Source: Thermoplasmatota archaeon | GTDB lineage: Archaea; Thermoplasmatota; E2; DHVEG-1 | Reading direction: 5' to 3' | NCBI GenBank assembly: GCA_030616985.1 | Contig: JAUWWG010000001.1 | Span: 1-51,633, forward strand | DNA: 51,633 nucleotides | In this document: positions 1-51,633 of the stretch, in pieces | Position numbering within the stretch: the stretch's first letter is position 1 | Layout of the letters: the number at the start of each line of letters is the position of its first letter | Notes under the pieces: model-generated | Told to the model about the DNA's origin: nothing | What the model saw: only the letters and a program-made list of their open reading frames with translations | Database searches by the model: none | Made by a program: the position numbers and the translations under genes

Positions 1-122
1 TCATCAACCTGTGAGATATACATTAGTGTTTTTGCAAGATTCTTCGGCATTCCAAGTCCAGCGAATAGTTGAACAACCTTACCATCCTCCTTATCTAATA
101 CAAACGAACTTATTTGTTTCAT
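1..122 (-). CDS. Partial CDS (first ~40 codons, continues past the left edge): probable HTH/winged-helix transcriptional regulator
   Basis: A reverse-strand ATG at 122-120 opens MKQISSFVLDKEDGKVVQLFAGLGMPKNLAKTLMYISQVD... with no stop before the edge. The GLGMPKNLAKTL segment resembles an HTH recognition region. It is absent from the ORF track because it is truncated. Confidence 0.4.
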   Translation of the reverse strand, partial: MKQISSFVLDKEDGKVVQLFAGLGMPKNLAKTLMYISQVD

Positions 123-626
123 TTTCTCCCTCTCATCAAATTAATAATTTCTAGAATCAGAATGTAATAAGTAAATATAAATCTAACGAAATCTAAATGA
201 AACAAATATAACAAACTCCTCTTGTCAATTTGTATACGTCTTAGTAAAATTAGTTTATTGTGAGTAAAGGGAAGCCCCAGCATGCGGGAAAAAAAGATGG
301 CAAATCTTTTGTCATTTTGAAGCCTCCCCCACTGACATTATTAAATCTTGTCTTATACTTTTCTTTCAGTTTATATATGAGTCTTTTAACTGTTATCCAA
401 TAACTGAAATTGATGGATAGAAAGATATTCAGGAATAGGTGATTCTCCTAGACATCTTCACCTATTTATAAGCCGGCAAAATGAAAATAAAGCCTAATGG
501 CAACTTCTGCGGAAATTGGGATAATTGCAGTCAACATCAAATCTCGTATTGTAGAAATATCAAAGGGATATACTTTCAATTTATCAGCATGGTTATACTC
601 AAGATTTAAAATAAATACGTCATGCA

Positions 627-1187
627 CTAATGTTTGTGAAAAATCAATACCCAATCCTGAATCAACTGGTCATCATGCATTAACTGCTTATATGTCTTCA
701 TCGCAAAGTGAAAACCTGATCTTTCTGCCATCTTAATCACCTCATCCAAAGACATCTGCATGTGTTCTTCGTGATGCCGTGGATATAACACTAATGTTCC
801 TTGGTGCTTCAACACGTTATACAATTGAGAAATCAGACTTCTCCGGTTTTCTACTAAATGTAAGACATCAAAAAGCAACACCATATCAAAGGTGGCTGTA
901 TCAAAGGGAAGATGAATATTCTCAGAGCTATCAAAACGTTTAACGTTCTCCAAATCTAATTCATCAGCGGTTTTCATCAGTGTATCCAACGCCGATATAT
1001 CCTTATCAACAGCATACACCCGTCCATCATTTCCCACAACCTTTGCAGCTGGAATGGTATAGGTTCCATGTCGACAGCCAAAATCAAGCACAAAATAATT
1101 TGTATTCATTCCAAGACTTTGAAGAAATGTTATTCCTGAACTGTCAATCCATTGCTCATATTCTGATGGGATTTTGATTTTTTTCAT
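627..1187 (-). CDS. Class I SAM-dependent methyltransferase
   Basis: 186-aa ORF. SAM-binding motif I VLDFGCRHGTY, followed by acidic-loop VYAVDKD and a DMVLLFDVLH motif typical of the Methyltransf_11/25 fold. Confidence 0.85.
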   Translation of the reverse strand: MKKIKIPSEYEQWIDSSGITFLQSLGMNTNYFVLDFGCRHGTYTIPAAKVVGNDGRVYAVDKDISALDTLMKTADELDLENVKRFDSSENIHLPFDTATFDMVLLFDVLHLVENRRSLISQLYNVLKHQGTLVLYPRHHEEHMQMSLDEVIKMAERSGFHFAMKTYKQLMHDDQLIQDWVLIFHKH

Positions 1188-1578
1188 TTTATTGCCTTCA
1201 AATCTACAATCCCAAACCGCCTTTTCAAGAAATGACTATTCAATGCTTACACTTATTTGTAGGATGCAACTTAGAATTTGACATTCTTTCATGCAGTTCC
1301 TTTATTCTTTTTTCTACATGTTTTGCATAGGCATCTGACATTTTACCTTTCCTCAAATCAACAAGTTCAAAACTCTCATCCTATCTTAAACGTTACGATT
1401 GTTTTCTATTTGATACATTCGTGCCGTATAAATTCAGCTATGCAAGAACATATTTATACCAGAAATCATTAATATATTATTGAGTGGGGAGTTTATTTTC
1501 AATTACCAATCGTTCCGCCTTAAAGGAACAAGGTAGATGTCATCCCATCCTTCCCACTCGTTCTTTTCTATCTTCCAT

Positions 1579-1707
1579 TTATGAGGTAATCTTTCTAATT
1601 TCATAATGCTCTGGATGTGGGCCAACATTGCCACTATTGCAATTCGGACATCGACTTATCTCTTCAGCAATCCATTCAAAATGACAATGATTACACAACA
1701 TAAGCAT
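1579..1707 (-). CDS. Small zinc-ribbon protein candidate (42 aa), not in the ORF track
   Basis: Translation by hand gives MLMLCNHCHFEWIAEEISRCPNCNSGNVGPHPEHYEIRKITS. It has two CxxC pairs (CNHC, CPNC). GAGGGC lies ~9 nt upstream and an A/T-rich TATA-like TTATTATAC ~30 nt upstream on the minus strand. Confidence 0.35.
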   Translation of the reverse strand: MLMLCNHCHFEWIAEEISRCPNCNSGNVGPHPEHYEIRKITS

Positions 1708-1762
1708 TCTTATTTGCCCTCAGGACTTTTGTATAATAACAAATGCCTTCTTATAGTGATTA

Positions 1763-2233
1763 TTATGAAAGATATATCCAGAGAAAAACCAATACACCGA
1801 TAACAAGTATGATTGATGCAAGAATCATAGATATTTTTTGTAATTTCTTTTGTTCAGGAGTACCAGGTTCTTGTTTCCATCCACTTTCAATACTGCCGCC
1901 AATACCAGCACCAATTGCCACGCCAATTGCTATGCCAATAGCAATATTATCCAATAATATACCAAAGATAAGACCCATTGGAATTCCAATTCCATATCCA
2001 ATACCCCATCCTGCACCTTTGGGAACTTTACGTTTTTTTTCCACTATTAGTTTTATTGTTAAATGACTCGATGGCCCAAGACTTTTTTCAACCCATCCAT
2101 CCCAATCACCAAAAAATTCAAAATATCCATGCATATCTTTATTTGGTGTAAAAAATTTTCCAATTCGGTCTTTTCCTCTACAATGAAACGCAGATGAAGG
2201 TTCTGAACCTTTTGGGATAAAATTAAATGTCAT
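1763..2233 (-). CDS. Hypothetical membrane protein with a glycine-zipper C-terminal region
   Basis: 156-aa ORF. The C-terminal half is Gly/Ile-rich (GWGIGYGIGIPMGLIFGILL...GIAIGVAIGAGIGG) and ends in a second hydrophobic helix. The reading frame stays open 35 codons upstream of the ATG (see findings). Confidence 0.5.
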   Translation of the reverse strand: MTFNFIPKGSEPSSAFHCRGKDRIGKFFTPNKDMHGYFEFFGDWDGWVEKSLGPSSHLTIKLIVEKKRKVPKGAGWGIGYGIGIPMGLIFGILLDNIAIGIAIGVAIGAGIGGSIESGWKQEPGTPEQKKLQKISMILASIILVIGVLVFLWIYLS

Positions 2234-2331
2234 TTTGTCACCCGTAAATTCTATGCTTATATATTCATTAGAACTATCATATCCTACAATAGTAGGTCCA
2301 ATGACTTCAAGATAATCATAATCATATTTAT

Positions 2332-2682
2332 CTACAAACTAAAGAGATCATCAGAGTTTTTTCCATCAATATCAGAAAACGCATAATCAAAAAGCCAGTT
2401 GTTGTATCTGTCAAGATAGGTTGAAACATCAATATCTGACTGATTGTCATAATACTTTACCCATTCTGACCATACCTTTCGTTGCTCATTCATGAGTAAT
2501 TTCACATCACCTTTATACCGTTTGTATAAATCAACAACAAAAGCAAACAAATCAAAGGAGTCGTCAACACCTTTTTCAAAACCTGAATAAAATTTGTTTT
2601 TCTCAGGAGCATCGTGTTTCATTGATTTGAGAGCATCTTTCTTCATTTTTTGTTTTTTGCTTTTCAGTGGTCCGTATTTCAT
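2332..2682 (-). CDS. Hypothetical protein (116 aa)
   Basis: ORF only. Lys-rich N-terminus and an acidic, aromatic-rich remainder, with no recognisable motif. It may be the upstream part of a disrupted gene together with 1763..2233. Confidence 0.4.
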   Translation of the reverse strand: MKYGPLKSKKQKMKKDALKSMKHDAPEKNKFYSGFEKGVDDSFDLFAFVVDLYKRYKGDVKLLMNEQRKVWSEWVKYYDNQSDIDVSTYLDRYNNWLFDYAFSDIDGKNSDDLFSL

Positions 2683-3115
2683 TATCTTACCCCAATGCCA
2701 ACATTTTGGAAAATCTAAATTTAATCGAAAAATTGTTTCTAATTTATTTTTTGTATCTGTTATAAATAGGCACTATTTTAAATTTCCCCGATTGAAACAT
2801 TCGCGAGAAGAATCATTTTTTCAGATGTAATCAATCATGTCCTATAATTTGATTTACACGTTTTATTATTTTTTCATGATCGTCTATGCCTGTGCCTTCC
2901 TCGATTGCAGTCTCTGGTTTACCACCATATATAAGTTCTACAAGCTTTTTAATTTCGTCGGATTCTATTTGTTCTAAACATGTCCCATCTTCACTCACGT
3001 TTTCACCATGACAGCCAATACTAAATCATTATAAAAATCTATTCTTTTGTTGGTTTTATCGATGACAGCACAAGCATTAATTTTAAGTTGAAAATCCTAA
3101 TTCCTAAAGGCAATC

Positions 3116-4447
3116 TTAAACCCATGTTTCAATGGATTCTCTAAATATTTCTCCAGCCTCTTTAATTACTTTGTCATCCACCGGTGCAAACGAAGCCCTA
3201 GCAACCGCTAAAGGTATTCTTCGAATATAATCGGCCATTCGGAGGTCTCTTCGCAGAGTCGTAGAATAATACTTTTCAACGATCTCATTTACATCATCAA
3301 TGTATTTTCCTACTGTCTTATCTGAAGCAGTTATCTTTGGCTCATAGGTTCTAGACAGCCTCATCCATTGATCATAATAATCATGTTTTTCTTTTATTTC
3401 TCCGCCACCATAAAATTTCTTACGGAAAAGATTTATTCTATCATCCTTGCTAATATTATGTACTTTAACAATAAGTGCACATCTACTTACAAGAAGTGGG
3501 GAGAGCCCGATGTCTGAGAGAGCTTTTTTCCCAAACACCTTTGATCTAGGATTTGCAAATGAGATCATGATAAACTCGCTTACAATGTTTTGATGAAGTT
3601 TTGCGGAATGTACACTACATTTACCATTTGAAAGCAGCTCATAACAGTACTCTATATCGTCTCCCGGAATTTTATCAAATTCGTCAATCAAAACCAGTTT
3701 TTCATGCGAATGTGGCAGTGCACCTAAATCCCCAGTTCCAAGATTACATACAAGTCCAGATCTCGTAGTATTTGCACCGATATTTGTAATGTCGGAGAAT
3801 TGATCACCGATTATCTCCTTTGCCATCGTTTTACTGCTACCTGGCTCCCCAATAATTAAAGAATGAACTGGCTCGCGGAATGTAGAAAACATACTAGTTG
3901 CAATGACTTTTTTCATTATGTCATTGCCATGTATTTCTTGAAAGACATTCTGCCAGAAACCTTTAAAACCTCTCTCTTTTGCAAACTCTATAAGTTCTTC
4001 ATCTGGTAAATATATCCCACGCTTTTCGCGTTCCCCTATCCTTTTCGATTCTATTACTTCCTGAAGGCCCTCTGCTTTAATTATAACCTTACTAAAAGCT
4101 TGTGAATTTCGGGTGAGTTTCAAGAGGTTATCATCAGTTTTTAAGGATGCATTACCCCACCCTGCCGCATAGACATCCAATGCATTTAAAACTGATTTGA
4201 TAACTGCCCGATCTGTTCTTTTAACTTCCACTTCAATAAGATCTTCATCTACTATTCTTACATCTGTTATATTTTCGTTTGCCAGAATGTTTCGTGCTCT
4301 TTGTATAAACATATTACCCTTACTATTACCCATTCCCAGTGAAGTAACGGACATTATCGCAATTTGTTCTAGCTTTGTTATTCCCATGCTTTCTAATTTT
4401 TTCCTATCAGAAGGGATAACTCCCAATAAACTTAGATCGTCTTCCAT
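3116..4447 (-). CDS. MCM-family AAA+ ATPase with an N-terminal helix-hairpin-helix domain (lacks the canonical MCM N-terminal OB/Zn domain)
   Basis: 443 aa. Walker A IIGEPGSSKT; Walker B LVLIDEFDKI (MCM-type IDEFDK); sensor-1-like MISFANP; Arg-finger-like LLVSRCALI (compare MCM LLSRFDL). The N-terminus LGVIPSDRKKLESMGITKLEQIAIMS resembles the RadA-type HhH. Confidence 0.75.
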   Translation of the reverse strand: MEDDLSLLGVIPSDRKKLESMGITKLEQIAIMSVTSLGMGNSKGNMFIQRARNILANENITDVRIVDEDLIEVEVKRTDRAVIKSVLNALDVYAAGWGNASLKTDDNLLKLTRNSQAFSKVIIKAEGLQEVIESKRIGEREKRGIYLPDEELIEFAKERGFKGFWQNVFQEIHGNDIMKKVIATSMFSTFREPVHSLIIGEPGSSKTMAKEIIGDQFSDITNIGANTTRSGLVCNLGTGDLGALPHSHEKLVLIDEFDKIPGDDIEYCYELLSNGKCSVHSAKLHQNIVSEFIMISFANPRSKVFGKKALSDIGLSPLLVSRCALIVKVHNISKDDRINLFRKKFYGGGEIKEKHDYYDQWMRLSRTYEPKITASDKTVGKYIDDVNEIVEKYYSTTLRRDLRMADYIRRIPLAVARASFAPVDDKVIKEAGEIFRESIETWV

Positions 4448-4693
4448 AACTTAACACGCGACCAAGGGTTATCCTATCTTACGATTAAAACTTTGTGTTA
4501 ACAAAATAAGCGGCGATTTTCCAAAAAAACATGGTTACTTTCATTTATCATTGTCCTCGAAAAAAAGCAAGTTTAATGGTTTTGTAAAAAACAGAATTAA
4601 TGCTAAAATTTGACAGATGATGCATATTTTATAAAATACTAAAAATATTATATACCTTCATACATATGTATAAATTTGTGGAGAATGCGCAAA

Positions 4694-6565
4694 ATGAAAA
4701 AAATATGTAAGAAAAAATTGTTGATGAAAATTAAGAATCTTAAAGGAATCTGGTTTCATATTATAGGCATTGCCTGTTTAATTTGGTTTTTAATAAGAGT
4801 TGTACCCGCGCCTCATAGATTCCAGTATCCTTGTCAGCAAATTTCCATTCCTATTGCATTAGGATATATTGCTTTTTGGAGTATCTTATTTCATGGGCTT
4901 TTGAGATGGATACGAAAAGTGAAATTACGAACTTCGGCAGTCTTACCAGCAATTTCAGTCGTTTTTATCATAATTTTCACAGTTACGGGAATAGTATTTG
5001 CCGATAATTACTTCAATTATGGCACTTCATCAGAACCATGGGACCCAATACCTAAAGCCCCCATTGGAACCCCTCAGGGCGTTAACCCTGGAAGAGTCGT
5101 ATGGATATGGAACCCAGATGCTACAGAGTCAAATTTGAATGGATATTGGTGGAAAACAGAAAATAATAATCAAATGGTTATCGACCAGATGTTTTCCTCA
5201 GGGGTGCAGGGTTTGACAGGAACAGAAGATGACCATACTGCTTGGAGTAGTTTATTCAAATATTTTAATCAGGTTCATGGTTATGGTGAAGCAGACTATC
5301 AAACTGGTGAAAAGATCGCGATCAAAATTAACCTCAATAACTGTGGAAGCCCCATTGATTACATAAATGGATATGTGAAAAAAGATAATGACCGAGATGC
5401 AAGCCCCTATGTCGTAAAAACACTCCTTAGACAACTTGTCAATAGTGTAGGAGTTGAACAGGATGATATCACAGTATATGATGCATCTCGACAGATAGGG
5501 AACTGGTTTTATGATCGCGTTGCTGATGAGTTTCCTGATATCCATTATGTTGACGTTGAAGGGGGTGCTGATGGAAGAGAACAGGCACAATCAAGTTCAG
5601 AAAAAATCTATTTTCAGGATGGGACCATTCGAACATTGCCTAGATGTGTTGTCGATGCCGATTATCTTATCAATATGCCCTTGTTGAAAAAACACCCCAT
5701 TAACAATGGCATCACATTGTCTGGGAAAAATATGTTTGGTACGTTTATTGAACCTGTCCTAGTTCTCCATCCTTACCATGAATCCGGACAAAACATGGGA
5801 AATCCAGCACCTCAAACTGATCTTTTTGCACATAAGCACATTGGTAAAAAAACTCTTCTTTTCATTGGAGACGGAACATTTGGAACCTTGCAAGATCATC
5901 GTACGATTAGTAAATTTGACATGTATCCGTTTAACGATGACTGGTCTAACAGCTTATTTTTCTCACAGGATCCAGTGGCCCTTGATTCTGTGATGTACGA
6001 CTTCCTCCACACCGAAGGACCATGCCCCAATGAAGGTTCTCAAAACTACATACATCAGGCAGCAGAACCACCAATGGACACATATGATCCAGAAAATGAC
6101 GGAGAATTTTTATCAGAAAGTCTTGGAGTGCATGAACATTGGGACACAAATGTTTCCATTTTTTCAGCTGATCGATATTTGGGCCCAGATAATAATGGCA
6201 TTGATTTTGTTGCCGTTGGAGTGGAATACGTACACCCATCAGTTGTTATTACTCAACCTAGTGAGAATAAGTTTTATTTGAACGGAAACGAACAATCATT
6301 TAAGATACTCTGGAGATATGTTTATTCACTTCCAATAACTTTGGTCATTGGAAACATCACGGTGAAAGCACAAGTTAACAATTTAACAGAGGTAGACCAA
6401 ATGAAATTTTATATGGATGGGCAACTGCAACATACAGATGAAGAAGTCCCTTATGAATGGGAGTGGGATCAACCTTCATTTTCAAGACATTTACTAAACA
6501 TCACTGCATCTGTAAACGGAGAAGAAATACTACATGCCCAACGTATTGTCTGGAAACTTTTCTGA
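4694..6565 (+). CDS. Membrane-anchored DUF362-like protein with a C-terminal Ig-like domain
   Basis: The ORF track opens at TTG 4676. ATG 4694 lies ~10 nt after GGAG and is preferred (ATG 4685 also possible). N-terminal TM helices; KIAIKINLNN and DPVALDSVMYDFL resemble DUF362 signatures. Confidence 0.65.
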   Translation: MKKICKKKLLMKIKNLKGIWFHIIGIACLIWFLIRVVPAPHRFQYPCQQISIPIALGYIAFWSILFHGLLRWIRKVKLRTSAVLPAISVVFIIIFTVTGIVFADNYFNYGTSSEPWDPIPKAPIGTPQGVNPGRVVWIWNPDATESNLNGYWWKTENNNQMVIDQMFSSGVQGLTGTEDDHTAWSSLFKYFNQVHGYGEADYQTGEKIAIKINLNNCGSPIDYINGYVKKDNDRDASPYVVKTLLRQLVNSVGVEQDDITVYDASRQIGNWFYDRVADEFPDIHYVDVEGGADGREQAQSSSEKIYFQDGTIRTLPRCVVDADYLINMPLLKKHPINNGITLSGKNMFGTFIEPVLVLHPYHESGQNMGNPAPQTDLFAHKHIGKKTLLFIGDGTFGTLQDHRTISKFDMYPFNDDWSNSLFFSQDPVALDSVMYDFLHTEGPCPNEGSQNYIHQAAEPPMDTYDPENDGEFLSESLGVHEHWDTNVSIFSADRYLGPDNNGIDFVAVGVEYVHPSVVITQPSENKFYLNGNEQSFKILWRYVYSLPITLVIGNITVKAQVNNLTEVDQMKFYMDGQLQHTDEEVPYEWEWDQPSFSRHLLNITASVNGEEILHAQRIVWKLF

Positions 6566-6662
6566 TTATTACACTTTCCTCTGAGATACTGTGTAAATCA
6601 TATAGCAAAATCAGGTAGTCTTAAAGTACCTTAAACCATACATTAAACGGCCTAAAAAGAAA

Positions 6663-7934
6663 ATGGATGAAAATAAGAAGAAAGCAATAATAGTTTCACT
6701 TTCCGATGACGTTTCTGAGATAGAACAGTTAGCTGATTCCCTGAACCACTGTATCGTTGAAACGTTCATCCAGCATAGGGAACTACCTGATGTCAATAGT
6801 TATGTTGGTTTTGGCAAGGTTGAGGAAATAAAGGAATTTATCGATAATTATGACGAAGATGTCGATTTGATTATTGTCGATGGTGAGTTGAAGCCCTCAC
6901 AGTGGTTCACCCTTGAAAAAAGATTAAATGTAGAAGTATATGATCGAGTGAGGCTTATTTTAGCAATATTTAAAGAGAGGGCAGACAGAAAAGAGGCAAG
7001 ACTCCAGGTTAAATTGGCTGAACTCCAGTATGAAAAGCCATTTGTGCGTGAACTTATTCATCGTGCACGAAGTGGTGAACATCCTGGCCTTATGGCTGGT
7101 GGAGAGTACCAAGTTGACGATTACTTTGAGATGATTAAAAAACAAATAAAAAAAATAAGAGAGAATCTGGGAAAAATCCGTGATGAAAGAGAGGTGCGTA
7201 GAAGACATAGACATACTAGTGGTTTTTATCTGATCTCACTAGCAGGATATACAAATGCTGGTAAAAGTAGTCTTTTGAATATATTGTCCGGTGAAGAGGT
7301 AAAGGTTGAAGGGAAGCTTTTTTCCACACTTTCTACAACCACACGTAAGATATATAGCAAAAATTTACCGATTTTACTTACAGACACGGTTGGTTTTATT
7401 CAAAATCTCCCTGCCGAGATTATTGATGCATTTCACTCTACTCTTGAGGAGATAGAAGTCGCGGATGTTATTCTTCTGGTTGCAGATGCAAGCGAAGAAA
7501 TTGAGATTGTTGAAAGGAAACTTAAAACATCCTTGGATGAGCTAGTTGGAATAGGTGTGACCTCACCTGTTATCATCGTTCTGAATAAGATTGATTTGCC
7601 CTCCAAGGGAGATCTTGACAAAATAACAGAACGCCTACAAAAATTAGGGTTAGCGGATAACAGAAAAATAATTCTGATTTCTGTAAAAAACAGGGAAAAT
7701 ATAGATTCATTGCTGAACGCGATCCACGAAGTACTGCCCCAGGTGGCTAAAATCAAAATAAGAATGCCAATTAACGAAAAAACACAGTCTTTTATATCTT
7801 GGATTTATGAAAAAGCACATGTTTCTGAGATTTCATACGAAGATTATGTAACGCTTTTTGTTGAATGCAATATAAAAATAAGAGACAAGATAATTTCTAG
7901 ATGCCGGGATCTTAAGGGATTTGTTATTGACTGA
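6663..7934 (+). CDS. hflX: GTPase HflX
   Basis: 423 aa. G1 GYTNAGKSSLLN, G3 DTVGF, G4 NKID, preceded by the HflX-type N-terminal and helical linker domains (LQVKLAELQYEKP). Confidence 0.9.
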   Translation: MDENKKKAIIVSLSDDVSEIEQLADSLNHCIVETFIQHRELPDVNSYVGFGKVEEIKEFIDNYDEDVDLIIVDGELKPSQWFTLEKRLNVEVYDRVRLILAIFKERADRKEARLQVKLAELQYEKPFVRELIHRARSGEHPGLMAGGEYQVDDYFEMIKKQIKKIRENLGKIRDEREVRRRHRHTSGFYLISLAGYTNAGKSSLLNILSGEEVKVEGKLFSTLSTTTRKIYSKNLPILLTDTVGFIQNLPAEIIDAFHSTLEEIEVADVILLVADASEEIEIVERKLKTSLDELVGIGVTSPVIIVLNKIDLPSKGDLDKITERLQKLGLADNRKIILISVKNRENIDSLLNAIHEVLPQVAKIKIRMPINEKTQSFISWIYEKAHVSEISYEDYVTLFVECNIKIRDKIISRCRDLKGFVID

Positions 7935-8297
7935 GAAGCCCGCCTAAATAGAATATTTAGTGGCAGTAATTCAGCATATTATTACTTTATGATGTGGATT
8001 AAAAATACTAAATCGTAGAGTGTATTCAGCGCATTGATTTCCTGTGGAAATACAGATTCTATTGGTTAATATCATGGCATCGTAAGCACGGGCATTATAA
8101 TTGGCACCCCATTTGCAAAAACCCTCTTTAAAAGGAGTTTTTTATAAATTATATTCTGCGGAACATCATCTTATGTACAATTTATTATAATTTATAGAAT
8201 ATTATAGAACAATTTAAATACTTATTACTATATTATTAATTAATAGCATAATTAATAGCATAAAAAAATGTTGAAATATTGAGGAGGCAAGAATATT

Positions 8298-9329
8298 ATG
8301 CGTAATGGAAAACACATTAAATTGGGAAAAAAAGTTATTATACTCGGGGCGATAGTTGTAGCACTATTATTTGTATCTTCTGCAACTGCTGTACCTCAGA
8401 CTCATGGCTCAGTAGTTGTTGAAAAATTGGACGAAATTGAAAAAATAGAAACAATTTATAGTATTTTATCTGAAGAAATAGACATTGAAAATCTTGATTC
8501 TGATGAAACAACGATCGGCACAGTTTTTATGCTGGCTACAGTTACTGAGCAGATAATTTCTATGGTCAGAGATCCAGATGGTGAGTTGGATATATCTGCC
8601 ATTCAAAGTGCTGCTGAAAAGATTGATCGAGGAGAGATAGATGAAAAAGATGTCATTTTTAAAACTCAGGATTGCCTGAACTTACTCTCCACCACAATTG
8701 ATGAGATGTTAACTGAAAAAGAATTATCAGATGAAGAACTAATCGCATTTAGGACATTGAAAACATATGTGCTAAAACTTCAATCAATGACAGATGGTGA
8801 GGCTTTAAATAGTAACATATCTACAGAAAAAGGAAGAGAAGGATTGTTTCAAAAATTGATATCAATTATACTAATAATTTTACTAATTCCTTTCATGATT
8901 CTTAAAGGAGTAATCAGTGGAGTTATTGGAATTATTGCAGGAGCCTTACGCGGCATAGGTGCACTGATTAAGTTAGTCGTTTTATTATTTGCTGGTGTAC
9001 AGAGCATGTTGACGTTAACTGCATTCTTTGTAATGTTCATAGGGATAATGAGCAGAATAGGCATCAAGTTATTTGCGGCTGCTGGTGTTCCGATATTTGC
9101 TATTATCATATCTAGACTAATACCCGCAATTGGATCATTTCTTGGAGGTTTATCGCTTGCAGTCCATTCGTTAGTAGCATTGTTAATAATTCTTGCGATA
9201 CCCCTGTCCATAGCTCTAATAGTAGGTATAATAATCTTATTACTGGGCGAGGAGGAAAACCCACCAGAAATACTAGCATCGATCTTAGAAACAATCTCTG
9301 GAATACGGATGATAGTCTCTCCAGACTAG
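8298..9329 (+). CDS. Hypothetical polytopic membrane protein with a secreted acidic N-terminal domain
   Basis: GAGGAGG SD 8 nt upstream. Signal/anchor VIILGAIVVALLFVSSATA, an ~160-aa acidic helical region, then several Gly/Ile/Leu-rich TM segments. Confidence 0.6.
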   Translation: MRNGKHIKLGKKVIILGAIVVALLFVSSATAVPQTHGSVVVEKLDEIEKIETIYSILSEEIDIENLDSDETTIGTVFMLATVTEQIISMVRDPDGELDISAIQSAAEKIDRGEIDEKDVIFKTQDCLNLLSTTIDEMLTEKELSDEELIAFRTLKTYVLKLQSMTDGEALNSNISTEKGREGLFQKLISIILIILLIPFMILKGVISGVIGIIAGALRGIGALIKLVVLLFAGVQSMLTLTAFFVMFIGIMSRIGIKLFAAAGVPIFAIIISRLIPAIGSFLGGLSLAVHSLVALLIILAIPLSIALIVGIIILLLGEEENPPEILASILETISGIRMIVSPD

Positions 9330-9629
9330 AAAACATTTTATGCAAAATGTAGAATTGGTTTGAGATTAATCTTCAAGATTATTCAGAATGATTATTTGAA
9401 ACCCAAGTCATGTCAGCAAAAAGTGCTGTTATGAAAATCAGATTAACTAGCATAATGGCTGCTGGCCCATCTAATTTTTATTTCTGTTAATTTCTTTTCC
9501 AGTCTAAACCATAAGCATAGGCGACATTTTCACATCCTGCCACTTTTCCAAAAAACCTTTAAATACACTGACTGACAAAATCTGCCATGTTGGATGTTTT
9601 CACGCTAATATCTAACGTGGAATGGTAGG

Positions 9630-10649
9630 ATGAGGAGAAAGACATATAAAATAACAGTATTGCTCGCAATATTCGTACTTGCAGAAATAAACATTATAGC
9701 AACCATTCATGCAGAAAACATACCTCTAGAAAACAATCTCAAACAAAGTATAATAGTAAGTAAAAACAGCGATGGAGACTACACAACCATTCAAGAAGCA
9801 GTCGACAATGCACCAGAAGGATCAATAGTATACGTTAAAAAAGGATCCTATAGTGAAATAATCAACATAAAAAAAGAACTCAGTCTAATAGGAGAGGATA
9901 AAACTAACACCGTAATAAATCCCATCTCAGAAAAAAACAAATATGCAATCCGTCTTGGGGCTCCAGGAAGTATAATTAGAAATTTTAGCATTACGAATGG
10001 AGCCCCTGGCCTCTACACAACAGGTATCCGCATATCGGCATCAAAAACAGAAATACATAACTGTAACATATATGACACTCCTGTGGGCATTGCCTCATGG
10101 AGCTCAGATGGAATCATAGACAATTGTAAATTCTGGGGTTGTGAGGATGAAGGAATAGCACTTATAGGAAATAGTCTTTCTAGCTGCAACAGAAATAAAA
10201 TCACAAACTGCATATTTTATGAAAATTGCGATGGAATAGAACTACAATATTCATCAAATAACACCATCAGCAATTGTGAGTTCTACGAAAACACACACAC
10301 AGGAATAGATGCCATAGCGTCATCAAACAACAATAATACAATATCTAACTGTAAGATATATAATAACGAGGTCCATGGGATATACCTCTCAGCATCATCT
10401 GACAACAAAATACTTGATTGTTCAATATTTAAAAACAATGACGGAAACGTAATAATGAATGAGTATTCACACAATAACGAAATAAAAACAAGTGTTGATT
10501 CAGATCTAAGCAGCAGTAAAACAAGTAGAATATTAGCAGAGATTATCCAAACATACTGTGAGTCCAACAAAGAAATCTCTAAAAGAAGCAGCATTAAGAA
10601 TTTTTTTGATATCATATTAAATTTAATGCAGATTTTAACAAAATTTTGA
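9630..10649 (+). CDS. Secreted right-handed parallel beta-helix (PbH1/NosD-like) repeat protein
   Basis: Signal peptide VLLAIFVLAEINIIATIHA. N-terminal GDYTTIQEAVDNAPEGSIVYVKKGSY, then ~22-24-aa repeats of the type ITNCIFYEN / ISNCEFYEN / ISNCKIYNN / ILDCSIFKN. Confidence 0.75.
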   Translation: MRRKTYKITVLLAIFVLAEINIIATIHAENIPLENNLKQSIIVSKNSDGDYTTIQEAVDNAPEGSIVYVKKGSYSEIINIKKELSLIGEDKTNTVINPISEKNKYAIRLGAPGSIIRNFSITNGAPGLYTTGIRISASKTEIHNCNIYDTPVGIASWSSDGIIDNCKFWGCEDEGIALIGNSLSSCNRNKITNCIFYENCDGIELQYSSNNTISNCEFYENTHTGIDAIASSNNNNTISNCKIYNNEVHGIYLSASSDNKILDCSIFKNNDGNVIMNEYSHNNEIKTSVDSDLSSSKTSRILAEIIQTYCESNKEISKRSSIKNFFDIILNLMQILTKF

Positions 10650-10714
10650 AAATAATGGACAGGTACTAAAGAAAAATATAAATCAAAAATTAAAATGGAA
10701 TTGGGAAAATTTCT

Positions 10715-10879
10715 TTAATTTCCCTTCCGTTGTCCTAGTACGCCCAATGTAAACAAGCCAGACATCGCAGCTATGACAAACAAAAGAACCTCAGCTACGG
10801 CATTTGACAGTACAACTCCAAGAATCCCCAATATCGAACAAGAACAACCAACAACTGACATTAGTTTTCTCTTCAACAT
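10715..10879 (-). CDS. Small two-TM membrane protein candidate (54 aa), not in the ORF track
   Basis: Hand translation gives MLKRKLMSVVGCSCSILGILGVVLSNAVAEVLLFVIAAMSGLFTLGVLGQRKGN. It shows two clear hydrophobic helices, a positive N-terminus, and GGGTGA ~5 nt upstream of the ATG. Confidence 0.4.
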   Translation of the reverse strand: MLKRKLMSVVGCSCSILGILGVVLSNAVAEVLLFVIAAMSGLFTLGVLGQRKGN

Positions 10880-11063
10880 ATTCTTCACCCATATTGCAAA
10901 ATGATTACTACTATTTTAACATTTAGGTAACCTTTACGTCTATTAGCGAAATTTAAATAAAAAGGTGGATAGGGAGAAACGTCCAAAGATGTTTTAGCGC
11001 ACATAAAACAAAAGCTATAAGTTACATTAATCTATTCATTTTCTAAATTGGAGTGGAAAAATC

Positions 11064-11600
11064 ATGGGTGAAGAGAATGGAATATATATAAAGCTTGAAC
11101 TGCGAAAATCTAAAAACTCTGATGAATTTGCAATAAGGATACATTTTGACCAAAATGCACCTAACCTTTTTAGAAAGGGCGAGAATTATTCTTGGATGCC
11201 GACAACAGAAGAGATGAATATTATGAATGAAGCATATGACCTTATAGCAGCCAATAAGATTGAAAGACCTTATGAAAAAACTAATTATACACCTCCAGTG
11301 AATAACACGTCACCCGAACCACCAGTTAATCATGAAGGGCAAAATACATTTGATACGCCGCCACTGGAAACGTCAGAAAAGACAACATACCGTGAAGAAA
11401 CAAACAACGGATACGAAAATAATGAGATAAGACAAGATGAAAACAAAATATCTGTTTCTGAATCTGATAGACAAGCAATTGAAGCAGCATTGGAAAAACA
11501 TCGAGAGAATAACAATTTTTTATCTGAATCGGATGAGCAAAAGATTATTGAGAGAATACTGAATCAGAAAAAGCAAAACATCCAAGGTCAAGGATATTAG
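11064..11600 (+). CDS. Hypothetical protein (178 aa)
   Basis: GGAGTGG SD ~7 nt upstream. Acidic, Asn/Glu-rich, with no recognisable domain. Confidence 0.5.
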   Translation: MGEENGIYIKLELRKSKNSDEFAIRIHFDQNAPNLFRKGENYSWMPTTEEMNIMNEAYDLIAANKIERPYEKTNYTPPVNNTSPEPPVNHEGQNTFDTPPLETSEKTTYREETNNGYENNEIRQDENKISVSESDRQAIEAALEKHRENNNFLSESDEQKIIERILNQKKQNIQGQGY

Positions 11601-11629
11601 ATCGCACAAAGAGTAATTTATTGGTGCCT

Positions 11630-12016
11630 TTATTTTTCTTTGATTTCAAATAGGTTGCCTGAAAAATCTCTTACAAACAACAAATTTTTCCCACTCTCGG
11701 TTATAAACATTGGTTTTATGCCATATTGTTTACAGCGATCTATGAATTCTTTTTTGTTATCGATTTCTATGCAAACATGCCCATAACCATGTTTTTCCTC
11801 TGTTTGAGTAATAAAAATCTCAAATCTTGTTTCATTGTTATCGTATGCTTCGACATCCACACTTTCATTTATGCCAAATATAGCCTCCGACAACTCTCCA
11901 GATACAGTAAACTTTTTCTTTATGGGAAGTCCCAGTACCTCTGTGAAAAATGTCTCTATCTTTTCCTTATCATTACATTGTAATGCAACATGATTAAGCA
12001 ATGCTCCCTCAGCCAT
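11630..12016 (-). CDS. VOC/glyoxalase-bleomycin-resistance family protein
   Basis: 128 aa. LNHVALQCND near the N-terminus and GYGHVCIEID plus FVRDFSGNLFEI match the paired beta-alpha-beta-beta-beta metal-binding fold pattern. Confidence 0.75.
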   Translation of the reverse strand: MAEGALLNHVALQCNDKEKIETFFTEVLGLPIKKKFTVSGELSEAIFGINESVDVEAYDNNETRFEIFITQTEEKHGYGHVCIEIDNKKEFIDRCKQYGIKPMFITESGKNLLFVRDFSGNLFEIKEK

Positions 12017-12082
12017 AATTAACTACCTCTACACAGTATTTTGAATGATATTGGTTTGTTTAAAATTAAAAAGGAGATTTTT

Positions 12083-13267
12083 CTAGATTATCTCCAGTTT
12101 CTTCCCAAGTTTCTCGAATTTTTCCAATGCAAAGTCAAGATCTTTTTTTGTAAGTCCTGCATTCATCATTGTTCTAATCCGTGCTTTATCTCGTGCGACC
12201 ATTGGGAATACTATTGGTAATGCAAACACACCTTCATCATACAGCCGATTACTGAGTTCTTTGGCTTTGCTTGATTCTCCAACAATAACCGGTGTAATAG
12301 GTGTCTCACTATGGCCTGTATCAAATCCCATTGAGTTTAACTCCTTTTTGAAATATTTGGTATTATCCCACAAATTCTTTACATGTTGTGGTTCTGTTTC
12401 AAGAACATCAATTGCCGCAAGCTGGGCTCCTGCTACAGCCGGTGGATGAGAACCACTAAGTAGCCATGTTCTTGATTTGTTGTATGCAAAGTTCACGAGA
12501 TCTTGGCTTCCTGCAATTAGGCCACCTACCACCCCAAATGCTTTACTAAAGGTACCCATTTCAACATCGATTTTTCCTTCTATTCCAAAGTGTGCTCCTA
12601 TTCCCCTTCCATCAGGTCCAATTACCCCTTCCCCATGCGCATCATCGGCATAGGTCATCGCACCATATTCATTTGCAAGTTTCACGATTTGATCTACAGG
12701 TGCTATGTCACCATCCATACTGAAAACACCATCAGTTATTATGAGAATTCTGTTGTATTTTTTATCGGCATCTTTCAGCACCTTTTCTAGTTCACCCATA
12801 TCACAATGTTTGTAGACCGCCCGGTCTGTCCTAGTTAGTCTCACACCATCAATAATACTGCCATGGTTAAGCTCATCACTTATGATTATGTCTCCTTTAC
12901 TAACTAACTGAGGTATTAAACCAGCATTAGCCGCAAAACCAGTCTGATATATAAGAGACGATTCCGTCCTTTTGAATTTTGCAAGTTTCCTCTCAACTTC
13001 CATATGAAGTTCCATTGTCCCAGCAATCGCACGTACTGAACCAGAACCTGCACCGAATTTTTTAGCAGCATCAACCGCTCCTTTTATGAGCCGTGGATGA
13101 TTGCTCAGATTCAAATAATTATTAGAACAAAGCATTATCACTTCTTTACCGTCAACCACAGAATGGGGCGTAGAGCCAGTTTTTAAAATACGTAGTTTCC
13201 AGTCAAAGCTGTTCTTAACAAGTTCATCATATTCCTTCTTCAAAAATGCCGTCGGATTTCGTTTCAT
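12083..13267 (-). CDS. PLP-dependent alpha-oxoamine synthase family acyltransferase (2-amino-3-ketobutyrate CoA ligase / 8-amino-7-oxononanoate synthase-like)
   Basis: 394 aa. SNNYLNL, DELNHGSIIDG, DDAHGEG and the PLP-lysine motif GTFSKAFG are hallmark AONS/Kbl motifs. Confidence 0.85.
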   Translation of the reverse strand: MKRNPTAFLKKEYDELVKNSFDWKLRILKTGSTPHSVVDGKEVIMLCSNNYLNLSNHPRLIKGAVDAAKKFGAGSGSVRAIAGTMELHMEVERKLAKFKRTESSLIYQTGFAANAGLIPQLVSKGDIIISDELNHGSIIDGVRLTRTDRAVYKHCDMGELEKVLKDADKKYNRILIITDGVFSMDGDIAPVDQIVKLANEYGAMTYADDAHGEGVIGPDGRGIGAHFGIEGKIDVEMGTFSKAFGVVGGLIAGSQDLVNFAYNKSRTWLLSGSHPPAVAGAQLAAIDVLETEPQHVKNLWDNTKYFKKELNSMGFDTGHSETPITPVIVGESSKAKELSNRLYDEGVFALPIVFPMVARDKARIRTMMNAGLTKKDLDFALEKFEKLGKKLEII

Positions 13268-13334
13268 AAATCATATACCTCCAATTGACTTTATAAGTGA
13301 GTCTTAGTGGATTCCAGTGAAACATAAGGAAATA

Positions 13335-14477
13335 TTAAAAGTTGTTGGTTTGGATTTTTACAACCCTGCTCATACGATAGCCAATAACAACCATCATGAA
13401 CTCTTTTTCAACAAAAAGATGGTCCAATTCTCTATCGCCAGTATCCACACGTATGATTGGAGTAGAAACAAGCTTTGACGGTGTTGAAATAACAATAATG
13501 TTATCGAACCCTATCTTTCTGATTACGCGGGGACTTAGTTGAAGGTTTCCTCTACCCAAAATAAAACCTTGAGCCCCTATAGGGCTGAGTATAACTTTAG
13601 CCTTGGAATATTTGTCTAAAAGCCTTAGTATTCCTTCCTCATTAAGATCTTTACCTATAAGTTTCTTATTGTGTACTGCATCGATACCAAGAAGAGTATT
13701 TTCCAGATTCATCTTGTGGGCGATATAATCAATGGTACCGCCAGATCCGAACAAAAAAAGAAAATCACTGTACCTTTCAATCTCATCAACGATGTGCTCA
13801 GTAAGCTCATCCTTTGTTTCATCATCAGAAACTGATTCATAACAGCTTTTTCCAACCTGAACATACGTTGGCTCTACAATACCCTTCGCAATGCCAAATA
13901 ACTGTATATTCCATTCTCCTTTTTGATAGCGGTCCTCATCAAGGTCCATGATCTCAGCATCACCAATAGTAAGACGTCGATTTACAAACTCGTGAAGCAT
14001 TTTTGCTACAGCGCGTGTATTTATGCCAAATACGCCGGAATGCATCTTGACACCCGAAGGTATGCCAAGAATGGGAGTTTTTTTATCAACTATTTCAAAA
14101 ACGTCCCTGGCGGTACCATCCCCACCACAAAAAATAATTAAATCGACATTTTTTTCTAAAAATGTTTTACATGCCCTTTTAGTATCCTCAGATGATGTAT
14201 CCGTACCAAGAGAACTGTAGACAACTTCAACCTTTGTTACTCCTGCCTTTTTTAATTCTTCGCCACCCATTTCTCCAGAACATGTAAACCACTGTACATT
14301 ATCATTCTTAGAGTATTCGTTCAAATACTCCCGTAGTGTTTCTTCTGCTTTCTTGGATGCTACGGGTTTTGCCCCAAGTTTAACTGCTTCTTCTAAAACA
14401 CCATCCGTTCCCTTAAGTCCTACTCTACCACCCATGCCAGATATAGGATTAACCAAAAAACCAATTTTTGAATCCAT
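13335..14477 (-). CDS. ATP-NAD kinase (NadK/AcoX-like) family protein
   Basis: 380 aa. GGDGT motif in IIFCGGDGTARDV and an N-terminal LVNPISGMGG glycine-rich segment. Confidence 0.7.
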   Translation of the reverse strand: MDSKIGFLVNPISGMGGRVGLKGTDGVLEEAVKLGAKPVASKKAEETLREYLNEYSKNDNVQWFTCSGEMGGEELKKAGVTKVEVVYSSLGTDTSSEDTKRACKTFLEKNVDLIIFCGGDGTARDVFEIVDKKTPILGIPSGVKMHSGVFGINTRAVAKMLHEFVNRRLTIGDAEIMDLDEDRYQKGEWNIQLFGIAKGIVEPTYVQVGKSCYESVSDDETKDELTEHIVDEIERYSDFLFLFGSGGTIDYIAHKMNLENTLLGIDAVHNKKLIGKDLNEEGILRLLDKYSKAKVILSPIGAQGFILGRGNLQLSPRVIRKIGFDNIIVISTPSKLVSTPIIRVDTGDRELDHLFVEKEFMMVVIGYRMSRVVKIQTNNF

Positions 14478-14565
14478 AGCCTTTCTGGGACCTAAAATAA
14501 AACCTCAATATTTAAACTACATACATCAAGCTATTGCAAATCAACATAGTTAAAAGAAGAATTGA

Positions 14566-14585
14566 GCTGGCATAAAAATGCCAGC
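14566..14585 (-). terminator. Hairpin plus T-rich tract downstream of the radA/small-ORF unit
   Basis: Perfect 8-bp inverted repeat GCTGGCAT-AAAA-ATGCCAGC. It lies 18 nt after the stop of 14603..14788 on the minus strand and is followed there by TCAATTCTTCTTTT. Confidence 0.4.
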
Positions 14586-14602
14586 ATTTAAAAATTGATT
14601 TT

Positions 14603-14788
14603 TTATTTTTTCTTCAGATATGGTAAACCTGTTCTCTTGTTAACACCAACTACCATGTTATCCGGTTTGTCACAAGGCTTGCCGCTCTTAGGTGTCCTCT
14701 TACTGAAGAAGTAGATTGTCTGTTTTCTTCCGCCTTTAAGTTCTACATCCATTGTATATAAAGTCCATCCTTCATGTACATATGCCAT
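14603..14788 (-). CDS. Small conserved hypothetical protein (61 aa)
   Basis: The ORF track starts at 14827. The internal ATG at 14788 is preceded by GAGGTGAAGG ~5 nt upstream. Product: MAYVHEGWTLYTMDVELKGGRKQTIYFFSKRTPKSGKPCDKPDNMVVGVNKRTGLPYLKKK. Confidence 0.55.
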   Translation of the reverse strand: MAYVHEGWTLYTMDVELKGGRKQTIYFFSKRTPKSGKPCDKPDNMVVGVNKRTGLPYLKKK

Positions 14789-14855
14789 ATTACCTTCACC
14801 TCTATAAGAAGAGATATCCATTCTCACATTTAAGTTTTTCCTTATTTTCTATCTT

Positions 14856-15806
14856 TTAGTCCCTGATTCCGGCCTCACCGACGGTAAAAATAGCCTCACC
14901 CTCAGGAAGATGTGGTGAATCGATCAGTCTTGCAATTCTTTTTGGGCCTTTACTTTTACGCAAGTATATCCTGAAAGTAGCAGTATGTCCAACAATGTGA
15001 CCTCCTATAGGCCTAGTGGGATCTCCAAAGAATGCATCTGGTTTAGATGAAACCTGATTTGTAACACAGACAATACCATTATTGAGGTCACTCCACCTCA
15101 AAAGATCGTGCATATGTTTGTTTAGTTTCTGTTGCCTATCGGCAAGTGCCCCCCTGCCAATATATTCGGCACGGAAATGCGCTGTCAGTGAATCAACTAT
15201 AAGTAGACTAGCAGGGGTTTCCTTGGAAAGCTCTTTGACCTTATCTACAAGTAGCATTTGATGACTTGAGTTATATGCACGTGCAACATGAATCTTCTCA
15301 AGAACTTCATCTGGATCTAGTTCAAAAGCATTTGCCATCTGTATTATACGCTCCGGTCTAAATGTGTTCTCAGTATCTATAAAAAATGCATGACTGTTCA
15401 AGCCGCCTTGCTCTAACGGTAGCTGCACCGAGACACACAACTGATGGGCAATTTGTGTTTTGGATGAACCATATTCACCATAAAGTTCTGTTATTGACTG
15501 TGTTTCAAAACCACCTCCAAGAAGTTCATCAAAGGTTTTAGAACCAGAAGTTAAGTGACCAACCTTTGCTCTTTTCTCTAGTAGAGCACTTCCAGTTTCA
15601 AATTTGCCAACATCTGCTTCCTTTCTTGCTTTCTGAATTATTTTTGCTGCTGTCGCATCACCAATCTCAGCTGCATCCGAGAGCTCTTTGGGGGACGCTA
15701 CAGCTATGCTCATGATATCGGTGTATCCTGCCTCTCTGAGTTTTTCTGCAGTTGCGGGACCTACACCGGGCAAGTCATCAATCATATCGTTCTTATCTTT
15801 ACTCAT
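14856..15806 (-). CDS. radA: DNA repair and recombination protein RadA
   Basis: 316 aa. N-terminal Hh[18 protein letters not shown], Walker [10 protein letters not shown], Walker B LLIVDSL, typical archaeal RadA length. Confidence 0.95.
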
Positions 15807-15905
15807 GAAAAATCCCTTGAGACACAGTAATTAATAAGCATTTATAAAAGTGTGGTAGGGTGTACTTAAACTATTAAATCTAAGACAATATACCGAACAT
15901 AAAAT

Positions 15906-16475
15906 ATGAAAGAAGACTATTATCCGTGGGGTGGTGAATTCAATACATGTTCGCCTGATGGACGTGTTGCAGTCGTAATTCTTAATATAGAATACACTCC
16001 CCCCAATACTGTAGCCATATATGGGCCGCTTAAGACCGAAAATATCGGCATAGAAAAAATCGTTGCCAATGTAATATCAAATCCCCATATAAGATATCTT
16101 ATTGTTTGTGGAGATGATATCAGAGGACACCGTTCAGGATCTTCACTCGTTGCCCTGCAGAAAAATGGAATCGATGAACAAAACAAAATTATCGATGCAC
16201 CTGGAGCAATACCATATATTGAAAATCTAACTATGGAAGCAATAGACAGATTTCGCAATCAAATTGAAATCGTCGATTTACTGGGCATTAAAGACAAGGG
16301 AAGCATCGACAAAGCGGTACATGACAATACTGTAAAACCAGTCCCGCCATATGGTGAACCATATATTGCCATACGTATTAAACCCAAAACAACGGTAAAC
16401 TTAGACGATAAAAGAGCGTTACATTCAAAAATTGTAATGAACTACATGGGAAAGGTTGAAAAAAGAGGTGAATAG
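15906..16475 (+). CDS. mtrA: MtrA-like corrinoid-binding protein (soluble; no C-terminal TM anchor)
   Basis: 189 aa. YPWGGEF, VAIYGPLKTEN and IRYLIVCGDDIRGHRSGSSLVALQKNGID match the MtrA fold region, including the Gly-His segment. The protein ends ...GKVEKRGE with no hydrophobic helix. Confidence 0.75.
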   Translation: MKEDYYPWGGEFNTCSPDGRVAVVILNIEYTPPNTVAIYGPLKTENIGIEKIVANVISNPHIRYLIVCGDDIRGHRSGSSLVALQKNGIDEQNKIIDAPGAIPYIENLTMEAIDRFRNQIEIVDLLGIKDKGSIDKAVHDNTVKPVPPYGEPYIAIRIKPKTTVNLDDKRALHSKIVMNYMGKVEKRGE

Positions 16476-17375
16476 GTGTTTTCTTTTACCAAAGAACAGG
16501 AAATCTTAGAAATTTCAGATACGAAAATTGGTGGGCAACCAGGTATGTACCCCACAGTTCTATTTGGCGGTATGTTTTTTAAAGGCGAACCTGACTGTGA
16601 AATAGCAGAAAAATATCTTAACAATATGCTTGATCTCAGCAAAAAAACAGGCAATCCTGCAATTCCTGACTTCTTTATCAGAAAGGAAGAATACATTGAA
16701 GAAATCACTAACTTTATTGAAAGGATCCTTCCAGAAAAACAACCGTTTTCAATAGATGTTACCGACCCACAAGTAAAGGTAAGAGTCCTAGAATGTCTTC
16801 ATGAAAAAAATCTTCTTTCGCGAACTATCTATAATTCCATTCATGTTGGAATAACAGATGGGGAACGTGAGGCTTTAACTAAATATACTCCCGAAATGGC
16901 CATTATTGTAGCGTTTAATCCAAAAGATAAATCACCTGATGGTAAAATTGAGGTTCTTGAAAACGGCGCTCATATCACCGATATTGGACTGCTTGACATT
17001 TCAAAAAATTTAGGAATTAAAAAAATACTTATTGATACTGCTGCACTTGCACCGGGAGATAACACTGGTGCAGCAATTGCAGCCATCCCAGTTATAAAAG
17101 AGGAATATGGCCTACCCACAGGTTGTGCCATTCACAATGTGGTAGAGAAATCAAAATGGCTAAATGATTTTGAATCTGCAAGGAAAACAGTTGATGCTTC
17201 CTCAAATGTCAACATTTCTCTATTTGGAGGAGATTTTGCAATATTTGGCCCCATAGGAAACGCAGATATTGTCTTCCCAACAGTTGCATGGCAAGATATT
17301 CTCATCTCTGAATACACTGAAAATTACTTTGGAATATCTCCAGATGAACATCATCCCCGGAGGAAACTCTTCTAA
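16476..17375 (+). CDS. mtrH: MtrH-like methyl-pterin:corrinoid methyltransferase
   Basis: GTG start directly after the upstream stop, with AGAGGTG upstream. The N-terminus MFSFTKEQEILEISDTKIGGQPGMYPTVLFG is the characteristic MtrH opening (MF.F.KEQ......IGGQPGE.PT). Confidence 0.85.
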   Translation: MFSFTKEQEILEISDTKIGGQPGMYPTVLFGGMFFKGEPDCEIAEKYLNNMLDLSKKTGNPAIPDFFIRKEEYIEEITNFIERILPEKQPFSIDVTDPQVKVRVLECLHEKNLLSRTIYNSIHVGITDGEREALTKYTPEMAIIVAFNPKDKSPDGKIEVLENGAHITDIGLLDISKNLGIKKILIDTAALAPGDNTGAAIAAIPVIKEEYGLPTGCAIHNVVEKSKWLNDFESARKTVDASSNVNISLFGGDFAIFGPIGNADIVFPTVAWQDILISEYTENYFGISPDEHHPRRKLF

Positions 17376-18271
17376 TGAATAATAAGATCAAAACATGCGT
17401 AATTGGATCATACCCCGTGCTTACTGATGCTATGGAACTTATGAATGGATATTTTAATGGAGAGGAAGTCTCCTGGGACAAATATATCCAATACGCAGTT
17501 AGTGACATGGTCAACGCTGGACTTGACATTGTTTCAGACGGGCAAACAAGAGATCCATTCATTCAGATTTTTACAAGAAAACTAAAAGGATGTAGAATCA
17601 GAGCCAGAACAGAAATCGTAGATAAAGTAGAATACAATGCCCCTATAACACTTAAAGACCAGAAATACGCCAAAAGCTTGATTCCAGATGATAAAGAATT
17701 AACAGGCGTTCTTACTGGGCCATATACTCTAAGTAAATCGTGTATCGATTTGTATTATAACGATGAAAAAGATCTTGCCTTTGATTTTGCCCATGCCCTT
17801 AAACAAGAGGCAAAGGTATTGCAAAAACACGTCGATATGATTAGCATTGATGAACCATTTTTTTCTAATGAGATACCAGACTACGGGAAAGAACTAATTG
17901 AGATAATTACAAAGGACATTTCCTGCCCCACTAGGCTTCATGCATGCGGGAATGTATCTGATATAATATCAGAGTTATTGGAGATTCCCGTGGATATATT
18001 ATCTCATGAATTCAAAGCATCCCCGCAAATATTCGATGCGTTTAAAGAATATGCTTTTCCTCAAAAAATTTGTTTGGGTGCTGTTCGCTCAGATGACACA
18101 CGAGTTGAATCAGTTGAAGAAATAATGGAGCATACAAAAAAAGGAATGGACATCTTTGGAGAAAAGATTGTTCAATTGGCACCTGACTGTGGGCAAAGAT
18201 TGCTGCCCAGAGATGTTGCTTTTCAAAAATTGAAAAATCTTGTAAAAGTAGGTGAAAAAATCAATGGTTGA
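17375..18271 (+). CDS. Core (C-terminal-half-only) MetE-like methionine synthase / methylcobalamin:homocysteine methyltransferase family
   Basis: 298 aa. TAATG stop/start overlap with mtrH. Zn-ligand pattern RLHACGN (His-x-Cys), ISIDEPF (Glu) and LAPDCGQ (Cys), as in MetE/URO-D-like methyltransferases. Confidence 0.8.
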   Translation: MNNKIKTCVIGSYPVLTDAMELMNGYFNGEEVSWDKYIQYAVSDMVNAGLDIVSDGQTRDPFIQIFTRKLKGCRIRARTEIVDKVEYNAPITLKDQKYAKSLIPDDKELTGVLTGPYTLSKSCIDLYYNDEKDLAFDFAHALKQEAKVLQKHVDMISIDEPFFSNEIPDYGKELIEIITKDISCPTRLHACGNVSDIISELLEIPVDILSHEFKASPQIFDAFKEYAFPQKICLGAVRSDDTRVESVEEIMEHTKKGMDIFGEKIVQLAPDCGQRLLPRDVAFQKLKNLVKVGEKING

Positions 18272-18590
18272 TAAGGAAGTCCCCTTAATTGAGGCTGAAA
18301 AAACACCACAGAAAGACGTAGCCTTAGATCCAAAAGGTTTCTTTGTTATAGAAGTGCATGGAAAGGAAATAAGAGTAGAGTATTATACTAACATATACAA
18401 GGAAAATAGGATTGTCTCAGGGAACCTCAAAAAAGTTTTTTCAGGTAAAAAGGCGGATGCACTATCAGATACTATTGTAGAACATGTTCCCGGTCTTAGA
18501 CCTGAACATTACATGTATATTGGTAGAGAACTTCAGAGAGCTCAGTGCGCTCTTGAAAAAAACAAAGAATACTTTCAGGGCGGATGCTGA
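18264..18590 (+). CDS. DUF4346-like small protein
   Basis: The ORF track opens at GTG 18252. ATG 18264 has AGGTGA ~9 nt upstream and overlaps the preceding stop. LDPKGFFVIEV... and HYMYIGRELQRAQCAL resemble the DUF4346 pattern (HAAYLGRELxKAE) often fused to MtrA homologues. Confidence 0.55.
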   Translation: MVDKEVPLIEAEKTPQKDVALDPKGFFVIEVHGKEIRVEYYTNIYKENRIVSGNLKKVFSGKKADALSDTIVEHVPGLRPEHYMYIGRELQRAQCALEKNKEYFQGGC

Positions 18591-19366
18591 AGTTTTTTGA
18601 TAATACCCTTGCCGTTTACGTGTATCTCTTTATTACCGTTTTTCTGCCTCATGTCAAAATTTTCTATTATTAATGAGTCTCCCTGTTTGAAACGCTGTAT
18701 TTCTTTTACTTTTTCATCCCATATTACCAGTTGTTTTATACCCTCTTCATCCTTTATTTTGATGTTTGTGACAAAACCAAATTCCCCACTATCTTTAAAA
18801 AAGGCACGTGTGGGTTCCATTTCAACCAATTCTCCTTTAATCTCTTTGGTGTTATCTATTTTTTTGTCGTCAAAATCGGGCACGTCTTCCGGTTCAACTT
18901 CTAAAAAACCCCATTTACCCACATTTATTTCTAGACCATTAAAACCATCTTTTATGTAACCATTTACAATCTTCAAACTGGTACCTTCCTGTATCGTCTT
19001 ATTTTTTACCAGATCCACATCCTTGTCCCATAATGCTAGCCCACAGGTCCCTGTACCATCTGTTATCTCTAGATTTACCACCCGTCCCGAAGATCCATTT
19101 TTTCTTTTAAAATTCCTTGGTTCGCTGATTCCAATTATCTTGCCAAGAACGATACACTCTGAGCCGGGTTCTAAATCAGCGATTTTGGATACATTTTGTT
19201 TGTTTCTTCCCAGTTCATCTACAATCAACAATGCAAGAGTGTTTTCATCTATGAGATCATCGTATTCTTTTTTTCTATTTTTTATTTCTTTTTCAAATTT
19301 ATTTTTTGTTATAAGATCTTTGACACCTTCATAAAGCTTGTCTTTGTTTTTATGCATCCGATACAT
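18575..19366 (-). CDS. Replication protein A-like ssDNA-binding protein (two OB folds)
   Basis: 263 aa. LALLIVDELGRN linker then two OB-like units (GKIIGISEPRNFKRKNGSSGRVVNLEITDGTGTCGLALWD; FGFVTNIKIKDEEGIKQLVIWD). The 3' end overlaps the convergent gene by 16 nt. Confidence 0.75.
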   Translation of the reverse strand: MYRMHKNKDKLYEGVKDLITKNKFEKEIKNRKKEYDDLIDENTLALLIVDELGRNKQNVSKIADLEPGSECIVLGKIIGISEPRNFKRKNGSSGRVVNLEITDGTGTCGLALWDKDVDLVKNKTIQEGTSLKIVNGYIKDGFNGLEINVGKWGFLEVEPEDVPDFDDKKIDNTKEIKGELVEMEPTRAFFKDSGEFGFVTNIKIKDEEGIKQLVIWDEKVKEIQRFKQGDSLIIENFDMRQKNGNKEIHVNGKGIIKKLQHPP

Positions 19367-19653
19367 GAATGCATATTTGCTGCTTTAAATCTATTGTCGA
19401 AATCGTTTGCATATTGCGTTGGTGCGTATTTATATTGATTTCTGTCCACAATCAGTTATTGTATCTTAAATAAAAGAATTCTAATATACTATTCTTCAAA
19501 TTGGCTAATTAGCATTTCTCTATTGGAATAAAAATATTTGAAAAATCTAAGATGAAAAGAGACGAAAGAATCTGTGAGTTTTAGGAAATAATCCTCATTT
19601 CAAAGTATCGTATCGCCATATAATGCCTATGAACTCTGATTGAGAAGGGTATA

Positions 19654-19839
19654 CTATCTGTGCTCGGTCATTTTTTTATCCTTGTGTCTCTCATAGCAAT
19701 CGGTACATAGCTCGCCGTCTGCATCATTCCACTTACCGCAAATTATGCATCTTGTAATTCTTCCTGCATCTTTTAGATCATGACATTTTTCACATAAGGG
19801 ATAAAATTTTGTCGACTTACCACATACTGGACAGTGCAT
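19654..19839 (-). CDS. Small zinc-ribbon protein (61 aa)
   Basis: Four Cys pairs: CPVC, CEKC, CIIC, CTDC. Confidence 0.55.
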   Translation of the reverse strand: MHCPVCGKSTKFYPLCEKCHDLKDAGRITRCIICGKWNDADGELCTDCYERHKDKKMTEHR

Positions 19840-20001
19840 ATTTCCTCACTCAAACTATAATTTTGTAACAATTGCTCCCTAATAAAAATATTTCTTCACT
19901 ATTAATTATTTCAATTATCTTGAGACACTAAACTTCCTTTTAAAATTGCATAAAATTAAACATTATATGATTAGATCTAATCTCATCTTGTCGATGTTGA
20001 A

Positions 20002-20229
20002 CTATGGTTCGAGATATTCTTTCCCCAATTCAATATCATCAACTATGTTCTGCAGTTTTTTCACAGCTTCAGCTTTTTTTATGATTTCTTCCATATGATT
20101 TTGCTGATATTCTCTTATAGCACGCCTAATAAATTCAGATCGATTGGAAAACTCCCCACTTCTCAAAAACATATCCATGATCTGAATATCCTGCATCGAA
20201 AGCCTAAGAGTTAGCCTGGTATCTTCCAT
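20002..20229 (-). CDS. Ribbon-helix-helix (CopG/NikR-type) DNA-binding protein
   Basis: 75 aa. N-terminal beta-strand RLTLRLS followed by FSNRSEFIRRAIREY, the typical RHH helix pair. Confidence 0.7.
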   Translation of the reverse strand: MEDTRLTLRLSMQDIQIMDMFLRSGEFSNRSEFIRRAIREYQQNHMEEIIKKAEAVKKLQNIVDDIELGKEYLEP

Positions 20230-20529
20230 AAGGATTCCTCAATTGATGTAATAATTGACTATACATATAAATAGATTATGTTCTCCAATCCCTACTAAAC
20301 AATCAAACAATGGCTAAAATGATATAAATTGGAGGTTCTTAAGACATTATATATCGGAATTTGCAATGAAGAAATTACCTAAGATAGTTGCATGACGAAA
20401 TTATTTTTGGATGAAGCCCGTACAACCATTACCAGGTATCTTTGACAGTGCTTATCAAAAAATAATTATACATATTGCAAAAGATTATTATCCTCAGTCA
20501 CTACCAAAAAGAATGGAGAGAAATTCCAT

Positions 20530-21318
20530 CTAAAGAAATATTTTGATAAATATCATCATCCCCATTACAAGAACAACAACACCAATAAGTTTACCAAGCT
20601 TATTTTCGCCAATGCGACTAGCAACAAGAGAACCTGTAACGCCCCCTACAGCCGCCGCACAGACCGCTATGAGTGCAACATTTACAATCACTTCACCATT
20701 AAGAAAATGCCCGGTTGCCCCCGAACCTGCAATAAAAGACATCATCAAAAGCGAGGTACCGATTGCTGTACGGAAATCATACCCCAAAACAAAAATAAGG
20801 ATTATCGCAACGATACCACTACTTCCCATACCTGCAAAACCACTAGCAAAACCAACAAAGAGTCCAAGGATAACAAAAGTATATGTCTTTTTATCTCTAA
20901 AAAAATTAAAATTAATCTTTCCCTCAATAAAGTCAATGTTTTTTTGAATGCCATTTATAATAAAATTTACACCAATTAGCATTAAAAATAGACCAATCAA
21001 GAGACTAAGTCCAAGTTCAGAAGTGCCTGATGTGAACATACTACCTACAAATGCACCTATAACTCCCATAAAAGCTAGTACGATCACTGGTTTGAAATCA
21101 ACGTTACCATTCCTGAGAAATATCAGTCCAGCAACACCACCAATGACACAATCTACTAAAAGACTAGTGCCAATTGCCTGGTGAACAGAATAACCTATGA
21201 AAATTGTCAAACATGGAATCATAATTGCCCCTGCAGTACCAGAAGCTATACCAACAAACAAACCGCTTCCAAAACCAGAGATCATTATGAGGATATTAAT
21301 CAAGTAATCGTCAATCAC
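20530..21318 (-). CDS. TauE/SafE family sulfite/anion exporter-like permease
   Basis: 262 aa, ~8 Gly-rich TM segments with an internal duplication (GSGLFVGIASGTAGA... / GFASGFAGMGSSG...), typical of TauE/SafE. Confidence 0.8.
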   Translation of the reverse strand: MIDDYLINILIMISGFGSGLFVGIASGTAGAIMIPCLTIFIGYSVHQAIGTSLLVDCVIGGVAGLIFLRNGNVDFKPVIVLAFMGVIGAFVGSMFTSGTSELGLSLLIGLFLMLIGVNFIINGIQKNIDFIEGKINFNFFRDKKTYTFVILGLFVGFASGFAGMGSSGIVAIILIFVLGYDFRTAIGTSLLMMSFIAGSGATGHFLNGEVIVNVALIAVCAAAVGGVTGSLVASRIGENKLGKLIGVVVLVMGMMIFIKIFL

Positions 21319-21407
21319 AAGAAGGACAACATGTTTTTTGGATATATAGATTCCCGTTTAATAACAGTAAATTGCAATTAAGGATTCCGAAAAATACTGT
21401 CCCTAAA

Positions 21408-21953
21408 CTACTCCTGATCTTCTACTTTAGATATACTTCCTATTACCTTATTTGCGAGAAAATCACGTATTTCTTCTGGTTTTGTAGTATCAATACCAAA
21501 ATATTCAGGGAAAAGTTTAGTGGTCGTAAGCATCTCAGTAGATCCATGTCTCTTGCTATAAATTAGTTTCATAGAGGCAAGTTCATCCACGTGATCATAT
21601 ATCTTGGGACCTGCCATACGTCGCAGATTAGATTGTTTAACAGGTTGATGAAATGCAATAAGTGCCAGTGTCTTGAGTAGGTTACTATGAATATCAGGTT
21701 TAGCAATCATTACAGATTGATCGACGTATTTTTTTTTCACCTGCATGGCATACTTATTTCCTGCCTTTACTATCTCCATGGAGGTATCGTTTTTACGTTC
21801 AACATTGTAGTCTGCAATAAGAGTTTCTAGGGCATCTTTAATCTTCTTTGGTGGAAGATCCGTTGCTTCCTTAATTTCATTTATGCTAACTGGCTTACTT
21901 GCAGAGAACAACACAGACTCGATTAAACGCTTCTCCTTTATTCCCATAACCAA
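21408..21953 (-). CDS. scpB: Segregation and condensation protein B
   Basis: 181 aa. IESVLFSASKPVSINEI start and two winged-helix halves, immediately downstream of scpA and smc. Confidence 0.85.
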   Translation of the reverse strand: MVMGIKEKRLIESVLFSASKPVSINEIKEATDLPPKKIKDALETLIADYNVERKNDTSMEIVKAGNKYAMQVKKKYVDQSVMIAKPDIHSNLLKTLALIAFHQPVKQSNLRRMAGPKIYDHVDELASMKLIYSKRHGSTEMLTTTKLFPEYFGIDTTKPEEIRDFLANKVIGSISKVEDQE

Positions 21954-21965
21954 TCATTCCTCTTT

Positions 21966-22862
21966 TTAGCTATATCCCATGTTTTTAATATATATCTTTC
22001 CATAGGGGAACTGTTTCTGATACACCCTTATCTTATTATCATATGCGAGAAACAACACTGACATAAATGTCTTTATGACATCCTCACGTCCTCTGGTTTC
22101 ACAGAGTTCAAACAGTGACATGGTCCTTCCGTGGAAGCTTTTGATTTTTTCCCACACAAATTCAACATCGTCCTCAACATGATCCTCGTGAGCCGTTCCC
22201 ACCATACGTTTTCTTGCTTTTTCCGAAAGTCTTATTCTTTCCGCTCGCCGTTGCCGTTCAATTAATTGATATTCCTCAGAGTCCTTTCTTGCATGATCAA
22301 ATGCATCTAAAAGCTCAATTAAGGTGACCTTTCTCTTGGCATTTCTTCGGATAGGTTCATCAAGTGGCGGCTCTGGCATCTTCATAACAAGGTTTGTATA
22401 TGAGTAGCCATCATCATTCTCAATCCACGTTCCTGTAGGTATATCGCCCCACCCAAAGGGTTCTTCGCTTTCCTCATCCACTGTCTCCATGCTTACAACA
22501 AGATCATTACTCTGCAACTTCAGTACTTTCCATGCCATATAGATCATACGACCTGCTGTCATCAGATCGATTTTTTCTTCTTTTGCTCTCTTCAAGTACA
22601 TGGTAGAAAAATTTACTAAATCAATGTCCCATGGGTTAAGCTGCTGTCTCATTACCAGTTCAAATGCAATCGAGATAGACCTATCAAACGGATTTTCAAT
22701 AGAAATATGCTCCCCTTCATTTGACTTCTGAAGCATGTCAACATAATAGTTAATCCTCTTTGCATCATCATCCTCATCAATAAGTGATTTATGGAACAGT
22801 AGGTGATTTATCACATCATCATCGATTTTAAGTTGCACCATATCTTTGACCTCCGCGGACAT
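21966..22862 (-). CDS. scpA: Segregation and condensation protein A (kleisin)
   Basis: 298 aa. LNPWDIDLVNFSTMYL motif typical of ScpA; position between smc and scpB. The start may be the internal ATG at 22841. Confidence 0.85.
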   Translation of the reverse strand: MSAEVKDMVQLKIDDDVINHLLFHKSLIDEDDDAKRINYYVDMLQKSNEGEHISIENPFDRSISIAFELVMRQQLNPWDIDLVNFSTMYLKRAKEEKIDLMTAGRMIYMAWKVLKLQSNDLVVSMETVDEESEEPFGWGDIPTGTWIENDDGYSYTNLVMKMPEPPLDEPIRRNAKRKVTLIELLDAFDHARKDSEEYQLIERQRRAERIRLSEKARKRMVGTAHEDHVEDDVEFVWEKIKSFHGRTMSLFELCETRGREDVIKTFMSVLFLAYDNKIRVYQKQFPYGKIYIKNMGYS

Positions 22863-25800
22863 CTATTTCACCCTTGGGCCCCACAGACGCTGGATCTATG
22901 TTGCCTATCAGCTCAGAAACCCCCGTATCCCTCATCGTAACACCATACACATAATTAGCCTCCTTCAATGCCACTTTACGCAGTGAAACCATGATAAACT
23001 GAGAATCCTGGGCATTTCGCTTCACCATACGCGATACGGTCTCCGCATTTACACCATCCAGGAACATATCAACCTCATCCAACACATAAAATGGACTGGG
23101 ATCATAGTTTTGAATTGCAAAAATAAACGCTAGCGACGCAATACTTTTCTCCCCACCAGATAGTGCAGAAAGCAAAAGTACCTTCTTTCCACGTGGTCTG
23201 GCCTTCATTGTTAATCCACCTTCAAAAATATTCTCTGGATCTTCAAGTTGAAGTTCTCCCTCACCACCCTCTGAAAGTTGTGAATACATATTTTTAAAAT
23301 TCCTATCAATCTCATCAAAAACTTCGTAGAATTTTACCTTCTTCTTGGCAGTTATCTCACTTGCAAGTTTTACAAGATTTTTTCTCTGATCCTTAAGATG
23401 TTTCACATCTTCATCAAGCTTATTTTTACGTTCTGACTGATGTTCATACTCTTCAAGAGCACGCATATTTACTGGTTCTAGCTCCCTCATAGACTCCTCG
23501 ATTACCTTCATTGAATCCTTAAGGGATTCAACATTAGGGATTTTATCATCAGTGATTTCAACATTATACAAACGAAGTTCCTCTTCTAGTTCTCGTATAG
23601 TACTCTCAAGTGTCGGCAATCTGTATCTTGCACGTGAAATCAAATCATAATATGATTCAACACGAGTATTTACCTTATCAAGCTCATTTTCGATCGAAAC
23701 AGCATTCCTATAAATTTCATCACGTCTGGCAGTTAAATCTTTCATCTTACCGGTCATCTGTTCTTCAACCGCCATCAATGCCTTCAACTCATCATGATAT
23801 CTAGATCGGGATTCCTTTAGCTCCTTGATCGATTCCTTGTAATTCTCAATTTCTTTGGTTTTTGCCTCAATCCTAGCGTAAATCTCCTCTTTACGCTCCG
23901 TTAGAAGTTCTATCTTCTTTCCAAGTGAATCTACCTCAGAAGAAAGAGTCAATACAGATTCATGGAGTGTTGAAACCTCTTTTTCAAGAGATCTTGCCTT
24001 TTGAGCCTGCTCCTTTTTAGTTCCCTTCAAAAGAAGTTTGCCCTTTTCCTCCTTTATTGAATCCAATTCTTCTAACCGTTGCTTGTATTCCTCAATTCTA
24101 GAAACCAATTCATTCTTCTTTGCATCCAGTTCTTCTTTTTCCTTAATCTTTGCCTCTATATCCTTACTCAACACACCAAGTTTCCCAGTGAACTCTTTTC
24201 TTCGGACATCTAAATCCTTAACCTGCATTTCCTTGTCAGTTTCTGTTCTAAGATATCCAAGATTGCTTTCTAATTCAACTATCTCCTTTTTCAAATTAGC
24301 TAGTTCCCCAGAAAGAATATCTTGACTGGATATGGCTTCCTGTAACTGCTGTGTTGTATTCTCCAGTTTGCCACGATCAACATTACTAAATGAGAGACTG
24401 GTTTTTGGTCTACTTCCACCCCTCATTGCACCACCAGCCTCAATTAAACTACCTTTTAAATCAACAAGCCGGACACCGCCCATGAGACGGCGTGCATCAT
24501 CTAGGCCATCAACCACGATTGTATCGCCAAATACATACCAGAAAGCAGCCCGATATTCATCCCTAAACTTGATCAAATCAATGGCAAATCCATGTGCCTT
24601 TGGATCATTAATGACCATAAGCGCCTTACCACGTGGCTTACCTGCAACCATTTTACTCAACGGAAGAAATGTAGCGCGCCCCAGATTTTCATTCTGTAGA
24701 AAACGGATTGCCCTTGCAGCAACCTCATCATTATCGATAATTATAGACTGCATACGAGCACCAGCAGCTATCTCCATCGCAACCTGATACTTTTCATCCA
24801 CCTGCGCAAGTTCAGCAATAGTTCCACAAATGCCCTCTATCGTCCCATCATCCCGGACCTTTAAAACCTCATTTACCGCCCGATTATATCTACTATGAAC
24901 AGATTGCAAGGCATCATACTCGGCCTGCAATTTAGACTGATCACGTTGAAGTCTGCGGACAACATTCTCCAAATCAGATAACTGCTCAGTAAGTTCGGCC
25001 TCACGTTTCCGCTTCTCAAAAAGATTTTTTTCAACATCCTTTGTTTTTTTATGTTTCTCCTGATGATCTTTCTTGAATTCATCGACCTGCCAATCAATGT
25101 CCTTGAGCTCAAATTCATATGTGGATTTTGTCTCTTGCATCTCCGCAATCTGAAGTTCAAGAGCATCCATCTTGTCAGTAAATCGGTTACGTTTAAGTTT
25201 AAGTTCGTGAATCTCAGTGTTTTTCCCGTTATACTCCTCACGCATCTCCGCAAGTTCACGAGTCAAATCCATAGATTTGTCATCATGCTGAGCAATAGTT
25301 TCTTTTAAGCTGGAAAGCTCTGTTTCTTTCTCATCTAATCCAGCTTGTTTTTCATCAATCTGCTTATTTAAGTCATCTCTTTGGGATGTATATTCATCGA
25401 TTTCTTTTTCTATGGTTTCCAAACCTGCTATCTGTTCCTTGCCCTCGTTTTGAATTTCTAAAATCTCATCATTTGAATAATTGATTCTCTCTTCAACCTT
25501 TATCTCTTCACTCCGTAATGAATCTACCTTGCCCCTGATCTCCTTTACCTCGTCACCACCGACGTCCCCAATCTTTTTCTCTATCACCTCAAGTTTTTTT
25601 TGTGATTCGGCATAATCATTTTTTAACTCTTTGCTTTTCTCATCTAGTGTACTTCTCTCCCGTTCATAGGATTCAATTTGCCTGCTGATTTCTACCAGCT
25701 GAGACTCAACATCCTGCTTCTTTTTTAGCGATATTTTCGCCTTTGTCGCGTATAACTTATCTTTTAATTCTTTGTATCGAAATGCTGCATCTCTATCGTT

Positions 25801-26472
25801 TTTAAGCTGCCTTATCTGAGTCGATATCTCATTCAAAATAATTCTTATGCGATCAAGATTGCCATCTACCTCTCCTTTTTCTTCTTCTGCCTTCTTGATA
25901 TCACCGTCAAACGTGCTTATGCCTGCAATTTCATCAACTACCCTTCTGCGTTCAATGGATCCCATTTCTATGAGGCTGGTGACATCACCCTGCTTCACAA
26001 TGTTATATCCATCACCCGAAATACGGGCATGAACTAGCACATTAATAAAATCAGAAAACGAAGAAGCACGACCATTAACATAAAAGTAACTATAATAGTT
26101 ATCAGGATTGCCCTTCAAAGGCGCCCGTTTTATCACCCTCGTAAGTGTCACCTCATCAGAGTCAATAGGCATCCTCCGACCAGTGTTGTCAAAAACAAGT
26201 GAAACCTTACAGTATTTGGCAGGATTCTTATGTTTTTTACCCCCATTGAAGATAAGATCAGTGAGCCTGCCTGCCCGCATAACCTTTGAGCTCTTAGGAC
26301 CAAGTACAAACAGAATGGCATCGGCTATGTTGCTTTTCCCAGATCCATTTGGTCCAGTTATAGCAGTAAACCCTGGAAAAAATGGCACCGTGAGTTTTTT
26401 ACCAAAAGATTTGAAATTTTCCATCTGGACTTCTTTAAGATACAGCTTCCATCCCTTCCTACTTTCCAACAC
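22828..26472 (-). CDS. smc: Chromosome partition protein SMC
   Basis: 1,214 aa. MENFKSFG, Walker A GPNGSGKSN, long coiled coils flanking a hinge, signature LSGGEKS, Walker B FYVLDEVD. GTG/TTG start with AAGTATATATAATATG TATA region ~20-35 nt upstream. Confidence 0.95.
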   Translation of the reverse strand: MLESRKGWKLYLKEVQMENFKSFGKKLTVPFFPGFTAITGPNGSGKSNIADAILFVLGPKSSKVMRAGRLTDLIFNGGKKHKNPAKYCKVSLVFDNTGRRMPIDSDEVTLTRVIKRAPLKGNPDNYYSYFYVNGRASSFSDFINVLVHARISGDGYNIVKQGDVTSLIEMGSIERRRVVDEIAGISTFDGDIKKAEEEKGEVDGNLDRIRIILNEISTQIRQLKNDRDAAFRYKELKDKLYATKAKISLKKKQDVESQLVEISRQIESYERERSTLDEKSKELKNDYAESQKKLEVIEKKIGDVGGDEVKEIRGKVDSLRSEEIKVEERINYSNDEILEIQNEGKEQIAGLETIEKEIDEYTSQRDDLNKQIDEKQAGLDEKETELSSLKETIAQHDDKSMDLTRELAEMREEYNGKNTEIHELKLKRNRFTDKMDALELQIAEMQETKSTYEFELKDIDWQVDEFKKDHQEKHKKTKDVEKNLFEKRKREAELTEQLSDLENVVRRLQRDQSKLQAEYDALQSVHSRYNRAVNEVLKVRDDGTIEGICGTIAELAQVDEKYQVAMEIAAGARMQSIIIDNDEVAARAIRFLQNENLGRATFLPLSKMVAGKPRGKALMVINDPKAHGFAIDLIKFRDEYRAAFWYVFGDTIVVDGLDDARRLMGGVRLVDLKGSLIEAGGAMRGGSRPKTSLSFSNVDRGKLENTTQQLQEAISSQDILSGELANLKKEIVELESNLGYLRTETDKEMQVKDLDVRRKEFTGKLGVLSKDIEAKIKEKEELDAKKNELVSRIEEYKQRLEELDSIKEEKGKLLLKGTKKEQAQKARSLEKEVSTLHESVLTLSSEVDSLGKKIELLTERKEEIYARIEAKTKEIENYKESIKELKESRSRYHDELKALMAVEEQMTGKMKDLTARRDEIYRNAVSIENELDKVNTRVESYYDLISRARYRLPTLESTIRELEEELRLYNVEITDDKIPNVESLKDSMKVIEESMRELEPVNMRALEEYEHQSERKNKLDEDVKHLKDQRKNLVKLASEITAKKKVKFYEVFDEIDRNFKNMYSQLSEGGEGELQLEDPENIFEGGLTMKARPRGKKVLLLSALSGGEKSIASLAFIFAIQNYDPSPFYVLDEVDMFLDGVNAETVSRMVKRNAQDSQFIMVSLRKVALKEANYVYGVTMRDTGVSELIGNIDPASVGPKGEIDVRGGQRYGAT

Positions 26473-26819
26473 TATAATTCACTATCATATTATATATACT
26501 TGCATCCCTAATTTCCTAGAACAAATTTTGGTATATAAAATTTTGGAGATTTTAGTGTAAAATTGCAACCTTCATGAGGAGTTAATATAGCATATAATCA
26601 CAATTCCAAAGCAAGTATGTGACTTATATAACTTTAAGTCAAATGATAAGTTTAGCATAGAACCCATTGGCAATAATGAATTGAGATTAGGAAAACTTAA
26701 CCCACCTTAAAAACTTCCATCAAAAAGCCTAGGTTTCATGCAATAAAGTACCTTCCACAACATTATAGGTATTAAATCCCTCCTGTAAAAATGTGTGTCA
26801 AATAGGTAGGGGTAACGTA

Positions 26820-26858
26820 GGGATTTCCAAATGAAGCCAATGTTCATTTGGAAATCCC
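26820..26858. repeat. Perfect 16-bp inverted repeat with a 7-nt loop (stem-loop or palindromic operator)
   Basis: GGGATTTCCAAATGAA-gccaatg-TTCATTTGGAAATCCC. It sits in the 493-bp smc / PAS-gene divergent intergenic region and is followed by AGTATTTTTCC on the plus strand. Confidence 0.6.
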
Positions 26859-26964
26859 AGTATTTTTCCGTTCAAATAGCACAATAATTATTAATTATGG
26901 ATGCATTTCTATCATCATTGTTTAATAATATAATCGATAAAGAACATTAACCTGGAGGGTACGA

Positions 26965-28800
26965 ATGTCTAAAAAACAAATTATGAAGAATGAGGATCTT
27001 GTTTCTTTGATTGATAATTTTCCTGGCGGTATGGTTGTAGCTGATTTAGAGGGTAAAATACTGGCTGCTAATGTTACTCTTGGAAGGATTTTTAATTTGT
27101 CACGTGAGAAACTTATTGGTACTTCAGGTTTTTCATATTTGGAGAAAGCTGTTGGCAAACATCGTGGAAACATAATGGAAAGCATTGTCAGGGATAAAAA
27201 AACTGTTGAAATTGTTGATTATGAAAGGGGACATTGGTGGAAAGCAATATTCGTTCCAAAAATTAATTCCTCTAACAATGTGGTTGGATTTTTCATATAT
27301 ATTAATGATATTACAACTGAAATGAAAAAAGAAGAGCGTAAATTTATCAATCAAGAAGAATACTATATATCTCTGATTGAGAATTCGACGGATTTAATCA
27401 CTGTTGTTGATAAAACTGGAAAAATACTTTATGAAAGCCCACCATTAGAAAAAATGTTGGGATATACAATTTCTGAAAGATTAGGTAAAAAAACTTTTGA
27501 AAATATTCATCCAGATGATGTAACTAGGGTTAAACAATATTTTAAAGAAGTCATTTCTCAACCAGGTTTAACAAATAAACTGACGTACAGGGTTAAAGAT
27601 AAGAAGGGTATTTATCATTATTTTGAATCTGTTGGTAATAACCAAATTCATAATCCACTTATCAATGGTTTGATTATTAATTCTCGTGATATTACGGAAC
27701 GACAGAAAGGTAGAGAGAGAATTTCGAAACAGAAACGTTTTCTTGATAATCTTGTAAATAGTGCCGGTGAGATTATTTTTACTGTTAACGAGGATTATAA
27801 GGTGAGTTTGTGGAATGATGCTGCGGAGCGAAACACTGGTATTTCTAAAACAAAGATTGTTGGTAAGAAACTACGTAGTTTAAATCTGTTTGAGAATATA
27901 TCGGAGTTTCATGAGTATCTTAACCATGTTTTTGCTGGTAAAGATGTTTTTCTAAATCAACTTGTTGTAAAGAGTAATGTTGGCGGTAAGCGTTTATGGT
28001 CTATATCTCCTTCAATGGTGAAATCTAATAATGTGATTTCTGATGTGGTATTTATCTGTAAGGATATTACATTTAAGGATGAGATTCACGGACGACTTAT
28101 TCCTGGTAGAGGTTATCTTGTGAGTGAGGTTTCTGCTGATCCATTGTTTGATGTTTTTAAAGGGTTGTTGCATAGTGGTTGGAATGGATTATGTATCACT
28201 CGAAATCTATCTGACGTTGCTCCTGATTATTTTAAAGATCTGCAATCAACGATGTTGATGTTTTCTTCGTATGGTTCTGGTGAGGAGGTTGTTTCAAGTC
28301 TTGATGAATTGTTTGATACTATTGAAGTGTTTGTAAAAGAGACAAAAAATGCTGCTATGTGTTTGAATCGAGTGGATTATCTTATCAGTCGGTTTGGGTT
28401 TGACAGGGTTTTAGATTTTTTGTACCGAGTGAATGATCTTATGAGAATGAAGCAGGGTTTGTTTTTATTACGGGTGAATAAGACGTTGTTTTCTAGTGAA
28501 CAGGTTTGTTTTTTGCAGGAGGAGTTCAGTATGTTGCCTTCTCAGCAGATACAGGATGTGTCTCTTGAGGATGTAATGTATAATTTATTAGGTTTTATTT
28601 TTAAGGAGAATGAGAAGAATAGTCTTGTCTCTCAAAGGAATATCTGCAATCATTTTGGGATTGCTAAAGTGACTGCTCAGAAACGAATTGAGAATTTGTT
28701 GGAGAAGAGGCTTATTATCTCTCGGAAAAGTGGTCGTTCGAAGTTTTTGCATGTGACTGATAAGGGGGAAGAGTTGTTGCATCGAAGGAAAACAATTTAA
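26965..28800 (+). CDS. Multi-PAS sensor with DUF835-like domain and C-terminal winged-helix DNA-binding domain
   Basis: GGAGGG SD ~7 nt upstream. It has three PAS-like repeats (e.g. LIENSTDLITVVDKTGKILYESP...HPDD). The DUF835-like block is GRGYLVSEVSADPLFDVFKGLL...GLCITRN...LLRVNKTLF. The C-terminal HTH is ICNHFGIAKVTAQKRIENLLEKRLI. Confidence 0.8.
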   Translation: MSKKQIMKNEDLVSLIDNFPGGMVVADLEGKILAANVTLGRIFNLSREKLIGTSGFSYLEKAVGKHRGNIMESIVRDKKTVEIVDYERGHWWKAIFVPKINSSNNVVGFFIYINDITTEMKKEERKFINQEEYYISLIENSTDLITVVDKTGKILYESPPLEKMLGYTISERLGKKTFENIHPDDVTRVKQYFKEVISQPGLTNKLTYRVKDKKGIYHYFESVGNNQIHNPLINGLIINSRDITERQKGRERISKQKRFLDNLVNSAGEIIFTVNEDYKVSLWNDAAERNTGISKTKIVGKKLRSLNLFENISEFHEYLNHVFAGKDVFLNQLVVKSNVGGKRLWSISPSMVKSNNVISDVVFICKDITFKDEIHGRLIPGRGYLVSEVSADPLFDVFKGLLHSGWNGLCITRNLSDVAPDYFKDLQSTMLMFSSYGSGEEVVSSLDELFDTIEVFVKETKNAAMCLNRVDYLISRFGFDRVLDFLYRVNDLMRMKQGLFLLRVNKTLFSSEQVCFLQEEFSMLPSQQIQDVSLEDVMYNLLGFIFKENEKNSLVSQRNICNHFGIAKVTAQKRIENLLEKRLIISRKSGRSKFLHVTDKGEELLHRRKTI

Positions 28801-29047
28801 AAAATCGGCCTTTCTCCATTTTTGGGTAAAATGATGTACCGCTATTGCATTCATTCAATAGGGTAAAAGAATGGAAACAAAGCGGTACGAATATAGTAAG
28901 CTATTCAACAGATATTTATAAGTTTAGAGGGTTTAAATTCAATAAGATGGGATCCTATGTGCATATCAGGCGTTTTAAGTCATTATCCCTTCTTATTCTC
29001 TCCTGGGAAAAAAGGTGTGCCGAGAAGAGTACCTATAATCTAACTAT

Positions 29048-29467
29048 CTAGTCTCCCCATCTTATCTTTATCCATGACTCCATGAATCTCTCCGTAAGCT
29101 CTGGTCGTGCATATACTATGTCTGTACTAGTAACAATTCCGACTACTGCATCATCAGATACAACAGGAAGTTTTTTTATTTTATATTTCTTCATTATTTC
29201 TAATGCCTGTTCTAGTTTTTTTAGCGGATGAATTGTTTTAATATCAGAAGACATAATCTCTTTTATTTTTGTTTTTTTCGGGTCTTTGCAAAGACATACG
29301 GCTTTTTCAATAAGGTCACGCTCTGTTACTATGCCTACACATCGTTCTTTATCGGTTACAATCAGACAACCAACCTTTTCATCTCGATATTTGATAAAAG
29401 CATCAAAAATTGTGTCATTGGAATCTATGGTGACTACTTCTTTAGTCATAATTTCTTGTACAAGCAT
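29048..29467 (-). CDS. CBS-pair domain protein
   Basis: 139 aa. Two CBS motifs (VQEIMTKEVVTID...VGIVTERDLI; IKEIMSSDIKTIHP...VGIVTSTDIV). Confidence 0.85.
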   Translation of the reverse strand: MLVQEIMTKEVVTIDSNDTIFDAFIKYRDEKVGCLIVTDKERCVGIVTERDLIEKAVCLCKDPKKTKIKEIMSSDIKTIHPLKKLEQALEIMKKYKIKKLPVVSDDAVVGIVTSTDIVYARPELTERFMESWIKIRWGD

Positions 29468-29543
29468 ATTATCATCTCTCTGTCCTATAAAGTTAAAACA
29501 GAAATGAAATATAAATATTTTAAACTACCCGATCAGCCTATAA

Positions 29544-29930
29544 CTATTGTTTTTTCAAAATTTTATCAATTCTCGTCCCTAAATTCTTTATATCAAAAGG
29601 TTTTTCAATGTAATCAGTAGATGCCATCTTTCCAAATCCCTTGCTATATGGATCTGTTTGTACCGTTAGAAATACTACAGGAATCTCCCTCCATTTTGGT
29701 TTTTCTTTTAATTTTGCAAATACGTTCCACCCATCCATTTCGGGCATCATAATATCTAGTAGAATCAGATCAGGTATCTGACCGTTTTTTAATAGCTCAA
29801 AACATTTATGTCCACTTTCAGCACCTATGACTTTATACTTTTCTGAGAAATTTTCTAATCCGTATTTGATAGAAAAGAGTATATCAGGTTCGTCATCCAC
29901 AATCATGATTTTCTTCATAATTCTTTTCAC
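29544..29930 (-). CDS. Stand-alone response-regulator receiver domain protein
   Basis: 128 aa. IMIVDDEPD, phospho-acceptor context DLILLDIMMPEMDG, and conserved Lys in YIEKPF. Confidence 0.85.
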   Translation of the reverse strand: MKRIMKKIMIVDDEPDILFSIKYGLENFSEKYKVIGAESGHKCFELLKNGQIPDLILLDIMMPEMDGWNVFAKLKEKPKWREIPVVFLTVQTDPYSKGFGKMASTDYIEKPFDIKNLGTRIDKILKKQ

Positions 29931-29966
29931 CTCCTACTATATCTCTTCAATCTATTAGTTATTCTC

Positions 29967-30188
29967 CTATTCAATTTCAAAACAGTCAAGGATTCTTTTT
30001 GCTTTTTCCATCGCTTCTTTTGGTCTCATTCCCTCTTCCGTATATTCCAAAAATAGATCATGTAGCTCCTTCTTGTATTCATCTGATTTTTCATTTTTTC
30101 TGTAAGTAAAAAAGTAGCATGATATATCCTGTATCCATTCAGGATCGTTTCCCTTTTTACCCAGTAAAAATTTCTTTTCCATCTTCAT
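29967..30188 (-). CDS. Hypothetical small protein (73 aa)
   Basis: ORF only. The ATG lies ~22 nt downstream of a TATA box (near-leaderless), and it is the first gene behind conserved-element promoter copy 1. Confidence 0.5.
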   Translation of the reverse strand: MKMEKKFLLGKKGNDPEWIQDISCYFFTYRKNEKSDEYKKELHDLFLEYTEEGMRPKEAMEKAKRILDCFEIE

Positions 30189-30210
30189 ATGTTATACTCT
30201 GTTACAAATA

Positions 30211-30244
30211 CTATATAAAATATCTGTGACAAAATGTCAAAATG
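30211..30244 (-). promoter_or_regulatory. TATA box plus conserved 19-nt upstream element (copy 1)
   Basis: Plus strand reads CTATATAAAA-TATCT-GTGACAAAATGTCAAAATG. On the minus strand this is element, 5 nt, TTTTATATAG, ~22 nt, ATG of 29967..30188. Confidence 0.6.
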
Positions 30245-30285
30245 AAAAAATGTTTAACCAATGATGAGAAGGGCAGAACAGATAG

Positions 30286-30522
30286 TTATTTTTCTTTTAT
30301 TGGTGGTCTCACTAGCAACCAGTAAATCCATGCAAACGGGATGAACCATGAAACAATTGTCCATATGCCTGGATGTGATTCTCCACGCTTACTGGCATCA
30401 AAATATACATAGATTGGCATTACACACCATAATATAACTGTAATAATAGTAATTTCTCCAATAAACATCATAGTCAGCGATATATGATTTAACGTTCTAG
30501 TTATAAACAGATTGTTATACAA
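30286..30522 (-). CDS. Small membrane protein, PLD-N-terminal-domain-like (78 aa)
   Basis: Two TM helices. FDASKRGES...WTIVSWFIPFAWIYWLLVRP resembles the short PLDc_N/cardiolipin-synthase-N-terminal membrane domain pattern. Confidence 0.5.
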   Translation of the reverse strand: MYNNLFITRTLNHISLTMMFIGEITIITVILWCVMPIYVYFDASKRGESHPGIWTIVSWFIPFAWIYWLLVRPPIKEK

Positions 30523-30616
30523 CTATTGTCAAGAATCATTACAGTTCTTACAAGCTAATGTCATTAAATTTGCACACAAAGATTCTCAGAGATTCGCAAG
30601 TAAATCATCTTTATCT

Positions 30617-31279
30617 CTACATGTCAACGATCCTTTGTTTACTTGAGATGGTGCTGATTTTGCGATCTTTATCATGCAGATGCTGGATCCTAGCAGTAGA
30701 AATCGCATTCTTTACTGCAAGTATTATCCTTAATATCCATTCGACCAGTGTGATAAGAATAATAAACTGAATACATAAGTTAAAGAATTCGGGTAGTAAA
30801 TATATCTTGTTGATTATTTCTTCAAAACTGAAATATGTTGGAGTAACTAAGAATAAACCCAACAATGCAAATGGGAGCATTTTTGCCACATCTTTTGAAA
30901 GATTTCTACTATAATACGCCGTGATTCTAATGGCAACGATTACTGCAAATGATGTCGAAAGAACAGCCAGTATTTCATAGTCCCGAGTCAAGAAAAGCAT
31001 CATCAAGGAAAATCCCAAGAAGAAAAGAAACGCAATAAAAGGAAATACAAAAAAATATTTCAGGAATCCAACTACTTTTGGATGAGATACAGAATGAATT
31101 GTAAGACAATCTCTCCGAGCAATAAAACGATAAAAATGCCATATCACAATCGAATAAATTGCAATTGATATTATCAGATAGAATATGGGTAAAAAAACTG
31201 ATGGATCACCACTTAAAATGCTCTTAAGTGAAAAGGTTGAGGTTAAATCTGAAAAATTTTCAAACGCCATTTTTTCCAC
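30617..31279 (-). CDS. Hypothetical polytopic membrane protein (220 aa)
   Basis: GGAGTGG SD upstream and ~6 hydrophobic segments, with no recognisable family motif. Confidence 0.6.
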   Translation of the reverse strand: MEKMAFENFSDLTSTFSLKSILSGDPSVFLPIFYLIISIAIYSIVIWHFYRFIARRDCLTIHSVSHPKVVGFLKYFFVFPFIAFLFFLGFSLMMLFLTRDYEILAVLSTSFAVIVAIRITAYYSRNLSKDVAKMLPFALLGLFLVTPTYFSFEEIINKIYLLPEFFNLCIQFIILITLVEWILRIILAVKNAISTARIQHLHDKDRKISTISSKQRIVDM

Positions 31280-31338
31280 TCCTGCTTTAAAATTATATCT
31301 TGCTTTATGCGAGGTGCTCTAAATCTCCTTAAAAAAAT

Positions 31339-31473
31339 TTATTTTTCTAACAACCCATTCCAAAAGGAAAATAATTCTTTGTTCAGATCTGTCTTCCACT
31401 GCATAAAATCAAAATCACCATCAGGCACATCCCGTTCATTGTTCCTGAATTTTACCGCCTCAGTATCTAACAT
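31339..31473 (-). CDS. Small ORF candidate (44 aa), not in the ORF track
   Basis: Hand translation gives MLDTEAVKFRNNERDVPDGDFDFMQWKTDLNKELFSFWNGLLEK. It is the first ORF of any length behind conserved-element promoter copy 2 and ends 60 nt before the membrane-protein gene. The RBS is weak. Confidence 0.25.
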   Translation of the reverse strand: MLDTEAVKFRNNERDVPDGDFDFMQWKTDLNKELFSFWNGLLEK

Positions 31474-31542
31474 TGTCTTTCTTCCATCCTTCAATCTTAC
31501 CACCTACTCCATATTGAGATATGATAGCATGTGTCAATATAA

Positions 31543-31576
31543 GTATATAATACTATCGTGGCAAAATGCCAAAATG
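31543..31576 (-). promoter_or_regulatory. TATA box plus conserved 19-nt upstream element (copy 2)
   Basis: Plus strand reads GTATATAATA-CTATC-GTGGCAAAATGCCAAAATG, with the same order and the same 5-nt spacer as copies 1 and 3. Confidence 0.55.
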
Positions 31577-31711
31577 GAAAAACACATTCTTTGAACCATA
31601 TCTATTGTTAAAAGTATAACATGAAATCAATCCAAAAAACATCCTTTTAACATATTAGTAGAGCAATTTCAATTTGAAAAACGAAGGGTCTAGCTTGGGA
31701 GGAAAAACAAT

Positions 31712-31852
31712 ATGAAAAAGAATTGTTGCAAAAATCATTTGTTTTTCACTAGACCCTGTAGATGGCAGTATATATATCTAGTAAATAAACTTATTGCACA
31801 TAGTAATGTGAAAATGTCTCAAAAACCCGTTCACTCTTGCGCACCATCATAA
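31712..31852 (+). CDS. Cys-rich small ORF candidate (46 aa), not in the ORF track
   Basis: GGGAGG lies 9 nt upstream of the ATG. Translation: MKKNCCKNHLFFTRPCRWQYIYLVNKLIAHSNVKMSQKPVHSCAPS. It has no homology support and could be chance in AT-rich DNA. Confidence 0.2.
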   Translation: MKKNCCKNHLFFTRPCRWQYIYLVNKLIAHSNVKMSQKPVHSCAPS

Positions 31853-32052
31853 ATTATAAGTACAAACATGCATTTGTGATAGAAAGTGTGTTATCAATAA
31901 AGCCATTGAAATGGTATATAAACAGAGCGATATAACACTACCAGCGGAAGTATTTGCAAAAGCAGAGAGAAGTGCAGAGAAAGAAGATCAGTCTTTATCA
32001 AATGGGTTAAGAGATGCATAGAGATCTATAAAGAATAAGGAGGGGAAAAATA

Positions 32053-32736
32053 ATGAAAAAGGAAAAGACGGAAAAGGGGATAAAAAGAAATATTGGAGTT
32101 GCTGTAATAATAATTGTAAGCATTGTCATAATTATTTCTTCTGCTGTAACATACCTATTCTACCAACAAACATACCAAACTGAAATCAACAATATAAAAA
32201 CAGATTACGAAAATCAAATATCAGATTTAAACTTACAAATAGACAATCACTTAGAATTTGAAAGATTCGTTTTAGATGCTGGAAAACAACTTGATTTTGC
32301 ATTTTTAAATGAAGGTCTTGCAGGAACATTCTATAGCGAAGCCGTCAAACAGTACAATATAAGCAATTTTAATTTAGCGGAAAAATATTACGGCTATGCT
32401 GCTCTTTATTACACTTATGCACGAGACCCATATTTTAATTCAAAAACACTATTTTTAGAAGCGGAAAAACATTCTACAAATCAAAATGAATTAGATATAA
32501 TAGATAAATATCTTGAATATATAAGAATATCAGATGATATTTTACTAATCAGTTACAATAGATGTTATAATTTTTCATTGGCATGTTATTACTATAACAT
32601 TAGTGATTATACCTCAGGTAATGAATATTTAAACCATGCAAACTCTTTATTAAACGAATACAACAATTTAATTAATGCTTATACTAAGTTAAATTCGGAT
32701 ATTGAATCTATTTTAAAAGAATCCTGGGAGATTTAA
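32053..32736 (+). CDS. Hypothetical N-terminally anchored protein (227 aa)
   Basis: GGAGGGG SD upstream. Single N-terminal TM (IGVAVIIIVSIVIIISSAVTYLF) and a Tyr/Asn-rich helical ectodomain. Confidence 0.55.
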   Translation: MKKEKTEKGIKRNIGVAVIIIVSIVIIISSAVTYLFYQQTYQTEINNIKTDYENQISDLNLQIDNHLEFERFVLDAGKQLDFAFLNEGLAGTFYSEAVKQYNISNFNLAEKYYGYAALYYTYARDPYFNSKTLFLEAEKHSTNQNELDIIDKYLEYIRISDDILLISYNRCYNFSLACYYYNISDYTSGNEYLNHANSLLNEYNNLINAYTKLNSDIESILKESWEI

Positions 32737-32868
32737 CTATAACTTTTCTCTTATCCGTTCTTATCTTTACCGCAATCACTACCGTTTATCGAAATTGTGA
32801 TATAAAAGACGGTTTTTAGGTTATTTTGGCATCACATTCTATTTATGAAACTGAATAATAATATCTAG

Positions 32869-32941
32869 TGCCGCGGGAGGGACTTGAACCCCCGGCATCA
32901 CGGTCTTCAGCCGTGCACTCTCCCAACTGAGTTACCGCGGC
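32869..32941 (-). tRNA. tRNA-Phe (GAA)
   Basis: The reverse complement folds as a 73-nt cloverleaf: GCCGCGG-TA-ACTC-AGTTGGGA-GAGT-G-CACGG-CTGAAGA-CCGTG-ATGCC-GGGGG-TTCAAGT-CCCTC-CCGCGGC-A. Anticodon GAA; no encoded CCA. The region is visibly GC-rich against the AT-rich background. Confidence 0.9.
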
Positions 32942-32967
32942 AAGCAGTAAAATGCGTTATAGTACTT

Positions 32968-33288
32968 TCACTCAATGGTTTTTATAATTTCCTCGGTAAC
33001 AACAGTAATATCACTTAATGTTTTTTTAAGTGATGCCATTAATTCTGACACTGCATCTGTAGTTATTGCTCCCCTAGGAGATGGCTCAATAAGTCCATCC
33101 TGCTCCAATATTCTTAGTGAGTATCTCACCATATGCTGAGGATAATCAGTAAGTTCAGATAATTTTATTATGCCCATAGGCTGGTTATCTTGTAATGTCT
33201 TGAGTACATGTATATGCCTCTTGAGTATATCAAACTCAGTCTCTATAACACTTGTAAGAACACTTCGTTCTTTCTTTACATTTTTCAT
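32968..33288 (-). CDS. Winged-helix transcriptional regulator (106 aa)
   Basis: ILKRHIHVLKTLQDNQPMGIIKLSELTDYPQHMVRYSLRILEQDGLIEPSPRG has the helix-turn-helix-wing layout of small archaeal wHTH regulators. Confidence 0.65.
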   Translation of the reverse strand: MKNVKKERSVLTSVIETEFDILKRHIHVLKTLQDNQPMGIIKLSELTDYPQHMVRYSLRILEQDGLIEPSPRGAITTDAVSELMASLKKTLSDITVVTEEIIKTIE

Positions 33289-33630
33289 TTCTTATATACC
33301 TCTAAGCTACTTACTAACGCCTGTAATCTATTACCATTATTTAAAAATCTCTATTCAAACGGTAGTCTCAACAAGCAAAATCTTGTGTCATATCACAAAT
33401 CCACAGCATATCTTCCCAAAAATTATCGAAAAAATATGGGTGCAATAATTAAAAACTCTTGAGAAAGGATTATAAATAATGATATAATTAACAATTGTTA
33501 AAAATAAATAAGACTATCGTAAAAACCAAAAAATAATATGGAACTGATTACTTGATCTAAAACAATAAGAAATCATACATAGCAGGATGAATACCTTTTT
33601 ATCCAGGATAGATATTTGAGGAGGAAATTC

Positions 33631-34941
33631 ATGAGAAAAAATATACAAAAATTAATAATCATTGCATTCCTACTCCTATTGTTACAATCTTTAATACAAC
33701 CTGTTTTAGCAGAAGAAAAAATTGTTTTAGATTTTTTTTATACCAGTAATTGTGCATCATGCGAAGAGAAACTAGTGATAATTGAAGATGGTTTTGAAAA
33801 AAATGAGACATATGACGATATACTCATCATAACCAAGAAAAACATAGCAGCAAATGAAGACTACCTTGATGAATGGAGAAACGTATACGATTACTACTCT
33901 TATCCATTTGTAGTTATAAAAAGTGGAACTAATGAGACAATCATTGGTGAGATGGACATAACCGTTGAATATGTCGGAAACGTCATCGCAACATATCTTA
34001 AGGGAGAGAAACCCAATGAGACTTCCGATGAGAACATAATAGATACCCCTTTTGGCAAGATTAATATATCTAGTCTTTCACTTCCAATCCTTACGATTAT
34101 TCTTGGCAGTCTAGATAGTTTTAATCCATGCGCATTTTTTATTCTGATTTTTCTGTTAAATCTTCTATTGTATGCTCGCTCTCGCAGGAGGATGCTCCTT
34201 ATCGGCGGTGTGTTTATCTTTTTCTCTGGACTTCTCTATGCCATATTCATGTTCATATTATTTGAAACTTTTTTACTTAATAGAGAGCATGTTGGAATAA
34301 TCACAATCATTGCAGGTAGTCTTGCACTCACCCTTGGAGTTATCAACATTAAGGATTTCTTCTTTTTCAAAAAGGGAGCTTCTCTAAGCATTCCTGATGA
34401 TAAAAAACCAGGAATATATAAACAGATGAGAAATCTTGTCAGAAACCCCAGGGTTTCAGCTGCAATTATTGGAACGATAGTATTAGCAGGAACTGTTAAT
34501 TTTTATGAGTTGTTGTGTACTCTTGGACTTCCACTTGTGTTTACCCAAAAACTAGCACTATATGATATGTCTGCAATTGAATATTATACCTACATATTTT
34601 TTTACAACGTCGTCTATGTTATTCCGCTCATAATTATTGTTTTAATTTTTGTGTTTACATTGGGAAAAAGAAAACTTACGGAATGGCACGGCCAAGTCAT
34701 GAAACTTGTCACAGGAATTATGCTATCCTCATTTGGCGTGATATTTCTGACTAATTATAAACTTTTAGAAAATGTTGTTACACCTATTTTGTTGCTTGTT
34801 TTCAGCCTCGTAACGACCGCAGTTATTTCCACCGTTTGGAAGAAATACGTTGTTAAAAAAAGAGAAATAACGCCACCTAAGTCAAAAGAAAAAGTTGAAA
34901 AATTAGAAAAAGAGATAGAATCTAAAGAAGAAACTAAATAA
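33631..34941 (+). CDS. Thioredoxin-like CxxC domain fused to a DsbD/CcdA-like thiol-disulfide transmembrane module
   Basis: The ORF track opens at TTG 33616. ATG 33631 follows GAGGAGG by 7 nt. Signal peptide; extracytoplasmic YTSNCASCEEK (CxxC); TM core with Cys-in-membrane motifs SFNPCAFFIL and YELLCTLGLP. Confidence 0.6.
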   Translation: MRKNIQKLIIIAFLLLLLQSLIQPVLAEEKIVLDFFYTSNCASCEEKLVIIEDGFEKNETYDDILIITKKNIAANEDYLDEWRNVYDYYSYPFVVIKSGTNETIIGEMDITVEYVGNVIATYLKGEKPNETSDENIIDTPFGKINISSLSLPILTIILGSLDSFNPCAFFILIFLLNLLLYARSRRRMLLIGGVFIFFSGLLYAIFMFILFETFLLNREHVGIITIIAGSLALTLGVINIKDFFFFKKGASLSIPDDKKPGIYKQMRNLVRNPRVSAAIIGTIVLAGTVNFYELLCTLGLPLVFTQKLALYDMSAIEYYTYIFFYNVVYVIPLIIIVLIFVFTLGKRKLTEWHGQVMKLVTGIMLSSFGVIFLTNYKLLENVVTPILLLVFSLVTTAVISTVWKKYVVKKREITPPKSKEKVEKLEKEIESKEETK

Positions 34942-34944
34942 TAT

Positions 34945-37900
34945 TTAGAATAAAAAGGATGGGAGTTTATCCTTTAGATTTTTTACTTTTGTTACTATTT
35001 TTCCCCTTAGTTGTGATTTTTTTGAAGTTGCCTTTATCTGTGCATTCTTTTTGTCTTGGTTCCATTTAATGAACAAAAATGAGACCAACAGAAGTATAAT
35101 TACAAGCAACGCTAAAGCAATAATCGCCGTATTGTCCGTTTGGGCAATAGAAGTAGAATCATGGCTTGCAATTTTTCCAGTTTTAATATCGTAGATATGG
35201 TCCCATTCGCCATCACCATTTTCATCTATAAGATATGTTCCATCGTTTTGTTGTTCAATATTAATTTCTCCACCAGTTGTACTGTTATAGAACATATCAT
35301 AGACTCCATCAGAATCAACGTCTTTGATGTATCCAATATCGCCAACAATGTGTACATCTATTAAGATGGCGTATTCCATGACTCCAGATTCTGTTTGACC
35401 ATCAAATGCTTTTACGGTAATTGTGTATTTTCCAGCAGCATTCCACTTATGTGTTTGTGTTGTTATCGTTTCGATTGGCAGGAAATCGGTTGTTGTCGTT
35501 TCGCCATCATCCCAGTTAAAAATATATTGTATCTCATCATTATCTTCATCAGTAGAAACTGCAACATAGCTGTATTCAGTATTCTTTATACCATTTTGTG
35601 GACCATCTACTTCAGGAGTGATAGGTGGAACGTTTGGCTTTTCCACCACAGAAACATGCGTAACATCCGTATTGTTCCCACCAGGTCCAGTTACTGTCAG
35701 GCATACAGTATATTCTCCAGCCGTCATATATACATATGTCGGAGAAATTCCAGATCCAGTATTTCCATCACCAAACTCCCAACTATAGGAAGTTATAGAA
35801 CCTGTACTTCCTGACCCGTCAAATGTTAATTCTACTCCAACATATACTCCATATGGCCCACTTCCATCAGCAGTCGGTTCTGATGGCGGAGTCTCTCCTC
35901 CATCCCCATTATCGCCACCTGATGGTTTTGATTCAACTGTAAAAGAATAAGACTTGTTGGTCCAATCAAATCCATCTGTTATGTTTACATACCAAATTAT
36001 ATTTGCATCATATGATAATAGAGTTATAAGATCACAACTAATTGTACCGTTTCCCATAGGACTAGAACTACTATTACTGTCACCAGTACTTGCTTCAATT
36101 GTCCAATTCATTAAATCTCCTTCTGAATCAGCAATATTCACACTTATCGATGACTGCTCACTATCAACGTCTGTCCCACTGTGTAAAGGATCCTCGTTTG
36201 ATTGTGAAGGTACTTGATTATTTGCGGTTGTATCATTTGCTTTAGCATACAATGAACTGTATGTGTTATCAGTCTCATTGTATGACCATGCCTGGTAGAA
36301 ATATTGAATTCCACTGTCTAATCCCGTATGTTGGTAACTGGCCTCCGTATCGTTATAAATTTCAGTACCGGCACCTCTTGACCAGTTTTCTGTAGCGTTC
36401 CACTCAATATATGTGCAATTGCTTCCATCATCTGCCCAAGTTAGATTCATCTGGAAACGGCCATCTGCACTTGCAGTGAAATTATCAGGAGTACCGAGTA
36501 TAACCTTTTCTCTTGTTTTAAAGGTAAAACATTTTCTTGTAGCAGTATAATTGTCTGTAGCATTGACCCAAACTACATACTCAGTATCATAATCTAAATC
36601 AGTTAGTGACAATTCTTTCGTCCCATTACTGTCACAATTTATACTATTTGATTGCCCATTACTACACTCCATAGTCCAGTTAAAATTGTCACCATCTGGA
36701 TCTTCAATATAAATACTCCAGACAAACGAAGGTTCTTGATCCAACGAACTATTTACAGTAGTTTGATTTTTAAAAATTGGCGGATAATTAACTGTGTTAT
36801 TGAATATACAGGTTATGAGGCACCCGTTTTTGATAACAGGAACGTTACGTAATGAAGCTATACCACCATTTGCCATGATTTGTTCCGAACAAACCAAGGC
36901 AACCGCACCCACAAACGAATAGCCATTCTGCATAGTTTCTGTAATATTAACATACGCTATTGTCTCACCAGGACTAATGACTACATTAAATACAATGCTT
37001 CCAGTACCATCTGTAAATCCAGAAGGCGACTCAACCCTCCCACCAGTTACCTCTGCAGTGAATTCCCAATCTTTTGCAGGCTCACCGTCGATGAACTTTT
37101 GAACCACTATACTTCTACTAAAAAGGAGAGCTGTCAAATTGAAAAGTACGTCGTCAAGATCAGATATATCGCAAGTAATAACATCCGTATTGACTGAAAT
37201 TACGTCTGGAGGAACTGTGGAAACATTGGATCCGGAAATTGCTTTTAAATTATCTATATTCAACTCACCACGCAAAATACCATGACCTTCAATACCAATT
37301 GATATGATTCTTATTCCATTGTTTTTTGCAGCATTTGCTGCTGCAATGGCAGCACTTATAGCCTTGCCTCGTGGCAGCGTAGGGCTACCATCCGTGATAA
37401 TAACGATTAGATCACCATCCCCAAGCATTGAATTGGCTTTGGAAATTGCTACATCCCAATTTGTGTATTCTATATCCAAGATATGTCCGATGCTGTCAAT
37501 TGCATTGTTTAGGTCTAAAGAATCATTGGTTGGTGTGAGTGAACTCACCACATGCGAATCGAAATCAATAATACCAATGTTGACTTGAGTCGAAGAGAGA
37601 AGAGGATCAACAAAACTTTCAAAAGCTGCTTTTTTAATATCTTGGAGATCACTTGAGTTTAAACTATCTGAACTATCTATCATCAAAACCATGTCTACAT
37701 CACAAGAAGTAGGCAATACGGGATTAGCCTCAAATCCAACGTAGAAATGAGCCGTTCTTATAGTCCACCAAATTATCCAATGATATTGTATCTGAATATC
37801 CCATTCACCGACCTGAGCATCAAGGGGTAATGTCCAATTAGTAGAAACCTCATTTCCATCTACCTCGTCAGATATATGTACAACCATATTATTCAGGTCC

Positions 37901-38169
37901 CTAATTCTTAATCTCATGCGACCACTTCTACCTATATTTCCATACCCATAGATTGTCTCACCTTGAGCAAAAACTGTTTTGGAAATAGAATGATTATTTT
38001 CAAATGTCCCAACAGTACTATCCATAAAGGTACCAGCTTTTGCAGGTGTCGCAAAGAGTGATATTGCTGACACTGAAGCCAACACCATTATCATTACAAA
38101 AAAACCAGCAGTAAATTTCTTAACTTTATTGTTTCTACTTTTCAGTCTGTTTTGTTTTACCATTTTCAT
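34945..38169 (-). CDS. Large anchored surface protein: VWA, Ig/FN3-like and PKD domains, C-terminal anchor cassette (1,074 aa)
   Basis: GGGAGGTGA SD; signal peptide. The VWA MIDAS motif is in DVDMVLMIDSSDSLNSSD. It has FN3-like repeats and PKD-type blocks (LTFDGSGSTGSITSYSWEFGDGNTGSG; NWDDGETT...HKWNAAGKYTITVKAFDG). The C-terminal end has DxDxDG loops, a TM helix and a Lys-rich tail. Confidence 0.85.
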   Translation of the reverse strand: MKMVKQNRLKSRNNKVKKFTAGFFVMIMVLASVSAISLFATPAKAGTFMDSTVGTFENNHSISKTVFAQGETIYGYGNIGRSGRMRLRIRDLNNMVVHISDEVDGNEVSTNWTLPLDAQVGEWDIQIQYHWIIWWTIRTAHFYVGFEANPVLPTSCDVDMVLMIDSSDSLNSSDLQDIKKAAFESFVDPLLSSTQVNIGIIDFDSHVVSSLTPTNDSLDLNNAIDSIGHILDIEYTNWDVAISKANSMLGDGDLIVIITDGSPTLPRGKAISAAIAAANAAKNNGIRIISIGIEGHGILRGELNIDNLKAISGSNVSTVPPDVISVNTDVITCDISDLDDVLFNLTALLFSRSIVVQKFIDGEPAKDWEFTAEVTGGRVESPSGFTDGTGSIVFNVVISPGETIAYVNITETMQNGYSFVGAVALVCSEQIMANGGIASLRNVPVIKNGCLITCIFNNTVNYPPIFKNQTTVNSSLDQEPSFVWSIYIEDPDGDNFNWTMECSNGQSNSINCDSNGTKELSLTDLDYDTEYVVWVNATDNYTATRKCFTFKTREKVILGTPDNFTASADGRFQMNLTWADDGSNCTYIEWNATENWSRGAGTEIYNDTEASYQHTGLDSGIQYFYQAWSYNETDNTYSSLYAKANDTTANNQVPSQSNEDPLHSGTDVDSEQSSISVNIADSEGDLMNWTIEASTGDSNSSSSPMGNGTISCDLITLLSYDANIIWYVNITDGFDWTNKSYSFTVESKPSGGDNGDGGETPPSEPTADGSGPYGVYVGVELTFDGSGSTGSITSYSWEFGDGNTGSGISPTYVYMTAGEYTVCLTVTGPGGNNTDVTHVSVVEKPNVPPITPEVDGPQNGIKNTEYSYVAVSTDEDNDEIQYIFNWDDGETTTTDFLPIETITTQTHKWNAAGKYTITVKAFDGQTESGVMEYAILIDVHIVGDIGYIKDVDSDGVYDMFYNSTTGGEINIEQQNDGTYLIDENGDGEWDHIYDIKTGKIASHDSTSIAQTDNTAIIALALLVIILLLVSFLFIKWNQDKKNAQIKATSKKSQLRGKIVTKVKNLKDKLPSFLF

Positions 38170-38422
38170 CAGTCCTCACCTCCCTTTTTGTAAGTTTGCT
38201 TATTAAGGATTTGTTGTACAATTGTTACCAGACATCCTTGACAGTTCTTTCTAAAAAACATTTCAAATGATTTTACTAAAGAGATATACGTCTTACACTA
38301 TGACTCCCCATTTGCATTTCTGCCTCAATCTCAAATTTAGACCCACATTTACAAATTACTGAAAATATAATAGAAAAAAAGGATGTCAAAGTTTAGTATT
38401 TTTACCTGAGATTTCTTGCTCT

Positions 38423-39793
38423 TTACCTTTGCTTTTTCCTTACTATTAGATAAATTGTGAACAATAAGACTATCGATACAATCGTACCTACAATTAACGC
38501 ATACCATACTGCATTATTTGCCTCTTCTTTGTCCGCTTGATCATCCTGACTATACTCAACGAGTGTTTCTGTCTCAAGATCGTAGACATAATTCCAGTTA
38601 TTGCCATTCCCATCATCAAAAACATCAAGTATCTTTCTAAAAGCATCAATAGTGTGCTGAGTAGTATCAATTCTTATACGATAGTCATCAATGTTATATC
38701 TTATTGCCCCATCAATCTTATCATCTGAACTGTCATACTGTAGAGCAATCAGATTATGAACGCCAAGTATTATCCCAACTTTGTATTTATTTTGATGCTC
38801 AGTATCATTTATTAGTCTAGCAACCTCATATGCATAGGTCAGTCCCTCTGTATATACGCCGTCCGAGGATGAATGAGGGGTTCCATACTCAGGATGCATA
38901 GGATCATAAAATCGACCTAAAGTAGAACAGTCGTTCGTATCCTGAATTTCCAGCAATTTATCATTTAAAACAATAATGGCATCAACATATTTTTTTTCAC
39001 CAGTTATCTTGTAAAGTTTGTTCAATGATTGAGTATGCCATGGAACATATGCTGGATAGTAATTATCTTCCAAATGAACAACATATCTGTCAATATAGAA
39101 ATCCTGTGATTTTACGGCAGCCGCAAGATAAATACTATCGTTTGTTTTGATATACATTTCAACCAAACTAAGTATTGCTTCTCCTGAGTAAAATGTCAGC
39201 AAATAATCCGTATCATATTCGTAATCGGGGGCTATATACCAGGGTTCAAAGGAACCGTCGGTATTCTGCAATGAAAAAATAGAATTCGCAAGTTTTGTAG
39301 CCTCTTCTTGATAATCATCAAAGAATGGACTATATATCAGTGTTCTTAGTGCCATGGCAATAGCCCCTAATTTCGATTTATTATCGTAGAAAATATAACC
39401 CGTTTCGTTATCCTCTTCATACCAATACTCAAAGATAAAATCCAAATTTTTCTGATGTAAAGTTTCCAAAGAAGAATTTGTTTGACATAACTCGGCCAAC
39501 AGTCGAGAGGCCATAAGCTGACGTATCATGTTATTTTTATCGGGATATTCCCCAGTTGATGGTTCGTAGATGTAATTAAAACATCCTTTTTCCCTGAGAT
39601 TAGATGTTAACCATTTTTCAGCCGGATTTAAGGAATTGTTTATCTTTTCATAAGATAAATCAACAATTTCAATACTAGAATAGCCCTCTTCTATGCACCC
39701 TGGAAGGAAAACTGATGAAAATATAAGAGAACCCATTACAGCAAGAATTGTCAGTTTACGGCAAATATGTATCGGACAAAATTTTTTGAACAT
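38423..39793 (-). CDS. Lipobox-bearing, C-terminally anchored (alpha/alpha)-toroid-like protein (456 aa)
   Basis: Signal with LPGC lipobox-like motif. LQNTDGSFEPW resembles the Q-x-x-DG-[GS]-[FW] repeat of prenyltransferase/terpene-cyclase-like alpha/alpha barrels. The C-terminus carries NWNYVYDLETETLVEYS, a TM helix and RKKQR. Confidence 0.6.
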   Translation of the reverse strand: MFKKFCPIHICRKLTILAVMGSLIFSSVFLPGCIEEGYSSIEIVDLSYEKINNSLNPAEKWLTSNLREKGCFNYIYEPSTGEYPDKNNMIRQLMASRLLAELCQTNSSLETLHQKNLDFIFEYWYEEDNETGYIFYDNKSKLGAIAMALRTLIYSPFFDDYQEEATKLANSIFSLQNTDGSFEPWYIAPDYEYDTDYLLTFYSGEAILSLVEMYIKTNDSIYLAAAVKSQDFYIDRYVVHLEDNYYPAYVPWHTQSLNKLYKITGEKKYVDAIIVLNDKLLEIQDTNDCSTLGRFYDPMHPEYGTPHSSSDGVYTEGLTYAYEVARLINDTEHQNKYKVGIILGVHNLIALQYDSSDDKIDGAIRYNIDDYRIRIDTTQHTIDAFRKILDVFDDGNGNNWNYVYDLETETLVEYSQDDQADKEEANNAVWYALIVGTIVSIVLLFTIYLIVRKKQR

Positions 39794-39960
39794 ACTTCTA
39801 AAAATCTTTTAACCTCCAAATATCTCTATCCTTCATTATTGTTATTTAACCTTGTTTTATAATTGTTTCTCAGGTCGGAGTTAATCCAGCAAAGCAATAT
39901 CTTAGAAAGACGGGTAGTAATTAGGAAAATAAGAAATAAAAAAAAGAAAAAAAAGAGGTT

Positions 39961-41391
39961 TTATTTTTTAGATTTTTTACTGGTAGTTTTCTTTTTTGGC
40001 TGTGATTTTTTCTCAGCTGCCTTCTTTTGTGCTTTCTTTTTATCATTGCTTCGTTTTACCAGATAGCCTAATATGATTAGGAAAAGTATTACGATTATTG
40101 CTAAAACAATAAGTGCGGTGTTATCTGGCTCTGGCGTTGGTTCACTGTACTCGGTAAGTGTGTCTGTTTCAATATCATAAATCCAATCCCATGAGTCGTC
40201 TCCATCATCATCGAGGAGATATGTTCCATCATCTTGTTTTTCAACGTCGGTTTCTTGGGCTGATGTATCATTATGGAAAGAATCATAGGTTCCATCCGCA
40301 TCGTCGTCAATGAGGTAGCCAATGTCATCCACAAGATGCACATCTATTAACACTGTGATTTGATTGGTGGAAGATACGGTCTCATTGTCAGAAGCTCTAA
40401 CTGTGAGAGTGTATTTACCAGCAGACATCCAGCTATGGATCTGCGTTGATGCTGTGCCGTTTGGTAGAAACTCAGTTTCTGTAACTTCACCATCACCCCA
40501 ATTAATTATATATTGAATGGTATCATTGTCTGGGTCAGTTGACTGGAAGATATAGGTATACTCGGTGTCTTTTGTTCCCTCAGATGTTCCATCTATTGTC
40601 GGTTCTGTGGGTGGGAGATTTGCTTTTGAAATTATAACATCAATGGTATCTGTATCCGTAGCACCTACGTTATCAGTAACTCTCAATGTCACTGAATAAG
40701 TGCCCTCTGCATCAAAAGTATGTGTAGCAGTGCTAGAAGTTGAGTTATAATCATAGATTCCATCGTTGTCCCAATCCCATTCATACAAGTCAATTGTGCC
40801 ATCACTATCAGTACTAAGAGAACCGTCAAAGTAGATTGACTCATCCACAAATCCAGATGTTTGACTTTCAGATGCGTCTGCTATTGGTGGTGCGTTTCCA
40901 CCACCAATGTATCCATCACCATCGCCGTCTCCGTCTCCATCGCCGTCTCCATCGCTGTCACCATCTCCATCGCCGTCTCCGTCTCCATCGCCGTCTCCAC
41001 TAGTTGTATCAACATGTAAATCTATCATGTCCACACTTTCTTCCACGGGAACATTATATGTCGGATTATCTGTTATTACACCTGAAATGGAAACTCCAAA
41101 TGTGCCTGTTTCACCTTCATGTCCTACAAAGGAAATAGAATACTTGCCTCCATTCTTTGTAGTATCCTCATGATCATTACTTGAAAATGATAACGTAACA
41201 GTTACTCCATCTTTGAGTTCGTCGTCAATGTACAACTCCCCAGCAACCGTATGAAACTCTTCTGCTTTTATTGTTGGAACAATTGCTACTGAGACTGATG
41301 CAAGCATTATACTCATTATTACTATCGATAATATTTTTCTTTTATTCATAAATCTCTTCCCCATTTTTTTGTATTGGTAAGTTGTTTTCAT
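39961..41391 (-). CDS. Anchored PKD-domain surface protein with a (GD)n linker (476 aa)
   Basis: Signal peptide. 29-residue GD/SD repeat. PKD blocks (YFDGSLSTDSDGTIDLYEWDWDNDG; NWGDGEVT...HSWMSAGKYTLTVRASD) are paralogous to the C-terminal third of the 1,074-aa protein. It has the same anchor cassette. Confidence 0.8.
   Translation of the reverse strand: MKTTYQYKKMGKRFMNKRKILSIVIMSIMLASVSVAIVPTIKAEEFHTVAGELYIDDELKDGVTVTLSFSSNDHEDTTKNGGKYSISFVGHEGETGTFGVSISGVITDNPTYNVPVEESVDMIDLHVDTTSGDGDGDGDGDGDGDSDGDGDGDGDGDGDGYIGGGNAPPIADASESQTSGFVDESIYFDGSLSTDSDGTIDLYEWDWDNDGIYDYNSTSSTATHTFDAEGTYSVTLRVTDNVGATDTDTIDVIISKANLPPTEPTIDGTSEGTKDTEYTYIFQSTDPDNDTIQYIINWGDGEVTETEFLPNGTASTQIHSWMSAGKYTLTVRASDNETVSSTNQITVLIDVHLVDDIGYLIDDDADGTYDSFHNDTSAQETDVEKQDDGTYLLDDDGDDSWDWIYDIETDTLTEYSEPTPEPDNTALIVLAIIVILFLIILGYLVKRSNDKKKAQKKAAEKKSQPKKKTTSKKSKK
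40912..40998 (-). repeat. In-frame short tandem repeat encoding (Gly-Asp)n
   Basis: 87 nt of GGNGAY-type units (plus strand ...ccatcgccgtctccgtctccatcgccgtctcc...) encode GDGDGDGDGDGDSDGDGDGDGDGDGDG. Confidence 0.9.
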
Positions 41392-41428
41392 AGTTTATAT
41401 ACCTGTCCATTTTTTCTAAATCATAGTT

Positions 41429-44400
41429 TTATCGTTTGGTATCTACAGTAATTTGTATTTCTTGTACAGCTAGTATCGCACCGTCACCTATAACCTTTAA
41501 GCATATGAAGTACGTACCATCTGGTGTTTCCTCAGGAACCGTTATGCTCACGTTGAATTCTAATGTTTCTCCTCCGCCGACGTCATAGTGTGCTTCGGGC
41601 TCCCATTCGAACCAGTCTTCATAACCCTCACTTACTTCAAGGGTTAACTCACTGACTGTTGCGGTAATATCTTCAATAAGTTCAACGATTGCATCTCCAA
41701 GGTCACCTGAACTGGCAAGTTCTTCAAATAAACCACCGGTTTCACTAGTTGCATACAACCAAGGACAATCATCATATCCACCTGAATCAATAACTACCAC
41801 TGAAATATCAGCGGCCTTTAAATCAGCTATAACATCAGCCCACGGTAAATCATCACTCGTTCCTGCAATAGCATCTCGTCCTGGGTCTACACCAGTATTG
41901 CCCGAACATCCAAATGTACTAAAGTCACAGTCATGAGGAATATTGTCCTCGAATATTACTACGATTTTTCTCGCTCCGAATCTCCAACCAACGAATTGGG
42001 ATTCATAAAGAGCCCTTGCATATGACTCAGGTCCATCAGCTCCGCCACCTAAAACGAGAGCGTTTATGGCTGTGCTAACTGCACTTGCGTCAGTTGTTAT
42101 ATCTTGATCTAGACTCCATGCATAATCGCCATATGAGGGATAACCATAGTCGCTTGAATATCCACAGTAATTGTAATATGCGGGATAATCCATGAAAGAT
42201 CCTACACCGAAGTAAGAGTTACTAATATTAGAACGTATATCGGTCATGATATCTATGGCGCTTGTCTTTGCGCTGCTTATCACACCACCCATACTTCCGG
42301 TTAGATCAAATAGGAACATGACATCAAGCTTACCTATTGGAATCTCATCAGTGATAATTGTCTTGTTATCCCAGACGGATTCTCCTGGAATCATGGTTGC
42401 TTCGAAAGATTCAGGGCTCACTGTTGCTCCACCACCTGCTGTACATTCAAGACATTGAATGGAAATGGATGCATCATCTGTTGCAGTGCATCCTGCCATA
42501 TCTGTTGCCTTAGCTGTAATGTTGTAGGTATGATCTAATGTCCATATGCCTTCTGAATCATATTCCCAGTATTCATCATAGTCGTGAGCACATAGGAGCC
42601 ATGTTTCTTCTGGAATCCAAGCACTACCATTCCAATATGCATCCGCAGTAATATCGTGTATTAGTACATGTACTTCATCTACTCCTGTTTCATAGTCGTA
42701 TGCATAGAAATTCATGTTACCTGGTCCTTCACATCTAACATCGCCATCCATCGGATCAAGTATTTCAACTTCAGGTCCACTAGTATCAGTGTAAAATCTT
42801 GCTTCGGTGTCGTTCATTTTCACCCAGTAGTCCTTACCACAGTACATATCTTCTAGATCAACGAAACCCATTTCCACTAGTTCCTTAATCCACGAATGCC
42901 ACGCGTCTTCTACCACATCATAATAGTATATCTTAGAGTACATACCATCTATAGAGGCTAGTACACTTTCTACAGAGTTATTACAGCTAATTCCACCAAA
43001 TGGAATTGTTAATTTGTTCCATCCGTTTTGCATCCATTGATCCCATACAGTACTACTGCAAATCTCAAATGTCACGGGTATTGCAAATTCAGAGTTCATA
43101 TCTCCATCCACTGCTAAAGCTTGCAGTGTTATTTCAGCTCCATTTTGATATTTAAAGATATCAATATCTGCATACCAATAACCATCAGTTGTATTGTATT
43201 CTGGATCATACCAGAGTGTTGGTGCATCACGTCTACCACCAGGTATCCATAGTTTAACTGTTAGTTCATCCCAAGATGATTCATGATCAAACGCAGTAAT
43301 ATTTACTTTTAACGTTCTTTCGCAATGAGTGGATCCAAACATCGGATCGTTAATCATTATAGTAGGTCCAGTATCACCAGGTGAACACACCCAGAATGTC
43401 TCATTATCTATTTCTCCACGGTTACCAAGGCAATCATATGCTCTTGCTTCTAGATAATGTACACACCCTCTTGTCAAAGTGATACATTCTGTATAGTCAG
43501 TCCATTCAGTCCAACTTCCAAGATACCAGATTCTATATTCAATGGTTACTCCTTCACACGGACAACATCCTTCGTCACCTATCTCAGTGAAACAAATCTC
43601 GGTATCAGGGAATATCATCCATTGATCATGACCTGACGAATCATTTTCAAGTTTTACTTTTGGATCGCCAACTATCTTTTCAGGTTTTGGCGGTGGTGTA
43701 TCATCTACATAGAATGTCTCATGATCCCAGAATGCATCATCCAATCCGTTTCCAAGACAGTCGTAAGCTCTAACAACTAATTCATGAACGCATTCTTCTG
43801 TGAAATTGAATGGCTCTTTGTATTCGATCCAGTCAGTCCAAACCCAAACTTCATAATCGTAAAATCCAATCATGTATTCAATAGTTACATTTGTACATGG
43901 ACAGCAACCCATTTCCAGTGCATCGAGTGTGATAAGTGTTTCAGTTGTTACACAGTAATCGTCTTCACCCATCTCGCCGCAGTCTGTACAGTTGGGATCA
44001 CCAACGGTTTTGATGATCTCAGGTGGTGTTTCATCAACGTAGAATGTTTCATTATCCCAGTACATTTCATCCATACCGTTACCAAGACAGTCATATGCTC
44101 TAACATATAATTGGTGCTCGCATTCCTCGGTGAAATTGAATGGCTCAATATACTCAATCCAGCTACCATCTCCAATCTTGTATTCAATAGTTACACCCTC
44201 ACTCGGACAGCAACCTTGCTCTACCGCTTCAAGTGTAATCAATGTATCAGTTGTAACACAGTAATCATCATCACCCATTTCACCGCATCCAGTGCAATTC
44301 AGATCACCAACAGTCTTGATGATCTCAGGTGGTGTATCATCAACGAAGAATGTTTCATTATCTATTTCTCCAAGGTTGCCGAGGCAATCATAGGCCCTTG

Positions 44401-47400
44401 CTTCAAGATAATGTACACATTCTCCACTTAGGGTAATGTTGCCAGTATAATTCATCCAACTTGTCCATGTTCCCAAGTACCAAATTCTATATTCAATTGT
44501 AAAATCTCCGCTTGGGCAACATCCTAGATCAACAGCATCAAGTGTAATGTTAGTATCTGTTGTTACACAGTATCGATCTGGAACAAGGACTTCAATAAAT
44601 GTTTTCTGAGCGTCCTCGCCTGCATCACAAAGAATGGCACACCATTCACCTATCGATGGCATGAAGCCTTCCCCAAAGTTCGTTGCATTTTCAACCATCG
44701 ATTTTCCAGCATCGTTTGATGGATCATTGCCCCCATCTACGAAATACCAAATTGCTTCTTGGATATCTGTCTTGGTTGCATCTGGATGTTTATGATTTAT
44801 GATATAGTTTACCATATCCCAGTCAGAATCTGGCCAAGGCATTAATGGATCATAAGAACACCATAGATCAACTGAATAATCAACTCCATTACTGATGAGC
44901 TGATTTTGATCTACACACCAACCAAGATAGTCGCCATTGGCAATATCATATCCAAATGGAACATTGCTGAGAGTGACATCAAAATAACTGTTAGCTCCCC
45001 AATGTTGAACAACCATAGTCACTGAGCTTGAAGGCAATTTCAAAGATTTACAGTTAAGAGTACAGTTTGGATCTCCAACAGTCTTTTCTATTATTGGAGC
45101 AGTGATATCAACATAGAATGTCTCATTATCCTCGAACTCGTTACCCAAAATATCTGTTGCACGAATAAGCAGGTAATGCATGCATTCTTCGGTGAGATAG
45201 AGAGGTTCATCTTCGAGTTCTTCAAGCAGCATCCATCCCGTCCAGTCTCCATTGTACCAGATATTGTATTCAACTGTATCAAGACCAACACCACCCATAC
45301 ATCCGCGATCTTCAGCGTAGAATGTAATTGGTGTGTCTGGTGTAATACAATATTCTTCTCCAGTTACAATAGTGCAATTTGGATCGCCGACGGTTTTAAA
45401 AATAGTTGGTGGGGTTAAATCAACATAGACAAGTTGTTTTCGACCAACGACTTTATTTTCTAGTTTATCAATTGCTTGATGATAGATGAAGTGCATACAT
45501 TCTTCATTAAGTTGAATGTCAATAATCATTTTTCCCTCAGTATCATCAAGGTCTCCGCTAACACTCACATTAGCATCTTCATATCCTGTGTCATTGTTAT
45601 CATAAATGATTCCTTCTGCAATGATTTGTGTTTTATTATTTTCAATTCTCCAAATAATACGGTCTACACCCGCTATACCACCAGTACATCCAGTATCATT
45701 GGCAAAAATTCTTTTTATACTTTGATTATTGATGTAGCGTGCTCCACCAGGTAAAAGATAAGAATCTATGTAGGTGAAATCATCGTTTGAAGGCGCATCA
45801 AAATCAACGAGAAAATCATATGGTGGTAAATAATTCCAGTTTCCCATTGTATCTACACAATGCGCATGGATTTGATGAAAGCAACTTTCCTCAATGTAGA
45901 ACTGGATGGATATTCTACCATCATTGAGGTCTGCATCTGTGGTAAAGGGGTTTCCGGTTTGTTGGTTATCATAGACAAAAACCCATGCTGGGTCATCCCA
46001 GCTTCCAAATACATCCGATTTGAATAATTTATATTTAATAAAGTCAGTTCCTGTTTCCGCATCTGATGAGTTAATCCATACCGGTGTTTGTGACCCAATT
46101 AAATCAAGCCATTCCAACCCTGTATTGTATACATCTTCCATAAGTGGTGTTCCAAGTTCAATGGTTTGCGTTGGTGGGTAGTCTTCACCGTTATCTTCAC
46201 AGACTGTTGTTTCTTCTACCTTTGTAGTTGGTGGGGTCTCATCGCTTTCAATAGTTGCATAGTTGGAAATTATTGTTTCAGATGGAGTTAAGGGATCAAC
46301 CTGGACAAGCAACCATAGACAATCTCCTTCCTCAGTAGAAATAGTTCCAATATCCCAGCTAACATTGTGGTTAACACTATCATAGCTCCCACCAGGTGAA
46401 GCATCAATAAATATCAATTCTGATGGAAGAGTATCCTCAATCATTACATTATTAACCGTGAACTCGTTCATATTATCAAAACAGATACTATAATTAATAT
46501 CATCGCCAGGACTTACACACTCACCTTCTCTTATTCCATCATCTTTATCAAGATTCAAAGGATTATATGAAACATCCGAAATAGGTATGCATAAACCTGC
46601 AGGATCACCAATATCACCTGTAATATCAAGCTGAGTAAATGGAGTAGTACTCGTATCCCAAGCGATTAACTGATCCCCATTATATCCATGAGTAGAATAT
46701 ACATAGCCTGTTATCTGATCAACAGCAAGACCCATAGCACCATTAGTCATCGTATGTGTTGTCTCAGTAGCACTGTTAAGATCATATTTACATAATACAT
46801 TATTACCTGCAAATCCAGCTCCAGTATAGAGAAAACCACGTACGTAATCAACTGCAATACCAATGGGATAATTACTCAAAGTAATCGCTCCCTGAAGACT
46901 CCACGTTGCCGTATCATAATATGTAACATTTAATTGATAATAATTAGAAACATAAAGAATATCTTTGGCTTCATCTAAAGCAATACCATACATATCACTA
47001 CCTGGAAGGTTAATAGGAAAACCTGCCTCCAATGTTAGCGTCTTAGCAACTGGATCCCAAACATAAGAATAAAGTTTATCTGTACCTCTGTCTACTATAT
47101 AGAGCAGTTCCTTCTCATGGTCATAAACAACACCTGCAAGGTTACTTGCTCCAGGTGCTACTACTGATCCTTCTCCAACCATAGTAGTACCATTAATAAG
47201 CGAAAGAGTACCACTACTTTCCTGTGTCAAAAAAAGATAACCAGAGTTCGAATCAATAGCCAGGCCAACAGAACCCCAACCAAAGGCAGTGTTATATGTA
47301 GCTTGATAAGTAAATGTCCCATCAACATTAATATTATATGCCTGAATGGGCGCAGCATTATCATTGGTGTTGGAACACACATAAAGTGACTTTGCACTAA

Positions 47401-47473
47401 CATTTCCACAAGCAACTGCTAATAGAGCGACAAACACCAGCGTCAAAAATATTACAAACATTTTCTTTTTCAT
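41429..47473 (-). CDS. Giant secreted surface protein (2,014 aa): beta-propeller, DUF11-like, six Cys-rich Ig-like modules (one with a thioester-domain-like insert), Ig-like region, VWA, C-terminal beta-sandwich; no membrane anchor
   Basis: The signal peptide is MKKKMFVIFLTLVFVALLAVACG. It has YVTN-type propeller repeats (GIAVD..LYV.N pattern) and a DUF11-like block NYSICFDN...VMIEDTLPSELIFIDASPGG. Modules are of the type ETFYVD-TPP-I-KTVGDPNC...GCCP...IEY...H.L..RAYDCLGN. The VWA motif is LDVMFLFDLTGSMGG. It ends ...ITVDTKR with no hydrophobic tail. Confidence 0.9.
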   Translation of the reverse strand: MKKKMFVIFLTLVFVALLAVACGNVSAKSLYVCSNTNDNAAPIQAYNINVDGTFTYQATYNTAFGWGSVGLAIDSNSGYLFLTQESSGTLSLINGTTMVGEGSVVAPGASNLAGVVYDHEKELLYIVDRGTDKLYSYVWDPVAKTLTLEAGFPINLPGSDMYGIALDEAKDILYVSNYYQLNVTYYDTATWSLQGAITLSNYPIGIAVDYVRGFLYTGAGFAGNNVLCKYDLNSATETTHTMTNGAMGLAVDQITGYVYSTHGYNGDQLIAWDTSTTPFTQLDITGDIGDPAGLCIPISDVSYNPLNLDKDDGIREGECVSPGDDINYSICFDNMNEFTVNNVMIEDTLPSELIFIDASPGGSYDSVNHNVSWDIGTISTEEGDCLWLLVQVDPLTPSETIISNYATIESDETPPTTKVEETTVCEDNGEDYPPTQTIELGTPLMEDVYNTGLEWLDLIGSQTPVWINSSDAETGTDFIKYKLFKSDVFGSWDDPAWVFVYDNQQTGNPFTTDADLNDGRISIQFYIEESCFHQIHAHCVDTMGNWNYLPPYDFLVDFDAPSNDDFTYIDSYLLPGGARYINNQSIKRIFANDTGCTGGIAGVDRIIWRIENNKTQIIAEGIIYDNNDTGYEDANVSVSGDLDDTEGKMIIDIQLNEECMHFIYHQAIDKLENKVVGRKQLVYVDLTPPTIFKTVGDPNCTIVTGEEYCITPDTPITFYAEDRGCMGGVGLDTVEYNIWYNGDWTGWMLLEELEDEPLYLTEECMHYLLIRATDILGNEFEDNETFYVDITAPIIEKTVGDPNCTLNCKSLKLPSSSVTMVVQHWGANSYFDVTLSNVPFGYDIANGDYLGWCVDQNQLISNGVDYSVDLWCSYDPLMPWPDSDWDMVNYIINHKHPDATKTDIQEAIWYFVDGGNDPSNDAGKSMVENATNFGEGFMPSIGEWCAILCDAGEDAQKTFIEVLVPDRYCVTTDTNITLDAVDLGCCPSGDFTIEYRIWYLGTWTSWMNYTGNITLSGECVHYLEARAYDCLGNLGEIDNETFFVDDTPPEIIKTVGDLNCTGCGEMGDDDYCVTTDTLITLEAVEQGCCPSEGVTIEYKIGDGSWIEYIEPFNFTEECEHQLYVRAYDCLGNGMDEMYWDNETFYVDETPPEIIKTVGDPNCTDCGEMGEDDYCVTTETLITLDALEMGCCPCTNVTIEYMIGFYDYEVWVWTDWIEYKEPFNFTEECVHELVVRAYDCLGNGLDDAFWDHETFYVDDTPPPKPEKIVGDPKVKLENDSSGHDQWMIFPDTEICFTEIGDEGCCPCEGVTIEYRIWYLGSWTEWTDYTECITLTRGCVHYLEARAYDCLGNRGEIDNETFWVCSPGDTGPTIMINDPMFGSTHCERTLKVNITAFDHESSWDELTVKLWIPGGRRDAPTLWYDPEYNTTDGYWYADIDIFKYQNGAEITLQALAVDGDMNSEFAIPVTFEICSSTVWDQWMQNGWNKLTIPFGGISCNNSVESVLASIDGMYSKIYYYDVVEDAWHSWIKELVEMGFVDLEDMYCGKDYWVKMNDTEARFYTDTSGPEVEILDPMDGDVRCEGPGNMNFYAYDYETGVDEVHVLIHDITADAYWNGSAWIPEETWLLCAHDYDEYWEYDSEGIWTLDHTYNITAKATDMAGCTATDDASISIQCLECTAGGGATVSPESFEATMIPGESVWDNKTIITDEIPIGKLDVMFLFDLTGSMGGVISSAKTSAIDIMTDIRSNISNSYFGVGSFMDYPAYYNYCGYSSDYGYPSYGDYAWSLDQDITTDASAVSTAINALVLGGGADGPESYARALYESQFVGWRFGARKIVVIFEDNIPHDCDFSTFGCSGNTGVDPGRDAIAGTSDDLPWADVIADLKAADISVVVIDSGGYDDCPWLYATSETGGLFEELASSGDLGDAIVELIEDITATVSELTLEVSEGYEDWFEWEPEAHYDVGGGETLEFNVSITVPEETPDGTYFICLKVIGDGAILAVQEIQITVDTKR
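43403..45436 (-). repeat. Six tandem ~100-110-aa Cys-rich Ig-like modules inside the giant gene
   Basis: Module boundaries by hand count: residues 680-783, 784-1039 (with insert), 1040-1141, 1142-1251, 1252-1357. Each is delimited by [EQ]-[TL]-[FV]-[YFW]-V-D-x-T-[PA]-P. Confidence 0.8.
44579..45058 (-). other. Thioester-domain (TQXA/TED)-like insert in module 2 of the giant protein
   Basis: Cys853 sits in GDYLGWCVDQ (codon 44915-44917). Gln905 sits in MVNYIINHKHPDATKTDIQEAIWYFVDG (codon 44759-44761). This gives aromatic-C-aliphatic-D and Q-x-A-I-W contexts like Gram-positive adhesin TEDs. Confidence 0.4.
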
Positions 47474-48177
47474 TTTTATTTTCTCCTTATATTCTTCTTG
47501 GGAAAAATTTACTTCCCCCTTACAATCTCATCAGTTTTATCCATTCTACATATTTTATTTTAGCTGTTTATGAGTTAAATCATCTCATAATAGGCCAAAT
47601 TACTATTATTCATCCATTTATATATTTTTCGTAATAGTAGATTTTCTATATGAACAGCCATATTCCCCCATCTTCATCCATCTCACGTCTATAATAACGT
47701 CCATTTATTATCTCATCATTATAAGGAAACTTTATATAAGTTTATCGATATTTTACTTATATTCTTTATTTATATTTTTGTGATATTTATAATATATGTT
47801 TTATATGTGATATGTGCAACAACGCATGGTTTCTAGACGATTTTTATGATTGTAGCTCTTGTATTATTGTAAACCACAACTTTTACTTCAGCCACATCGT
47901 ATATTCAACTAACACACCATAAACACAGTGCTCATAACATACTAACATCTTAAAAAAAAACTAAATGGACTAGAATGAAAAGAAAATTAAAATGAAAAAA
48001 AATAGGTCTAAAAATCATTTTTATTTCCAATCCAAATTCACATGGACAAGAAGTATATATTTTGATAAATGAACTTATCACACATGCTTTTTCAAAACTA
48101 CATCTGGTTTCCATTAAAACTATACTAACAAACAAGAAAAACATAAGAAAAAAAATAGACTTTTAATGATAATGTTA

Positions 48178-48408
48178 TCAGTCAAAATCTGTTCCTAGAT
48201 CGTAGCCACAATACGGACATTCATTTCCATCGTCCAGGGCTTGATTACAGTTAGGGCATACGCTCTCAGAGCTAAAATCTTGGTTTTCAGCTTCGATAGA
48301 ACACCCACATTTTGGGCACACATAGGTAGGGGGCAAACTATCGGACGAAAGATGCATTTTCTCACCGCAATTTGGACAGACCCATTTTTCTTCCAGTTCC
48401 GTTATCAT
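48178..48408 (-). CDS. Multi-CxxC zinc-ribbon protein (76 aa from ATG 48408; 83 aa if TTG 48429 is used)
   Basis: CPNC, CPKC, CPNC, CPYC pairs. It lies behind conserved-element promoter copy 3. Confidence 0.6.
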   Translation of the reverse strand: MITELEEKWVCPNCGEKMHLSSDSLPPTYVCPKCGCSIEAENQDFSSESVCPNCNQALDDGNECPYCGYDLGTDFD

Positions 48409-48465
48409 TTCCACATATATCCGCTCCAATTTTATTACAAAGCATTTTATTGTCTACTGCCTATT

Positions 48466-48499
48466 CTATTTAAATCTAGTGTGGCAAAATGTCAAAATG
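48466..48499 (-). promoter_or_regulatory. TATA box plus conserved 19-nt upstream element (copy 3)
   Basis: Plus strand reads CTATTTAAAT-CTAGT-GTGGCAAAATGTCAAAATG. It sits in the divergent region between the zinc-ribbon gene and the DUF3160-like gene. Confidence 0.55.
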
Positions 48500-48676
48500 A
48501 AAATATTTCCTTACGCTCCTATTATGAAGGCAGGTTTCAGATTGTATACACCATCCAACACATATTCTAAATGTTTGACATGCAACTTCATCCCACTTGT
48601 ATTCGGCTTTTCCCAAACGTTTTAAACAACTATTTATACAAAACCAATTATAACAAAGGACAGAGGTTTGGTTTTA

Positions 48677-50992
48677 ATGAAAATTGATAAAAAAATTATT
48701 TCGCTGCTAATAGTCGGTCTGCTTGCATCAACAGTTATGCCAGGATGTATCGAACAACAAAGTGGAAGTAGCGGAATAGGATTGATCACCATACCCGCTG
48801 CAAGTGCATCTGCTTCGGATAACCCAAAATACGCTATGGCATCATATTACAGTTCAGAAGAACTAATTATAAACACCAGTGTACCTCAATATGACCTGCC
48901 TTTAGATTTAACATCGATAACAAACGTAAATGACATCTATTCTCGATTTTACCTTAACGAGGAGCAAAAAAATCTTTTGAGTGGAAATGGCTTCGTTGTC
49001 ATAGACCGCGGCTTTGAAAATGATATAATCCGGCCATATAAAGAAATGAAACTAGCCGACATACCAATTTTTGTAACCAGTGATACATTGCTGCATTTAT
49101 ACCACATACAATTTGATGAAATACTGAAGGGAATAGAAGAAAGGGAATTCTTTGGCAAAATTCTAGATCTAAGCAAAGCACTTTTTGATAAATCAGTAGA
49201 AGGCTATCAGAACTATATTGATAGTGATCTAAAGGAGGTGGCACGGCGCAATATCGCCTATTTGGCTGTTGGGCTGTCTCTATTGCAAACGCCAACAGAA
49301 GAATATGATGGGTCTGAGGATATACAAACAGTCGATTTTAGCATCCCTAGTTATGTAAACGATGAAGTAGAAGGAGAAGTTGCATTTATTGAATCTCAAG
49401 ATGGTTTTCATGATAGTCCACTATTTCTCTATAGGGAGGATTACTCCCAATACAAACCACGGGGACACTACATGCAATCAGAGAAACTCAAACGCTATTT
49501 CAAAGCCATGATGTGGTACGGACGAATGTCCTTTTTGATGAAAGGCGGAACTCCCCATTGCCAATACTGTGATTTTCTGATATCTGATAATGATGCAAAG
49601 ATTCAAACAATTCAGGCAAGCTTGATAGCTACTACATTACCAAGCGTGACGATAGATGACGAATCCCTTGAAAACATATGGACAAGAATATACAAGGTTA
49701 CGTCTTTCTTTGTGGGAACCGCAGATGATCTTACGCCATATGAATATCTTGACTGCATAAAGGATGTTTTCGGATCGGAATTCAATGCAACCGAACTTGC
49801 CAATGATACAAAACTACTCGAGTTGAAAGTGGAACTAGTACAACTCAGAAACCCAAAGATATATGGTGGAACAGGAGAAATAGTCATACTTAAGCCACCT
49901 GGAGTGCCATTTACCATTGAGGATCTCAACGAAACGCTTGACAAAACCAAAGGCATGCGGCTCATGGGACAACGATTCATACCAGATTCATACATGTTCC
50001 AACAACTGGTATTCCCTGCAGTAGATCCATTTACTGGAACAGGAAAACCATTCACCATGGAGTACACCGGTGGAGGGCCTGCCCGTGTTTTTCCCAGAGG
50101 ACTTGATGTCATGGCAGTACTAGGATCAGACAGAGCCCTTGAAATCCTCGAAAACGAAGGCGACACAGAATATGAACACTACTATGAACAACTAAACATG
50201 TTGCAGGAAAACTTCTCCAACCTGAACATTACGGAATGGAACCGCAATCTATATTTCAGTTGGATATACACCCTAAAATCATTATTAAAAGAGTACAACA
50301 GCAGCTATCCGACATTTATGAATACAGCCGCATGGCAGGATAAGGGACTACAGACAGTACTTGCATCCTGGAGTGAACTGCGCCATGATACAATCCTTTA
50401 TGGAAAACAGAGCTATACACCAATTAAAGCAACGTCAGTAGAACCTCCGGAAAAACCTGTTGTTGGATATGTCGAACCAGTACCAGAATTCTACTTACGA
50501 ATTCATGCACTCACCAAAATGACACGAGACGGACTAACAGACCTTAATGTTCTAAACGACACAGAAACCAATAGATTACAAAGCCTAGAAATAATTCTCG
50601 AACGTTTAATTAACATATCAAAAAAAGAGCTTGAAAACAAGGAACTTACAGATTCTGACTATGAATTCATCAGAAACTTTGGTGAAAACCTGGACAGTAT
50701 AGTAACTGGAGTCAAAGATAAGGGAAAAGAAACAACGATTATTGCAGATGTACACACCGACACAAACACAGGACAAGTCTTAGAAGAAGGAGTTGGATAT
50801 GTCGACCTAATCCTCGTTGCGTACACGGCTCCTAATGGCAACATCATAGTTGGCGTAGGTCCCGTCCTTAGCTACTATGAATTTAAACATCCAATGGATA
50901 ATCGACTAACCGATGAGCAATGGACCGACATGCTACAAGGCGGGCAAACTCCAGATAGACCTGATTGGATTATCTCATTTATATCAGAATAA
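48677..50992 (+). CDS. DUF3160-like secreted lipoprotein (771 aa)
   Basis: The ORF track opens at TTG 48668; ATG 48677 follows GGACAGAGG. Lipobox-like VMPGC. PIFVTSDTLLHLYHIQFDEILK and YSQYKPRGHY match DUF3160 signature segments as I recall them. Confidence 0.7.
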   Translation: MKIDKKIISLLIVGLLASTVMPGCIEQQSGSSGIGLITIPAASASASDNPKYAMASYYSSEELIINTSVPQYDLPLDLTSITNVNDIYSRFYLNEEQKNLLSGNGFVVIDRGFENDIIRPYKEMKLADIPIFVTSDTLLHLYHIQFDEILKGIEEREFFGKILDLSKALFDKSVEGYQNYIDSDLKEVARRNIAYLAVGLSLLQTPTEEYDGSEDIQTVDFSIPSYVNDEVEGEVAFIESQDGFHDSPLFLYREDYSQYKPRGHYMQSEKLKRYFKAMMWYGRMSFLMKGGTPHCQYCDFLISDNDAKIQTIQASLIATTLPSVTIDDESLENIWTRIYKVTSFFVGTADDLTPYEYLDCIKDVFGSEFNATELANDTKLLELKVELVQLRNPKIYGGTGEIVILKPPGVPFTIEDLNETLDKTKGMRLMGQRFIPDSYMFQQLVFPAVDPFTGTGKPFTMEYTGGGPARVFPRGLDVMAVLGSDRALEILENEGDTEYEHYYEQLNMLQENFSNLNITEWNRNLYFSWIYTLKSLLKEYNSSYPTFMNTAAWQDKGLQTVLASWSELRHDTILYGKQSYTPIKATSVEPPEKPVVGYVEPVPEFYLRIHALTKMTRDGLTDLNVLNDTETNRLQSLEIILERLINISKKELENKELTDSDYEFIRNFGENLDSIVTGVKDKGKETTIIADVHTDTNTGQVLEEGVGYVDLILVAYTAPNGNIIVGVGPVLSYYEFKHPMDNRLTDEQWTDMLQGGQTPDRPDWIISFISE

Positions 50993-50997
50993 AAAGT

Positions 50998-51417
50998 TCA
51001 AATTTCGGTTGCAAAAATTTTAATTTTTCTTTTTTCCCATGCATCTTCAGAAAGTGTGTTGTAAATATTTTCCTTAGGTGTGTCCTTAGAATGTTTTTCA
51101 GTGTGAATATCTTCTACTTTTTTGCTTTCTTCCATTGCATAGTTTAAAATAGTGTTTTTCTTAAGCTGCCAGTAATGCGTACGCCACGCTCTACCGTCAT
51201 ATAATATTGTTTCTTCCCGCCCAGTTACGATCATTCCTTCTTCCTCTAAGATGTAAAACAGCTGCCTATCTTCAGGATCCAAGTAATTATCAATAATGCG
51301 GTCATCGTACCCAAATAGATCCAGGACAAATCCAGCGGTTCTACTGGCCCTCCTCGCATCAATACCCATTCTGTTTGATATTGCTTTTGACAAGTCATTC
51401 AATGTTATAATTTTCAT
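50998..51417 (-). CDS. Hypothetical protein (139 aa)
   Basis: ORF with a plausible globular N-terminal ~90 aa (…DRQLFYILEEEGMIVTGREETILYDGRAWRTHYWQLK…) and a Lys/Glu-rich tail. Family not recognised. Confidence 0.55.
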   Translation of the reverse strand: MKIITLNDLSKAISNRMGIDARRASRTAGFVLDLFGYDDRIIDNYLDPEDRQLFYILEEEGMIVTGREETILYDGRAWRTHYWQLKKNTILNYAMEESKKVEDIHTEKHSKDTPKENIYNTLSEDAWEKRKIKIFATEI

Positions 51418-51515
51418 ACGAACTGCTCTCCCCCGTCAATATTTGTTATTTTGACAGTATTATATAATATGTAACCCATAATATATATACATTTTTACTC
51501 TCTATGTGTCAAATT

Positions 51516-51633
51516 GCGCTTCGGGTACCACTCATTTCTACTCACTTCGTTCGCTCAAATGGGTGGCATGTTCGCCTTCCCTTCGGTCGGCTCAACCCTC
51601 AGCACTCAGGCAGTCTAGGAGGCAAAATCATCA
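51516..51633 (+). ncRNA. Candidate structured RNA (sRNA or 5' leader), truncated by the window edge
   Basis: A segment of about half G+C appears abruptly in one-third-G+C DNA, with stops in all frames on both strands. It has a 10-bp stem CCACTCATTT (51528-51537) / AAATGGGTGG (51557-51566) with one G-U. A TATA-like AATATATATA lies at ~51480-51489, ~25 nt upstream of G51516. AGGAGG sits at 51617-51622. Confidence 0.3.

Follow-up and report, generated by a model that had tools for sequence, protein, structure and literature searches.

The Locus and Its Promoters

The stretch of DNA analysed here (the window) is 51,633 nucleotides long and derives from a Thermoplasmatota archaeon. Three exact copies of one 19-mer are found in it, at 30226-30244, 31558-31576, and 48481-48499 in plus-strand terms, and each lies at an equal distance from a TATA box that faces a minus-strand gene (Table 1). 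Behind site 1 are genes for p73 (a 73-aa helical protein, here the first gene), for a receiver-only protein, and for a CBS-pair protein. Behind site 2 are a short ORF and genes for two membrane proteins, with a Pfam search of the proteins of this unit giving no match. Open reading frames and Pfam agree in this with the gene content that had originally been assigned to these two sites. Orthologues of the site 2 unit are present in four other loci (L015, L028, L221, and L219), and the p73-receiver gene pair repeats in three (L015, L237, and L104). The zinc-ribbon gene behind site 3 likely starts, judging from its sequence, at GTG 48414 or ATG 48408. Homologues of p73 number 44, none of them with a name; its AlphaFold model is that of a four-helix protein (pLDDT 67), and comparison of this model with PDB folds yielded no match at E below 3.

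The original prediction, i.e., of a 19-nt element at a fixed spot beside the TATA boxes of minus-strand promoters, was verified as to all three coordinates as well as the distance, which is 5 nt if counted to the 10-mer then employed and 6 nt if counted to the canonical 8-mer (TTTATATA or TTTAAATA), as is done here. Read on the minus strand, each copy has TTTTTY-CATTTTGNCATTTTGNCAC first, followed by a BRE-like spacer of 6 nt and a TTTATATA-type box. Transcription is predicted, from geometry and from a class consensus of C/A at +35/+36 after the element, to start 36 nt past the element. At site 1 this would leave a leader of 2 nt, that is, a message which, given its geometry-inferred start, would be effectively leaderless.

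With up to three mismatches allowed, the 19-mer finds 4 matches in the window versus 0.10 expected from shuffles, with 0/100 shuffles reaching 4. Scores with the PWM of the promoter class described below are 59.0, 55.2, and 59.4 for sites 1, 2, and 3, respectively, as compared with no more than -15 for shuffles. A match with three mismatches, heading a gene for a beta-helix/NosD-like protein (9630-10649, by Pfam), may be a degenerate fourth member. Its downstream 40 nt score 24.2 with the class PWM, which is the window's top, with non-class positions reaching no more than 11.7.

Table 1. Positions of the element, of its promoters, and of the genes that follow (window coordinates)
Feature	Positions	Strand	Content	Basis
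Site 1 transcription unit	29048..30188	-	p73 29967-30188; receiver-only protein 29544-29930; CBS-pair protein 29048-29467	ORFs, Pfam
Site 1 upstream element	30226..30250	-	T-run 30245-30250 + CATTTTGACATTTTGTCAC 30244-30226	exact match, PWM
Site 1 core promoter	30186..30225	-	BRE-like spacer AGATAT 30225-30220; TATA TTTATATA 30219-30212	
Site 1 promoter, downstream part		-	class-specific GTAACAGAG/TATAACA region; predicted start A 30190; ATG 30188	
Site 2 transcription unit	30286..31503	-	54-aa 31339-31503; 220-aa membrane 30617-31279; 78-aa membrane 30286-30522	ORFs
Site 2 upstream element	31558..31582	-	TTTTTC + CATTTTGGCATTTTGCCAC	exact match, PWM
Site 2 core promoter	31518..31557	-	spacer GATAGT; TATA ATTATATA 31551-31544; TTGACACA box; TATCAT; predicted start 31522	
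Site 3 target	48178..48429	-	83-aa small double zinc-ribbon protein	Pfam Zn_ribbon_3, DZR
Site 3 upstream element	48481..48505	-	TATTTT + CATTTTGACATTTTGCCAC	exact match, PWM
Site 3 core promoter	48441..48480	-	spacer ACTAGA; TATA TTTAAATA 48474-48467; predicted start 48445	
Possible degenerate fourth member	9525..9590	+	CATTTTCACATCCTGCCAC, one extra 8-nt unit, TTTAAATA 9558-9565, CTGACAAAA, GCCATG	

Occurrence in Other Genomes

Scans of public data found the promoter module to be common to 81 independent promoters. Those carriers which are taxonomically labelled are Thermoplasmatota MAGs, one of them a published Thermoprofundales (MBG-D) genome, and the others are unlabelled metagenome contigs. 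In 73 of the 81 promoters the TATA 8-mer begins exactly 6 nt past the element and, in a scan made without a TATA condition, all exact copies in Thermoplasmatota loci (43/43) were followed by an AT-rich 8-mer at that same offset. None of the bacterial matches to the 19-mer has a TATA-like 8-mer so placed. The original prediction of a small regulon with a TATA-linked regulatory site thus holds as to site and regulon but not as to size, as the module is present at 81 independent promoters.

Several unrelated genes per genome are involved, i.e., those of the three window sites, of at least five contigs of MAG CSMAG_2770, and of at least four of CAZXHI. For all three of the window genes' families, furthermore, the element is retained upstream of orthologues, a check which had been proposed at the outset. 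Homologues of p73, p54, and the zinc-ribbon protein keep it at 36-63% protein identity while the flanking DNA differs; by family, the identities are 42-63% for p73 orthologues, 36-52% for p54-family homologues, and 59-78% for zinc-ribbon orthologues.

It had been held as well that the element is not a MITE, and indeed neither whole-length copies nor terminal repeats are found. A chance repeat, a mobile remnant, or instead a bacterial sigma-70-type promoter would be hardly credible explanations, even though the consensus does display a TTGACA-N17-TATATA geometry (a distal TTGACA 17 nt ahead of TATATA) and a sigma-70 scan flags site 2 with 10/12 matches. Recent copying is excluded by non-conserved spacers and flanks along with diverse target genes; conservation is confined to functional positions, and the element in every case sits at a promoter position. 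A viral contig collection gave but 2 matches, attributable to chance and neither of them class-like. Sigma-70-like matches are not enriched (20 found versus 21.3 expected), and the element-bearing contigs are archaeal, encoding TFB, RadA, SMC, MCM, Cdc6, the proteasome, and Alba. Conserved start-site bases and leaderless ATGs, lastly, fall 22 nt past the TATA box, which is an archaeal geometry, with the hexamer geometry being coincidental.

Anatomy of the Element and of Its Promoter Class

The element is a head-to-tail 8-bp repeat, that is, two units of CATTTTGA followed by CAC. Of the two repeats originally pointed out, the direct one, CATTTTG-N-CATTTTG-N-CAC, is the right reading. Both units are required, with 138 of 145 occurrences of TTTTGNCAC plus TATA containing the pair and with a single-unit element beside a TATA box essentially absent in the search. 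That 17 bases are ‘invariant’ follows from the design of the search, with true degeneracy visible from only about eight secondary or variant sites. As one paralogue retains solely the TGACA cores, at 8-bp spacing (ATGACATAATGACAC), this sequence comparison points to TGACA as the putative contacted core.

The inverted repeat, TGRCA-AAA-TGYCA, had been taken to be held by joint changes at two variable positions, as would be expected of a palindromic operator or hairpin kept by compensatory changes. Sites 1 and 2 indeed are complementary at these positions, though by happenstance, as the pattern is broken at site 3 (G...T, plus strand). Over the 81 promoters, the pair is the non-palindromic A,A in 55, with complementary pairs (10/81 versus 12.8 expected under independence) no commoner than chance, which refutes the covariation. 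No Rfam family matches any site, the sole Rfam match in the window being a tRNA at 32869-32941. A palindromic operator or hairpin accordingly has next to no probability. Hairpins in the 5' leader (e.g., ATGCTATttgATAGCAT in L119) also were considered, and were rejected as inconsistent upon a by-eye check of about ten loci.

Relative to the predicted start, the T-run is found at -60 to -55, CATTTTGA-CATTTTGA plus CAC at -54 to -36, the 6-nt BRE at -35 to -30, and TTTATATA at -29 to -22, with a class-specific TGACAaA box at -14 to -8 and TAaCAyG at the predicted start site. The flanks had been described as not conserved, which is the case upstream, where sequences diverge save for the T-run. Downstream, however, about 40 nt (spacer, TATA box, pre-start region, and start site) contain class-specific conserved positions, among them T(G/A)ACA-like boxes at about -14, -4, and +12. 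These boxes are far weaker than the element itself (G 64%, C 46-47% at core positions).

An extended BRE for an alternative TFB had been suggested too. By the BRE rule of a purine at -6 and an A at -3 (PMC5512572), the determinants of the BRE instead are in the 6-nt spacer, which has that purine in 85-89% of promoters and that A in 85-87%. As the spacer carries these, the 19-mer is upstream of the BRE rather than an extension of it. The 19-mer, that is, stops 6 nt short of the TATA 8-mer instead of occupying the 6-7 bp that abut TATA. Contacts between TFB and the BRE, moreover, are expected not to reach as far as the position of the 19-mer.

These same downstream features may be viewed from a different perspective, which is that of a distinct promoter class recognised by a specialised variant of a basal factor (a TFB or TBP paralogue, or an accessory factor), in analogy with alternative-sigma promoters, with the tandem repeat then one among several class-specific core elements. 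The TATA flavour of the class, TTTATATA, differs from the TTTAAATA of control promoters (Fisher p = 1.3e-4), and about 10 further positions between TATA and start site differ as well, though the control set, first 24 and then raised to 51, is small and still noisy. Within the window, in addition, a downstream-only PWM picks out the class promoters; one MAG (L114) has the element in front of its own TFB gene; and in haloarchaea there is precedent for promoter choice by general transcription factors (PMC2396416). The TFB genes in five loci, however, are 64-74% identical, as orthologues of one gene would be, with no second paralogue found there, and the 19-mer is located beyond the expected TFB-BRE contacts. 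I consider a basal-factor variant to be decidedly improbable.

Targets and the Search for a Regulator

Targets mostly are proteins of no more than 100 aa, though they also include a membrane acyltransferase, a J-domain membrane protein, and receiver-only proteins; target families are diverse rather than copies of one sequence. One such target, a 69-aa ‘KIVTKEPGE’ protein, has neither a Pfam match nor a PDB sequence match. Receiver-only genes are found no more than 4 kb away in 17 loci, and directly downstream at at least three independent promoters, an enrichment which is modest and is given as a raw count. In L143 a histidine kinase gene and two receiver genes adjoin a class promoter.

None of the local candidate regulators that had been put forward for the window is recurrently tied to the element in other genomes. 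The wHTH gene (32968-33288, ArsR/CggR_N-like) is near a class promoter in just one further lineage (L183), for the RHH gene (20002-20229) a homologue is present in a single further locus (L221, 93% identity), and the PAS-DUF835-HTH gene (26965-28800) is not a recurrent neighbour of the element. Near the element in other loci, no homologue of the window's 2-CBS protein was found. Two further candidates were each seen in one place, namely a tandem Lrp/AsnC-like family, which is limited to one orthologous locus, and an Lrp-like HTH protein, which is downstream of the element in L104 only. A literature search for the element sequence, in both orientations, found no paper.

The Element as a Probable Upstream Regulatory Site

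The element has a fixed position and orientation, stands before several unrelated genes per genome, and is conserved before orthologues, all as a regulon site would be. It most likely is a candidate binding site of a lineage-specific transcription factor. More specifically, it seems probable, if only modestly so, that a composite archaeal promoter module, with the 19-mer as its upstream half, defines a regulon in Thermoprofundales-like Thermoplasmatota, and that the 19-mer is a putative activator site.

As proposed, a sequence-specific DNA-binding protein would occupy both TGACA-centred units in head-to-tail fashion, with either a pair of protomers or a pair of dimers spaced 8 bp apart. This putative factor would be placed directly against TFB on the BRE, and its action would be that of recruiting or stabilising TFB/TBP, i.e., activation. 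Recruitment or stabilisation is the most likely action because the site adjoins the upstream side of the BRE with a rigid spacing. Activation rather than repression therefore is favoured, and the usual place for an archaeal activator to bind is immediately upstream of the BRE (PMC5512572). The weaker TGACA/TAACA-like boxes past TATA could let this same factor bind in another way as well, one that represses. Its input may be a two-component-type signal, which is suggested by the adjacency of histidine-kinase and receiver genes.

Archaeal activators usually go with weak BRE or TATA elements (PMC5512572), however, whereas the core promoter of this class is strong-looking, its TATA being near consensus and the BRE's key positions being present. 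That strength weighs against an activator, and a repressor or constitutive enhancer would fit it at least as well. A simple upstream activator, furthermore, does not account for those bases between TATA and the start that are specific to the class.

A somewhat unlikely alternative is that of a repressor or dual-function operator, with a factor on the tandem units and on the TGACA/TAACA-like boxes keeping a strong promoter off until a signal is received. This would be by occlusion of TFB or of RNA polymerase, or by bridging across the TATA box. Consistent with such repression are the near-consensus core (TTTATATA, BRE purine -6, A -3), the abutting of the BRE by the element, and the class-specific boxes at about -14, -4, and +12, and known archaeal regulators act as activator or repressor according to site position (PMC5512572). 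The best-conserved part, on the other hand, is wholly upstream of the BRE, which is unusual for archaeal repressor sites, and the downstream boxes are much the weaker.

It is also conceivable, though unlikely, that the module is a complete and self-contained alternative promoter class. Such a class would combine tandem repeats upstream with a TATA flavour, a pre-initiation sequence, and a start-site sequence that are all particular to it, and a dedicated factor would couple receivers lacking DNA-binding domains (histidine kinase plus receiver-only proteins) to the basal machinery. If true, then archaea would have in this module their own equivalent of an alternative-sigma or response-regulator regulon, one that turns on an ‘island’ of tiny proteins throughout a sediment order that is uncultured and abundant worldwide.

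Comparison with Known Systems

Returning to the putative activator site, a close likeness is to the GvpE UAS of haloarchaeal gas-vesicle promoters, which at about 20 nt consists of two 8-nt direct portions directly upstream of the BRE, its distance to the BRE being critical (PMC2241852). The GvpE portions, however, are 4 nt apart, whereas the units of the element follow one another without a gap, at a period of 8 bp; sequences are unrelated; and two divergent gvp promoters were at issue in that work (PMC2241852) as opposed to tens of promoters here. No gvp genes were seen among the targets of the element.

The EarA sites of the Methanococcus maripaludis fla promoter, a promoter which needs an activator, similarly are short repeated units right upstream of a BRE with a good TATA (PMC5512572). 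These are four 6-bp units at one operon, though, versus two 8-bp units at many promoters, and both sequence and target genes are unlike those here.

TFB-RF1 (Ochs et al. 2012) and Ptr2 (Ouhammouch et al. 2003) reportedly have sites that abut or are just upstream of BRE/TATA, with TFB or TBP recruited. Both placement and recruitment mechanism, the latter as proposed here, are alike. Those sites differ, however, in being single or palindromic and in going with weak BRE/TATA elements, as opposed to direct repeats with a near-consensus core.

Ribbon-helix-helix repressors such as MetJ (8-bp met-boxes) and omega-repressor (7-bp heptads) bind contiguous repeats as cooperative adjacent dimers, with two or more units needed. 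Contiguous short repeats of 7-8 bp, at least two in number, are a shared feature. MetJ and omega are bacterial or plasmid repressors, however, with met-boxes that are internally palindromic, and no link between an RHH protein and the element is seen here.

HhpR of Pyrococcus yayanosii, lastly, is a CBS-only activator that acts on an AT-rich UAS (PMC11705074). The likeness is that of an archaeal UAS upstream of BRE/TATA along with a CBS-only protein, which here is encoded in the site 1 operon. HhpR, however, possesses four CBS domains and responds to TA-richness in general (PMC11705074), whereas the window protein is 2-CBS.

Significance

Thermoprofundales (MBG-D), none of which has been cultured, rank among the most widespread of sediment archaea (PMC6461988). 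A literature search on this order found no described cis-regulatory element or regulon. We know of none, that is, for Thermoprofundales.

The element provides a sharply defined and easily searchable marker of a putative co-regulated gene set, and also a compact candidate regulated-promoter part for archaeal genetics. What it opens to test is which genes show a joint response in metatranscriptomes, what protein recognises an 8-bp repeat arranged head to tail and abutting the BRE, and by what route archaeal receiver-only response regulators reach promoters. As judged from sequence comparisons, the element marks what would be a conserved and previously undescribed set of co-regulated genes in uncultured sediment archaea.

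The Element and Its Promoter Context

An element of 19 bases is present in the window as three exact copies, sites 1 to 3, with but a single additional match at up to three mismatches. Shuffled windows hold a mean of 0.10 matches at that tolerance (three or fewer mismatches), and 0 of 100 shuffles reach four. The minus-strand layout of sites 1 to 3 is identical, i.e., a T-run, then CATTTTG-N-CATTTTG-N-CAC, a 6-nt spacer, and an 8-bp TATA box (TTTATATA, ATTATATA or TTTAAATA), with a pyrimidine-purine step found about 21 nt past the TATA box, just ahead of the gene. The term class promoter is used here to describe promoters carrying this module of element plus TATA box. The genes behind sites 1 and 2, which stand 1.3 kb apart, match their earlier description.

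Features of the window and of related loci
Feature	Locus	Position	Strand	Remarks
Site 1 element	window	30226-30244		plus strand reads GTGACAAAATGTCAAAATG
Site 1 genes	window		minus	73-aa ORF (p73), receiver-only protein, CBS-pair protein
Region of site 1 T6 run	window	30245-30290	minus	about 30 nt past stop codon of last site 2 operon gene
Site 2 element	window	31558-31576		plus strand reads GTGGCAAAATGCCAAAATG
Site 2 genes	window		minus	54-aa ORF (p54) and two membrane proteins
Sigma-70 mimic	window	31536-31564	minus
tRNA gene	window	32869-32941	minus	sole Rfam match in window; directly downstream of wHTH gene
wHTH gene	window	32968-33288		ArsR/CggR_N-like
AT-rich stretch	window	47474-48177		about 700 nt, intergenic, very AT-rich, unusually long, without convincing ORF; flanked by zinc-ribbon gene and 2014-aa DUF11 surface-protein gene, with PKD/VWA surface proteins beyond the latter
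Site 3 element	window	48481-48499		plus strand reads GTGGCAAAATGTCAAAATG
Site 3 gene	window		minus	83-aa double zinc-ribbon protein
Additional match	window	9525-9543
Putative fourth promoter	window	about 9525-9590	plus	degenerate element CATTTTCACATCCTGCCAC, then exactly one extra 8-nt unit before TATA
ORF behind it	window	9630-10649		beta-helix/NosD-like protein
Half-site	L143	7627-7660		single unit, TTTTTTCCATTTTGACAC + 5 nt + ATTATGCATA, poor TATA box
Signalling genes	L143	1055-7432		910-aa PAS-rich sensor, 783-aa Cache/HAMP histidine kinase, two tandem receiver-only genes; immediately upstream of class promoter (8061)
TFB gene	L114	771-1784		in MAG CSMAG_2770; driven by element, by position
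Promoter cluster	L011	about 3369, 5166, 5528		three class promoters within 2.2 kb
Promoter pair	L012	6749, 7550		two class promoters

Promoters from public genome and metagenome loci (L-numbers) were merged where flanks were more than 70% identical, and obvious non-class matches were removed, leaving at least 81 independent promoters. Their consensus consists of a T-run (71-93% T over six positions), CATTTTG-A(89%)-CATTTTG-A(73%)-CAC, then R a T A n n - TTTA(t/a)ATA and, past the TATA box, n n a T t A n T G a c A a A - n3 - T A a C A y G, with a second TA.CA about 15 nt beyond. Seventeen fixed bases were set by search design and reflect the query, with the remaining conserved positions being independent observations. 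The T-run could double as an oligo-T terminator and so insulate the regulated promoter.

In 73 of 81 promoters, exactly 6 nt separate the element from the TATA 8-mer. Counted from the TATA box, spacer position -6 is a purine in 85-89% and position -3 is A in 85-87% of promoters, these being the two strongest BRE determinants (PMC5512572). As the spacer holds both, the element ends where the BRE begins rather than being itself a BRE, and the proposal of an ‘extended BRE’ is not upheld. A conserved C-A step is seen 35/36 nt past the element; if it is taken as -1/+1, the TATA box spans -29 to -22, which is normal archaeal geometry. Given start sites as so predicted, several targets have their ATG at +1 to +3 and therefore would be leaderless, e.g., p73 (window ...TATAACATATG, L015 ...TATAACATG). 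The module consensus also has a distal TTGACA, with exactly 17 nt between it and the TATATA within the TATA box, thereby mimicking a bacterial sigma-70 promoter, and a sigma-70 scan scores site 2 at 10/12. The host is archaeal, and this likeness was judged a coincidence.

A Direct Rather than Inverted Repeat

The original prediction viewed two variable bases as changing together such that an inverted repeat is preserved, a view that does not hold up over the larger set. The pair is A,A at 55 of the 81 promoters, and complementary, i.e., palindrome-preserving pairs number 10 versus 12.8 expected under independence. Orthologous sites, too, differ at these bases without compensation, with site 1 having T in the window but A in L015 and L028. 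It is the accompanying direct-repeat reading, CATTTTG-N-CATTTTG, which instead describes the structure, that is, a head-to-tail repeat of 8-bp period that runs on degenerately into the upstream T-run.

Both repeat units are needed, as the full second unit is present in 138 of 145 TATA-adjacent occurrences of TTTTGNCAC. Half-sites such as that of L143 are otherwise very rare. In L237, ATGACATAATGACAC takes this position upstream of a p73 paralogue; TGACA cores and 8-bp spacing are kept and T-tracts lost, which points to TGACA as the putative contacted core.

Occurrence in Other Genomes

One genome per prokaryotic species was scanned with CATTTTGNCATTTTGNCAC, both variable bases free and no TATA condition imposed, and at least 116 loci matched. 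About 40 of those listed are in MAGs labelled Thermoplasmatota, Thermoplasmata or Thermoplasmatales, and a few further ones appear to be mis-binned copies; all listed loci of either kind have the same spacer and TATA box after the element. Exact copies number 43 in 282,639 bp of listed archaeal loci, with an AT-rich 8-mer at the identical offset in 43 of 43, and only about six near-exact copies (one to three mismatches) with a correctly placed TATA box are found in that same sequence. A metagenome scan, demanding additionally A/T at the TATA position, added at least 120 loci, and the genome scan gave the same picture without that condition. Viral contigs scanned for the element supplied two chance matches only.

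Bacterial matches of the genome scan lack the spacer/TATA context, and many correspond, in reverse complement, to a Clostridia Shine-Dalgarno site with its start codon. L033, L036, L040, L050, L051, L073, L074, L080, L084, L093, L097-L099 and others have in common CATTTTGCCATTTTGACACCTCC, the reverse complement of GGAGGTGTCAAAATGGCAAAATG, which is the Shine-Dalgarno site and start of a conserved Clostridia gene; these matches were rejected as unrelated to the archaeal element. Near-identical class-promoter contigs are seen in a Thermoplasmatales MAG (L003) and in two ‘Ignavibacteriaceae’ MAGs (L052/L064), and another is binned in an ‘Actinomycetota’ MAG (L004), probably as errors in public MAGs.

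One archaeal locus (L095) is MUGE01000157, part of MAG M11B2D, which has been published as Thermoprofundales (MBG-D) (PMC6461988). That the window belongs to this order as well we infer, as its closest relatives are labelled merely ‘Thermoplasmatota archaeon’. Secondary sites in ascertained loci suggest, roughly, one site per 40-60 kb, i.e., tens per genome. Class promoters also cluster, as in L011 and L012, and with two each in L019 and L104, forming ‘islands’ with one very small gene per promoter.

Targets

Homologues of all three window targets keep the element at the same TATA distance, exact or with one to three mismatches, at protein identities of 42-63% (p73), 36-52% (p54) and 59-78% (zinc-ribbon), and within otherwise unalignable DNA. 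The conservation upstream of orthologues that had been proposed as a check is therefore present for each.

Across the at least 81 promoters, an HGSNAT/DUF1624-type membrane acyltransferase recurs in 14 loci among the matches listed, directly downstream every time, and a 67-75-aa protein with no Pfam match follows 9-10 promoters, often preceded by a tiny ‘DNWLYYI’ ORF. Other recurrent direct targets are the p73 and p54 families, two families of small zinc-ribbon proteins, the ‘KEYE’ small-protein family, a J-domain membrane protein, a GT4 glycosyltransferase with UDP-glucose-dehydrogenase-like genes, large pilin-signal or secreted proteins, and receiver-only proteins. A TFB gene is a direct target in one case (L114), and in four other loci the TFB gene does not directly follow an element. 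The first ORF is of at most 100 aa at 44 of 72 scorable promoters (median 74 aa), with false calls possible among such small ORFs. In L014, L043, L060, L075, L132 and L226 a conserved uORF (26-48 aa, DNWLYYIxxLQ) lies downstream of the element, ahead of a 67-75-aa ‘KIVTKEPGE’ gene, which in L060 is followed by a proteasome alpha-subunit gene.

Candidate Regulators and Signalling Neighbours

Among neighbours in the listed loci, no family of DNA-binding proteins accompanies the element consistently, and the local regulators initially put forward fare poorly there, recurring only in orthologous loci or never. The wHTH is found in one further lineage among the matches listed (L183), its gene divergent from the class promoter. 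Among these same matches an Lrp-like HTH protein is behind the element only in L104, and a tandem Lrp/AsnC family occurs at a single orthologous locus; both were rejected as the regulator.

Receiver-only proteins are the most recurrent neighbours (17 loci among the matches listed, with 88% of pairs less than 70% identical), and in the window, L019 and L120 the element is directly followed by their genes; histidine kinases are near the element in 8 listed loci. This enrichment, a matter of raw counts, is only suggestive of a link. Sensor/kinase/receiver genes as seen in L143, with similar arrangements in L151 and L155, may represent signalling input of the regulon. The p73 and receiver genes are a conserved pair. 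There are 44 p73 homologues, none named, and the p73 model, a four-helix protein (pLDDT 67), had no significant match in a structure search, providing no clue to function. Among the matches listed, no other locus has a counterpart of the window CBS protein near the element; a CBS-only activator binding a UAS exists in Pyrococcus (PMC11705074).

A Class-Specific Core Promoter

Class promoters (61) were compared with control promoters (51) from the same loci, the latter lacking the element and having TTTAWATA with, inside 70 nt, an ORF of 110 aa or more. The BRE A is common to both. Class promoters favour TTTATATA over TTTAAATA, with 42 of 61 versus 16 of 51 controls (Fisher p = 1.3e-4). Past the TATA box, class promoters are richer in, for instance, G at +9 (64% vs 24%), A at +12 (92% vs 49%), purine at +13 (98% vs 39%), C at +21 (61% vs 27%) and G at +24 (66% vs 27%). 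The downstream boxes (TGACA, TAACA) resemble the upstream core and are much less conserved.

A PWM of the 40 nt downstream of the element scores four window positions at 19-24 bits and all else at 11.7 or less. Three of these are sites 1 to 3, a recovery which is partly circular as their orthologues sat in the training set. The fourth, independent of training, is the plus-strand promoter which also possesses a class-type TATA-to-start signature, CTGACAAAA...GCCATG, and which could represent a fourth member, decayed or variant in form, from which a secreted beta-helix protein is expressed.

Mechanism and Significance

A tandem repeat abuts the BRE of many unrelated genes, in rigid position and fixed orientation, and is evolutionarily maintained. 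Judging from sequence, it is very probably a protein-binding regulatory site that defines a regulon. The repeat is probably bound, beside TFB, by a lineage-specific factor; each of the two adjacent 8-bp units would take one protomer or one dimer, in head-to-tail arrangement. Activation via recruitment of TFB or TBP is favoured, as binding just upstream of the BRE is characteristic of archaeal activators (PMC5512572) and, with the GvpE UAS of two 8-nt portions, any change in BRE distance abolishes activation (PMC2241852). Our analysis leans, if modestly, toward a site that is mainly activating. Repression or dual control also fits, however, as the core promoter looks strong. A pre-initiation and start-site sequence particular to the class is not what a simple upstream activator would explain, and such class specificity leaves room for a dedicated basal-factor variant reading these promoters.

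As a site mainly of activation, the element would work as do archaeal upstream activating sequences, i.e., the GvpE-UAS and EarA sites, as well as the TFB-RF1 and Ptr2 sites, also known examples, and in repeat architecture it is similar to the tandem operators bound by ribbon-helix-helix proteins. It falls outside all of these families, differing from them in sequence, unit spacing, targets and host, and a literature search for its sequence found no paper containing it. What is distinctive is that it is nearly invariant across at least 81 promoters, that it is coupled to a class-specific core promoter, and that its targets are mostly very small proteins, in an archaeal order that is both cosmopolitan and uncultured.

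Follow-up and report, generated by a model that had tools for sequence, protein, structure and literature searches.

Fibrillar adhesins of the DUF11/CLIPPER type, found in bacteria as well as archaea and including the Methanothermobacter aggregation proteins, combine a signal peptide and CLIPPER with an Ig-like stalk and VWA or propeller domains; CLIPPER is a CnaA-like family able to carry an isopeptide bond, and the adhesins usually carry their own sorting signal, i.e. PGF-, PEF- or VPXXXP-CTERM, LPXTG or OmpA (PMC12617251). The Gram-positive TIE adhesins (SfbI, Cpa/Spy0125 and the TIE proteins of C. perfringens and B. anthracis) are long multi-domain proteins with a thioester domain (TED) at the N-terminal tip. 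The thioester of a TED is formed by a conserved Cys within the motif [YFW]C-hydrophobic-[DEQN] and a conserved Gln within QxA[IV]W. In cellulosome-type display, anchored proteins with cohesin modules hold a scaffoldin that has no anchor itself.

We compared these systems with a locus of an uncultured sediment archaeon (Thermoplasmata). The window, i.e. the entire stretch of 51,633 nt that was analyzed, contains two adjacent genes, G1 and G2, whose sequences have the appearance of a cell-surface adhesion device in two parts, which has not yet been described in archaea. In the reading that we prefer, and to which we give a probability of roughly 55%, G1 and G2 are a conserved pair in which an anchorless fibrillar adhesin is held on the cell by G2, the neighboring proteins G3 and G4 have accessory roles, and a membrane protein fused to a thioredoxin (TrxMem) services thiols. 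The gene pair would be the core of the region in sediment Thermoplasmata, and G1 would be a secreted giant with a head of propeller and CLIPPER and a disulfide-rich stalk of seven modules. G1 shares signal peptide, CLIPPER, Ig-like stalk and VWA/propeller domains with the CLIPPER adhesins; unlike them, however, it would obtain its anchor from a separate gene, contains only one CLIPPER, and has a Cys-rich stalk of the OmpL47 type.

Table 1. Genes and protein features of the locus, with nucleotide positions in the window.
Feature	Residues	Nucleotides	Strand	Description
TrxMem		33616..34941	+	signal anchor, thioredoxin-like ectodomain (CASC), polytopic membrane domain
G4		34945..38169	-	1074 aa ORF
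G4 parts			-	VWA 159-315 (DSSDS), fn3-like, PKD 764-841, PKD-like, cassette 933-1006, TM 1008-1038
G3		38423..39793	-	456 aa ORF
G3 parts			-	lipobox-like LPGC 30-33, distal cassette half 392-416, TM helix 427-453
G2		39961..41391	-	476 aa ORF
G2 part order			-	signal peptide, NTD 41-130, (GD)n linker 131-158, PKD 166-252, PKD-like 255-344, cassette 345-418, TM helix 421-449, Lys-rich tail
G2 NTD	41-130	41002..41271	-	family-specific N-terminal Ig-like domain; jackhmmer family
G2 cassette	345-418	40138..40359	-	74-aa Asp-rich juxtamembrane domain, two DxDxDG-type loops
G1		41429..47473	-	2014 aa ORF
G1 signal peptide	1-30		-	cleavable, ..NVSA|KSLY; sole hydrophobic segment
G1 propeller-like head	28-300	46574..47392	-	beta-propeller-like, YncE/lactonase type; Lactonase PF10282 E 1.2e-4 (isolated region), NF052280 YncE weak
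G1 DUF11/CLIPPER	320-414	46232..46516	-	PF01345 E 8.3e-11, above curated cut-off
G1 stalk	432-1362	43388..46180	-	seven OmpL47-type Ig-like modules, five Cys-rich; NF047446 E 6e-31
G1 TED fold	811-965	44579..45043	-	inside fourth OmpL47-type module; AF2, Foldseek, conservation
G1 conserved region	1365-1700	42374..43381	-	middle to C-terminal, with WDQWMQxGWN domain; common to most giants
G1 VWA	1716-1900	41774..42328	-	integrin-beta-like, DLTGS MIDAS-like motif at 1723; PF00362, PF24909
Zinc-ribbon protein		48178..48429	-	83 aa, four CxxC pairs; upstream of G1, same strand
DUF3160 protein		48668..50992	+	lipoprotein-like, secreted; PF11369 E 7.6e-210

A sequence-only reading of the window had described four consecutive minus-strand genes, each with its own N-terminal signal and separated by short AT-rich spacers. 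The ORFs of G1 to G4 were recovered with exactly the same boundaries, a hydrophobic segment is present at the N-terminus of each protein, and the spacers are 37, 167, and 253 nt long with GC contents of 24-32%. At the C-terminus of G2, G3, and G4, a TM helix precedes a basic tail. The 37 nt spacer between G1 and G2 is devoid of oligo-T runs; terminator-like oligo-T runs are located 3' of G2 and of G3 and, together with a TATA-like box, set G2, G3, and G4 apart. This arrangement suggests three transcription units (G1-G2, G3, and G4) rather than one, and the G1-G2 pair is probably co-transcribed. Across the loci, the spacing between the giant and its partner gene was at most about 110 nt. Such adjacency could also result from co-regulation alone.

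HMM searches with the four proteins recovered most of the domains that had been named, some of them at borderline or sub-threshold scores: DUF11, the OmpL47 modules, VWA, and PKD stood, whereas fn3 in G4 stayed below the threshold (18.2 bits vs 25) and the count of six Cys-rich Ig-like modules in G1 had to be revised. In the head of G1, the propeller assignment was borderline (Lactonase 21.9 bits vs a cut-off of 21.7, using the isolated region); the scores for DUF11 were 42.7 bits vs 24.6 (PF01345) and 32.9 bits vs 24 (TIGR01451). When the head (propeller plus DUF11) was used as a query, six aligned homologues exhibited identities of 47-53%. The modules of the stalk were delimited by iterative HMM searching, which yielded seven OmpL47-like modules, five Cys-rich and two divergent. 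They belong to the same domain type as Leptospira OmpL47, and the likeness is limited to the domain type, G1 reaching 80.6 bits where the OmpL47 equivalog model requires 250. In total, G1 contains 64 Cys residues. Downstream of the stalk, upstream giants of other loci matched residues 1339-1672, 1477-1670, and 1562-1682 of G1 in BLAST searches. The C-terminal tip of G1 comprises the integrin-beta-like VWA and a NEW3-like sandwich; in the proposed device, this tip would be the part that varies among giants. The VWA was again borderline (Integrin_beta 21.8 bits for the whole protein and 25.8 bits for the isolated region vs 24.8). Both MIDAS-like motifs that had been pointed out are present, DSSDS at residue 165 of G4 and DLTGS in G1.

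The thioester-domain-like insert that had been proposed for G1 was confirmed at the level of the fold. An AF2 model based on an alignment of 101 sequences had a pLDDT of 95.8 and a pTM of 0.90, and ranks 1-18 of the Foldseek search against the PDB were exclusively bacterial TEDs. The best match was 5a0l (E 3.7e-6, probability 1.00, TM 0.58), and the closest structures, 5a0l, 5a0g, 5dcq, and 2xid, are TIE-type TEDs, so the fold is common to the insert and the TIE adhesins. Cys853 and Gln905 are the candidate reactive pair. Within the family of the insert, the Cys of the GWCVD motif, which sits at a strand end, was kept in 101/101 sequences, and the Gln of the helix motif DIQxAIW in 100/101; the insert resembles TIE adhesins in this combination of an invariant Cys with a Gln that is almost invariant. 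A second Gln, Gln956 (model position 146), was conserved in 101/101 sequences. Also like the TIE adhesins, G1 carries its TED within a long multi-domain adhesin that includes an isopeptide-type (CLIPPER) domain. Unlike them, G1 stems from an archaeal host, lacks LPXTG or any other anchor of its own, and its compact TED (about 155 aa) is located in the middle of the protein, within an Ig-like module, rather than at the N-terminal tip. The Pfam TED model PF08341 scored below its gathering cut-off of 22 for G1 (14.7 bits) as well as for L058 (15.7 bits) and L100 (16.0 bits), neither an NCBIfam TQXA match nor a PDB match by sequence was found for the insert, and the thioester of G1 is only predicted.

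The TED was found in G1, P0001, and P0004. Fragment P0002 lacks it in the part that corresponds to the insert, and none of the matches of P0005-P0009 covers this region. Because only some giants contain a TED, it cannot be the general working principle. In G1, the putative TED could bond covalently to a nucleophile of the target. We also considered a two-part covalent apparatus with a working TED on the giant, docking via the NTD of G2 as a new Ig-like docking domain, and a dedicated TrxMem that matures the giant; we regard this extended proposal as tentative, possible rather than probable. If it were true, these would be, within the searches run here, the first thioester-type covalent adhesins in archaea, and they would be part of a TED family, compact and unannotated, that is also represented in small PEF-CTERM, PEP-CTERM, and dockerin proteins of other archaea and bacteria.

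The absence of a hydrophobic anchor in the giant was borne out: G1 has no C-terminal TM helix, and the same holds for all full-length family members. The helix is missing in P0001, in P0005-P0009, and in the giants of 2651-2710 aa encoded in L062, L084, L085, and L096, and no anchor of their own was found in the giant homologues (P0001-P0009 and the giants of the metagenome loci). A truncated assembly artefact was also considered; G1 is not truncated, and the C-terminus of the close homologue P0002 is near-identical, most of the final 80 residues that were compared being the same. The giant might, of course, be released. A cleavable signal peptide, the missing anchor, and adhesive domains at both ends (propeller head and VWA tip) would suit a protein that serves in an extracellular matrix, in aggregation, or in substrate capture and that binds particles or other cells covalently via TED and VWA, with G2 as a receptor, sensor, or processing partner, and the DUF11 proteins of Methanothermobacter reportedly stabilize cell aggregates (cited in PMC12617251). 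However, a tether would be expected to show just such a pattern, a conserved and closely spaced pair of genes of which one encodes an anchored partner. In Methanosarcinales, the homologues of G1 that consist of the head only carry PEF-CTERM at their ends and are thereby cell-anchored, which suggests that the head acts at the cell surface. Therefore, we consider release quite unlikely.

In the preferred reading, a tether, G2 would be a type-I membrane protein that presents its NTD through an acidic linker, (GD)n, atop a lineage-wide display stalk, which would consist of PKD, PKD-like domain, a Ca-binding-type cassette of 74 aa, TM helix, and Lys-rich tail. The NTD would dock G1 and thus hold the giant on the cell. 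The NTD weakly resembles the BIg extender domains known from RTX adhesins and Bap, and PKD_4 scored above the curated threshold in G2 and in G4. The C-terminal ends of the giants vary, and thus no conserved docking surface was identified.

Synteny was clear-cut for this pair. The gene of an anchored protein directly follows the giant in every informative related locus, where the region 3' of the giant could be read, and the same-strand order of giant and NTD-PKD-TM gene was found in the window, in L001, L002, L018, and L019, and in 15 dereplicated metagenome loci. Among the small cassette genes with a readable upstream region, 17/34 lie directly after a giant and 6 more after a large ORF truncated at the contig edge, vs 0/11 for large cassette proteins directly after a giant. 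For all 21 NTD-positive cassette proteins with a readable upstream region, the preceding gene encodes a homologue of G1 (15 cases) or is a large ORF that runs off the contig (6 cases), compared with only 3/22 NTD-negative ones, although many loci are short metagenome contigs of related organisms, so that locus counts are not phylogenetically independent. The partner in L018 combines the NTD with PKD domains and a TM helix but lacks the cassette, which is thus dispensable. On the basis of these sequence comparisons, G2 is the only specific partner of the giant, and its mark is the NTD, not the cassette. The idea of a dedicated complex of four proteins was therefore upheld for the pairing of G1 with G2, supported by conserved adjacency, but not for G3 and G4, which are linked mainly in close relatives.

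The suggestion of a complex had drawn on a cassette described as the same in all three anchored proteins. The full 74 aa are present in G2 and G4 (50% identity); G3 has only the distal half and the TM helix. As evidence of a dedicated complex, the shared cassette had to be abandoned: it is generic, with matches in 792 protein clusters (clustered at 50% identity) and diverse cargo, including NosD, cohesin, peptidases C25 and S8, DUF11, and fn3. The TM helix lies 0-15 residues from the cassette in 142/145 representatives, and PKD domains are present in 76/78 cassette representatives, the cassette almost always following PKD. No PDB match was found for the cassette profile. Judged by its distribution, the cassette together with the TM helix constitutes a display stalk of generic use.

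Two described modes of display were compared with this stalk. In concept, the locus matches the cellulosome type, as G1 is a very large, secreted, modular protein without an anchor whose gene lies beside that of a smaller cell-anchored protein. The two Ca-binding-type DxDxDG loops of the cassette are loosely dockerin-like; however, cohesin and dockerin (PF00963, PF00404) were not found in G1-G4, even at E values of up to 10 on sub-regions, and, unlike in cellulosomes, carbohydrate-active enzymes are absent from the G1-G4 system. Because the duplicated-loop cassette is membrane-adjacent and generic, it is not a specific docking element, unlike the cellulosome dockerin. The ending of the cassette proteins also resembles the three-part archaeosortase signals (PGF-, PEF-CTERM) with motif, TM helix, and basic cluster. 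G2-G4 have neither a PGF/PEF motif nor a Pfam or NCBIfam sorting-signal match (PGF-, PEF-, VPXXXP-CTERM), and the cytoplasmic tails of G2 and G4 reach 27-36 residues, which is atypical for sortase-type signals. PGF directly precedes the TM helix in 20/145 cassette proteins.

A generic stalk combined with many cargo domains would also be expected if the region were a surface-protein island without a physical complex, brought together by shared regulation, by common needs in secretion or folding (e.g. TrxMem), or by duplication and shuffling of the PKD-cassette unit. The oligo-T runs and the TATA-like box between G2, G3, and G4, the restriction of the G3 and G4 linkage with the giant to close relatives, and the clustering of cassette genes with one another in 7/80 loci fit such an island. 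In contrast, the association of NTD and giant extends across giants that are only 35-50% identical and is hard to explain without functional pairing, and the giants consistently lack an anchor. We therefore regard a mere island as rather unlikely.

G3 and G4 would be accessory surface proteins that reuse the generic anchor module and whose linkage with the pair is limited to close relatives. The ectodomain of G3 is uncharacterized; for the alpha/alpha toroid that had been named, GH127-like PF07944 reached 18.5 bits vs 24.9 for residues 162-278 only, and no PDB sequence match was found. G3 homologues are present in L018, L024, L029, and L030, recurrence being confined to close relatives and L018. 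The VWA of G4 scored 41.7 bits vs 23.8 (PF00092), and the position of G4 is kept only in two close relatives, L024 and L030.

Clusters often encode an anchored NTD protein together with one or two that lack an anchor. NTD proteins might thus polymerize or cap a fiber, forming a filament or pilus-like appendage with the giant as the tip adhesin. An archaeal locus for type IV pili (PilB, PilC, and two Pilin_N genes) is located directly upstream of the giant homologue in L021, and the PKD-like domain weakly matches the pilus protein PamR (NCBIfam), but with 32 bits vs a cut-off of 300. A pilin-type signal, a prepilin peptidase, and an assembly ATPase are absent from the window and from most loci, and no unanchored NTD protein is encoded in the window. 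A pilus is thus very improbable.

Three recurring neighbors were absent from the sequence-only reading, i.e. a zinc-ribbon gene, a DUF3160 lipoprotein, and TrxMem. TrxMem faces G4 in convergent orientation, and its gene is repeatedly found where giant/cassette clusters end; homologues with 55-65% identity were found in L002 and 10 metagenome loci. Its N-terminal thioredoxin-like part aligns to 6z7o (E 0.009) with the CxxC in register. The membrane domain, in which the Cys residues of the motifs NPC and ELLC are invariant, yielded no Pfam, NCBIfam, or PDB match, including the DsbD/CcdA membrane profile; with its two TM-embedded Cys residues, it presumably resembles thiol-disulfide transporters of the DsbD/CcdA type. 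In the preferred reading, TrxMem would probably service the thiol-disulfide chemistry of the Cys-rich G1. The zinc-ribbon gene has the same position in L001 and L002 and is located about 8 kb upstream of the giant in L005. The DUF3160 gene is divergent from the zinc-ribbon and G1 genes, and the arrangement is the same in L001 and L002.

The surface-protein island was recovered as four minus-strand ORFs arranged head to tail, and their coordinates agree exactly with those of the sequence-only reading. They encode a giant adhesin-like protein (G1), its anchored partner (G2) and two accessory proteins (G3 and G4). As had been described, each protein begins with a hydrophobic signal-type segment, and the intergenic spacers are short and AT-rich (37, 167 and 253 nt; GC 24-32%). 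The proposed division into one anchorless protein and three anchored ones was likewise borne out: G2, G3 and G4 end in a transmembrane (TM) helix with a basic tail, whereas G1 contains no second hydrophobic segment. T7-T8 runs follow G2 and G3, a TATA-like box precedes G3, and no oligo-T run is present in the 37 nt between G1 and G2, which suggests three transcription units, namely G1-G2, G3 and G4. The surrounding gene content (RadA, SMC with ScpA and ScpB, an MCM-like protein, MtrH, and a PAS-DUF835 protein) identifies the window as archaeal; its GC content is about 36%.

Features of the surface-protein cluster and its flanks
Feature	Coordinates	Strand	Basis or remark
TrxMem, thioredoxin-fused membrane protein, 441 aa	33616..34941	+	convergent with G4, 3-nt gap; far end of cluster
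G4, accessory protein, 1074 aa	34945..38169	-	ORF
G3, accessory protein, 456 aa	38423..39793	-	ORF
G2, anchored partner, 476 aa	39961..41391	-	ORF
G1, giant adhesin-like protein, 2014 aa	41429..47473	-	ORF
Thioester-domain-like insert (G1 aa 811-965)	44579-45043		AF2 model, Foldseek and alignment
Zinc-ribbon protein, 83 aa, four CxxC pairs (double zinc ribbon)	48178..48429	-	upstream of G1
DUF3160 lipoprotein-like protein	48668-50992	+	E 7.6e-210; lipobox-like MPGC

The domain content of G1 was largely as anticipated. The match to DUF11/CLIPPER exceeded the Pfam cut-off, and the expected YVTN-like propeller at the N-terminus and integrin-beta-like VWA domain at the C-terminus were found with scores at or near the curated thresholds. 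OmpL47-type barrel domains were detected with an E value of 6e-31. BLASTP self-comparison did not resolve the repeats, which were delimited by iterative HMM search; seven OmpL47-type modules were obtained (aa 432-1362), five of them Cys-rich, so that the Ig-like modules stood while their number, given earlier as six Cys-rich ones, had to be corrected. The fourth module is interrupted by an insert of about 155 residues. The fibrillar adhesin architecture and the CLIPPER (PMC12617251), thioester (TED), VWA and PKD domains are all of known kinds.

Homologues of G1 comprise 1.3-2.7 thousand residues and occur in Thermoplasmata or Thermoplasmatales metagenome-assembled genomes (MAGs) and in sediment metagenomes; a C-terminal TM helix was sought in them and found in none. 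The possibility that G1 is an assembly truncation, which the sequence-only reading had named as a ground for refutation, was rejected, as its C-terminus is nearly the same as that of the homologue P0002 and the whole family lacks anchors. A lipoprotein nature of G1 was discarded too, since its homologues lack Cys 22 and have an AxA|KSLY cleavage site in common. In Methanosarcinales, proteins homologous to the head alone terminate with PEF-CTERM signals. Short proteins of 476-654 aa were found in Methanosarcinales and Methanobacteriota MAGs at L007 2-1693, L014 9962-11392 and L014 12202-14166; each of the three has a PEF-CTERM sorting signal at its C-terminus, and the first two match the G1 head (propeller plus DUF11).

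The anchored proteins had been reported to end in the same anchor cassette. This held for G2 and G4: an Asp-rich segment of 74 residues, in which two DxDxDG-type loops occur, is 50% identical between them. G3 contains only its distal half, the homology of which was borne out by iterative search. A word-indexed search with the cassette alone (13 candidates, one match) was superseded by an HMM scan covering all of 1.84 billion representative proteins, which gave 792 matches at E <=1e-3, including 330 at E <=1e-10. Among 145 representatives, 142 have a TM helix that starts 0-15 residues past the cassette and is followed by a Lys/Arg-rich tail, and 76 of 78 full-length representatives contain PKD domains. 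The N-terminal cargo is varied (fn3, NosD/beta-helix, DUF11, cohesin, peptidases C25 and S8, CBM96). From this abundance, the association with PKD domains and TM helices and the diversity of cargo, the series of PKD, PKD-like domain, cassette and TM helix is concluded to be a lineage-wide display stalk. No match to the cassette was found in Pfam, NCBIfam or, with a profile, the PDB.

PGF occurs within 45 residues after the cassette in 20 of the 145 proteins (P0075, P0085, P0088 and 17 others), and in the three named examples, which were inspected, it lies directly before the TM helix in a PGF-CTERM-like arrangement. Another 27 proteins carry a W[YF]-type motif within the same distance, e.g. 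WYAL as in G3. Because PGF is present in some cassette proteins and absent from others, the same stalk may be used both with and without archaeosortase processing. NosD/beta-helix proteins that are secreted are also encoded in the window at 9630-10649 (+) and beside the giant cluster at L018 9853-10980.

A dedicated complex had been argued from the sharing of the cassette. This argument fails: a segment with 792 matches behind many cargo domains is generic, and we rejected it as a complex-specific element, its sharing alone giving no indication of a complex. That the island is a group of independent surface proteins is nevertheless an unlikely reading when the conserved pairing of G1 and G2 is considered. 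G2 has the described (GD)n linker together with two PKD-type domains. Searching a contig index for an exact copy of G2 gave no entry. Wherever sequence downstream of the giant is available, the next gene on the same strand is of the G2 type (L001, 74% identity; L002, 35% by the best BLASTP alignment and 47% in head alignment A2; L018; L019). For the reverse approach, 80 metagenome loci were retrieved with the cassette profile. Upstream sequence could be read for 34 small cassette genes: an anchorless G1 homologue precedes 17 of them, and a large ORF truncated at the contig end precedes a further 6. Of 11 large cassette proteins, none follows a giant. The G2-type proteins carry a domain of about 95 residues directly after the signal peptide (NTD). 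In the dereplicated set, 21 proteins are NTD-positive, and each of them lies behind a giant (15) or a cut large ORF (6); among 22 NTD-negative proteins, only 3 do so. The NTD is the feature that discriminates the giant-adjacent cassette proteins. It shows weak, partial similarity to BIg extender domains and matches no Pfam family.

G3 and G4 keep their place beside the giant mainly in close relatives. Behind the partner gene, homologues of G3 were found only in L018 and in three close relatives (L024, L029, L030), and those of G4 only in L024 and L030; elsewhere, the third gene often encodes an unanchored NTD protein. Therefore, the four-gene order is kept among close relatives and not across the family. 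The alpha/alpha-toroid label of G3 corresponded to a sub-threshold GH127-like match, with no PDB match by sequence. In G4, the predicted VWA domain (DSSDS motif) was clear and PKD domains were present; fn3 stayed below threshold.

We favor, with a probability of roughly 0.55, a two-part adhesin in which the anchorless giant is held at the cell surface by G2. G1 would be exported, its signal peptide being cut at the conserved site, and would fold into a disulfide-rich stalk, possibly aided by TrxMem. The NTD of G2 would then hold G1 at the surface, with the PKD-cassette-TM stalk serving as generic anchor, and targets would be bound by the propeller head, by the VWA tip and, covalently, by the TED present in this copy. 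Alternatively, the anchorless G1 might be released to serve as a matrix or capture protein, G2 being its receptor; we consider this rather improbable. Least of all do we expect a fibre with a tip adhesin, even though several clusters contain multiple NTD proteins and pilus genes adjoin the giant in L021. The archaeal type IV pilus-like locus in question (L021 469-7256) comprises genes for PilC, two Pilin_N proteins, a PilB-type ATPase and a KaiC-like ATPase. Immediately downstream of it is the giant homologue P0004, which is apparently split by a frameshift or stop right after its TED (ORFs 7761-11801 and 11910-13674).

Benthic Thermoplasmata are abundant, uncultured sediment archaea that are thought to live on detrital protein. 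The MAGs most closely related here carry the labels Thermoplasmata or Thermoplasmatales, and the GC content would be in keeping with MBG-D. The conserved combination of an anchorless giant with a dedicated anchor offers a concrete, testable model of how such archaea may bind to particles or to partner cells. Three uncatalogued families were defined, i.e. the 74-aa cassette (about 800 clusters), the partner NTD and a compact TED family with an invariant Cys and a near-invariant Gln. The cassette and NTD families, a compact TED family in archaea and a split of adhesin and anchor over two dedicated archaeal genes were not found described in the four domain, family and structure libraries searched or in the literature surveyed, and, judging by titles and abstracts, no description of archaeal TEDs or of the giant-partner gene pair was found.

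The insert of G1 had been described as thioester-domain-like. Pfam TED gave an E value of 0.04, under the cut-off, and was likewise sub-threshold for homologous domains in two other proteins; sequence searches of the PDB (single sequence and 3-sequence profile) and NCBIfam yielded no TED match. More copies were then collected from metagenome loci, and a profile search gave 118 relatives. Across 101 aligned sequences, the Cys of GWCVD and a second Gln are invariant and the Gln of DIQxAIW is kept in 100. With this alignment, the AF2 model reached a pLDDT of 95.8, compared with 31.7 for the TED-bearing module from 3 sequences. The best 18 Foldseek matches to the model in the PDB were without exception thioester domains of bacteria, among them SfbI, C. 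perfringens TED, FNE, Cpa and B. anthracis TIE, and the solved structures matched here all come from Gram-positive bacteria. By modelled fold and conserved Cys/Gln pair, the insert thus classifies as a thioester-type domain, with a putative thioester bond. If the thioester is functional, covalent-adhesion chemistry would extend beyond Gram-positive bacteria, and the family could supply new small self-ligating protein tags.

The family comprises about 118 clusters (P0179-P0296) from archaea (e.g. Bathyarchaeia) and bacteria, none of which carries a Pfam TED annotation. Most are small secreted proteins of 220-280 aa ending in PEF-CTERM-like, PEP-CTERM or dockerin sequences. Five loci (L058, L078, L079, L097, L100) encode cassette-bearing proteins of 480-620 aa with the order TED-like domain, sometimes SdrD_B, PKD, cassette and TM helix. 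These are small thioester-type proteins with an anchor of their own, on the same display stalk.

Further genes recur at the cluster ends. L002 and 10 metagenome loci have TrxMem homologues at the ends of giant or cassette clusters. An alignment with thioredoxin was obtained for the CxxC ectodomain; the polytopic membrane domain (six TM, with two invariant TM-embedded Cys, in NPC and ELLC) had no match in Pfam, NCBIfam or the PDB, and may conceivably resemble DsbD/CcdA. At the other end, the DUF3160 gene is divergent from the zinc-ribbon gene, and the same arrangement is kept in L001, with 95% identity, and in L002, with 67%; the only paper found for the family names it a 'secreted enzyme' (arCOG03316). 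The zinc-ribbon protein is 65-95% identical in L001, L002 and L005, with a paralogue in L001, and its gene is separated from G1 by 704 nt (47474-48177; 26% GC) with several oligo-T runs. In L005, from a closely related MAG, about 8 kb of other genes (306-8306) lie between the zinc-ribbon gene (95% identical protein) and the giant, indicating that the upstream part of the cluster was rearranged between relatives. They encode a multi-TM membrane protein, a 154-aa protein, two signal-peptide proteins (511 and 413 aa) and a 695-aa protein, the L001 counterpart of which matches CarboxypepD_reg.

Follow-up and report, generated by a model that had tools for sequence, protein, structure and literature searches.

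What do three neighbouring surface-protein genes of a Thermoplasmatota archaeon have in common at their C-termini: a docking domain, a sorting signal or an ordinary membrane anchor? Uncultured Thermoplasmatota are abundant in sediments and cold seeps and, to our knowledge, their cell envelopes are essentially unknown. The window, by which we mean the whole 51.6-kb stretch of DNA analysed, contains three minus-strand ORFs for proteins of 1,074, 456 and 476 aa (Table 1), and the coordinates that a first-pass annotation gave for their C-termini translate exactly to the peptides it quoted. That annotation described a C-terminal cassette on three otherwise different proteins, with EF-hand- or dockerin-type loops and the architecture of a sorting signal. 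We find that the cassette is indeed a true module with an anchoring role. For its nature we favour, with a probability of roughly 0.6, a stalk domain that is stabilised by Ca2+ and lies next to the membrane on type I surface proteins, being neither a dockerin nor a sorting signal.

Table 1. Features of the locus (window coordinates; TM, transmembrane)
Feature	Coordinates	Strand	Details
1,074-aa protein gene	34945..38169	minus	ORF; type I surface protein; Pfam VWA and PKD; signal peptide, VWA, Ig-like/fn3-like regions, PKD, PKD, module, linker, TM, tail
Cytoplasmic tail, 1,074-aa	34948..35067	minus	40 aa (12 K/R)
Linker, D-N-T cap and TM helix, 1,074-aa	35068..35157	minus	linker STSIAQT; DNTAIIALALLVIILLLVSFLFI
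Full module, 1,074-aa	35158..35358	minus	residues 938-1004
Loop 2, 1,074-aa	35200..35226	minus	DENGDGEWD
Loop 1, 1,074-aa	35296..35322	minus	DVDSDGVYD
PKD-PKD pair, 1,074-aa	35344..35877	minus	homologous to 40330..40887 of the 476-aa gene; within larger common C-terminal block
456-aa protein gene	38423..39793	minus	ORF; lipobox-like signal (LPGC), (alpha/alpha)6-barrel ectodomain, remnant hairpin, linker, TM, RKKQR
Linker, N-N-A cap, TM helix and tail, 456-aa	38426..38548	minus	'WYALxxGTIxS' helix; RKKQR tail
Module remnant, 456-aa	38549..38617	minus	degenerate loop 2 and last beta-hairpin, DDGNGNNWNYVYDLETETLVEYS; HMM positions 46-67
476-aa protein gene	39961..41391	minus	ORF; type I surface protein; signal peptide, conserved N-domain, (DG)n linker, PKD, PKD, module, linker, TM, Lys-rich tail
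Lys-rich cytoplasmic tail, 476-aa	39964..40056	minus	31 aa (16 K/R, 2 D/E)
D-N-T cap and TM helix, 476-aa	40057..40125	minus	DNTALIVLAIIVILFLIILGYLV
Acidic/Pro linker, 476-aa	40126..40143	minus	EPTPEP
Full two-repeat module, 476-aa	40144..40344	minus	residues 350-416; HMM positions 1-67
Calcium-type loop 2, 476-aa	40186..40212	minus	DDDGDDSWD; residues 394-402
Calcium-type loop 1, 476-aa	40282..40308	minus	DDDADGTYD; residues 362-370; between model strands 9-12 and 22-25
2,014-aa secreted protein gene	41429..47473	minus	lacks a C-terminal anchor; lies 37 nt upstream of the 476-aa gene

The three C-termini agree to different extents

By hydropathy heuristics, signal peptides are found in all three proteins, and these combine with a single C-terminal TM helix and a positive-inside tail charge into a type I (N-out/C-in) arrangement; the signal-like segment of the 476-aa protein was read from its sequence. 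In this protein, which matches Pfam PKD_4 at 2.1e-21, module and linker have a strong excess of acidic residues (26 D/E vs 1 K/R), and the tail a strong excess of basic ones (16 K/R of 31 residues).

The full cassette is present in the 1,074- and 476-aa proteins, whose modules score 90.4 and 94.2 bits against the family HMM. These two are not otherwise different, as had been supposed: they are alike from ~190 residues upstream of the cassette, over a block spanning PKD-PKD-module-cap, with 46% identity over 263 aa (BLASTP, E 2e-56, far above chance). The 1,074-aa protein is also 89% identical to an orthologue in locus L003. On the 456-aa protein the cassette claim holds in part, since of the module this protein keeps only the final hairpin, which covers HMM positions 46-67, its distal third (11.9 bits; E 0.007 within the window), followed by the anchor. 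The homology of this tail is secure because its last 63 residues match the C-terminus of a full-module protein, P0027, at 54% identity (E 9e-22). The [DN]-N-[TA]-A motif likewise fits strictly in two proteins, the 456-aa protein having N-N-A-V, and the loops, previously put ~29 residues apart, lie 32 residues apart, start to start. Among the large ORFs of the window, the pattern D-x-[DN]-x-[DN]-G-x-x-[DEN] is confined to the 1,074- and 476-aa PKD proteins; in the latter it also falls on a (DG)n low-complexity run and on one PKD site.

The AlphaFold model of the 456-aa protein (pLDDT 90.4) places the remnant hairpin at strands E401-405/E410-414, and Foldseek matches its ectodomain to GH76/GH88/GH105/AGE-type barrels (E 1.7e-7). 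Across its orthologues, down to ~50% identity, the final hairpin and anchor alone are kept; bacterial and other archaeal homologues have no module remnant, and their core stops at '..AFRKILDVF'.

The module defines a widespread domain family

An initial word-indexed homology search with the three-sequence cassette returned 10 fragments only, and an exhaustive profile search was required. This yielded 894 protein clusters at E ≤ 1e-3 and 486 at E ≤ 1e-10, the module always lying near the C-terminus. The module is carried by at least 79 genome loci, and every one of these belongs to a sediment MAG of Thermoplasmatota or 'Euryarchaeota'. The cassette thus reaches well beyond the local paralogues. 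Mere local paralogy without wider meaning might be suspected from three neighbouring genes, two with 263 aa in common, but hundreds of clusters and at least 79 loci across many MAGs speak against it, as do the well-diverged DNA of the paralogues and an alignment of the three 3' ends in which no recent gene conversion was seen. The family distribution beyond the window rules this explanation out, and we leave it practically no chance.

The module sits ~20 residues ahead of a C-terminal hydrophobic helix (family median between second loop motif and TM, 22-24 residues). One such helix follows it in all but 7 of 231 unique C-termini, and most of these 7 are fragments or were picked up by a spurious pattern match. 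A hydrophobic segment is present at the N-terminus of 81 of 104 full-length-like members. A PKD-PKD-module consensus is common to 83 family members, whose ectodomains carry PKD (76), fn3 (10), NosD/beta-helix (5), cohesin (4) and VWA (2) domains. Pfam, NCBIfam and the PDB hold no model for the module, and searches of the cassette alone against Pfam and NCBIfam at E ≤ 10 gave TM-driven noise only. The sole metatranscriptome linked to samples holding the sequence contained none of its words. The module is a real, widespread and unnamed small domain just outside the membrane, before an ordinary membrane-spanning anchor, and constitutes a new domain family of an already known kind.

Two calcium-type loops in a predicted all-beta fold

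Within its 67 residues the module has two Dx[DN]xDGxxD loops. Across 237 unique modules, D/N occupies positions 1/3/5 of the loops in 93-100%, D/N/E occupies positions 1/3/5/9 of both loops in 93-100%, and G6 is conserved in 78-80% (loop 2 of the 476-aa protein has D at this position); position 12 is Y/H/F, with no acidic residue there. This strong conservation of the Dx[DN]xDG motif upholds the description of the loops as calcium-type. AlphaFold predicts the 476-aa module as all-beta with seven strands (pLDDT 95.3 in all five models), both loops joining two strands (strand-loop-strand) and no helix, and hhalign detects an internal duplication with a probability of 97.9% (E 3.9e-13).

The predicted fold bears directly on a possible kinship with dockerins or EF-hands, under which the module would be of the helix-loop(-helix) calcium type and bind a cohesin. 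Its two Dx[DN]xDG loops follow each other at ~30 residues, like those of type I dockerins (PF00404), with which it has in common duplicated calcium-type loops of similar spacing and an occurrence in cell-surface protein systems; cohesins are present in this lineage, and the loops open with the Dx[DN]xDG start of the 12-residue EF-hand loop. However, neither a helix-loop-helix nor an acidic bidentate ligand at position 12 is found, nor the duplicated ~22-residue loop-helix segments of PF00404. Whereas a type I dockerin is a loop-helix (F-hand) domain with an acidic position-12 ligand on a secreted partner, the module is all-beta at pLDDT 95 with strands flanking each loop, has no such ligand, and lies on the membrane-anchored partner, where a dockerin is not expected. 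Pfam Dockerin_1 and EF-hand give no match on the cassette even at E ≤ 10, although Dockerin_1 does detect real dockerins in adjoining genes (L027, L015 and L002). The EF-hand/dockerin identity of the first-pass annotation is therefore largely refuted by the all-beta fold, position 12 and the absent profile match, and we hold it to be extremely unlikely.

A closer likeness is offered by the integrin-type calcium blade, where FG-GAP-like beta-propeller blades carry a Dx[DN]xDG loop with a further ligand two residues beyond it (Rigden et al. 2011, PMC3123361). The module has this spacing in a strand-loop-strand context; it is likewise extracellular, with DxDxDGxxD repeats born by duplication. Unlike the 6-8-bladed propeller, it comprises two repeats in 67 residues, so that it is not a blade of a multi-bladed structure, and it is fixed directly ahead of a membrane anchor. 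It has no Pfam FG-GAP/VCBS match, Foldseek against the PDB gave nothing significant (best E 0.64, with Kelch blades below TM 0.41), and PDB sequence-profile searches with 10- and 60-sequence alignments returned sub-threshold calmodulin-loop and designed-propeller matches only. By analogy in motif spacing and secondary-structure context, and in these alone, the module most likely binds two Ca2+ in the manner of an integrin calcium blade.

The anchor behind the module is interchangeable

Behind the module, the 231 C-termini fall into several anchor classes: DNT-like (57, ~25%; tails of 3-95 aa), PGF-like (46, ~20%; tails of 4-13 aa; called by sequence pattern, with one scanned by profile), YKKGYF (15), FKTGYLYIE (7) and other plain TM helices (99; tails of 4-127 aa, some with conserved cytoplasmic coiled-coil-like segments). 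The PGF-type tail scanned, from L014, reaches 27.9 bits against NCBIfam Heimdall-CTERM (cutoff 24 bits). Several of these classes can occur within one MAG; CSMAG_2770, for instance, has a DYT cap (L006), YKKGYF (L020), PGF (L029) and a long tail (L064). Module and anchor are separable, because other members have a PGF-CTERM-like signal at the same position, and the anchor is interchangeable. The sequence of the D-N-T/W-Y cap and TM is, in turn, conserved beyond the need of a passive anchor (anchor alignment A8). Together with the retention of hairpin and anchor in the 456-aa family, this hints that they do more than tether the protein, for instance by making contacts between helices or with a partner. 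A search with the anchor alone returned two fragments, both with a hairpin remnant. The D-N-T motif was also considered as an N-glycosylation site and rejected, N-T-x not being an N-x-S/T sequon.

PGF-CTERM proteins are substrates of archaeosortase A, and a haloarchaeal 'PGF-pre-PGF' domain is known (NCBIfam/TIGRFAM descriptions). The module resembles the latter in position, being a conserved 'pre-anchor' domain in PGF-ending members, and does not belong to that family because it has no NCBIfam match at all. The three window proteins differ from PGF-CTERM proteins in having no PGF motif and, in two cases, long tails, and their C-termini reach no PGF-CTERM-type cutoff.

Could D-N-T-A, TM and basic tail nonetheless form a new C-terminal sorting signal, cleaved by an archaeosortase-like enzyme with re-anchoring of the protein? 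The tripartite look of motif, TM and basic cluster would fit, as would conservation of the cap but not the linker, a short-tailed subclass 'DNTxWYAL...RKK' (tails of 4-10 aa) that resembles known signals, and the PGF-CTERM-like signals at the same position in other members. Against it, the cap occurs in only 57/231 members, with tails varying from 3 to 95 aa, and on 0/21 module-less C-terminally anchored ORFs in ~650 kb, a limited sample biased to module neighbourhoods. Outside the module set, the only DNT-capped ORFs in this sample are those of the 456-aa protein and its L003 orthologue, both with a remnant hairpin; the cap is tied to module or remnant and therefore passed on by descent with the cassette rather than marking unrelated proteins. 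One signal on many unrelated proteins of a genome, the generic Haft-type mark of a sorting domain, was thus not seen in this limited and biased sample. Window C-termini match no NCBIfam sorting-domain model, the sole approach being that of the 456-aa protein to Loki-CTERM (13.6 bits, under the 19.9 cutoff), and searching the literature for Heimdall-CTERM/Loki-CTERM brought up no papers. The ORFs ≥ 150 aa of the 51.6-kb window were also searched for an archaeosortase, exosortase or rhomboid, and none turned up. While the 456-aa tail has 5 aa, the two PKD proteins do not have short basic tails, and their 31 and 40 residues are at odds with a cleaved signal; we infer no C-terminal cleavage of the window proteins. 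We consider a sorting signal very unlikely.

Neighbouring genes and a possible docking role at the cell surface

The 2,014-aa protein encoded next to the 476-aa gene contains an integrin-beta-like VWA domain (Pfam), and its homologues lie directly upstream of a module gene in L001, L004, L005 and L078, forming a conserved gene pair that suggests a link between this protein and the cassette. Possibly, the module or PKD-PKD-module serves as a docking platform that keeps partner proteins or a layer of the envelope on the cell, the small module proteins then being dedicated membrane tethers. Candidate partners are the upstream anchor-less giant protein, or an S-layer or glycolipid component.

This idea draws on the conserved same-strand gene order, in the window and the four loci above, in which a small module-TM protein comes after a large secreted protein that has no anchor, on a similar gene arrangement in at least 10 loci, on the integrin-beta-like domain, and on the membrane-adjoining position kept for every anchor type. 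In L027, L032, L015 and L002, moreover, the upstream proteins end in dockerin-like repeats (Dockerin_1 31.7 bits in L027) and the downstream module-TM proteins start with 1-3 cohesin-like domains; Pfam Cohesin is found in 4/83 members (best E 1.8e-17). Archaeal cohesin-dockerin systems have been described in ANME (PMC9012536). L015 (3 cohesins), L002, L027 and L032 resemble cellulosome-type anchoring scaffoldins in having cell-fixed cohesin proteins beside dockerin genes, but anchoring is via PKD-module-TM instead of SLH or a sortase, and the window proteins are without cohesins. Where docking is evident, however, it is done by cohesin-dockerin pairs rather than by the module, and no cohesin or dockerin is detectable in the window proteins; a jackhmmer search of the window, seeded with cohesins and dockerins of the related loci, had no matches. 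Nor do the upstream giant proteins keep a conserved C-terminus from one locus to the next, and the pairing frequency is biased, the loci having been chosen for their module. Docking by the module is accordingly doubtful, though worth considering. A bolder proposal, which we advance only tentatively and think improbable, is that module and capped 'WYAL..GxxxS' helix form a Ca2+-dependent docking/oligomerisation pedestal that defines a Thermoplasmatota-specific surface display and fixes the tethers at a defined place in the envelope. If so, the tethers would hold anchor-less giant proteins and cohesin-dockerin assemblies on uncultured sediment archaea, and the module would be a new envelope-binding domain, SLH-like in function, and not a mere spacer.

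A proposed membrane-proximal stalk on archaeal surface proteins

In the stalk-domain reading that we prefer, the cassette consists of two separable things, an extracellular all-beta domain and an ordinary type I membrane anchor. The domain arose when a unit of ~30 residues, made up of a strand, the D-x-[DN]-x-D-G-x-[YW]-D loop and two further strands, was duplicated internally, and two bound Ca2+ would make it a rigid, compact and very acidic stalk; we infer both the Ca2+ binding and the stabilising or spacer role. The anchor comprises a short acidic/Thr/Pro linker and one TM helix, its N-terminus capped by D/N-N/Y-T, often with W-Y after the cap, at the membrane interface, while the Lys/Arg-rich cytoplasmic tail would set the N-out/C-in topology. 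PKD pair and module would together form a membrane-proximal pedestal for the many different ectodomains of sediment Thermoplasmatota, among them VWA, beta-helix and fn3 domains and cohesin scaffoldins, with a truncated form bearing the (alpha/alpha)6 enzyme-like domain.

The claim of a new sorting signal, attractive but without support, is removed, and the Dx[DN]xDG calcium motif gains a further context, archaeal and non-propeller. The module also ties to membrane-anchored cohesin scaffoldins and dockerin operons in Thermoplasmatota. It marks a large set of Thermoplasmatota surface proteins that are now annotated only as 'PKD repeat' or 'hypothetical' because the module is missing from domain libraries; once defined, it provides a handle for cataloguing the surface proteome of sediment Thermoplasmatota.

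Three surface proteins share a C-terminal block

The first-pass annotation had proposed that three window proteins share a C-terminal cassette, and translation of its coordinates reproduces the quoted peptides exactly. The homology holds for all three C-termini, whereas the full module (a 67-residue two-loop domain ahead of the C-terminal transmembrane (TM) helix) is confined to the two PKD proteins, with profile scores of 94.2 (476 aa) and 90.4 bits (1,074 aa); the 456-aa protein reaches only 11.9 bits, over positions 46-67. Its C-terminus is nevertheless homologous to the cassette (module, linker, TM and tail), because its last 63 residues share 54% identity (E 9e-22) with the C-terminus of P0027, a representative family protein with a complete module. 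The pattern 'W-x-Y-x-Y-D..L..Y + linker + xWYAL TM' persists in orthologues of the 456-aa protein as far down as ~50% identity. Between the two PKD proteins, homology spans 263 residues at 46% identity (E 2e-56), and their common block, PKD-PKD-module-cap, is longer than the cassette originally outlined; the cap is a D-N-T-type motif at the TM helix start. At the 3' ends of the three genes the aligned DNA is well diverged, which excludes recent gene conversion. Signal-peptide-like N-termini are found in all three proteins, with a lipobox-like LPGC in the 456-aa protein.

The 456-aa ectodomain is confidently predicted as an (alpha/alpha)6 barrel (pLDDT 90.4) resembling GH76, GH88, GH105 and AGE-type enzymes (E 1.7e-7, TM 0.5-0.73), and in bacterial and other archaeal homologues the same core ends at '..AFRKILDVF'. 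The family of this core is unnamed and highly conserved; proteins from Altiarchaeota, CPR bacteria and elsewhere share 55-60% identity with it. Homologues often carry a fused AMMECR1 domain, and only the Thermoplasmatota versions have the C-terminal anchor. The N-terminal domain of the 476-aa protein recurs, at 31-42% identity, across numerous further proteins with the module, as well as in extra downstream genes of the module loci L001, L004 and L005.

Features of the window and of cohesin-dockerin loci
Feature	Coordinates	Strand	Remarks
Beta-helix/NosD-like protein	9630..10649	+	small
RadA	14856..15806		adjoins next feature
MtrA-like, MtrH-like, MetE-like trio	15906..18271	+	MetE-like: cobalamin-independent synthase domain
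441-aa multi-pass membrane protein	33616..34941	+	N-terminal CxxC (CASCEEK) domain, 'NPC' TM motif
1,074-aa PKD protein	34945..38169	-	
456-aa protein	38423..39793	-	(alpha/alpha)6 core
476-aa PKD protein	39961..41391	-	small PKD-module-TM protein
Spurious 'PSPSPS' ORF	40907..41173	+	product of (Asp-Gly)n linker
(Asp-Gly)n low-complexity linker	40912..41001	-	476-aa protein, ~30 residues, between N-domain and first PKD
N-terminal domain of 476-aa protein	40996..41271	-	residues 41-132, no Pfam assignment
2,014-aa giant protein	41429..47473	-	secreted, anchor-less
774-aa protein	48668..50992	+	end-to-end Pfam DUF3160 match, 699 bits
Operon-like dockerin-like + cohesin-(PKD)-module-TM cluster	L027:1-5288		
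Same	L032:969-5393		
Same	L015:3-5330		
Same	L002:3-5312		

The module is a predicted all-beta domain with calcium-type loops

AlphaFold2 models the module as a seven-stranded all-beta domain (pLDDT 95.3; 94.3-95.3 across five models) in which each acidic loop sits between two strands, and comparison of the two halves by hhalign (probability 97.9%, E 3.9e-13) identifies them as an internal duplication. Across 237 unique modules, loop positions 1, 3, 5 and 9 are D/N/E in 93-100%, position 6 is G in 78-80%, and position 12 is aromatic or His. The loops share the D-x-[DN]-x-D-G-x-x-D spacing of integrin-type 'calcium blades', in which a later ligand lies two residues past the motif (Rigden et al., PMC3123361), whereas their arrangement differs from that of EF-hands and dockerins (PMC3123361). 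The earlier comparison with EF-hand/dockerin-type loops is contradicted by the flanking strands and by position 12, and with an all-beta model a relationship to either family is scarcely credible. Foldseek gave no significant match of the module in the PDB; the best non-significant matches are single Kelch or designed propeller blades.

We favor, with a probability of about 0.6, a reading in which type I surface proteins carry the module as a stalk domain close to the membrane, stabilised by Ca2+. In the window, an ordinary TM anchor whose tail obeys the positive-inside rule would come next. Both elements of the cassette, the Dx[DN]xDG strand-loop-strand site and the C-terminal anchor, are already known.

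The module family is widespread and undescribed

The finding is real, and none of the libraries searched describes the family: the module is covered by no Pfam, NCBIfam or PDB-sequence model. An exhaustive profile search yielded 894 clusters (50% identity) at E<=1e-3 and 486 at E<=1e-10, matching near the C-terminus in every case, and a scan of one genome per species gave at least 79 loci, so that the module is not merely a local duplication among the window paralogues. All 79 loci lie in MAGs labelled Thermoplasmatota, Thermoplasmata, Thermoplasmatales, 'Euryarchaeota', 'Methanobacteriota archaeon' or 'uncultured archaeon'; the initial homology search added one fragment labelled Heimdallarchaeota. 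Locus L003 is syntenic with the window, whose sequence is present in marine-sediment and cold-seep metagenomes. PKD domains occur in 76 of 83 full-length members, alongside fn3 (10), NosD/beta-helix (5), cohesin (4) and VWA (2), and 81 of 104 full-length-like proteins have an N-terminal hydrophobic segment.

Anchors vary behind the same module

We surveyed 231 unique C-termini from representative proteins, loci and the window. All but 7 (mostly fragments or spurious pattern matches) contain a single hydrophobic helix, a median of 22-24 residues after the second loop motif. Since the anchor varies behind the same module, even inside one MAG (CSMAG_2770, with several classes at L006, L020, L029 and L064), module and anchor are separable. 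Members with long tails are genuine bitopic membrane proteins, and in some of these tails a coiled-coil-like cytoplasmic segment is conserved.

Pattern-based anchor classes among 231 C-termini
Anchor	n	Tail (aa)
PGF-CTERM-like	46	4-13
'IPW...Y[FL]YKK[GE]YF'	15	5-8
'...FK[TI]GY[LI]YIE...'	7	10-40
D-N-T / D-Y-T / N-N-A cap	57	3-95
Other plain TM helices	99	4-127

The cap, TM and basic tail had been read as a sorting signal distinct from PGF-CTERM. That distinction is borne out, as the window C-termini match no sorting-domain model, a result that equally counts against a novel signal at the cassette end. The cap is confined to about a quarter of the family, two of the three window proteins have tails of 31 and 40 residues, and the cap occurs on 0 of 21 module-less C-terminally anchored ORFs across the window and ~650 kb of related DNA, where the only two seemingly module-less matches proved to be the 456-aa protein and an orthologue, both with a module remnant. 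We therefore consider such a signal very unlikely. No archaeosortase, exosortase or rhomboid was found among window ORFs >=150 aa. The simplest view of the cap is that it came with the cassette by descent and serves as a helix N-cap and interface motif. What remains odd is the high conservation of the 'WYALxxGTIx[SGA]' helix, whose small-xxx-small pattern could, judging from sequence, mediate helix-helix contacts.

Other endings were also noted. The single PGF-like tail tested scored 27.9 bits, above the NCBIfam Heimdall-CTERM cutoff of 24. In the recurrent ending 'IPW/SPW - TM - Y[FL]YKK[GED]YF' (L020, L040, L044, L068, L072; P0005, P0006, P0019, P0037, P0066, P0152, P0154), the tail is always 5 residues long and reaches exactly to the C-terminus; this ending resembles a sorting signal, so far undescribed, more closely than the D-N-T cap does. 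'..LFK[TI]GY[LI]YIE..' is found in L034, L062, L070, L071 and L075, and a third tail, '..LGYEYPAHEKGKQK', in L017, L035, P0051 and P0123. One YKKGYF-type and one FKTGYLYIE-type tail matched no NCBIfam sorting-domain model above cutoff.

Neighboring genes and cohesin-dockerin loci

The 441-aa protein has homologues (55-95% identity) in the vicinity of module genes in L003, L001, L074, L021 and L013; its CxxC domain and 'NPC' motif give it a CcdA/DsbD-like look, and it has no match in Pfam or NCBIfam. Homologues of the NosD-like protein adjoin module genes in L013, L006, L032, L012, L010 and L015. Elsewhere in the window, the MtrA/MtrH/MetE-like trio suggests a methyl-transfer module.

A gap of 37 nt separates the 476-aa gene from the upstream gene for the 2,014-aa protein, in which DUF11, OmpL47-type beta-barrel repeats (106.7 bits) and a VWA of integrin-beta-like type are present. 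Homologous same-strand pairs recur in L001, L004, L005 and L078, and a similar large-then-small arrangement in at least 10 loci. The giant protein and the small PKD-module-TM protein may represent cargo and tether.

The suggested co-occurrence with cohesin-like domains applies to the four cohesin-bearing members and not to the window, where jackhmmer detected neither cohesin nor dockerin. At L027, three consecutive genes share the same C-terminal dockerin-like double repeat (jackhmmer matched all three; the one scanned, 2188-4413, gave Pfam Dockerin_1 at 31.7 bits), and after them comes a gene for a 278-aa cohesin-module-TM protein. The arrangement is analogous in L032, L015 (three cohesins) and L002. 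A rival reading is that the module itself serves partners or an envelope layer as a platform for docking or oligomerisation. We regard this as unlikely, as docking at these loci is the work of cohesin and dockerin rather than of the module. Cohesin-dockerin systems have been described before in archaea, e.g. in ANME (PMC9012536), and these four clusters look like membrane-anchored scaffoldins in Thermoplasmatota; the module family therefore includes membrane-anchored scaffoldin-like tethers.

Follow-up and report, generated by a model that had tools for sequence, protein, structure and literature searches.

A predicted minimal thioester domain nested in a stalk module of a giant archaeal surface protein

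The window analysed here is a 51,633-nucleotide stretch of DNA from a Thermoplasmatota archaeon (GenBank assembly GCA_030616985.1, contig JAUWWG010000001.1, positions 1 to 51,633), in which a RadA match of 508.6 bits points to an archaeal host. One of its genes encodes a secreted giant surface protein of 2014 residues, and one stalk module of this protein is interrupted by an extra domain with the predicted fold of the thioester domains (TEDs) of adhesins. The gene and the features within it, numbered by the residues of the encoded protein, are as follows.

41429..47473, minus strand: secreted giant surface protein of 2014 aa, from the list of open reading frames, its translation and Pfam and NCBIfam scans
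47393..47473, minus strand: predicted Sec signal peptide, residues 1–27 (MKKKMFVIFLTLVFVALLAVACGNVSA), recognised by reading the sequence
46232..46516, minus strand: DUF11 (CLIPPER) domain, residues 320–414 (Pfam PF01345, TIGR01451)
43364..45406, minus strand: array of OmpL47-type beta-barrel/Ig-like modules, residues ~690–1370 (NCBIfam NF047446)
45059..45085, minus strand: N-terminal half of host module 2, KTVGDPNCT, residues 797–805, abutting the insert
44573..45058, minus strand: insert, residues 806–967, a minimal TED-fold domain of six beta-strands and three helices (predicted)
44909..44920, minus strand: W852-C853-V854-D855, cysteine motif ending the third strand (C); Cys853 is the predicted thioester cysteine
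44792..44812, minus strand: V888-N889-Y-I-I-N893-H894 on helix 1 (model helix at insert residues 80–88)
44747..44764, minus strand: I904-Q905-E-A-I-W909 on the central helix, equivalent of the TED motif TQxx-Phi-W
44591..44611, minus strand: A955-Q956-K-T-F-I-E961 at the start of the last strand (Q); Gln956 is the predicted thioester glutamine
44318..44572, minus strand: C-terminal half of host module 2, YCVTTDT...IDNETFFVDDTPPEII, residues 968–1052
41924..42340, minus strand: VWA-like domain, residues ~1712–1850, with a DxTxS MIDAS-like motif (FDLTGSM)

From its N-terminus, the protein comprises the signal peptide, a beta-propeller-like region, the DUF11/CLIPPER domain, the array of OmpL47-type modules, one of which carries the insert, further Ig-like regions and the VWA-like domain. 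The DUF11 domain scores 42.7 bits on PF01345 (cut-off 24.6) and 32.9 bits on TIGR01451 (cut-off 24), and intramolecular isopeptide bonds have recently been demonstrated in the DUF11/CLIPPER family (PMC12617251). The stalk modules match NF047446 with 106.7 bits over five stretches (cut-off 40), and a regular-expression scan placed the module starts at residues 693, 797, 1053, 1155 and 1266. The VWA-like domain reaches 21.8 bits on the Pfam Integrin_beta VWA family, below the cut-off of 24.8, and matches two other VWA families weakly; its FDLTGSM motif was read from the translation. Inspection of the C-terminal sequence revealed neither an LPXTG motif nor a hydrophobic or membrane anchor. A look-up of the exact protein sequence retrieved no record. 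The combination of signal peptide, DUF11/CLIPPER domain, repeat stalk and VWA-like domain fits an adhesin, with the insert located in the middle of the protein (residues 806–967 of 2014) and away from the distal tip.

The repeat modules open with K[TI]VGD-PNCT and resume with [YW]C[IV]T[TP]. The loop that links the two halves counts 6 residues in the module at residue 693, 9 in those at 1053 and 1155 and 10 in that at 1266, but 162 in the module at 797. The interruption of about 160 residues that a first-pass annotation had described in module 2 is thus real and covers residues 806–967. That annotation had also stated that the insert is absent from five other modules; the absence holds, but for four sister modules, as five modules of this type are recognised by sequence. 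Of its two bounds, 45058 was retained, whereas 44579 misses the true end at 44573 by two codons. Cys853 (GDYLGWCVDQNQ, codon 44915–44917) and Gln905 (IQEAIW, codon 44759–44761) lie where it had placed them. Against a hidden Markov model (HMM) of its own homologues the insert scores 196.8 bits (E=4e-60), and a search of the six-frame translation with this family HMM found it to be the sole domain of its kind in the window. The insert is a discrete domain, and its motif is not a chance pattern.

A profile search of metagenomes at E<=1e-3 yielded 2,498 representative clusters (50% identity), and the domain was found at 67 loci in named genomes, with the closest homologue in a Thermoplasmata MAG. 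Its archaeal hosts are Bathyarchaeia, Thermoplasmata, Woesearchaeota, Nanoarchaeota and Baldrarchaeota, and its Gram-negative hosts Planctomycetota, Verrucomicrobiota, Ignavibacteria, Acidobacteriota and Cyanobacteria. Many family proteins are only about 220 residues long and comprise the domain with a signal peptide in front and a sorting signal at the C-terminus. Elsewhere the relatives combine the domain with stalks of SdrD_B, DUF11, DUF7507, PKD, cadherin-like or beta-helix domains, and their sorting tails are of the PEF-like, PEP-CTERM, dockerin or T9SS type. The nested arrangement is present twice in a 2639-residue paralogue (P0038), and in another protein (P0039) the domain stands together with DUF11/CLIPPER and DUF7507 domains, both of which are predicted isopeptide domains.

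The core of a TED is an antiparallel beta-barrel of six strands joined to a three-helix bundle, with the cysteine on strand C, the glutamine on strand Q and the TQxx-Phi-W motif on helix alpha2 (PMC6194298). An AF2 model of the insert (pLDDT 92, pTM 0.88) shows the same succession of four strands (insert residues 13–17, 25–31, 42–48 and 60–67), three helices (80–88, 96–106 and 116–128) and two strands (139–145 and 153–158). In this model the WCVD motif ends the third strand, its Trp being a conservative departure from the Tyr, Phe or Leu of known TEDs; the central helix at 96–106 bears Gln905 within a TQxx-Phi-W equivalent that has Ile or Val in place of Thr; and A955-Q956-K-T-F provides a last-strand glutamine in presence, position and conservation. 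A second, independent model was made for P0253, a family member from another subfamily (pLDDT 87.7), and in both models strand C ends with Cys853 or its equivalent, and the Gln956 position lies two residues ahead of strand Q. We searched both models among 350,542 PDB chains via Foldseek. The best nine matches of the insert model are all TEDs, with 5a0g/5a0d first (probability 0.97–1.00, E from 1.2e-3, query TM-score 0.43–0.57), followed by 2xid at rank 6 and by 6fwy, 6fwv and 6fx6. Likewise, the ten best matches of the P0253 model are all TEDs, led by 4c0z (E=1e-5) and then 5a0g, 5dcq and 5a0n, beyond which the next match drops to E=0.18 and probability 0.03. Solved-structure matches of the two models are therefore essentially only TEDs, at modest TM-scores (0.43–0.60). 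The insert is predicted to possess a canonical TED core that lacks both the alpha0 helix of class I and the beta-sandwich of class II.

At the sequence level, the Pfam TED family PF08341 gives the window insert 14.7 bits (E=0.043), under the gathering cut-off of 22, with insert residues 48–118 aligned to profile positions 4–85. Four family members exceed this cut-off (L050 25.0, P0249 27.3, P0253 28.0 and P0208 23.6 bits), and in a Pfam scan of ten distant members TED is the sole match in six and is present in a seventh. In all alignments that extend to the profile start, the cysteine maps to PF08341 position 4, which is also the position of Cys68 in the Tie adhesin of pBatNRS213, taken here to represent the pLS20-family adhesins. 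The pLS20-family Tie adhesin has been reported as a class II TED, and yet the pBatNRS213 protein scores only 18.8 bits on PF08341, also under the cut-off; the profile is thus insensitive to divergent TEDs, and the 14.7 bits of the window insert are no evidence against membership. Scans with the NCBIfam TED/TQXA models (e.g. TIGR03934) were without a match, both for the insert (E<=10) and for ten relatives and the Tie adhesin (E<=1); NCBIfam has no model for either the insert family or Tie. Moreover, the insert and family profiles found no TED among all PDB chain sequences, even at E<=10. Given that a phmmer search of PDB sequences with the Tie adhesin found none either, and that sequence identities among TEDs go down to 12% (PMC4450167), we do not count this result against membership. 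The family consensus sequence has no match in Pfam, and an hhalign comparison of the family profile with the single Tie sequence gave a probability of 1.8%. The search with TIGR03934 and related TED models that the first-pass annotation had suggested is therefore negative for the window copy (Pfam 14.7 against 22, NCBIfam none) and positive on Pfam for four relatives. Its assignment of the insert as a thioester-domain homologue is upheld by the TED matches of two models and by the family members above the PF08341 cut-off, and the likeness it saw in the Cys and Gln contexts is found again, WCVD and IQEAIW matching the published [YFL]C-Phi-zeta and TQxx-Phi-W (PMC4450167, PMC6194298). The insert falls within a large branch of the bacterial thioester adhesin domains, most of which is unannotated.

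Comparison with the known classes defines what is particular to this branch. Class I TEDs (CpTIE-TED 5A0G, Cpa 4C0Z, SfbI-TED and PnTIE-TED 5A0N; PF08341) are the best structural matches of both models and share with them the barrel and helix bundle, the aromatic-C-hydrophobic-hydrophilic motif on strand C, Q-x-x-Phi-W on helix 2, the last-strand glutamine and a linker of about 10 residues from helix 3 to strand P. In contrast to class I, the window model has no alpha0 between the strand at 60–67 and the helix at 80–88; as the P0253 model does have a short helix in this place (residues 118–121), the feature varies within the family. The window domain further differs in having Trp rather than Tyr, Phe or Leu before the cysteine, Ile or Val rather than Thr before the helix-2 glutamine, and 103 rather than 129–153 residues between the bonding cysteine and glutamine, and its family has the additional invariant residues Asn889, Asn893 and Glu961. 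The hosts differ as well, the window family occurring in archaea and Gram-negatives with PEF-like, PEP-CTERM or T9SS signals, whereas class I proteins carry LPXTG. The upper lobe in TEDs of class II (BaTIE 6FWV, SaTIE 6FX6, EfmTIE86 6FWY and Tie), which are among the Foldseek matches of the window model, has the same core and likewise no alpha0. Class II TEDs also carry a slipknot and, between helix 3 and strand P, a seven-stranded beta-sandwich of some 75 residues. The window domain has neither; in the AF2 model helix 3 runs to insert residue 128 and the next strand, P, opens at 139, a link of only about 10 residues.

The nesting itself has a parallel in Cpa of Streptococcus pyogenes (2XID), in which a TED is also spliced into a loop of a stalk-type beta-domain (PMC6194298). 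The host in Cpa is a CnaB-type isopeptide domain, that in the window protein an OmpL47-type repeat, and the window protein is no pilin assembled by sortases. Like the window protein, TIE proteins and fibrillar adhesins are secreted and join a reactive or adhesive domain to a repeat stalk, and the window protein has one DUF11/CLIPPER domain, a predicted isopeptide domain; however, TIE proteins hold the TED at the N-terminal tip of an isopeptide/ester stalk with an LPXTG anchor, whereas in the window protein the TED-like domain is internal and LPXTG is absent. Complement C3/C4 and alpha2-macroglobulin would share the proposed chemistry, a Cys-Gln thioester capturing nucleophiles of the target, but their fold and CGEQ motif are unrelated to the window domain. 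A complement-type CGEQ reading was rejected, as the protein has no CGEQ and neither C3 nor A2M appears among the Foldseek matches; bacterial TEDs are considered an independent invention relative to complement (PMC4450167).

Conservation and coupling statistics were derived from an alignment of 220 domain instances. The equivalent of Cys853 is kept in 216/218 instances and preceded by Trp in 204, Phe in 8 and Tyr in 4, and that of Gln956 (codon 44606–44608) in 205 of the 207 non-gap instances. On the helices, Gln905 is conserved in 214/220, Trp909 in 207/220, Asn889 in 216/220 and Asn893 in all 220 instances, and His894 is His in 148/195 and Asn in 38. Asn889 and Asn893 are family-specific and probably line the predicted thioester pocket; Glu961 (195/202) and the invariant Pro934 are likewise family-specific. 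Since these four residues have no described TED counterpart, the chemistry could differ from that of known TEDs. None of the other cysteines of the insert is conserved across the family alignment, so a conserved disulfide is unlikely. The single instance in which the cysteine is replaced (P0092, Cys to Arg) has also lost the Gln956 equivalent (to Pro), which is one of only two such losses. In mean-field DCA the Cys/Gln956 columns rank 11 of 10,585, a signal due to one real sequence and gapped rows, and the Cys/Gln905 pair ranks 418 of 10,585.

Taken together, we favour, with a probability of about 0.65, the reading that the insert is a minimal TED nested in a surface loop of an OmpL47-type stalk module of an archaeal fibrillar-adhesin-like protein, and that it forms a Cys853–Gln956 thioester for covalent adhesion. 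In this reading the fold and the family stand on the models and the alignment, and we infer from them that the bond forms, that Gln956 is the partner and that adhesion is covalent. A less probable alternative is that the domain retains the TED fold without a thioester, acting as a non-covalent binding module on an ancestral scaffold in which Cys and Gln have structural or ligand-contact roles. Its internal rather than tip position, its weak sequence similarity to validated TEDs and the extra invariant Asn889, Asn893 and Glu961, suggestive of a family-specific site, would suit such a module. Against this, a lone unpaired cysteine in 216/218 instances from secreted proteins together with a glutamine in 205/207 is the signature of a TED, the two residues were lost together in P0092, and no partner cysteine is conserved for a disulfide. 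We thus hold the non-covalent module to be unlikely.

The first-pass annotation had proposed Gln905 as the bond-forming residue, which would give an unusually compact thioester loop of 52 residues. Gln905 is indeed conserved (214/220) within a TQxA(I/V)W-like motif, and the equivalent glutamine of TEDs directly adjoins the thioester (PMC6194298). However, in all solved TEDs this glutamine resides on alpha2, where it hydrogen-bonds the backbone of the cysteine, and it is dispensable for the bond in Cpa mutants (PMC4450167, PMC6194298), whereas the partner glutamine sits on the last strand (PMC6194298). Gln905 is found on the central helix of the AF2 model, six instances that have R, E, S or L in its place retain both the Cys and the Gln956 equivalents, and the DCA rank of 418 compares with 11 for Cys/Gln956. 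A Cys853–Gln905 thioester is therefore very improbable, and topology and conservation make Gln956, not Gln905, most likely the bond-forming glutamine. With Gln956 as the partner, the spacing that had seemed too short for a TED is explained, being 103 residues as against 129 in CpTIE-TED.

Equally improbable is that Cys853 serves as the nucleophile of a cysteine-dependent enzyme within the stalk, for example an amidase or a peptidase of the papain or transglutaminase type. The invariant Cys, the conserved Asn, Gln and Glu and the mostly conserved His894 (148/195) might suggest one, but neither the Foldseek matches of either model nor Pfam or NCBIfam include a peptidase or transglutaminase, the Cys ends a beta-strand instead of starting a helix, and no His is invariant, the His894 position being Asn in 38 instances. 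Cysteine-peptidase and conserved-disulfide readings were rejected on these Foldseek matches and this conservation pattern. Finally, a superficial resemblance, in which lineage-specific filler or a prediction artefact carries motifs by chance, could appeal to the E=0.043 of the window copy alone against Pfam TED, but is refuted by 2,498 homologous clusters and 67 loci in named genomes, two confident models matching TEDs and four members above the Pfam cut-off.

The favoured Cys853–Gln956 TED suggests a putative mechanism. On folding, the thiol of Cys853 at the end of strand C would attack the side-chain amide of Gln956 at the start of strand Q, upon which ammonia would leave and a buried Cys-Gln thioester would form where the barrel meets the helix bundle. 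From the central helix, Gln905 and Trp909 would hydrogen-bond the backbone of Cys853. We know of no catalytic requirement for TED thioester formation that could be looked for in the sequence. Ligand docking may then allow a primary amine, for example a lysine side chain, to attack the thioester, yielding an intermolecular isopeptide bond to Gln956 and a freed Cys thiol. The cell would thereby be covalently, and possibly reversibly, tethered.

To our knowledge, TEDs alone among microbial adhesin modules bind covalently to their target. Searchable publications, the latest a 2026 preprint, describe them as a feature of Gram-positives (Firmicutes and Actinobacteria), and the first-pass annotation had noted that thioester adhesins are not known to have been characterised in archaea. 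We lean towards the view that the present family is a distinct minimal TED class of about 150 residues, without alpha0, without the beta-sandwich and with its own invariant Asn, Asn and Glu, which is widespread in uncultivated archaea and Gram-negative phyla and extends Cys-Gln 'harpoon' adhesion beyond Gram-positives.

In summary, this analysis corrects a recurring annotation error, namely that the bond is formed by the glutamine of the TQXA motif. If the proposed class is true, it would be the first case in which a reactive-thioester surface chemistry is predicted for Archaea. A signal peptide, a TED and an archaeosortase- or exosortase-type tail would then make up the smallest conceivable surface harpoon, with the same domain nested or in tandem in giant adhesins elsewhere. 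Should the bond form, about 2,500 clusters of 'hypothetical' proteins would gain a function, and a domain of about 150 residues, below any characterised TED in size, might be useful for engineered covalent capture. Covalent adhesion would then reach into Archaea and many environmental phyla of Gram-negatives, and the domain would offer a concrete molecular handle on the attachment of uncultivated sediment archaea to partners or particles.

Within the 2014-residue giant surface protein, which begins with a typical signal peptide, one repeat module is interrupted by an insert. The modules start with K[TI]VGD-PNCT and resume with [YW]C[IV]T[TP]; the loop joining the two halves spans 6, 9, 9 and 10 residues in four of them, versus 162 in the one that starts at residue 797. 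The first-pass annotation of an interrupting insert that carries Cys853 and Gln905 thus holds, with one end displaced by two codons. The relevant features are as follows.

41429–47473, minus strand: giant surface protein, open reading frame of 2014 residues (ORF list and translation)
44573–45058, minus strand: insert, residues 806–967 (module comparison)
44915–44917, minus strand: Cys853 codon (translation)
44759–44761, minus strand: Gln905 codon (translation)
46232–46516: DUF11/CLIPPER domain, residues 320–414 (Pfam)

The host modules are OmpL47-type beta-barrel domains (NCBIfam, 106.7 bits versus a cut-off of 40), and Pfam gives weak matches to a beta-propeller near the N-terminus and to VWA near residue 1716. 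In each module after the first, two adjacent Cys form part of a G-C-C-P-[SC] motif (residues 985, 1088, 1190 and 1303; array at 43364–45406), and the paralogue P0038 has CC at this position. Given these pairs and a total of 64 Cys, unusual for a secreted protein, the stalk may support disulfide or metal chemistry.

The insert is a genuine domain with a wide distribution, and the window contains a single copy. Searching with its sequence alone yielded 36 homologues of 39%–55% identity, most of them 210–275 residues long, in which the domain follows a signal peptide and precedes a hydrophobic C-terminal tail. When 1.84 billion representatives were searched exhaustively with a profile, 2,498 clusters scored at E<=1e-3, of which 1,606 reached E<=1e-10. 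Scanning one genome per GTDB species revealed 67 loci, the nearest relative (59% identity) residing in a Thermoplasmata MAG. The archaeal hosts are Bathyarchaeia, Thermoplasmata/Thermoplasmatales, Woesearchaeota, Nanoarchaeota, Baldrarchaeota and Methanobacteriota; the bacterial ones are Planctomycetota, Verrucomicrobiota, Ignavibacteria, Acidobacteriota (Bryobacterales, Solibacteraceae), Cyanobacteria, Caldilinea, a Pseudomonadota MAG and one Acidimicrobiia MAG, with no Bacillota among the 67 loci. A subfamily of ~360–390-residue proteins (the Ignavibacteria and Bacteroidota loci L062, L055, L058, L059 and L063, and P0249 and P0208) combines a conserved ~190-residue N-terminal domain, the TED-like domain itself and, C-terminal to it, an ETAWG...NWA motif; in L062 the Cys is replaced by Gly.

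AlphaFold2, given a 37-sequence alignment, modelled the insert confidently (pLDDT 92, pTM 0.88) as four strands, then three helices, then two further strands. Among 350,542 PDB chains searched by Foldseek, its nine best matches are all thioester domains (TEDs, Pfam PF08341), with noise beneath: Clostridium perfringens CpTIE-TED leads (5a0g/5a0d; probability 0.97–1.00, E from 1.2e-3, query TM-score 0.43–0.57), followed by Cpa (2xid) and then by 6fwy, 6fwv and 6fx6, which are class II TEDs. As an independent check, we also modelled P0253 (pLDDT 87.7), which comes from another subfamily and is ~31% identical to the insert. Its ten best matches are likewise all TEDs, namely the Cpa N-terminal TED 4c0z (E=1e-5), then 5a0g, FNE 5dcq and 5a0n, the eleventh match having E=0.18 and probability 0.03. 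On the Pfam TED profile, which the first-pass annotation had proposed as a check, the insert itself remains sub-threshold (14.7 bits versus 22), whereas four relatives pass the curated cut-off (25.0, 27.3, 28.0 and 23.6 bits). Moreover, TED is the sole Pfam match in six of ten distant members and is also matched in a seventh; a precomputed PF08341 label is carried by two of the best 120 database matches, the others being unannotated or "hypothetical". This profile is insensitive to divergent TEDs, since the Tie adhesin of plasmid pBatNRS213, from the pLS20 Tie family reported as class II TED adhesins, scores only 18.8 bits. Cys68 of that adhesin occupies profile position 4, as does the invariant Cys of our family wherever the alignment covers the profile start. 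With TEDs alone topping the matches of two models and four members above the Pfam cut-off, the insert very likely belongs to the TED superfamily, and chance resemblance, to which its own low Pfam score might point, is very improbable.

The model lacks the alpha0 helix of class I TEDs and the beta-sandwich of class II TEDs, the latter because only ~10 residues join helix 3 to strand P; as modelled, the window domain is a bare TED core. Compared with the TED motifs, Trp stands before the Cys where TEDs have [YFL], and the Thr of TQ is Ile/Val here. The invariant or near-invariant Asn889 and Asn893 (helix 1), Pro934 and Glu961 (five after Gln956) are family-specific, with no described TED counterpart. 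The nesting mid-stalk resembles that of Cpa, whose TED interrupts an isopeptide domain.

Three motifs are described in TEDs: [YFL]C-Phi-zeta on strand C, which contains the bonding Cys; a motif with the bonding Gln on the last strand, Q; and the helical TQxx-Phi-W on alpha2, with its Gln and Trp hydrogen-bonded to the Cys backbone but dispensable for bond formation. Universal conservation is limited to the two residues that form the bond (PMC4450167, PMC6194298). In our model, Cys853 closes the third strand, the central helix carries IQEAIW (residues 904–909), and A-Q956-K-T-F precedes the last strand. Among 220 aligned domain instances, the Cys is kept in 216 of 218, Gln956 in 205 of 207, Gln905 in 214 of 220 and Trp909 in 207 of 220. 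P0092, the sole aligned instance with the Cys substituted (Arg), is one of only two with the Gln956 equivalent substituted (Pro), and looks like a naturally disarmed copy; its helix-2 Trp is also changed, to Leu. Mean-field DCA ranked Cys/Gln956 11th, Cys/Trp909 39th and Cys/Gln905 418th of 10,585 pairs, which is corroboration only because very few sequences carry the signal. Model positions, conservation and the joint loss in P0092 lead us to predict a Cys853–Gln956 bond. The Cys853–Gln905 pairing of the first-pass annotation, which took the TQXA Gln as the bonding one, is very unlikely: well conserved though it is, Gln905 lies on the central helix and is lost in six instances that keep both Cys and the Gln956 equivalent. 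The predicted pair is 103 residues apart, against 129–204 in validated TEDs, of which CpTIE-TED, the best structural match, has the shortest spacing; this explains the accompanying caveat of too short a spacing.

We thus favor, at a probability of roughly 0.65, a TED in which Cys853 and Gln956 would generate a thioester by themselves and capture an amine on a ligand, resulting in covalent, possibly reversible attachment; bond and capture are proposed from homology and conservation. A TED fold without a bond is the strongest alternative, yet both predicted bonding residues are nearly invariant. A cysteine-dependent enzyme would also conserve its Cys, but is very unlikely, with no peptidase or transglutaminase among the Foldseek matches of either model.

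The gene neighborhood comprises the following.

34945–41391, minus strand: three genes directly downstream of the giant gene (Pfam), encoding a 476-residue PKD protein, a 456-residue protein with no Pfam match and a 1074-residue VWA and PKD protein
48668–50992, plus strand: full-length DUF3160 protein (699 bits), on the strand opposite the giant gene and immediately upstream of it
50998–51417, minus strand: DUF6015 protein
26965–28800, plus strand: triple-PAS and DUF835 sensor
9630–10649, plus strand: NosD-like parallel beta-helix protein
14856–15806: archaeal RadA (508.6 bits versus a cut-off of 259)
21966–26472: SMC with an adjoining weak ScpA-like (segregation/condensation protein A) match
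6663–7934: GTPase HflX
32868–32941: tRNA-Phe(GAA)

The last four, housekeeping genes, confirm an archaeal chromosomal context, and the giant gene and the three downstream genes look like a surface-protein gene cluster.

TEDs are still described as Gram-positive (PMC4450167, PMC6194298 and a 2026 preprint), and full-text literature search found no paper that reports archaeal TEDs or TEDs anchored by PEP-CTERM-type signals. The link between this family and TEDs, discoverable in databases because a few members pass Pfam TED, appears undiscussed so far. This branch occurs in archaeal and Gram-negative hosts, with sorting systems of these hosts in place of LPXTG: 46 of 116 short homologues end in a PEF-CTERM-like P[EQ][FY], hydrophobic stretch and basic residues, three in PEP-CTERM, and other members bear dockerins or a T9SS tail. 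In longer relatives the domain adjoins adhesin stalk domains (SdrD_B, DUF11, DUF7507, PKD, cadherin-like, beta-helix). P0038 (2639 residues), which resembles the giant protein, has two copies, each nested in the corresponding loop, KTVGLPNCP...YCVTT. The metagenomic P0039 (3310 residues) alternates five copies, at a period of 459 residues, with 12 DUF7507 and 7 DUF11 stretches, and P0037 (616 residues) joins three tandem copies to a T9SS C-terminal sorting domain; both would be multi-harpoon proteins with more TEDs than the two of Cpa. As an intramolecular isopeptide bond was recently shown in the DUF11/CLIPPER family, the giant protein may itself, by analogy with TIE proteins, combine thioester with predicted isopeptide chemistry.
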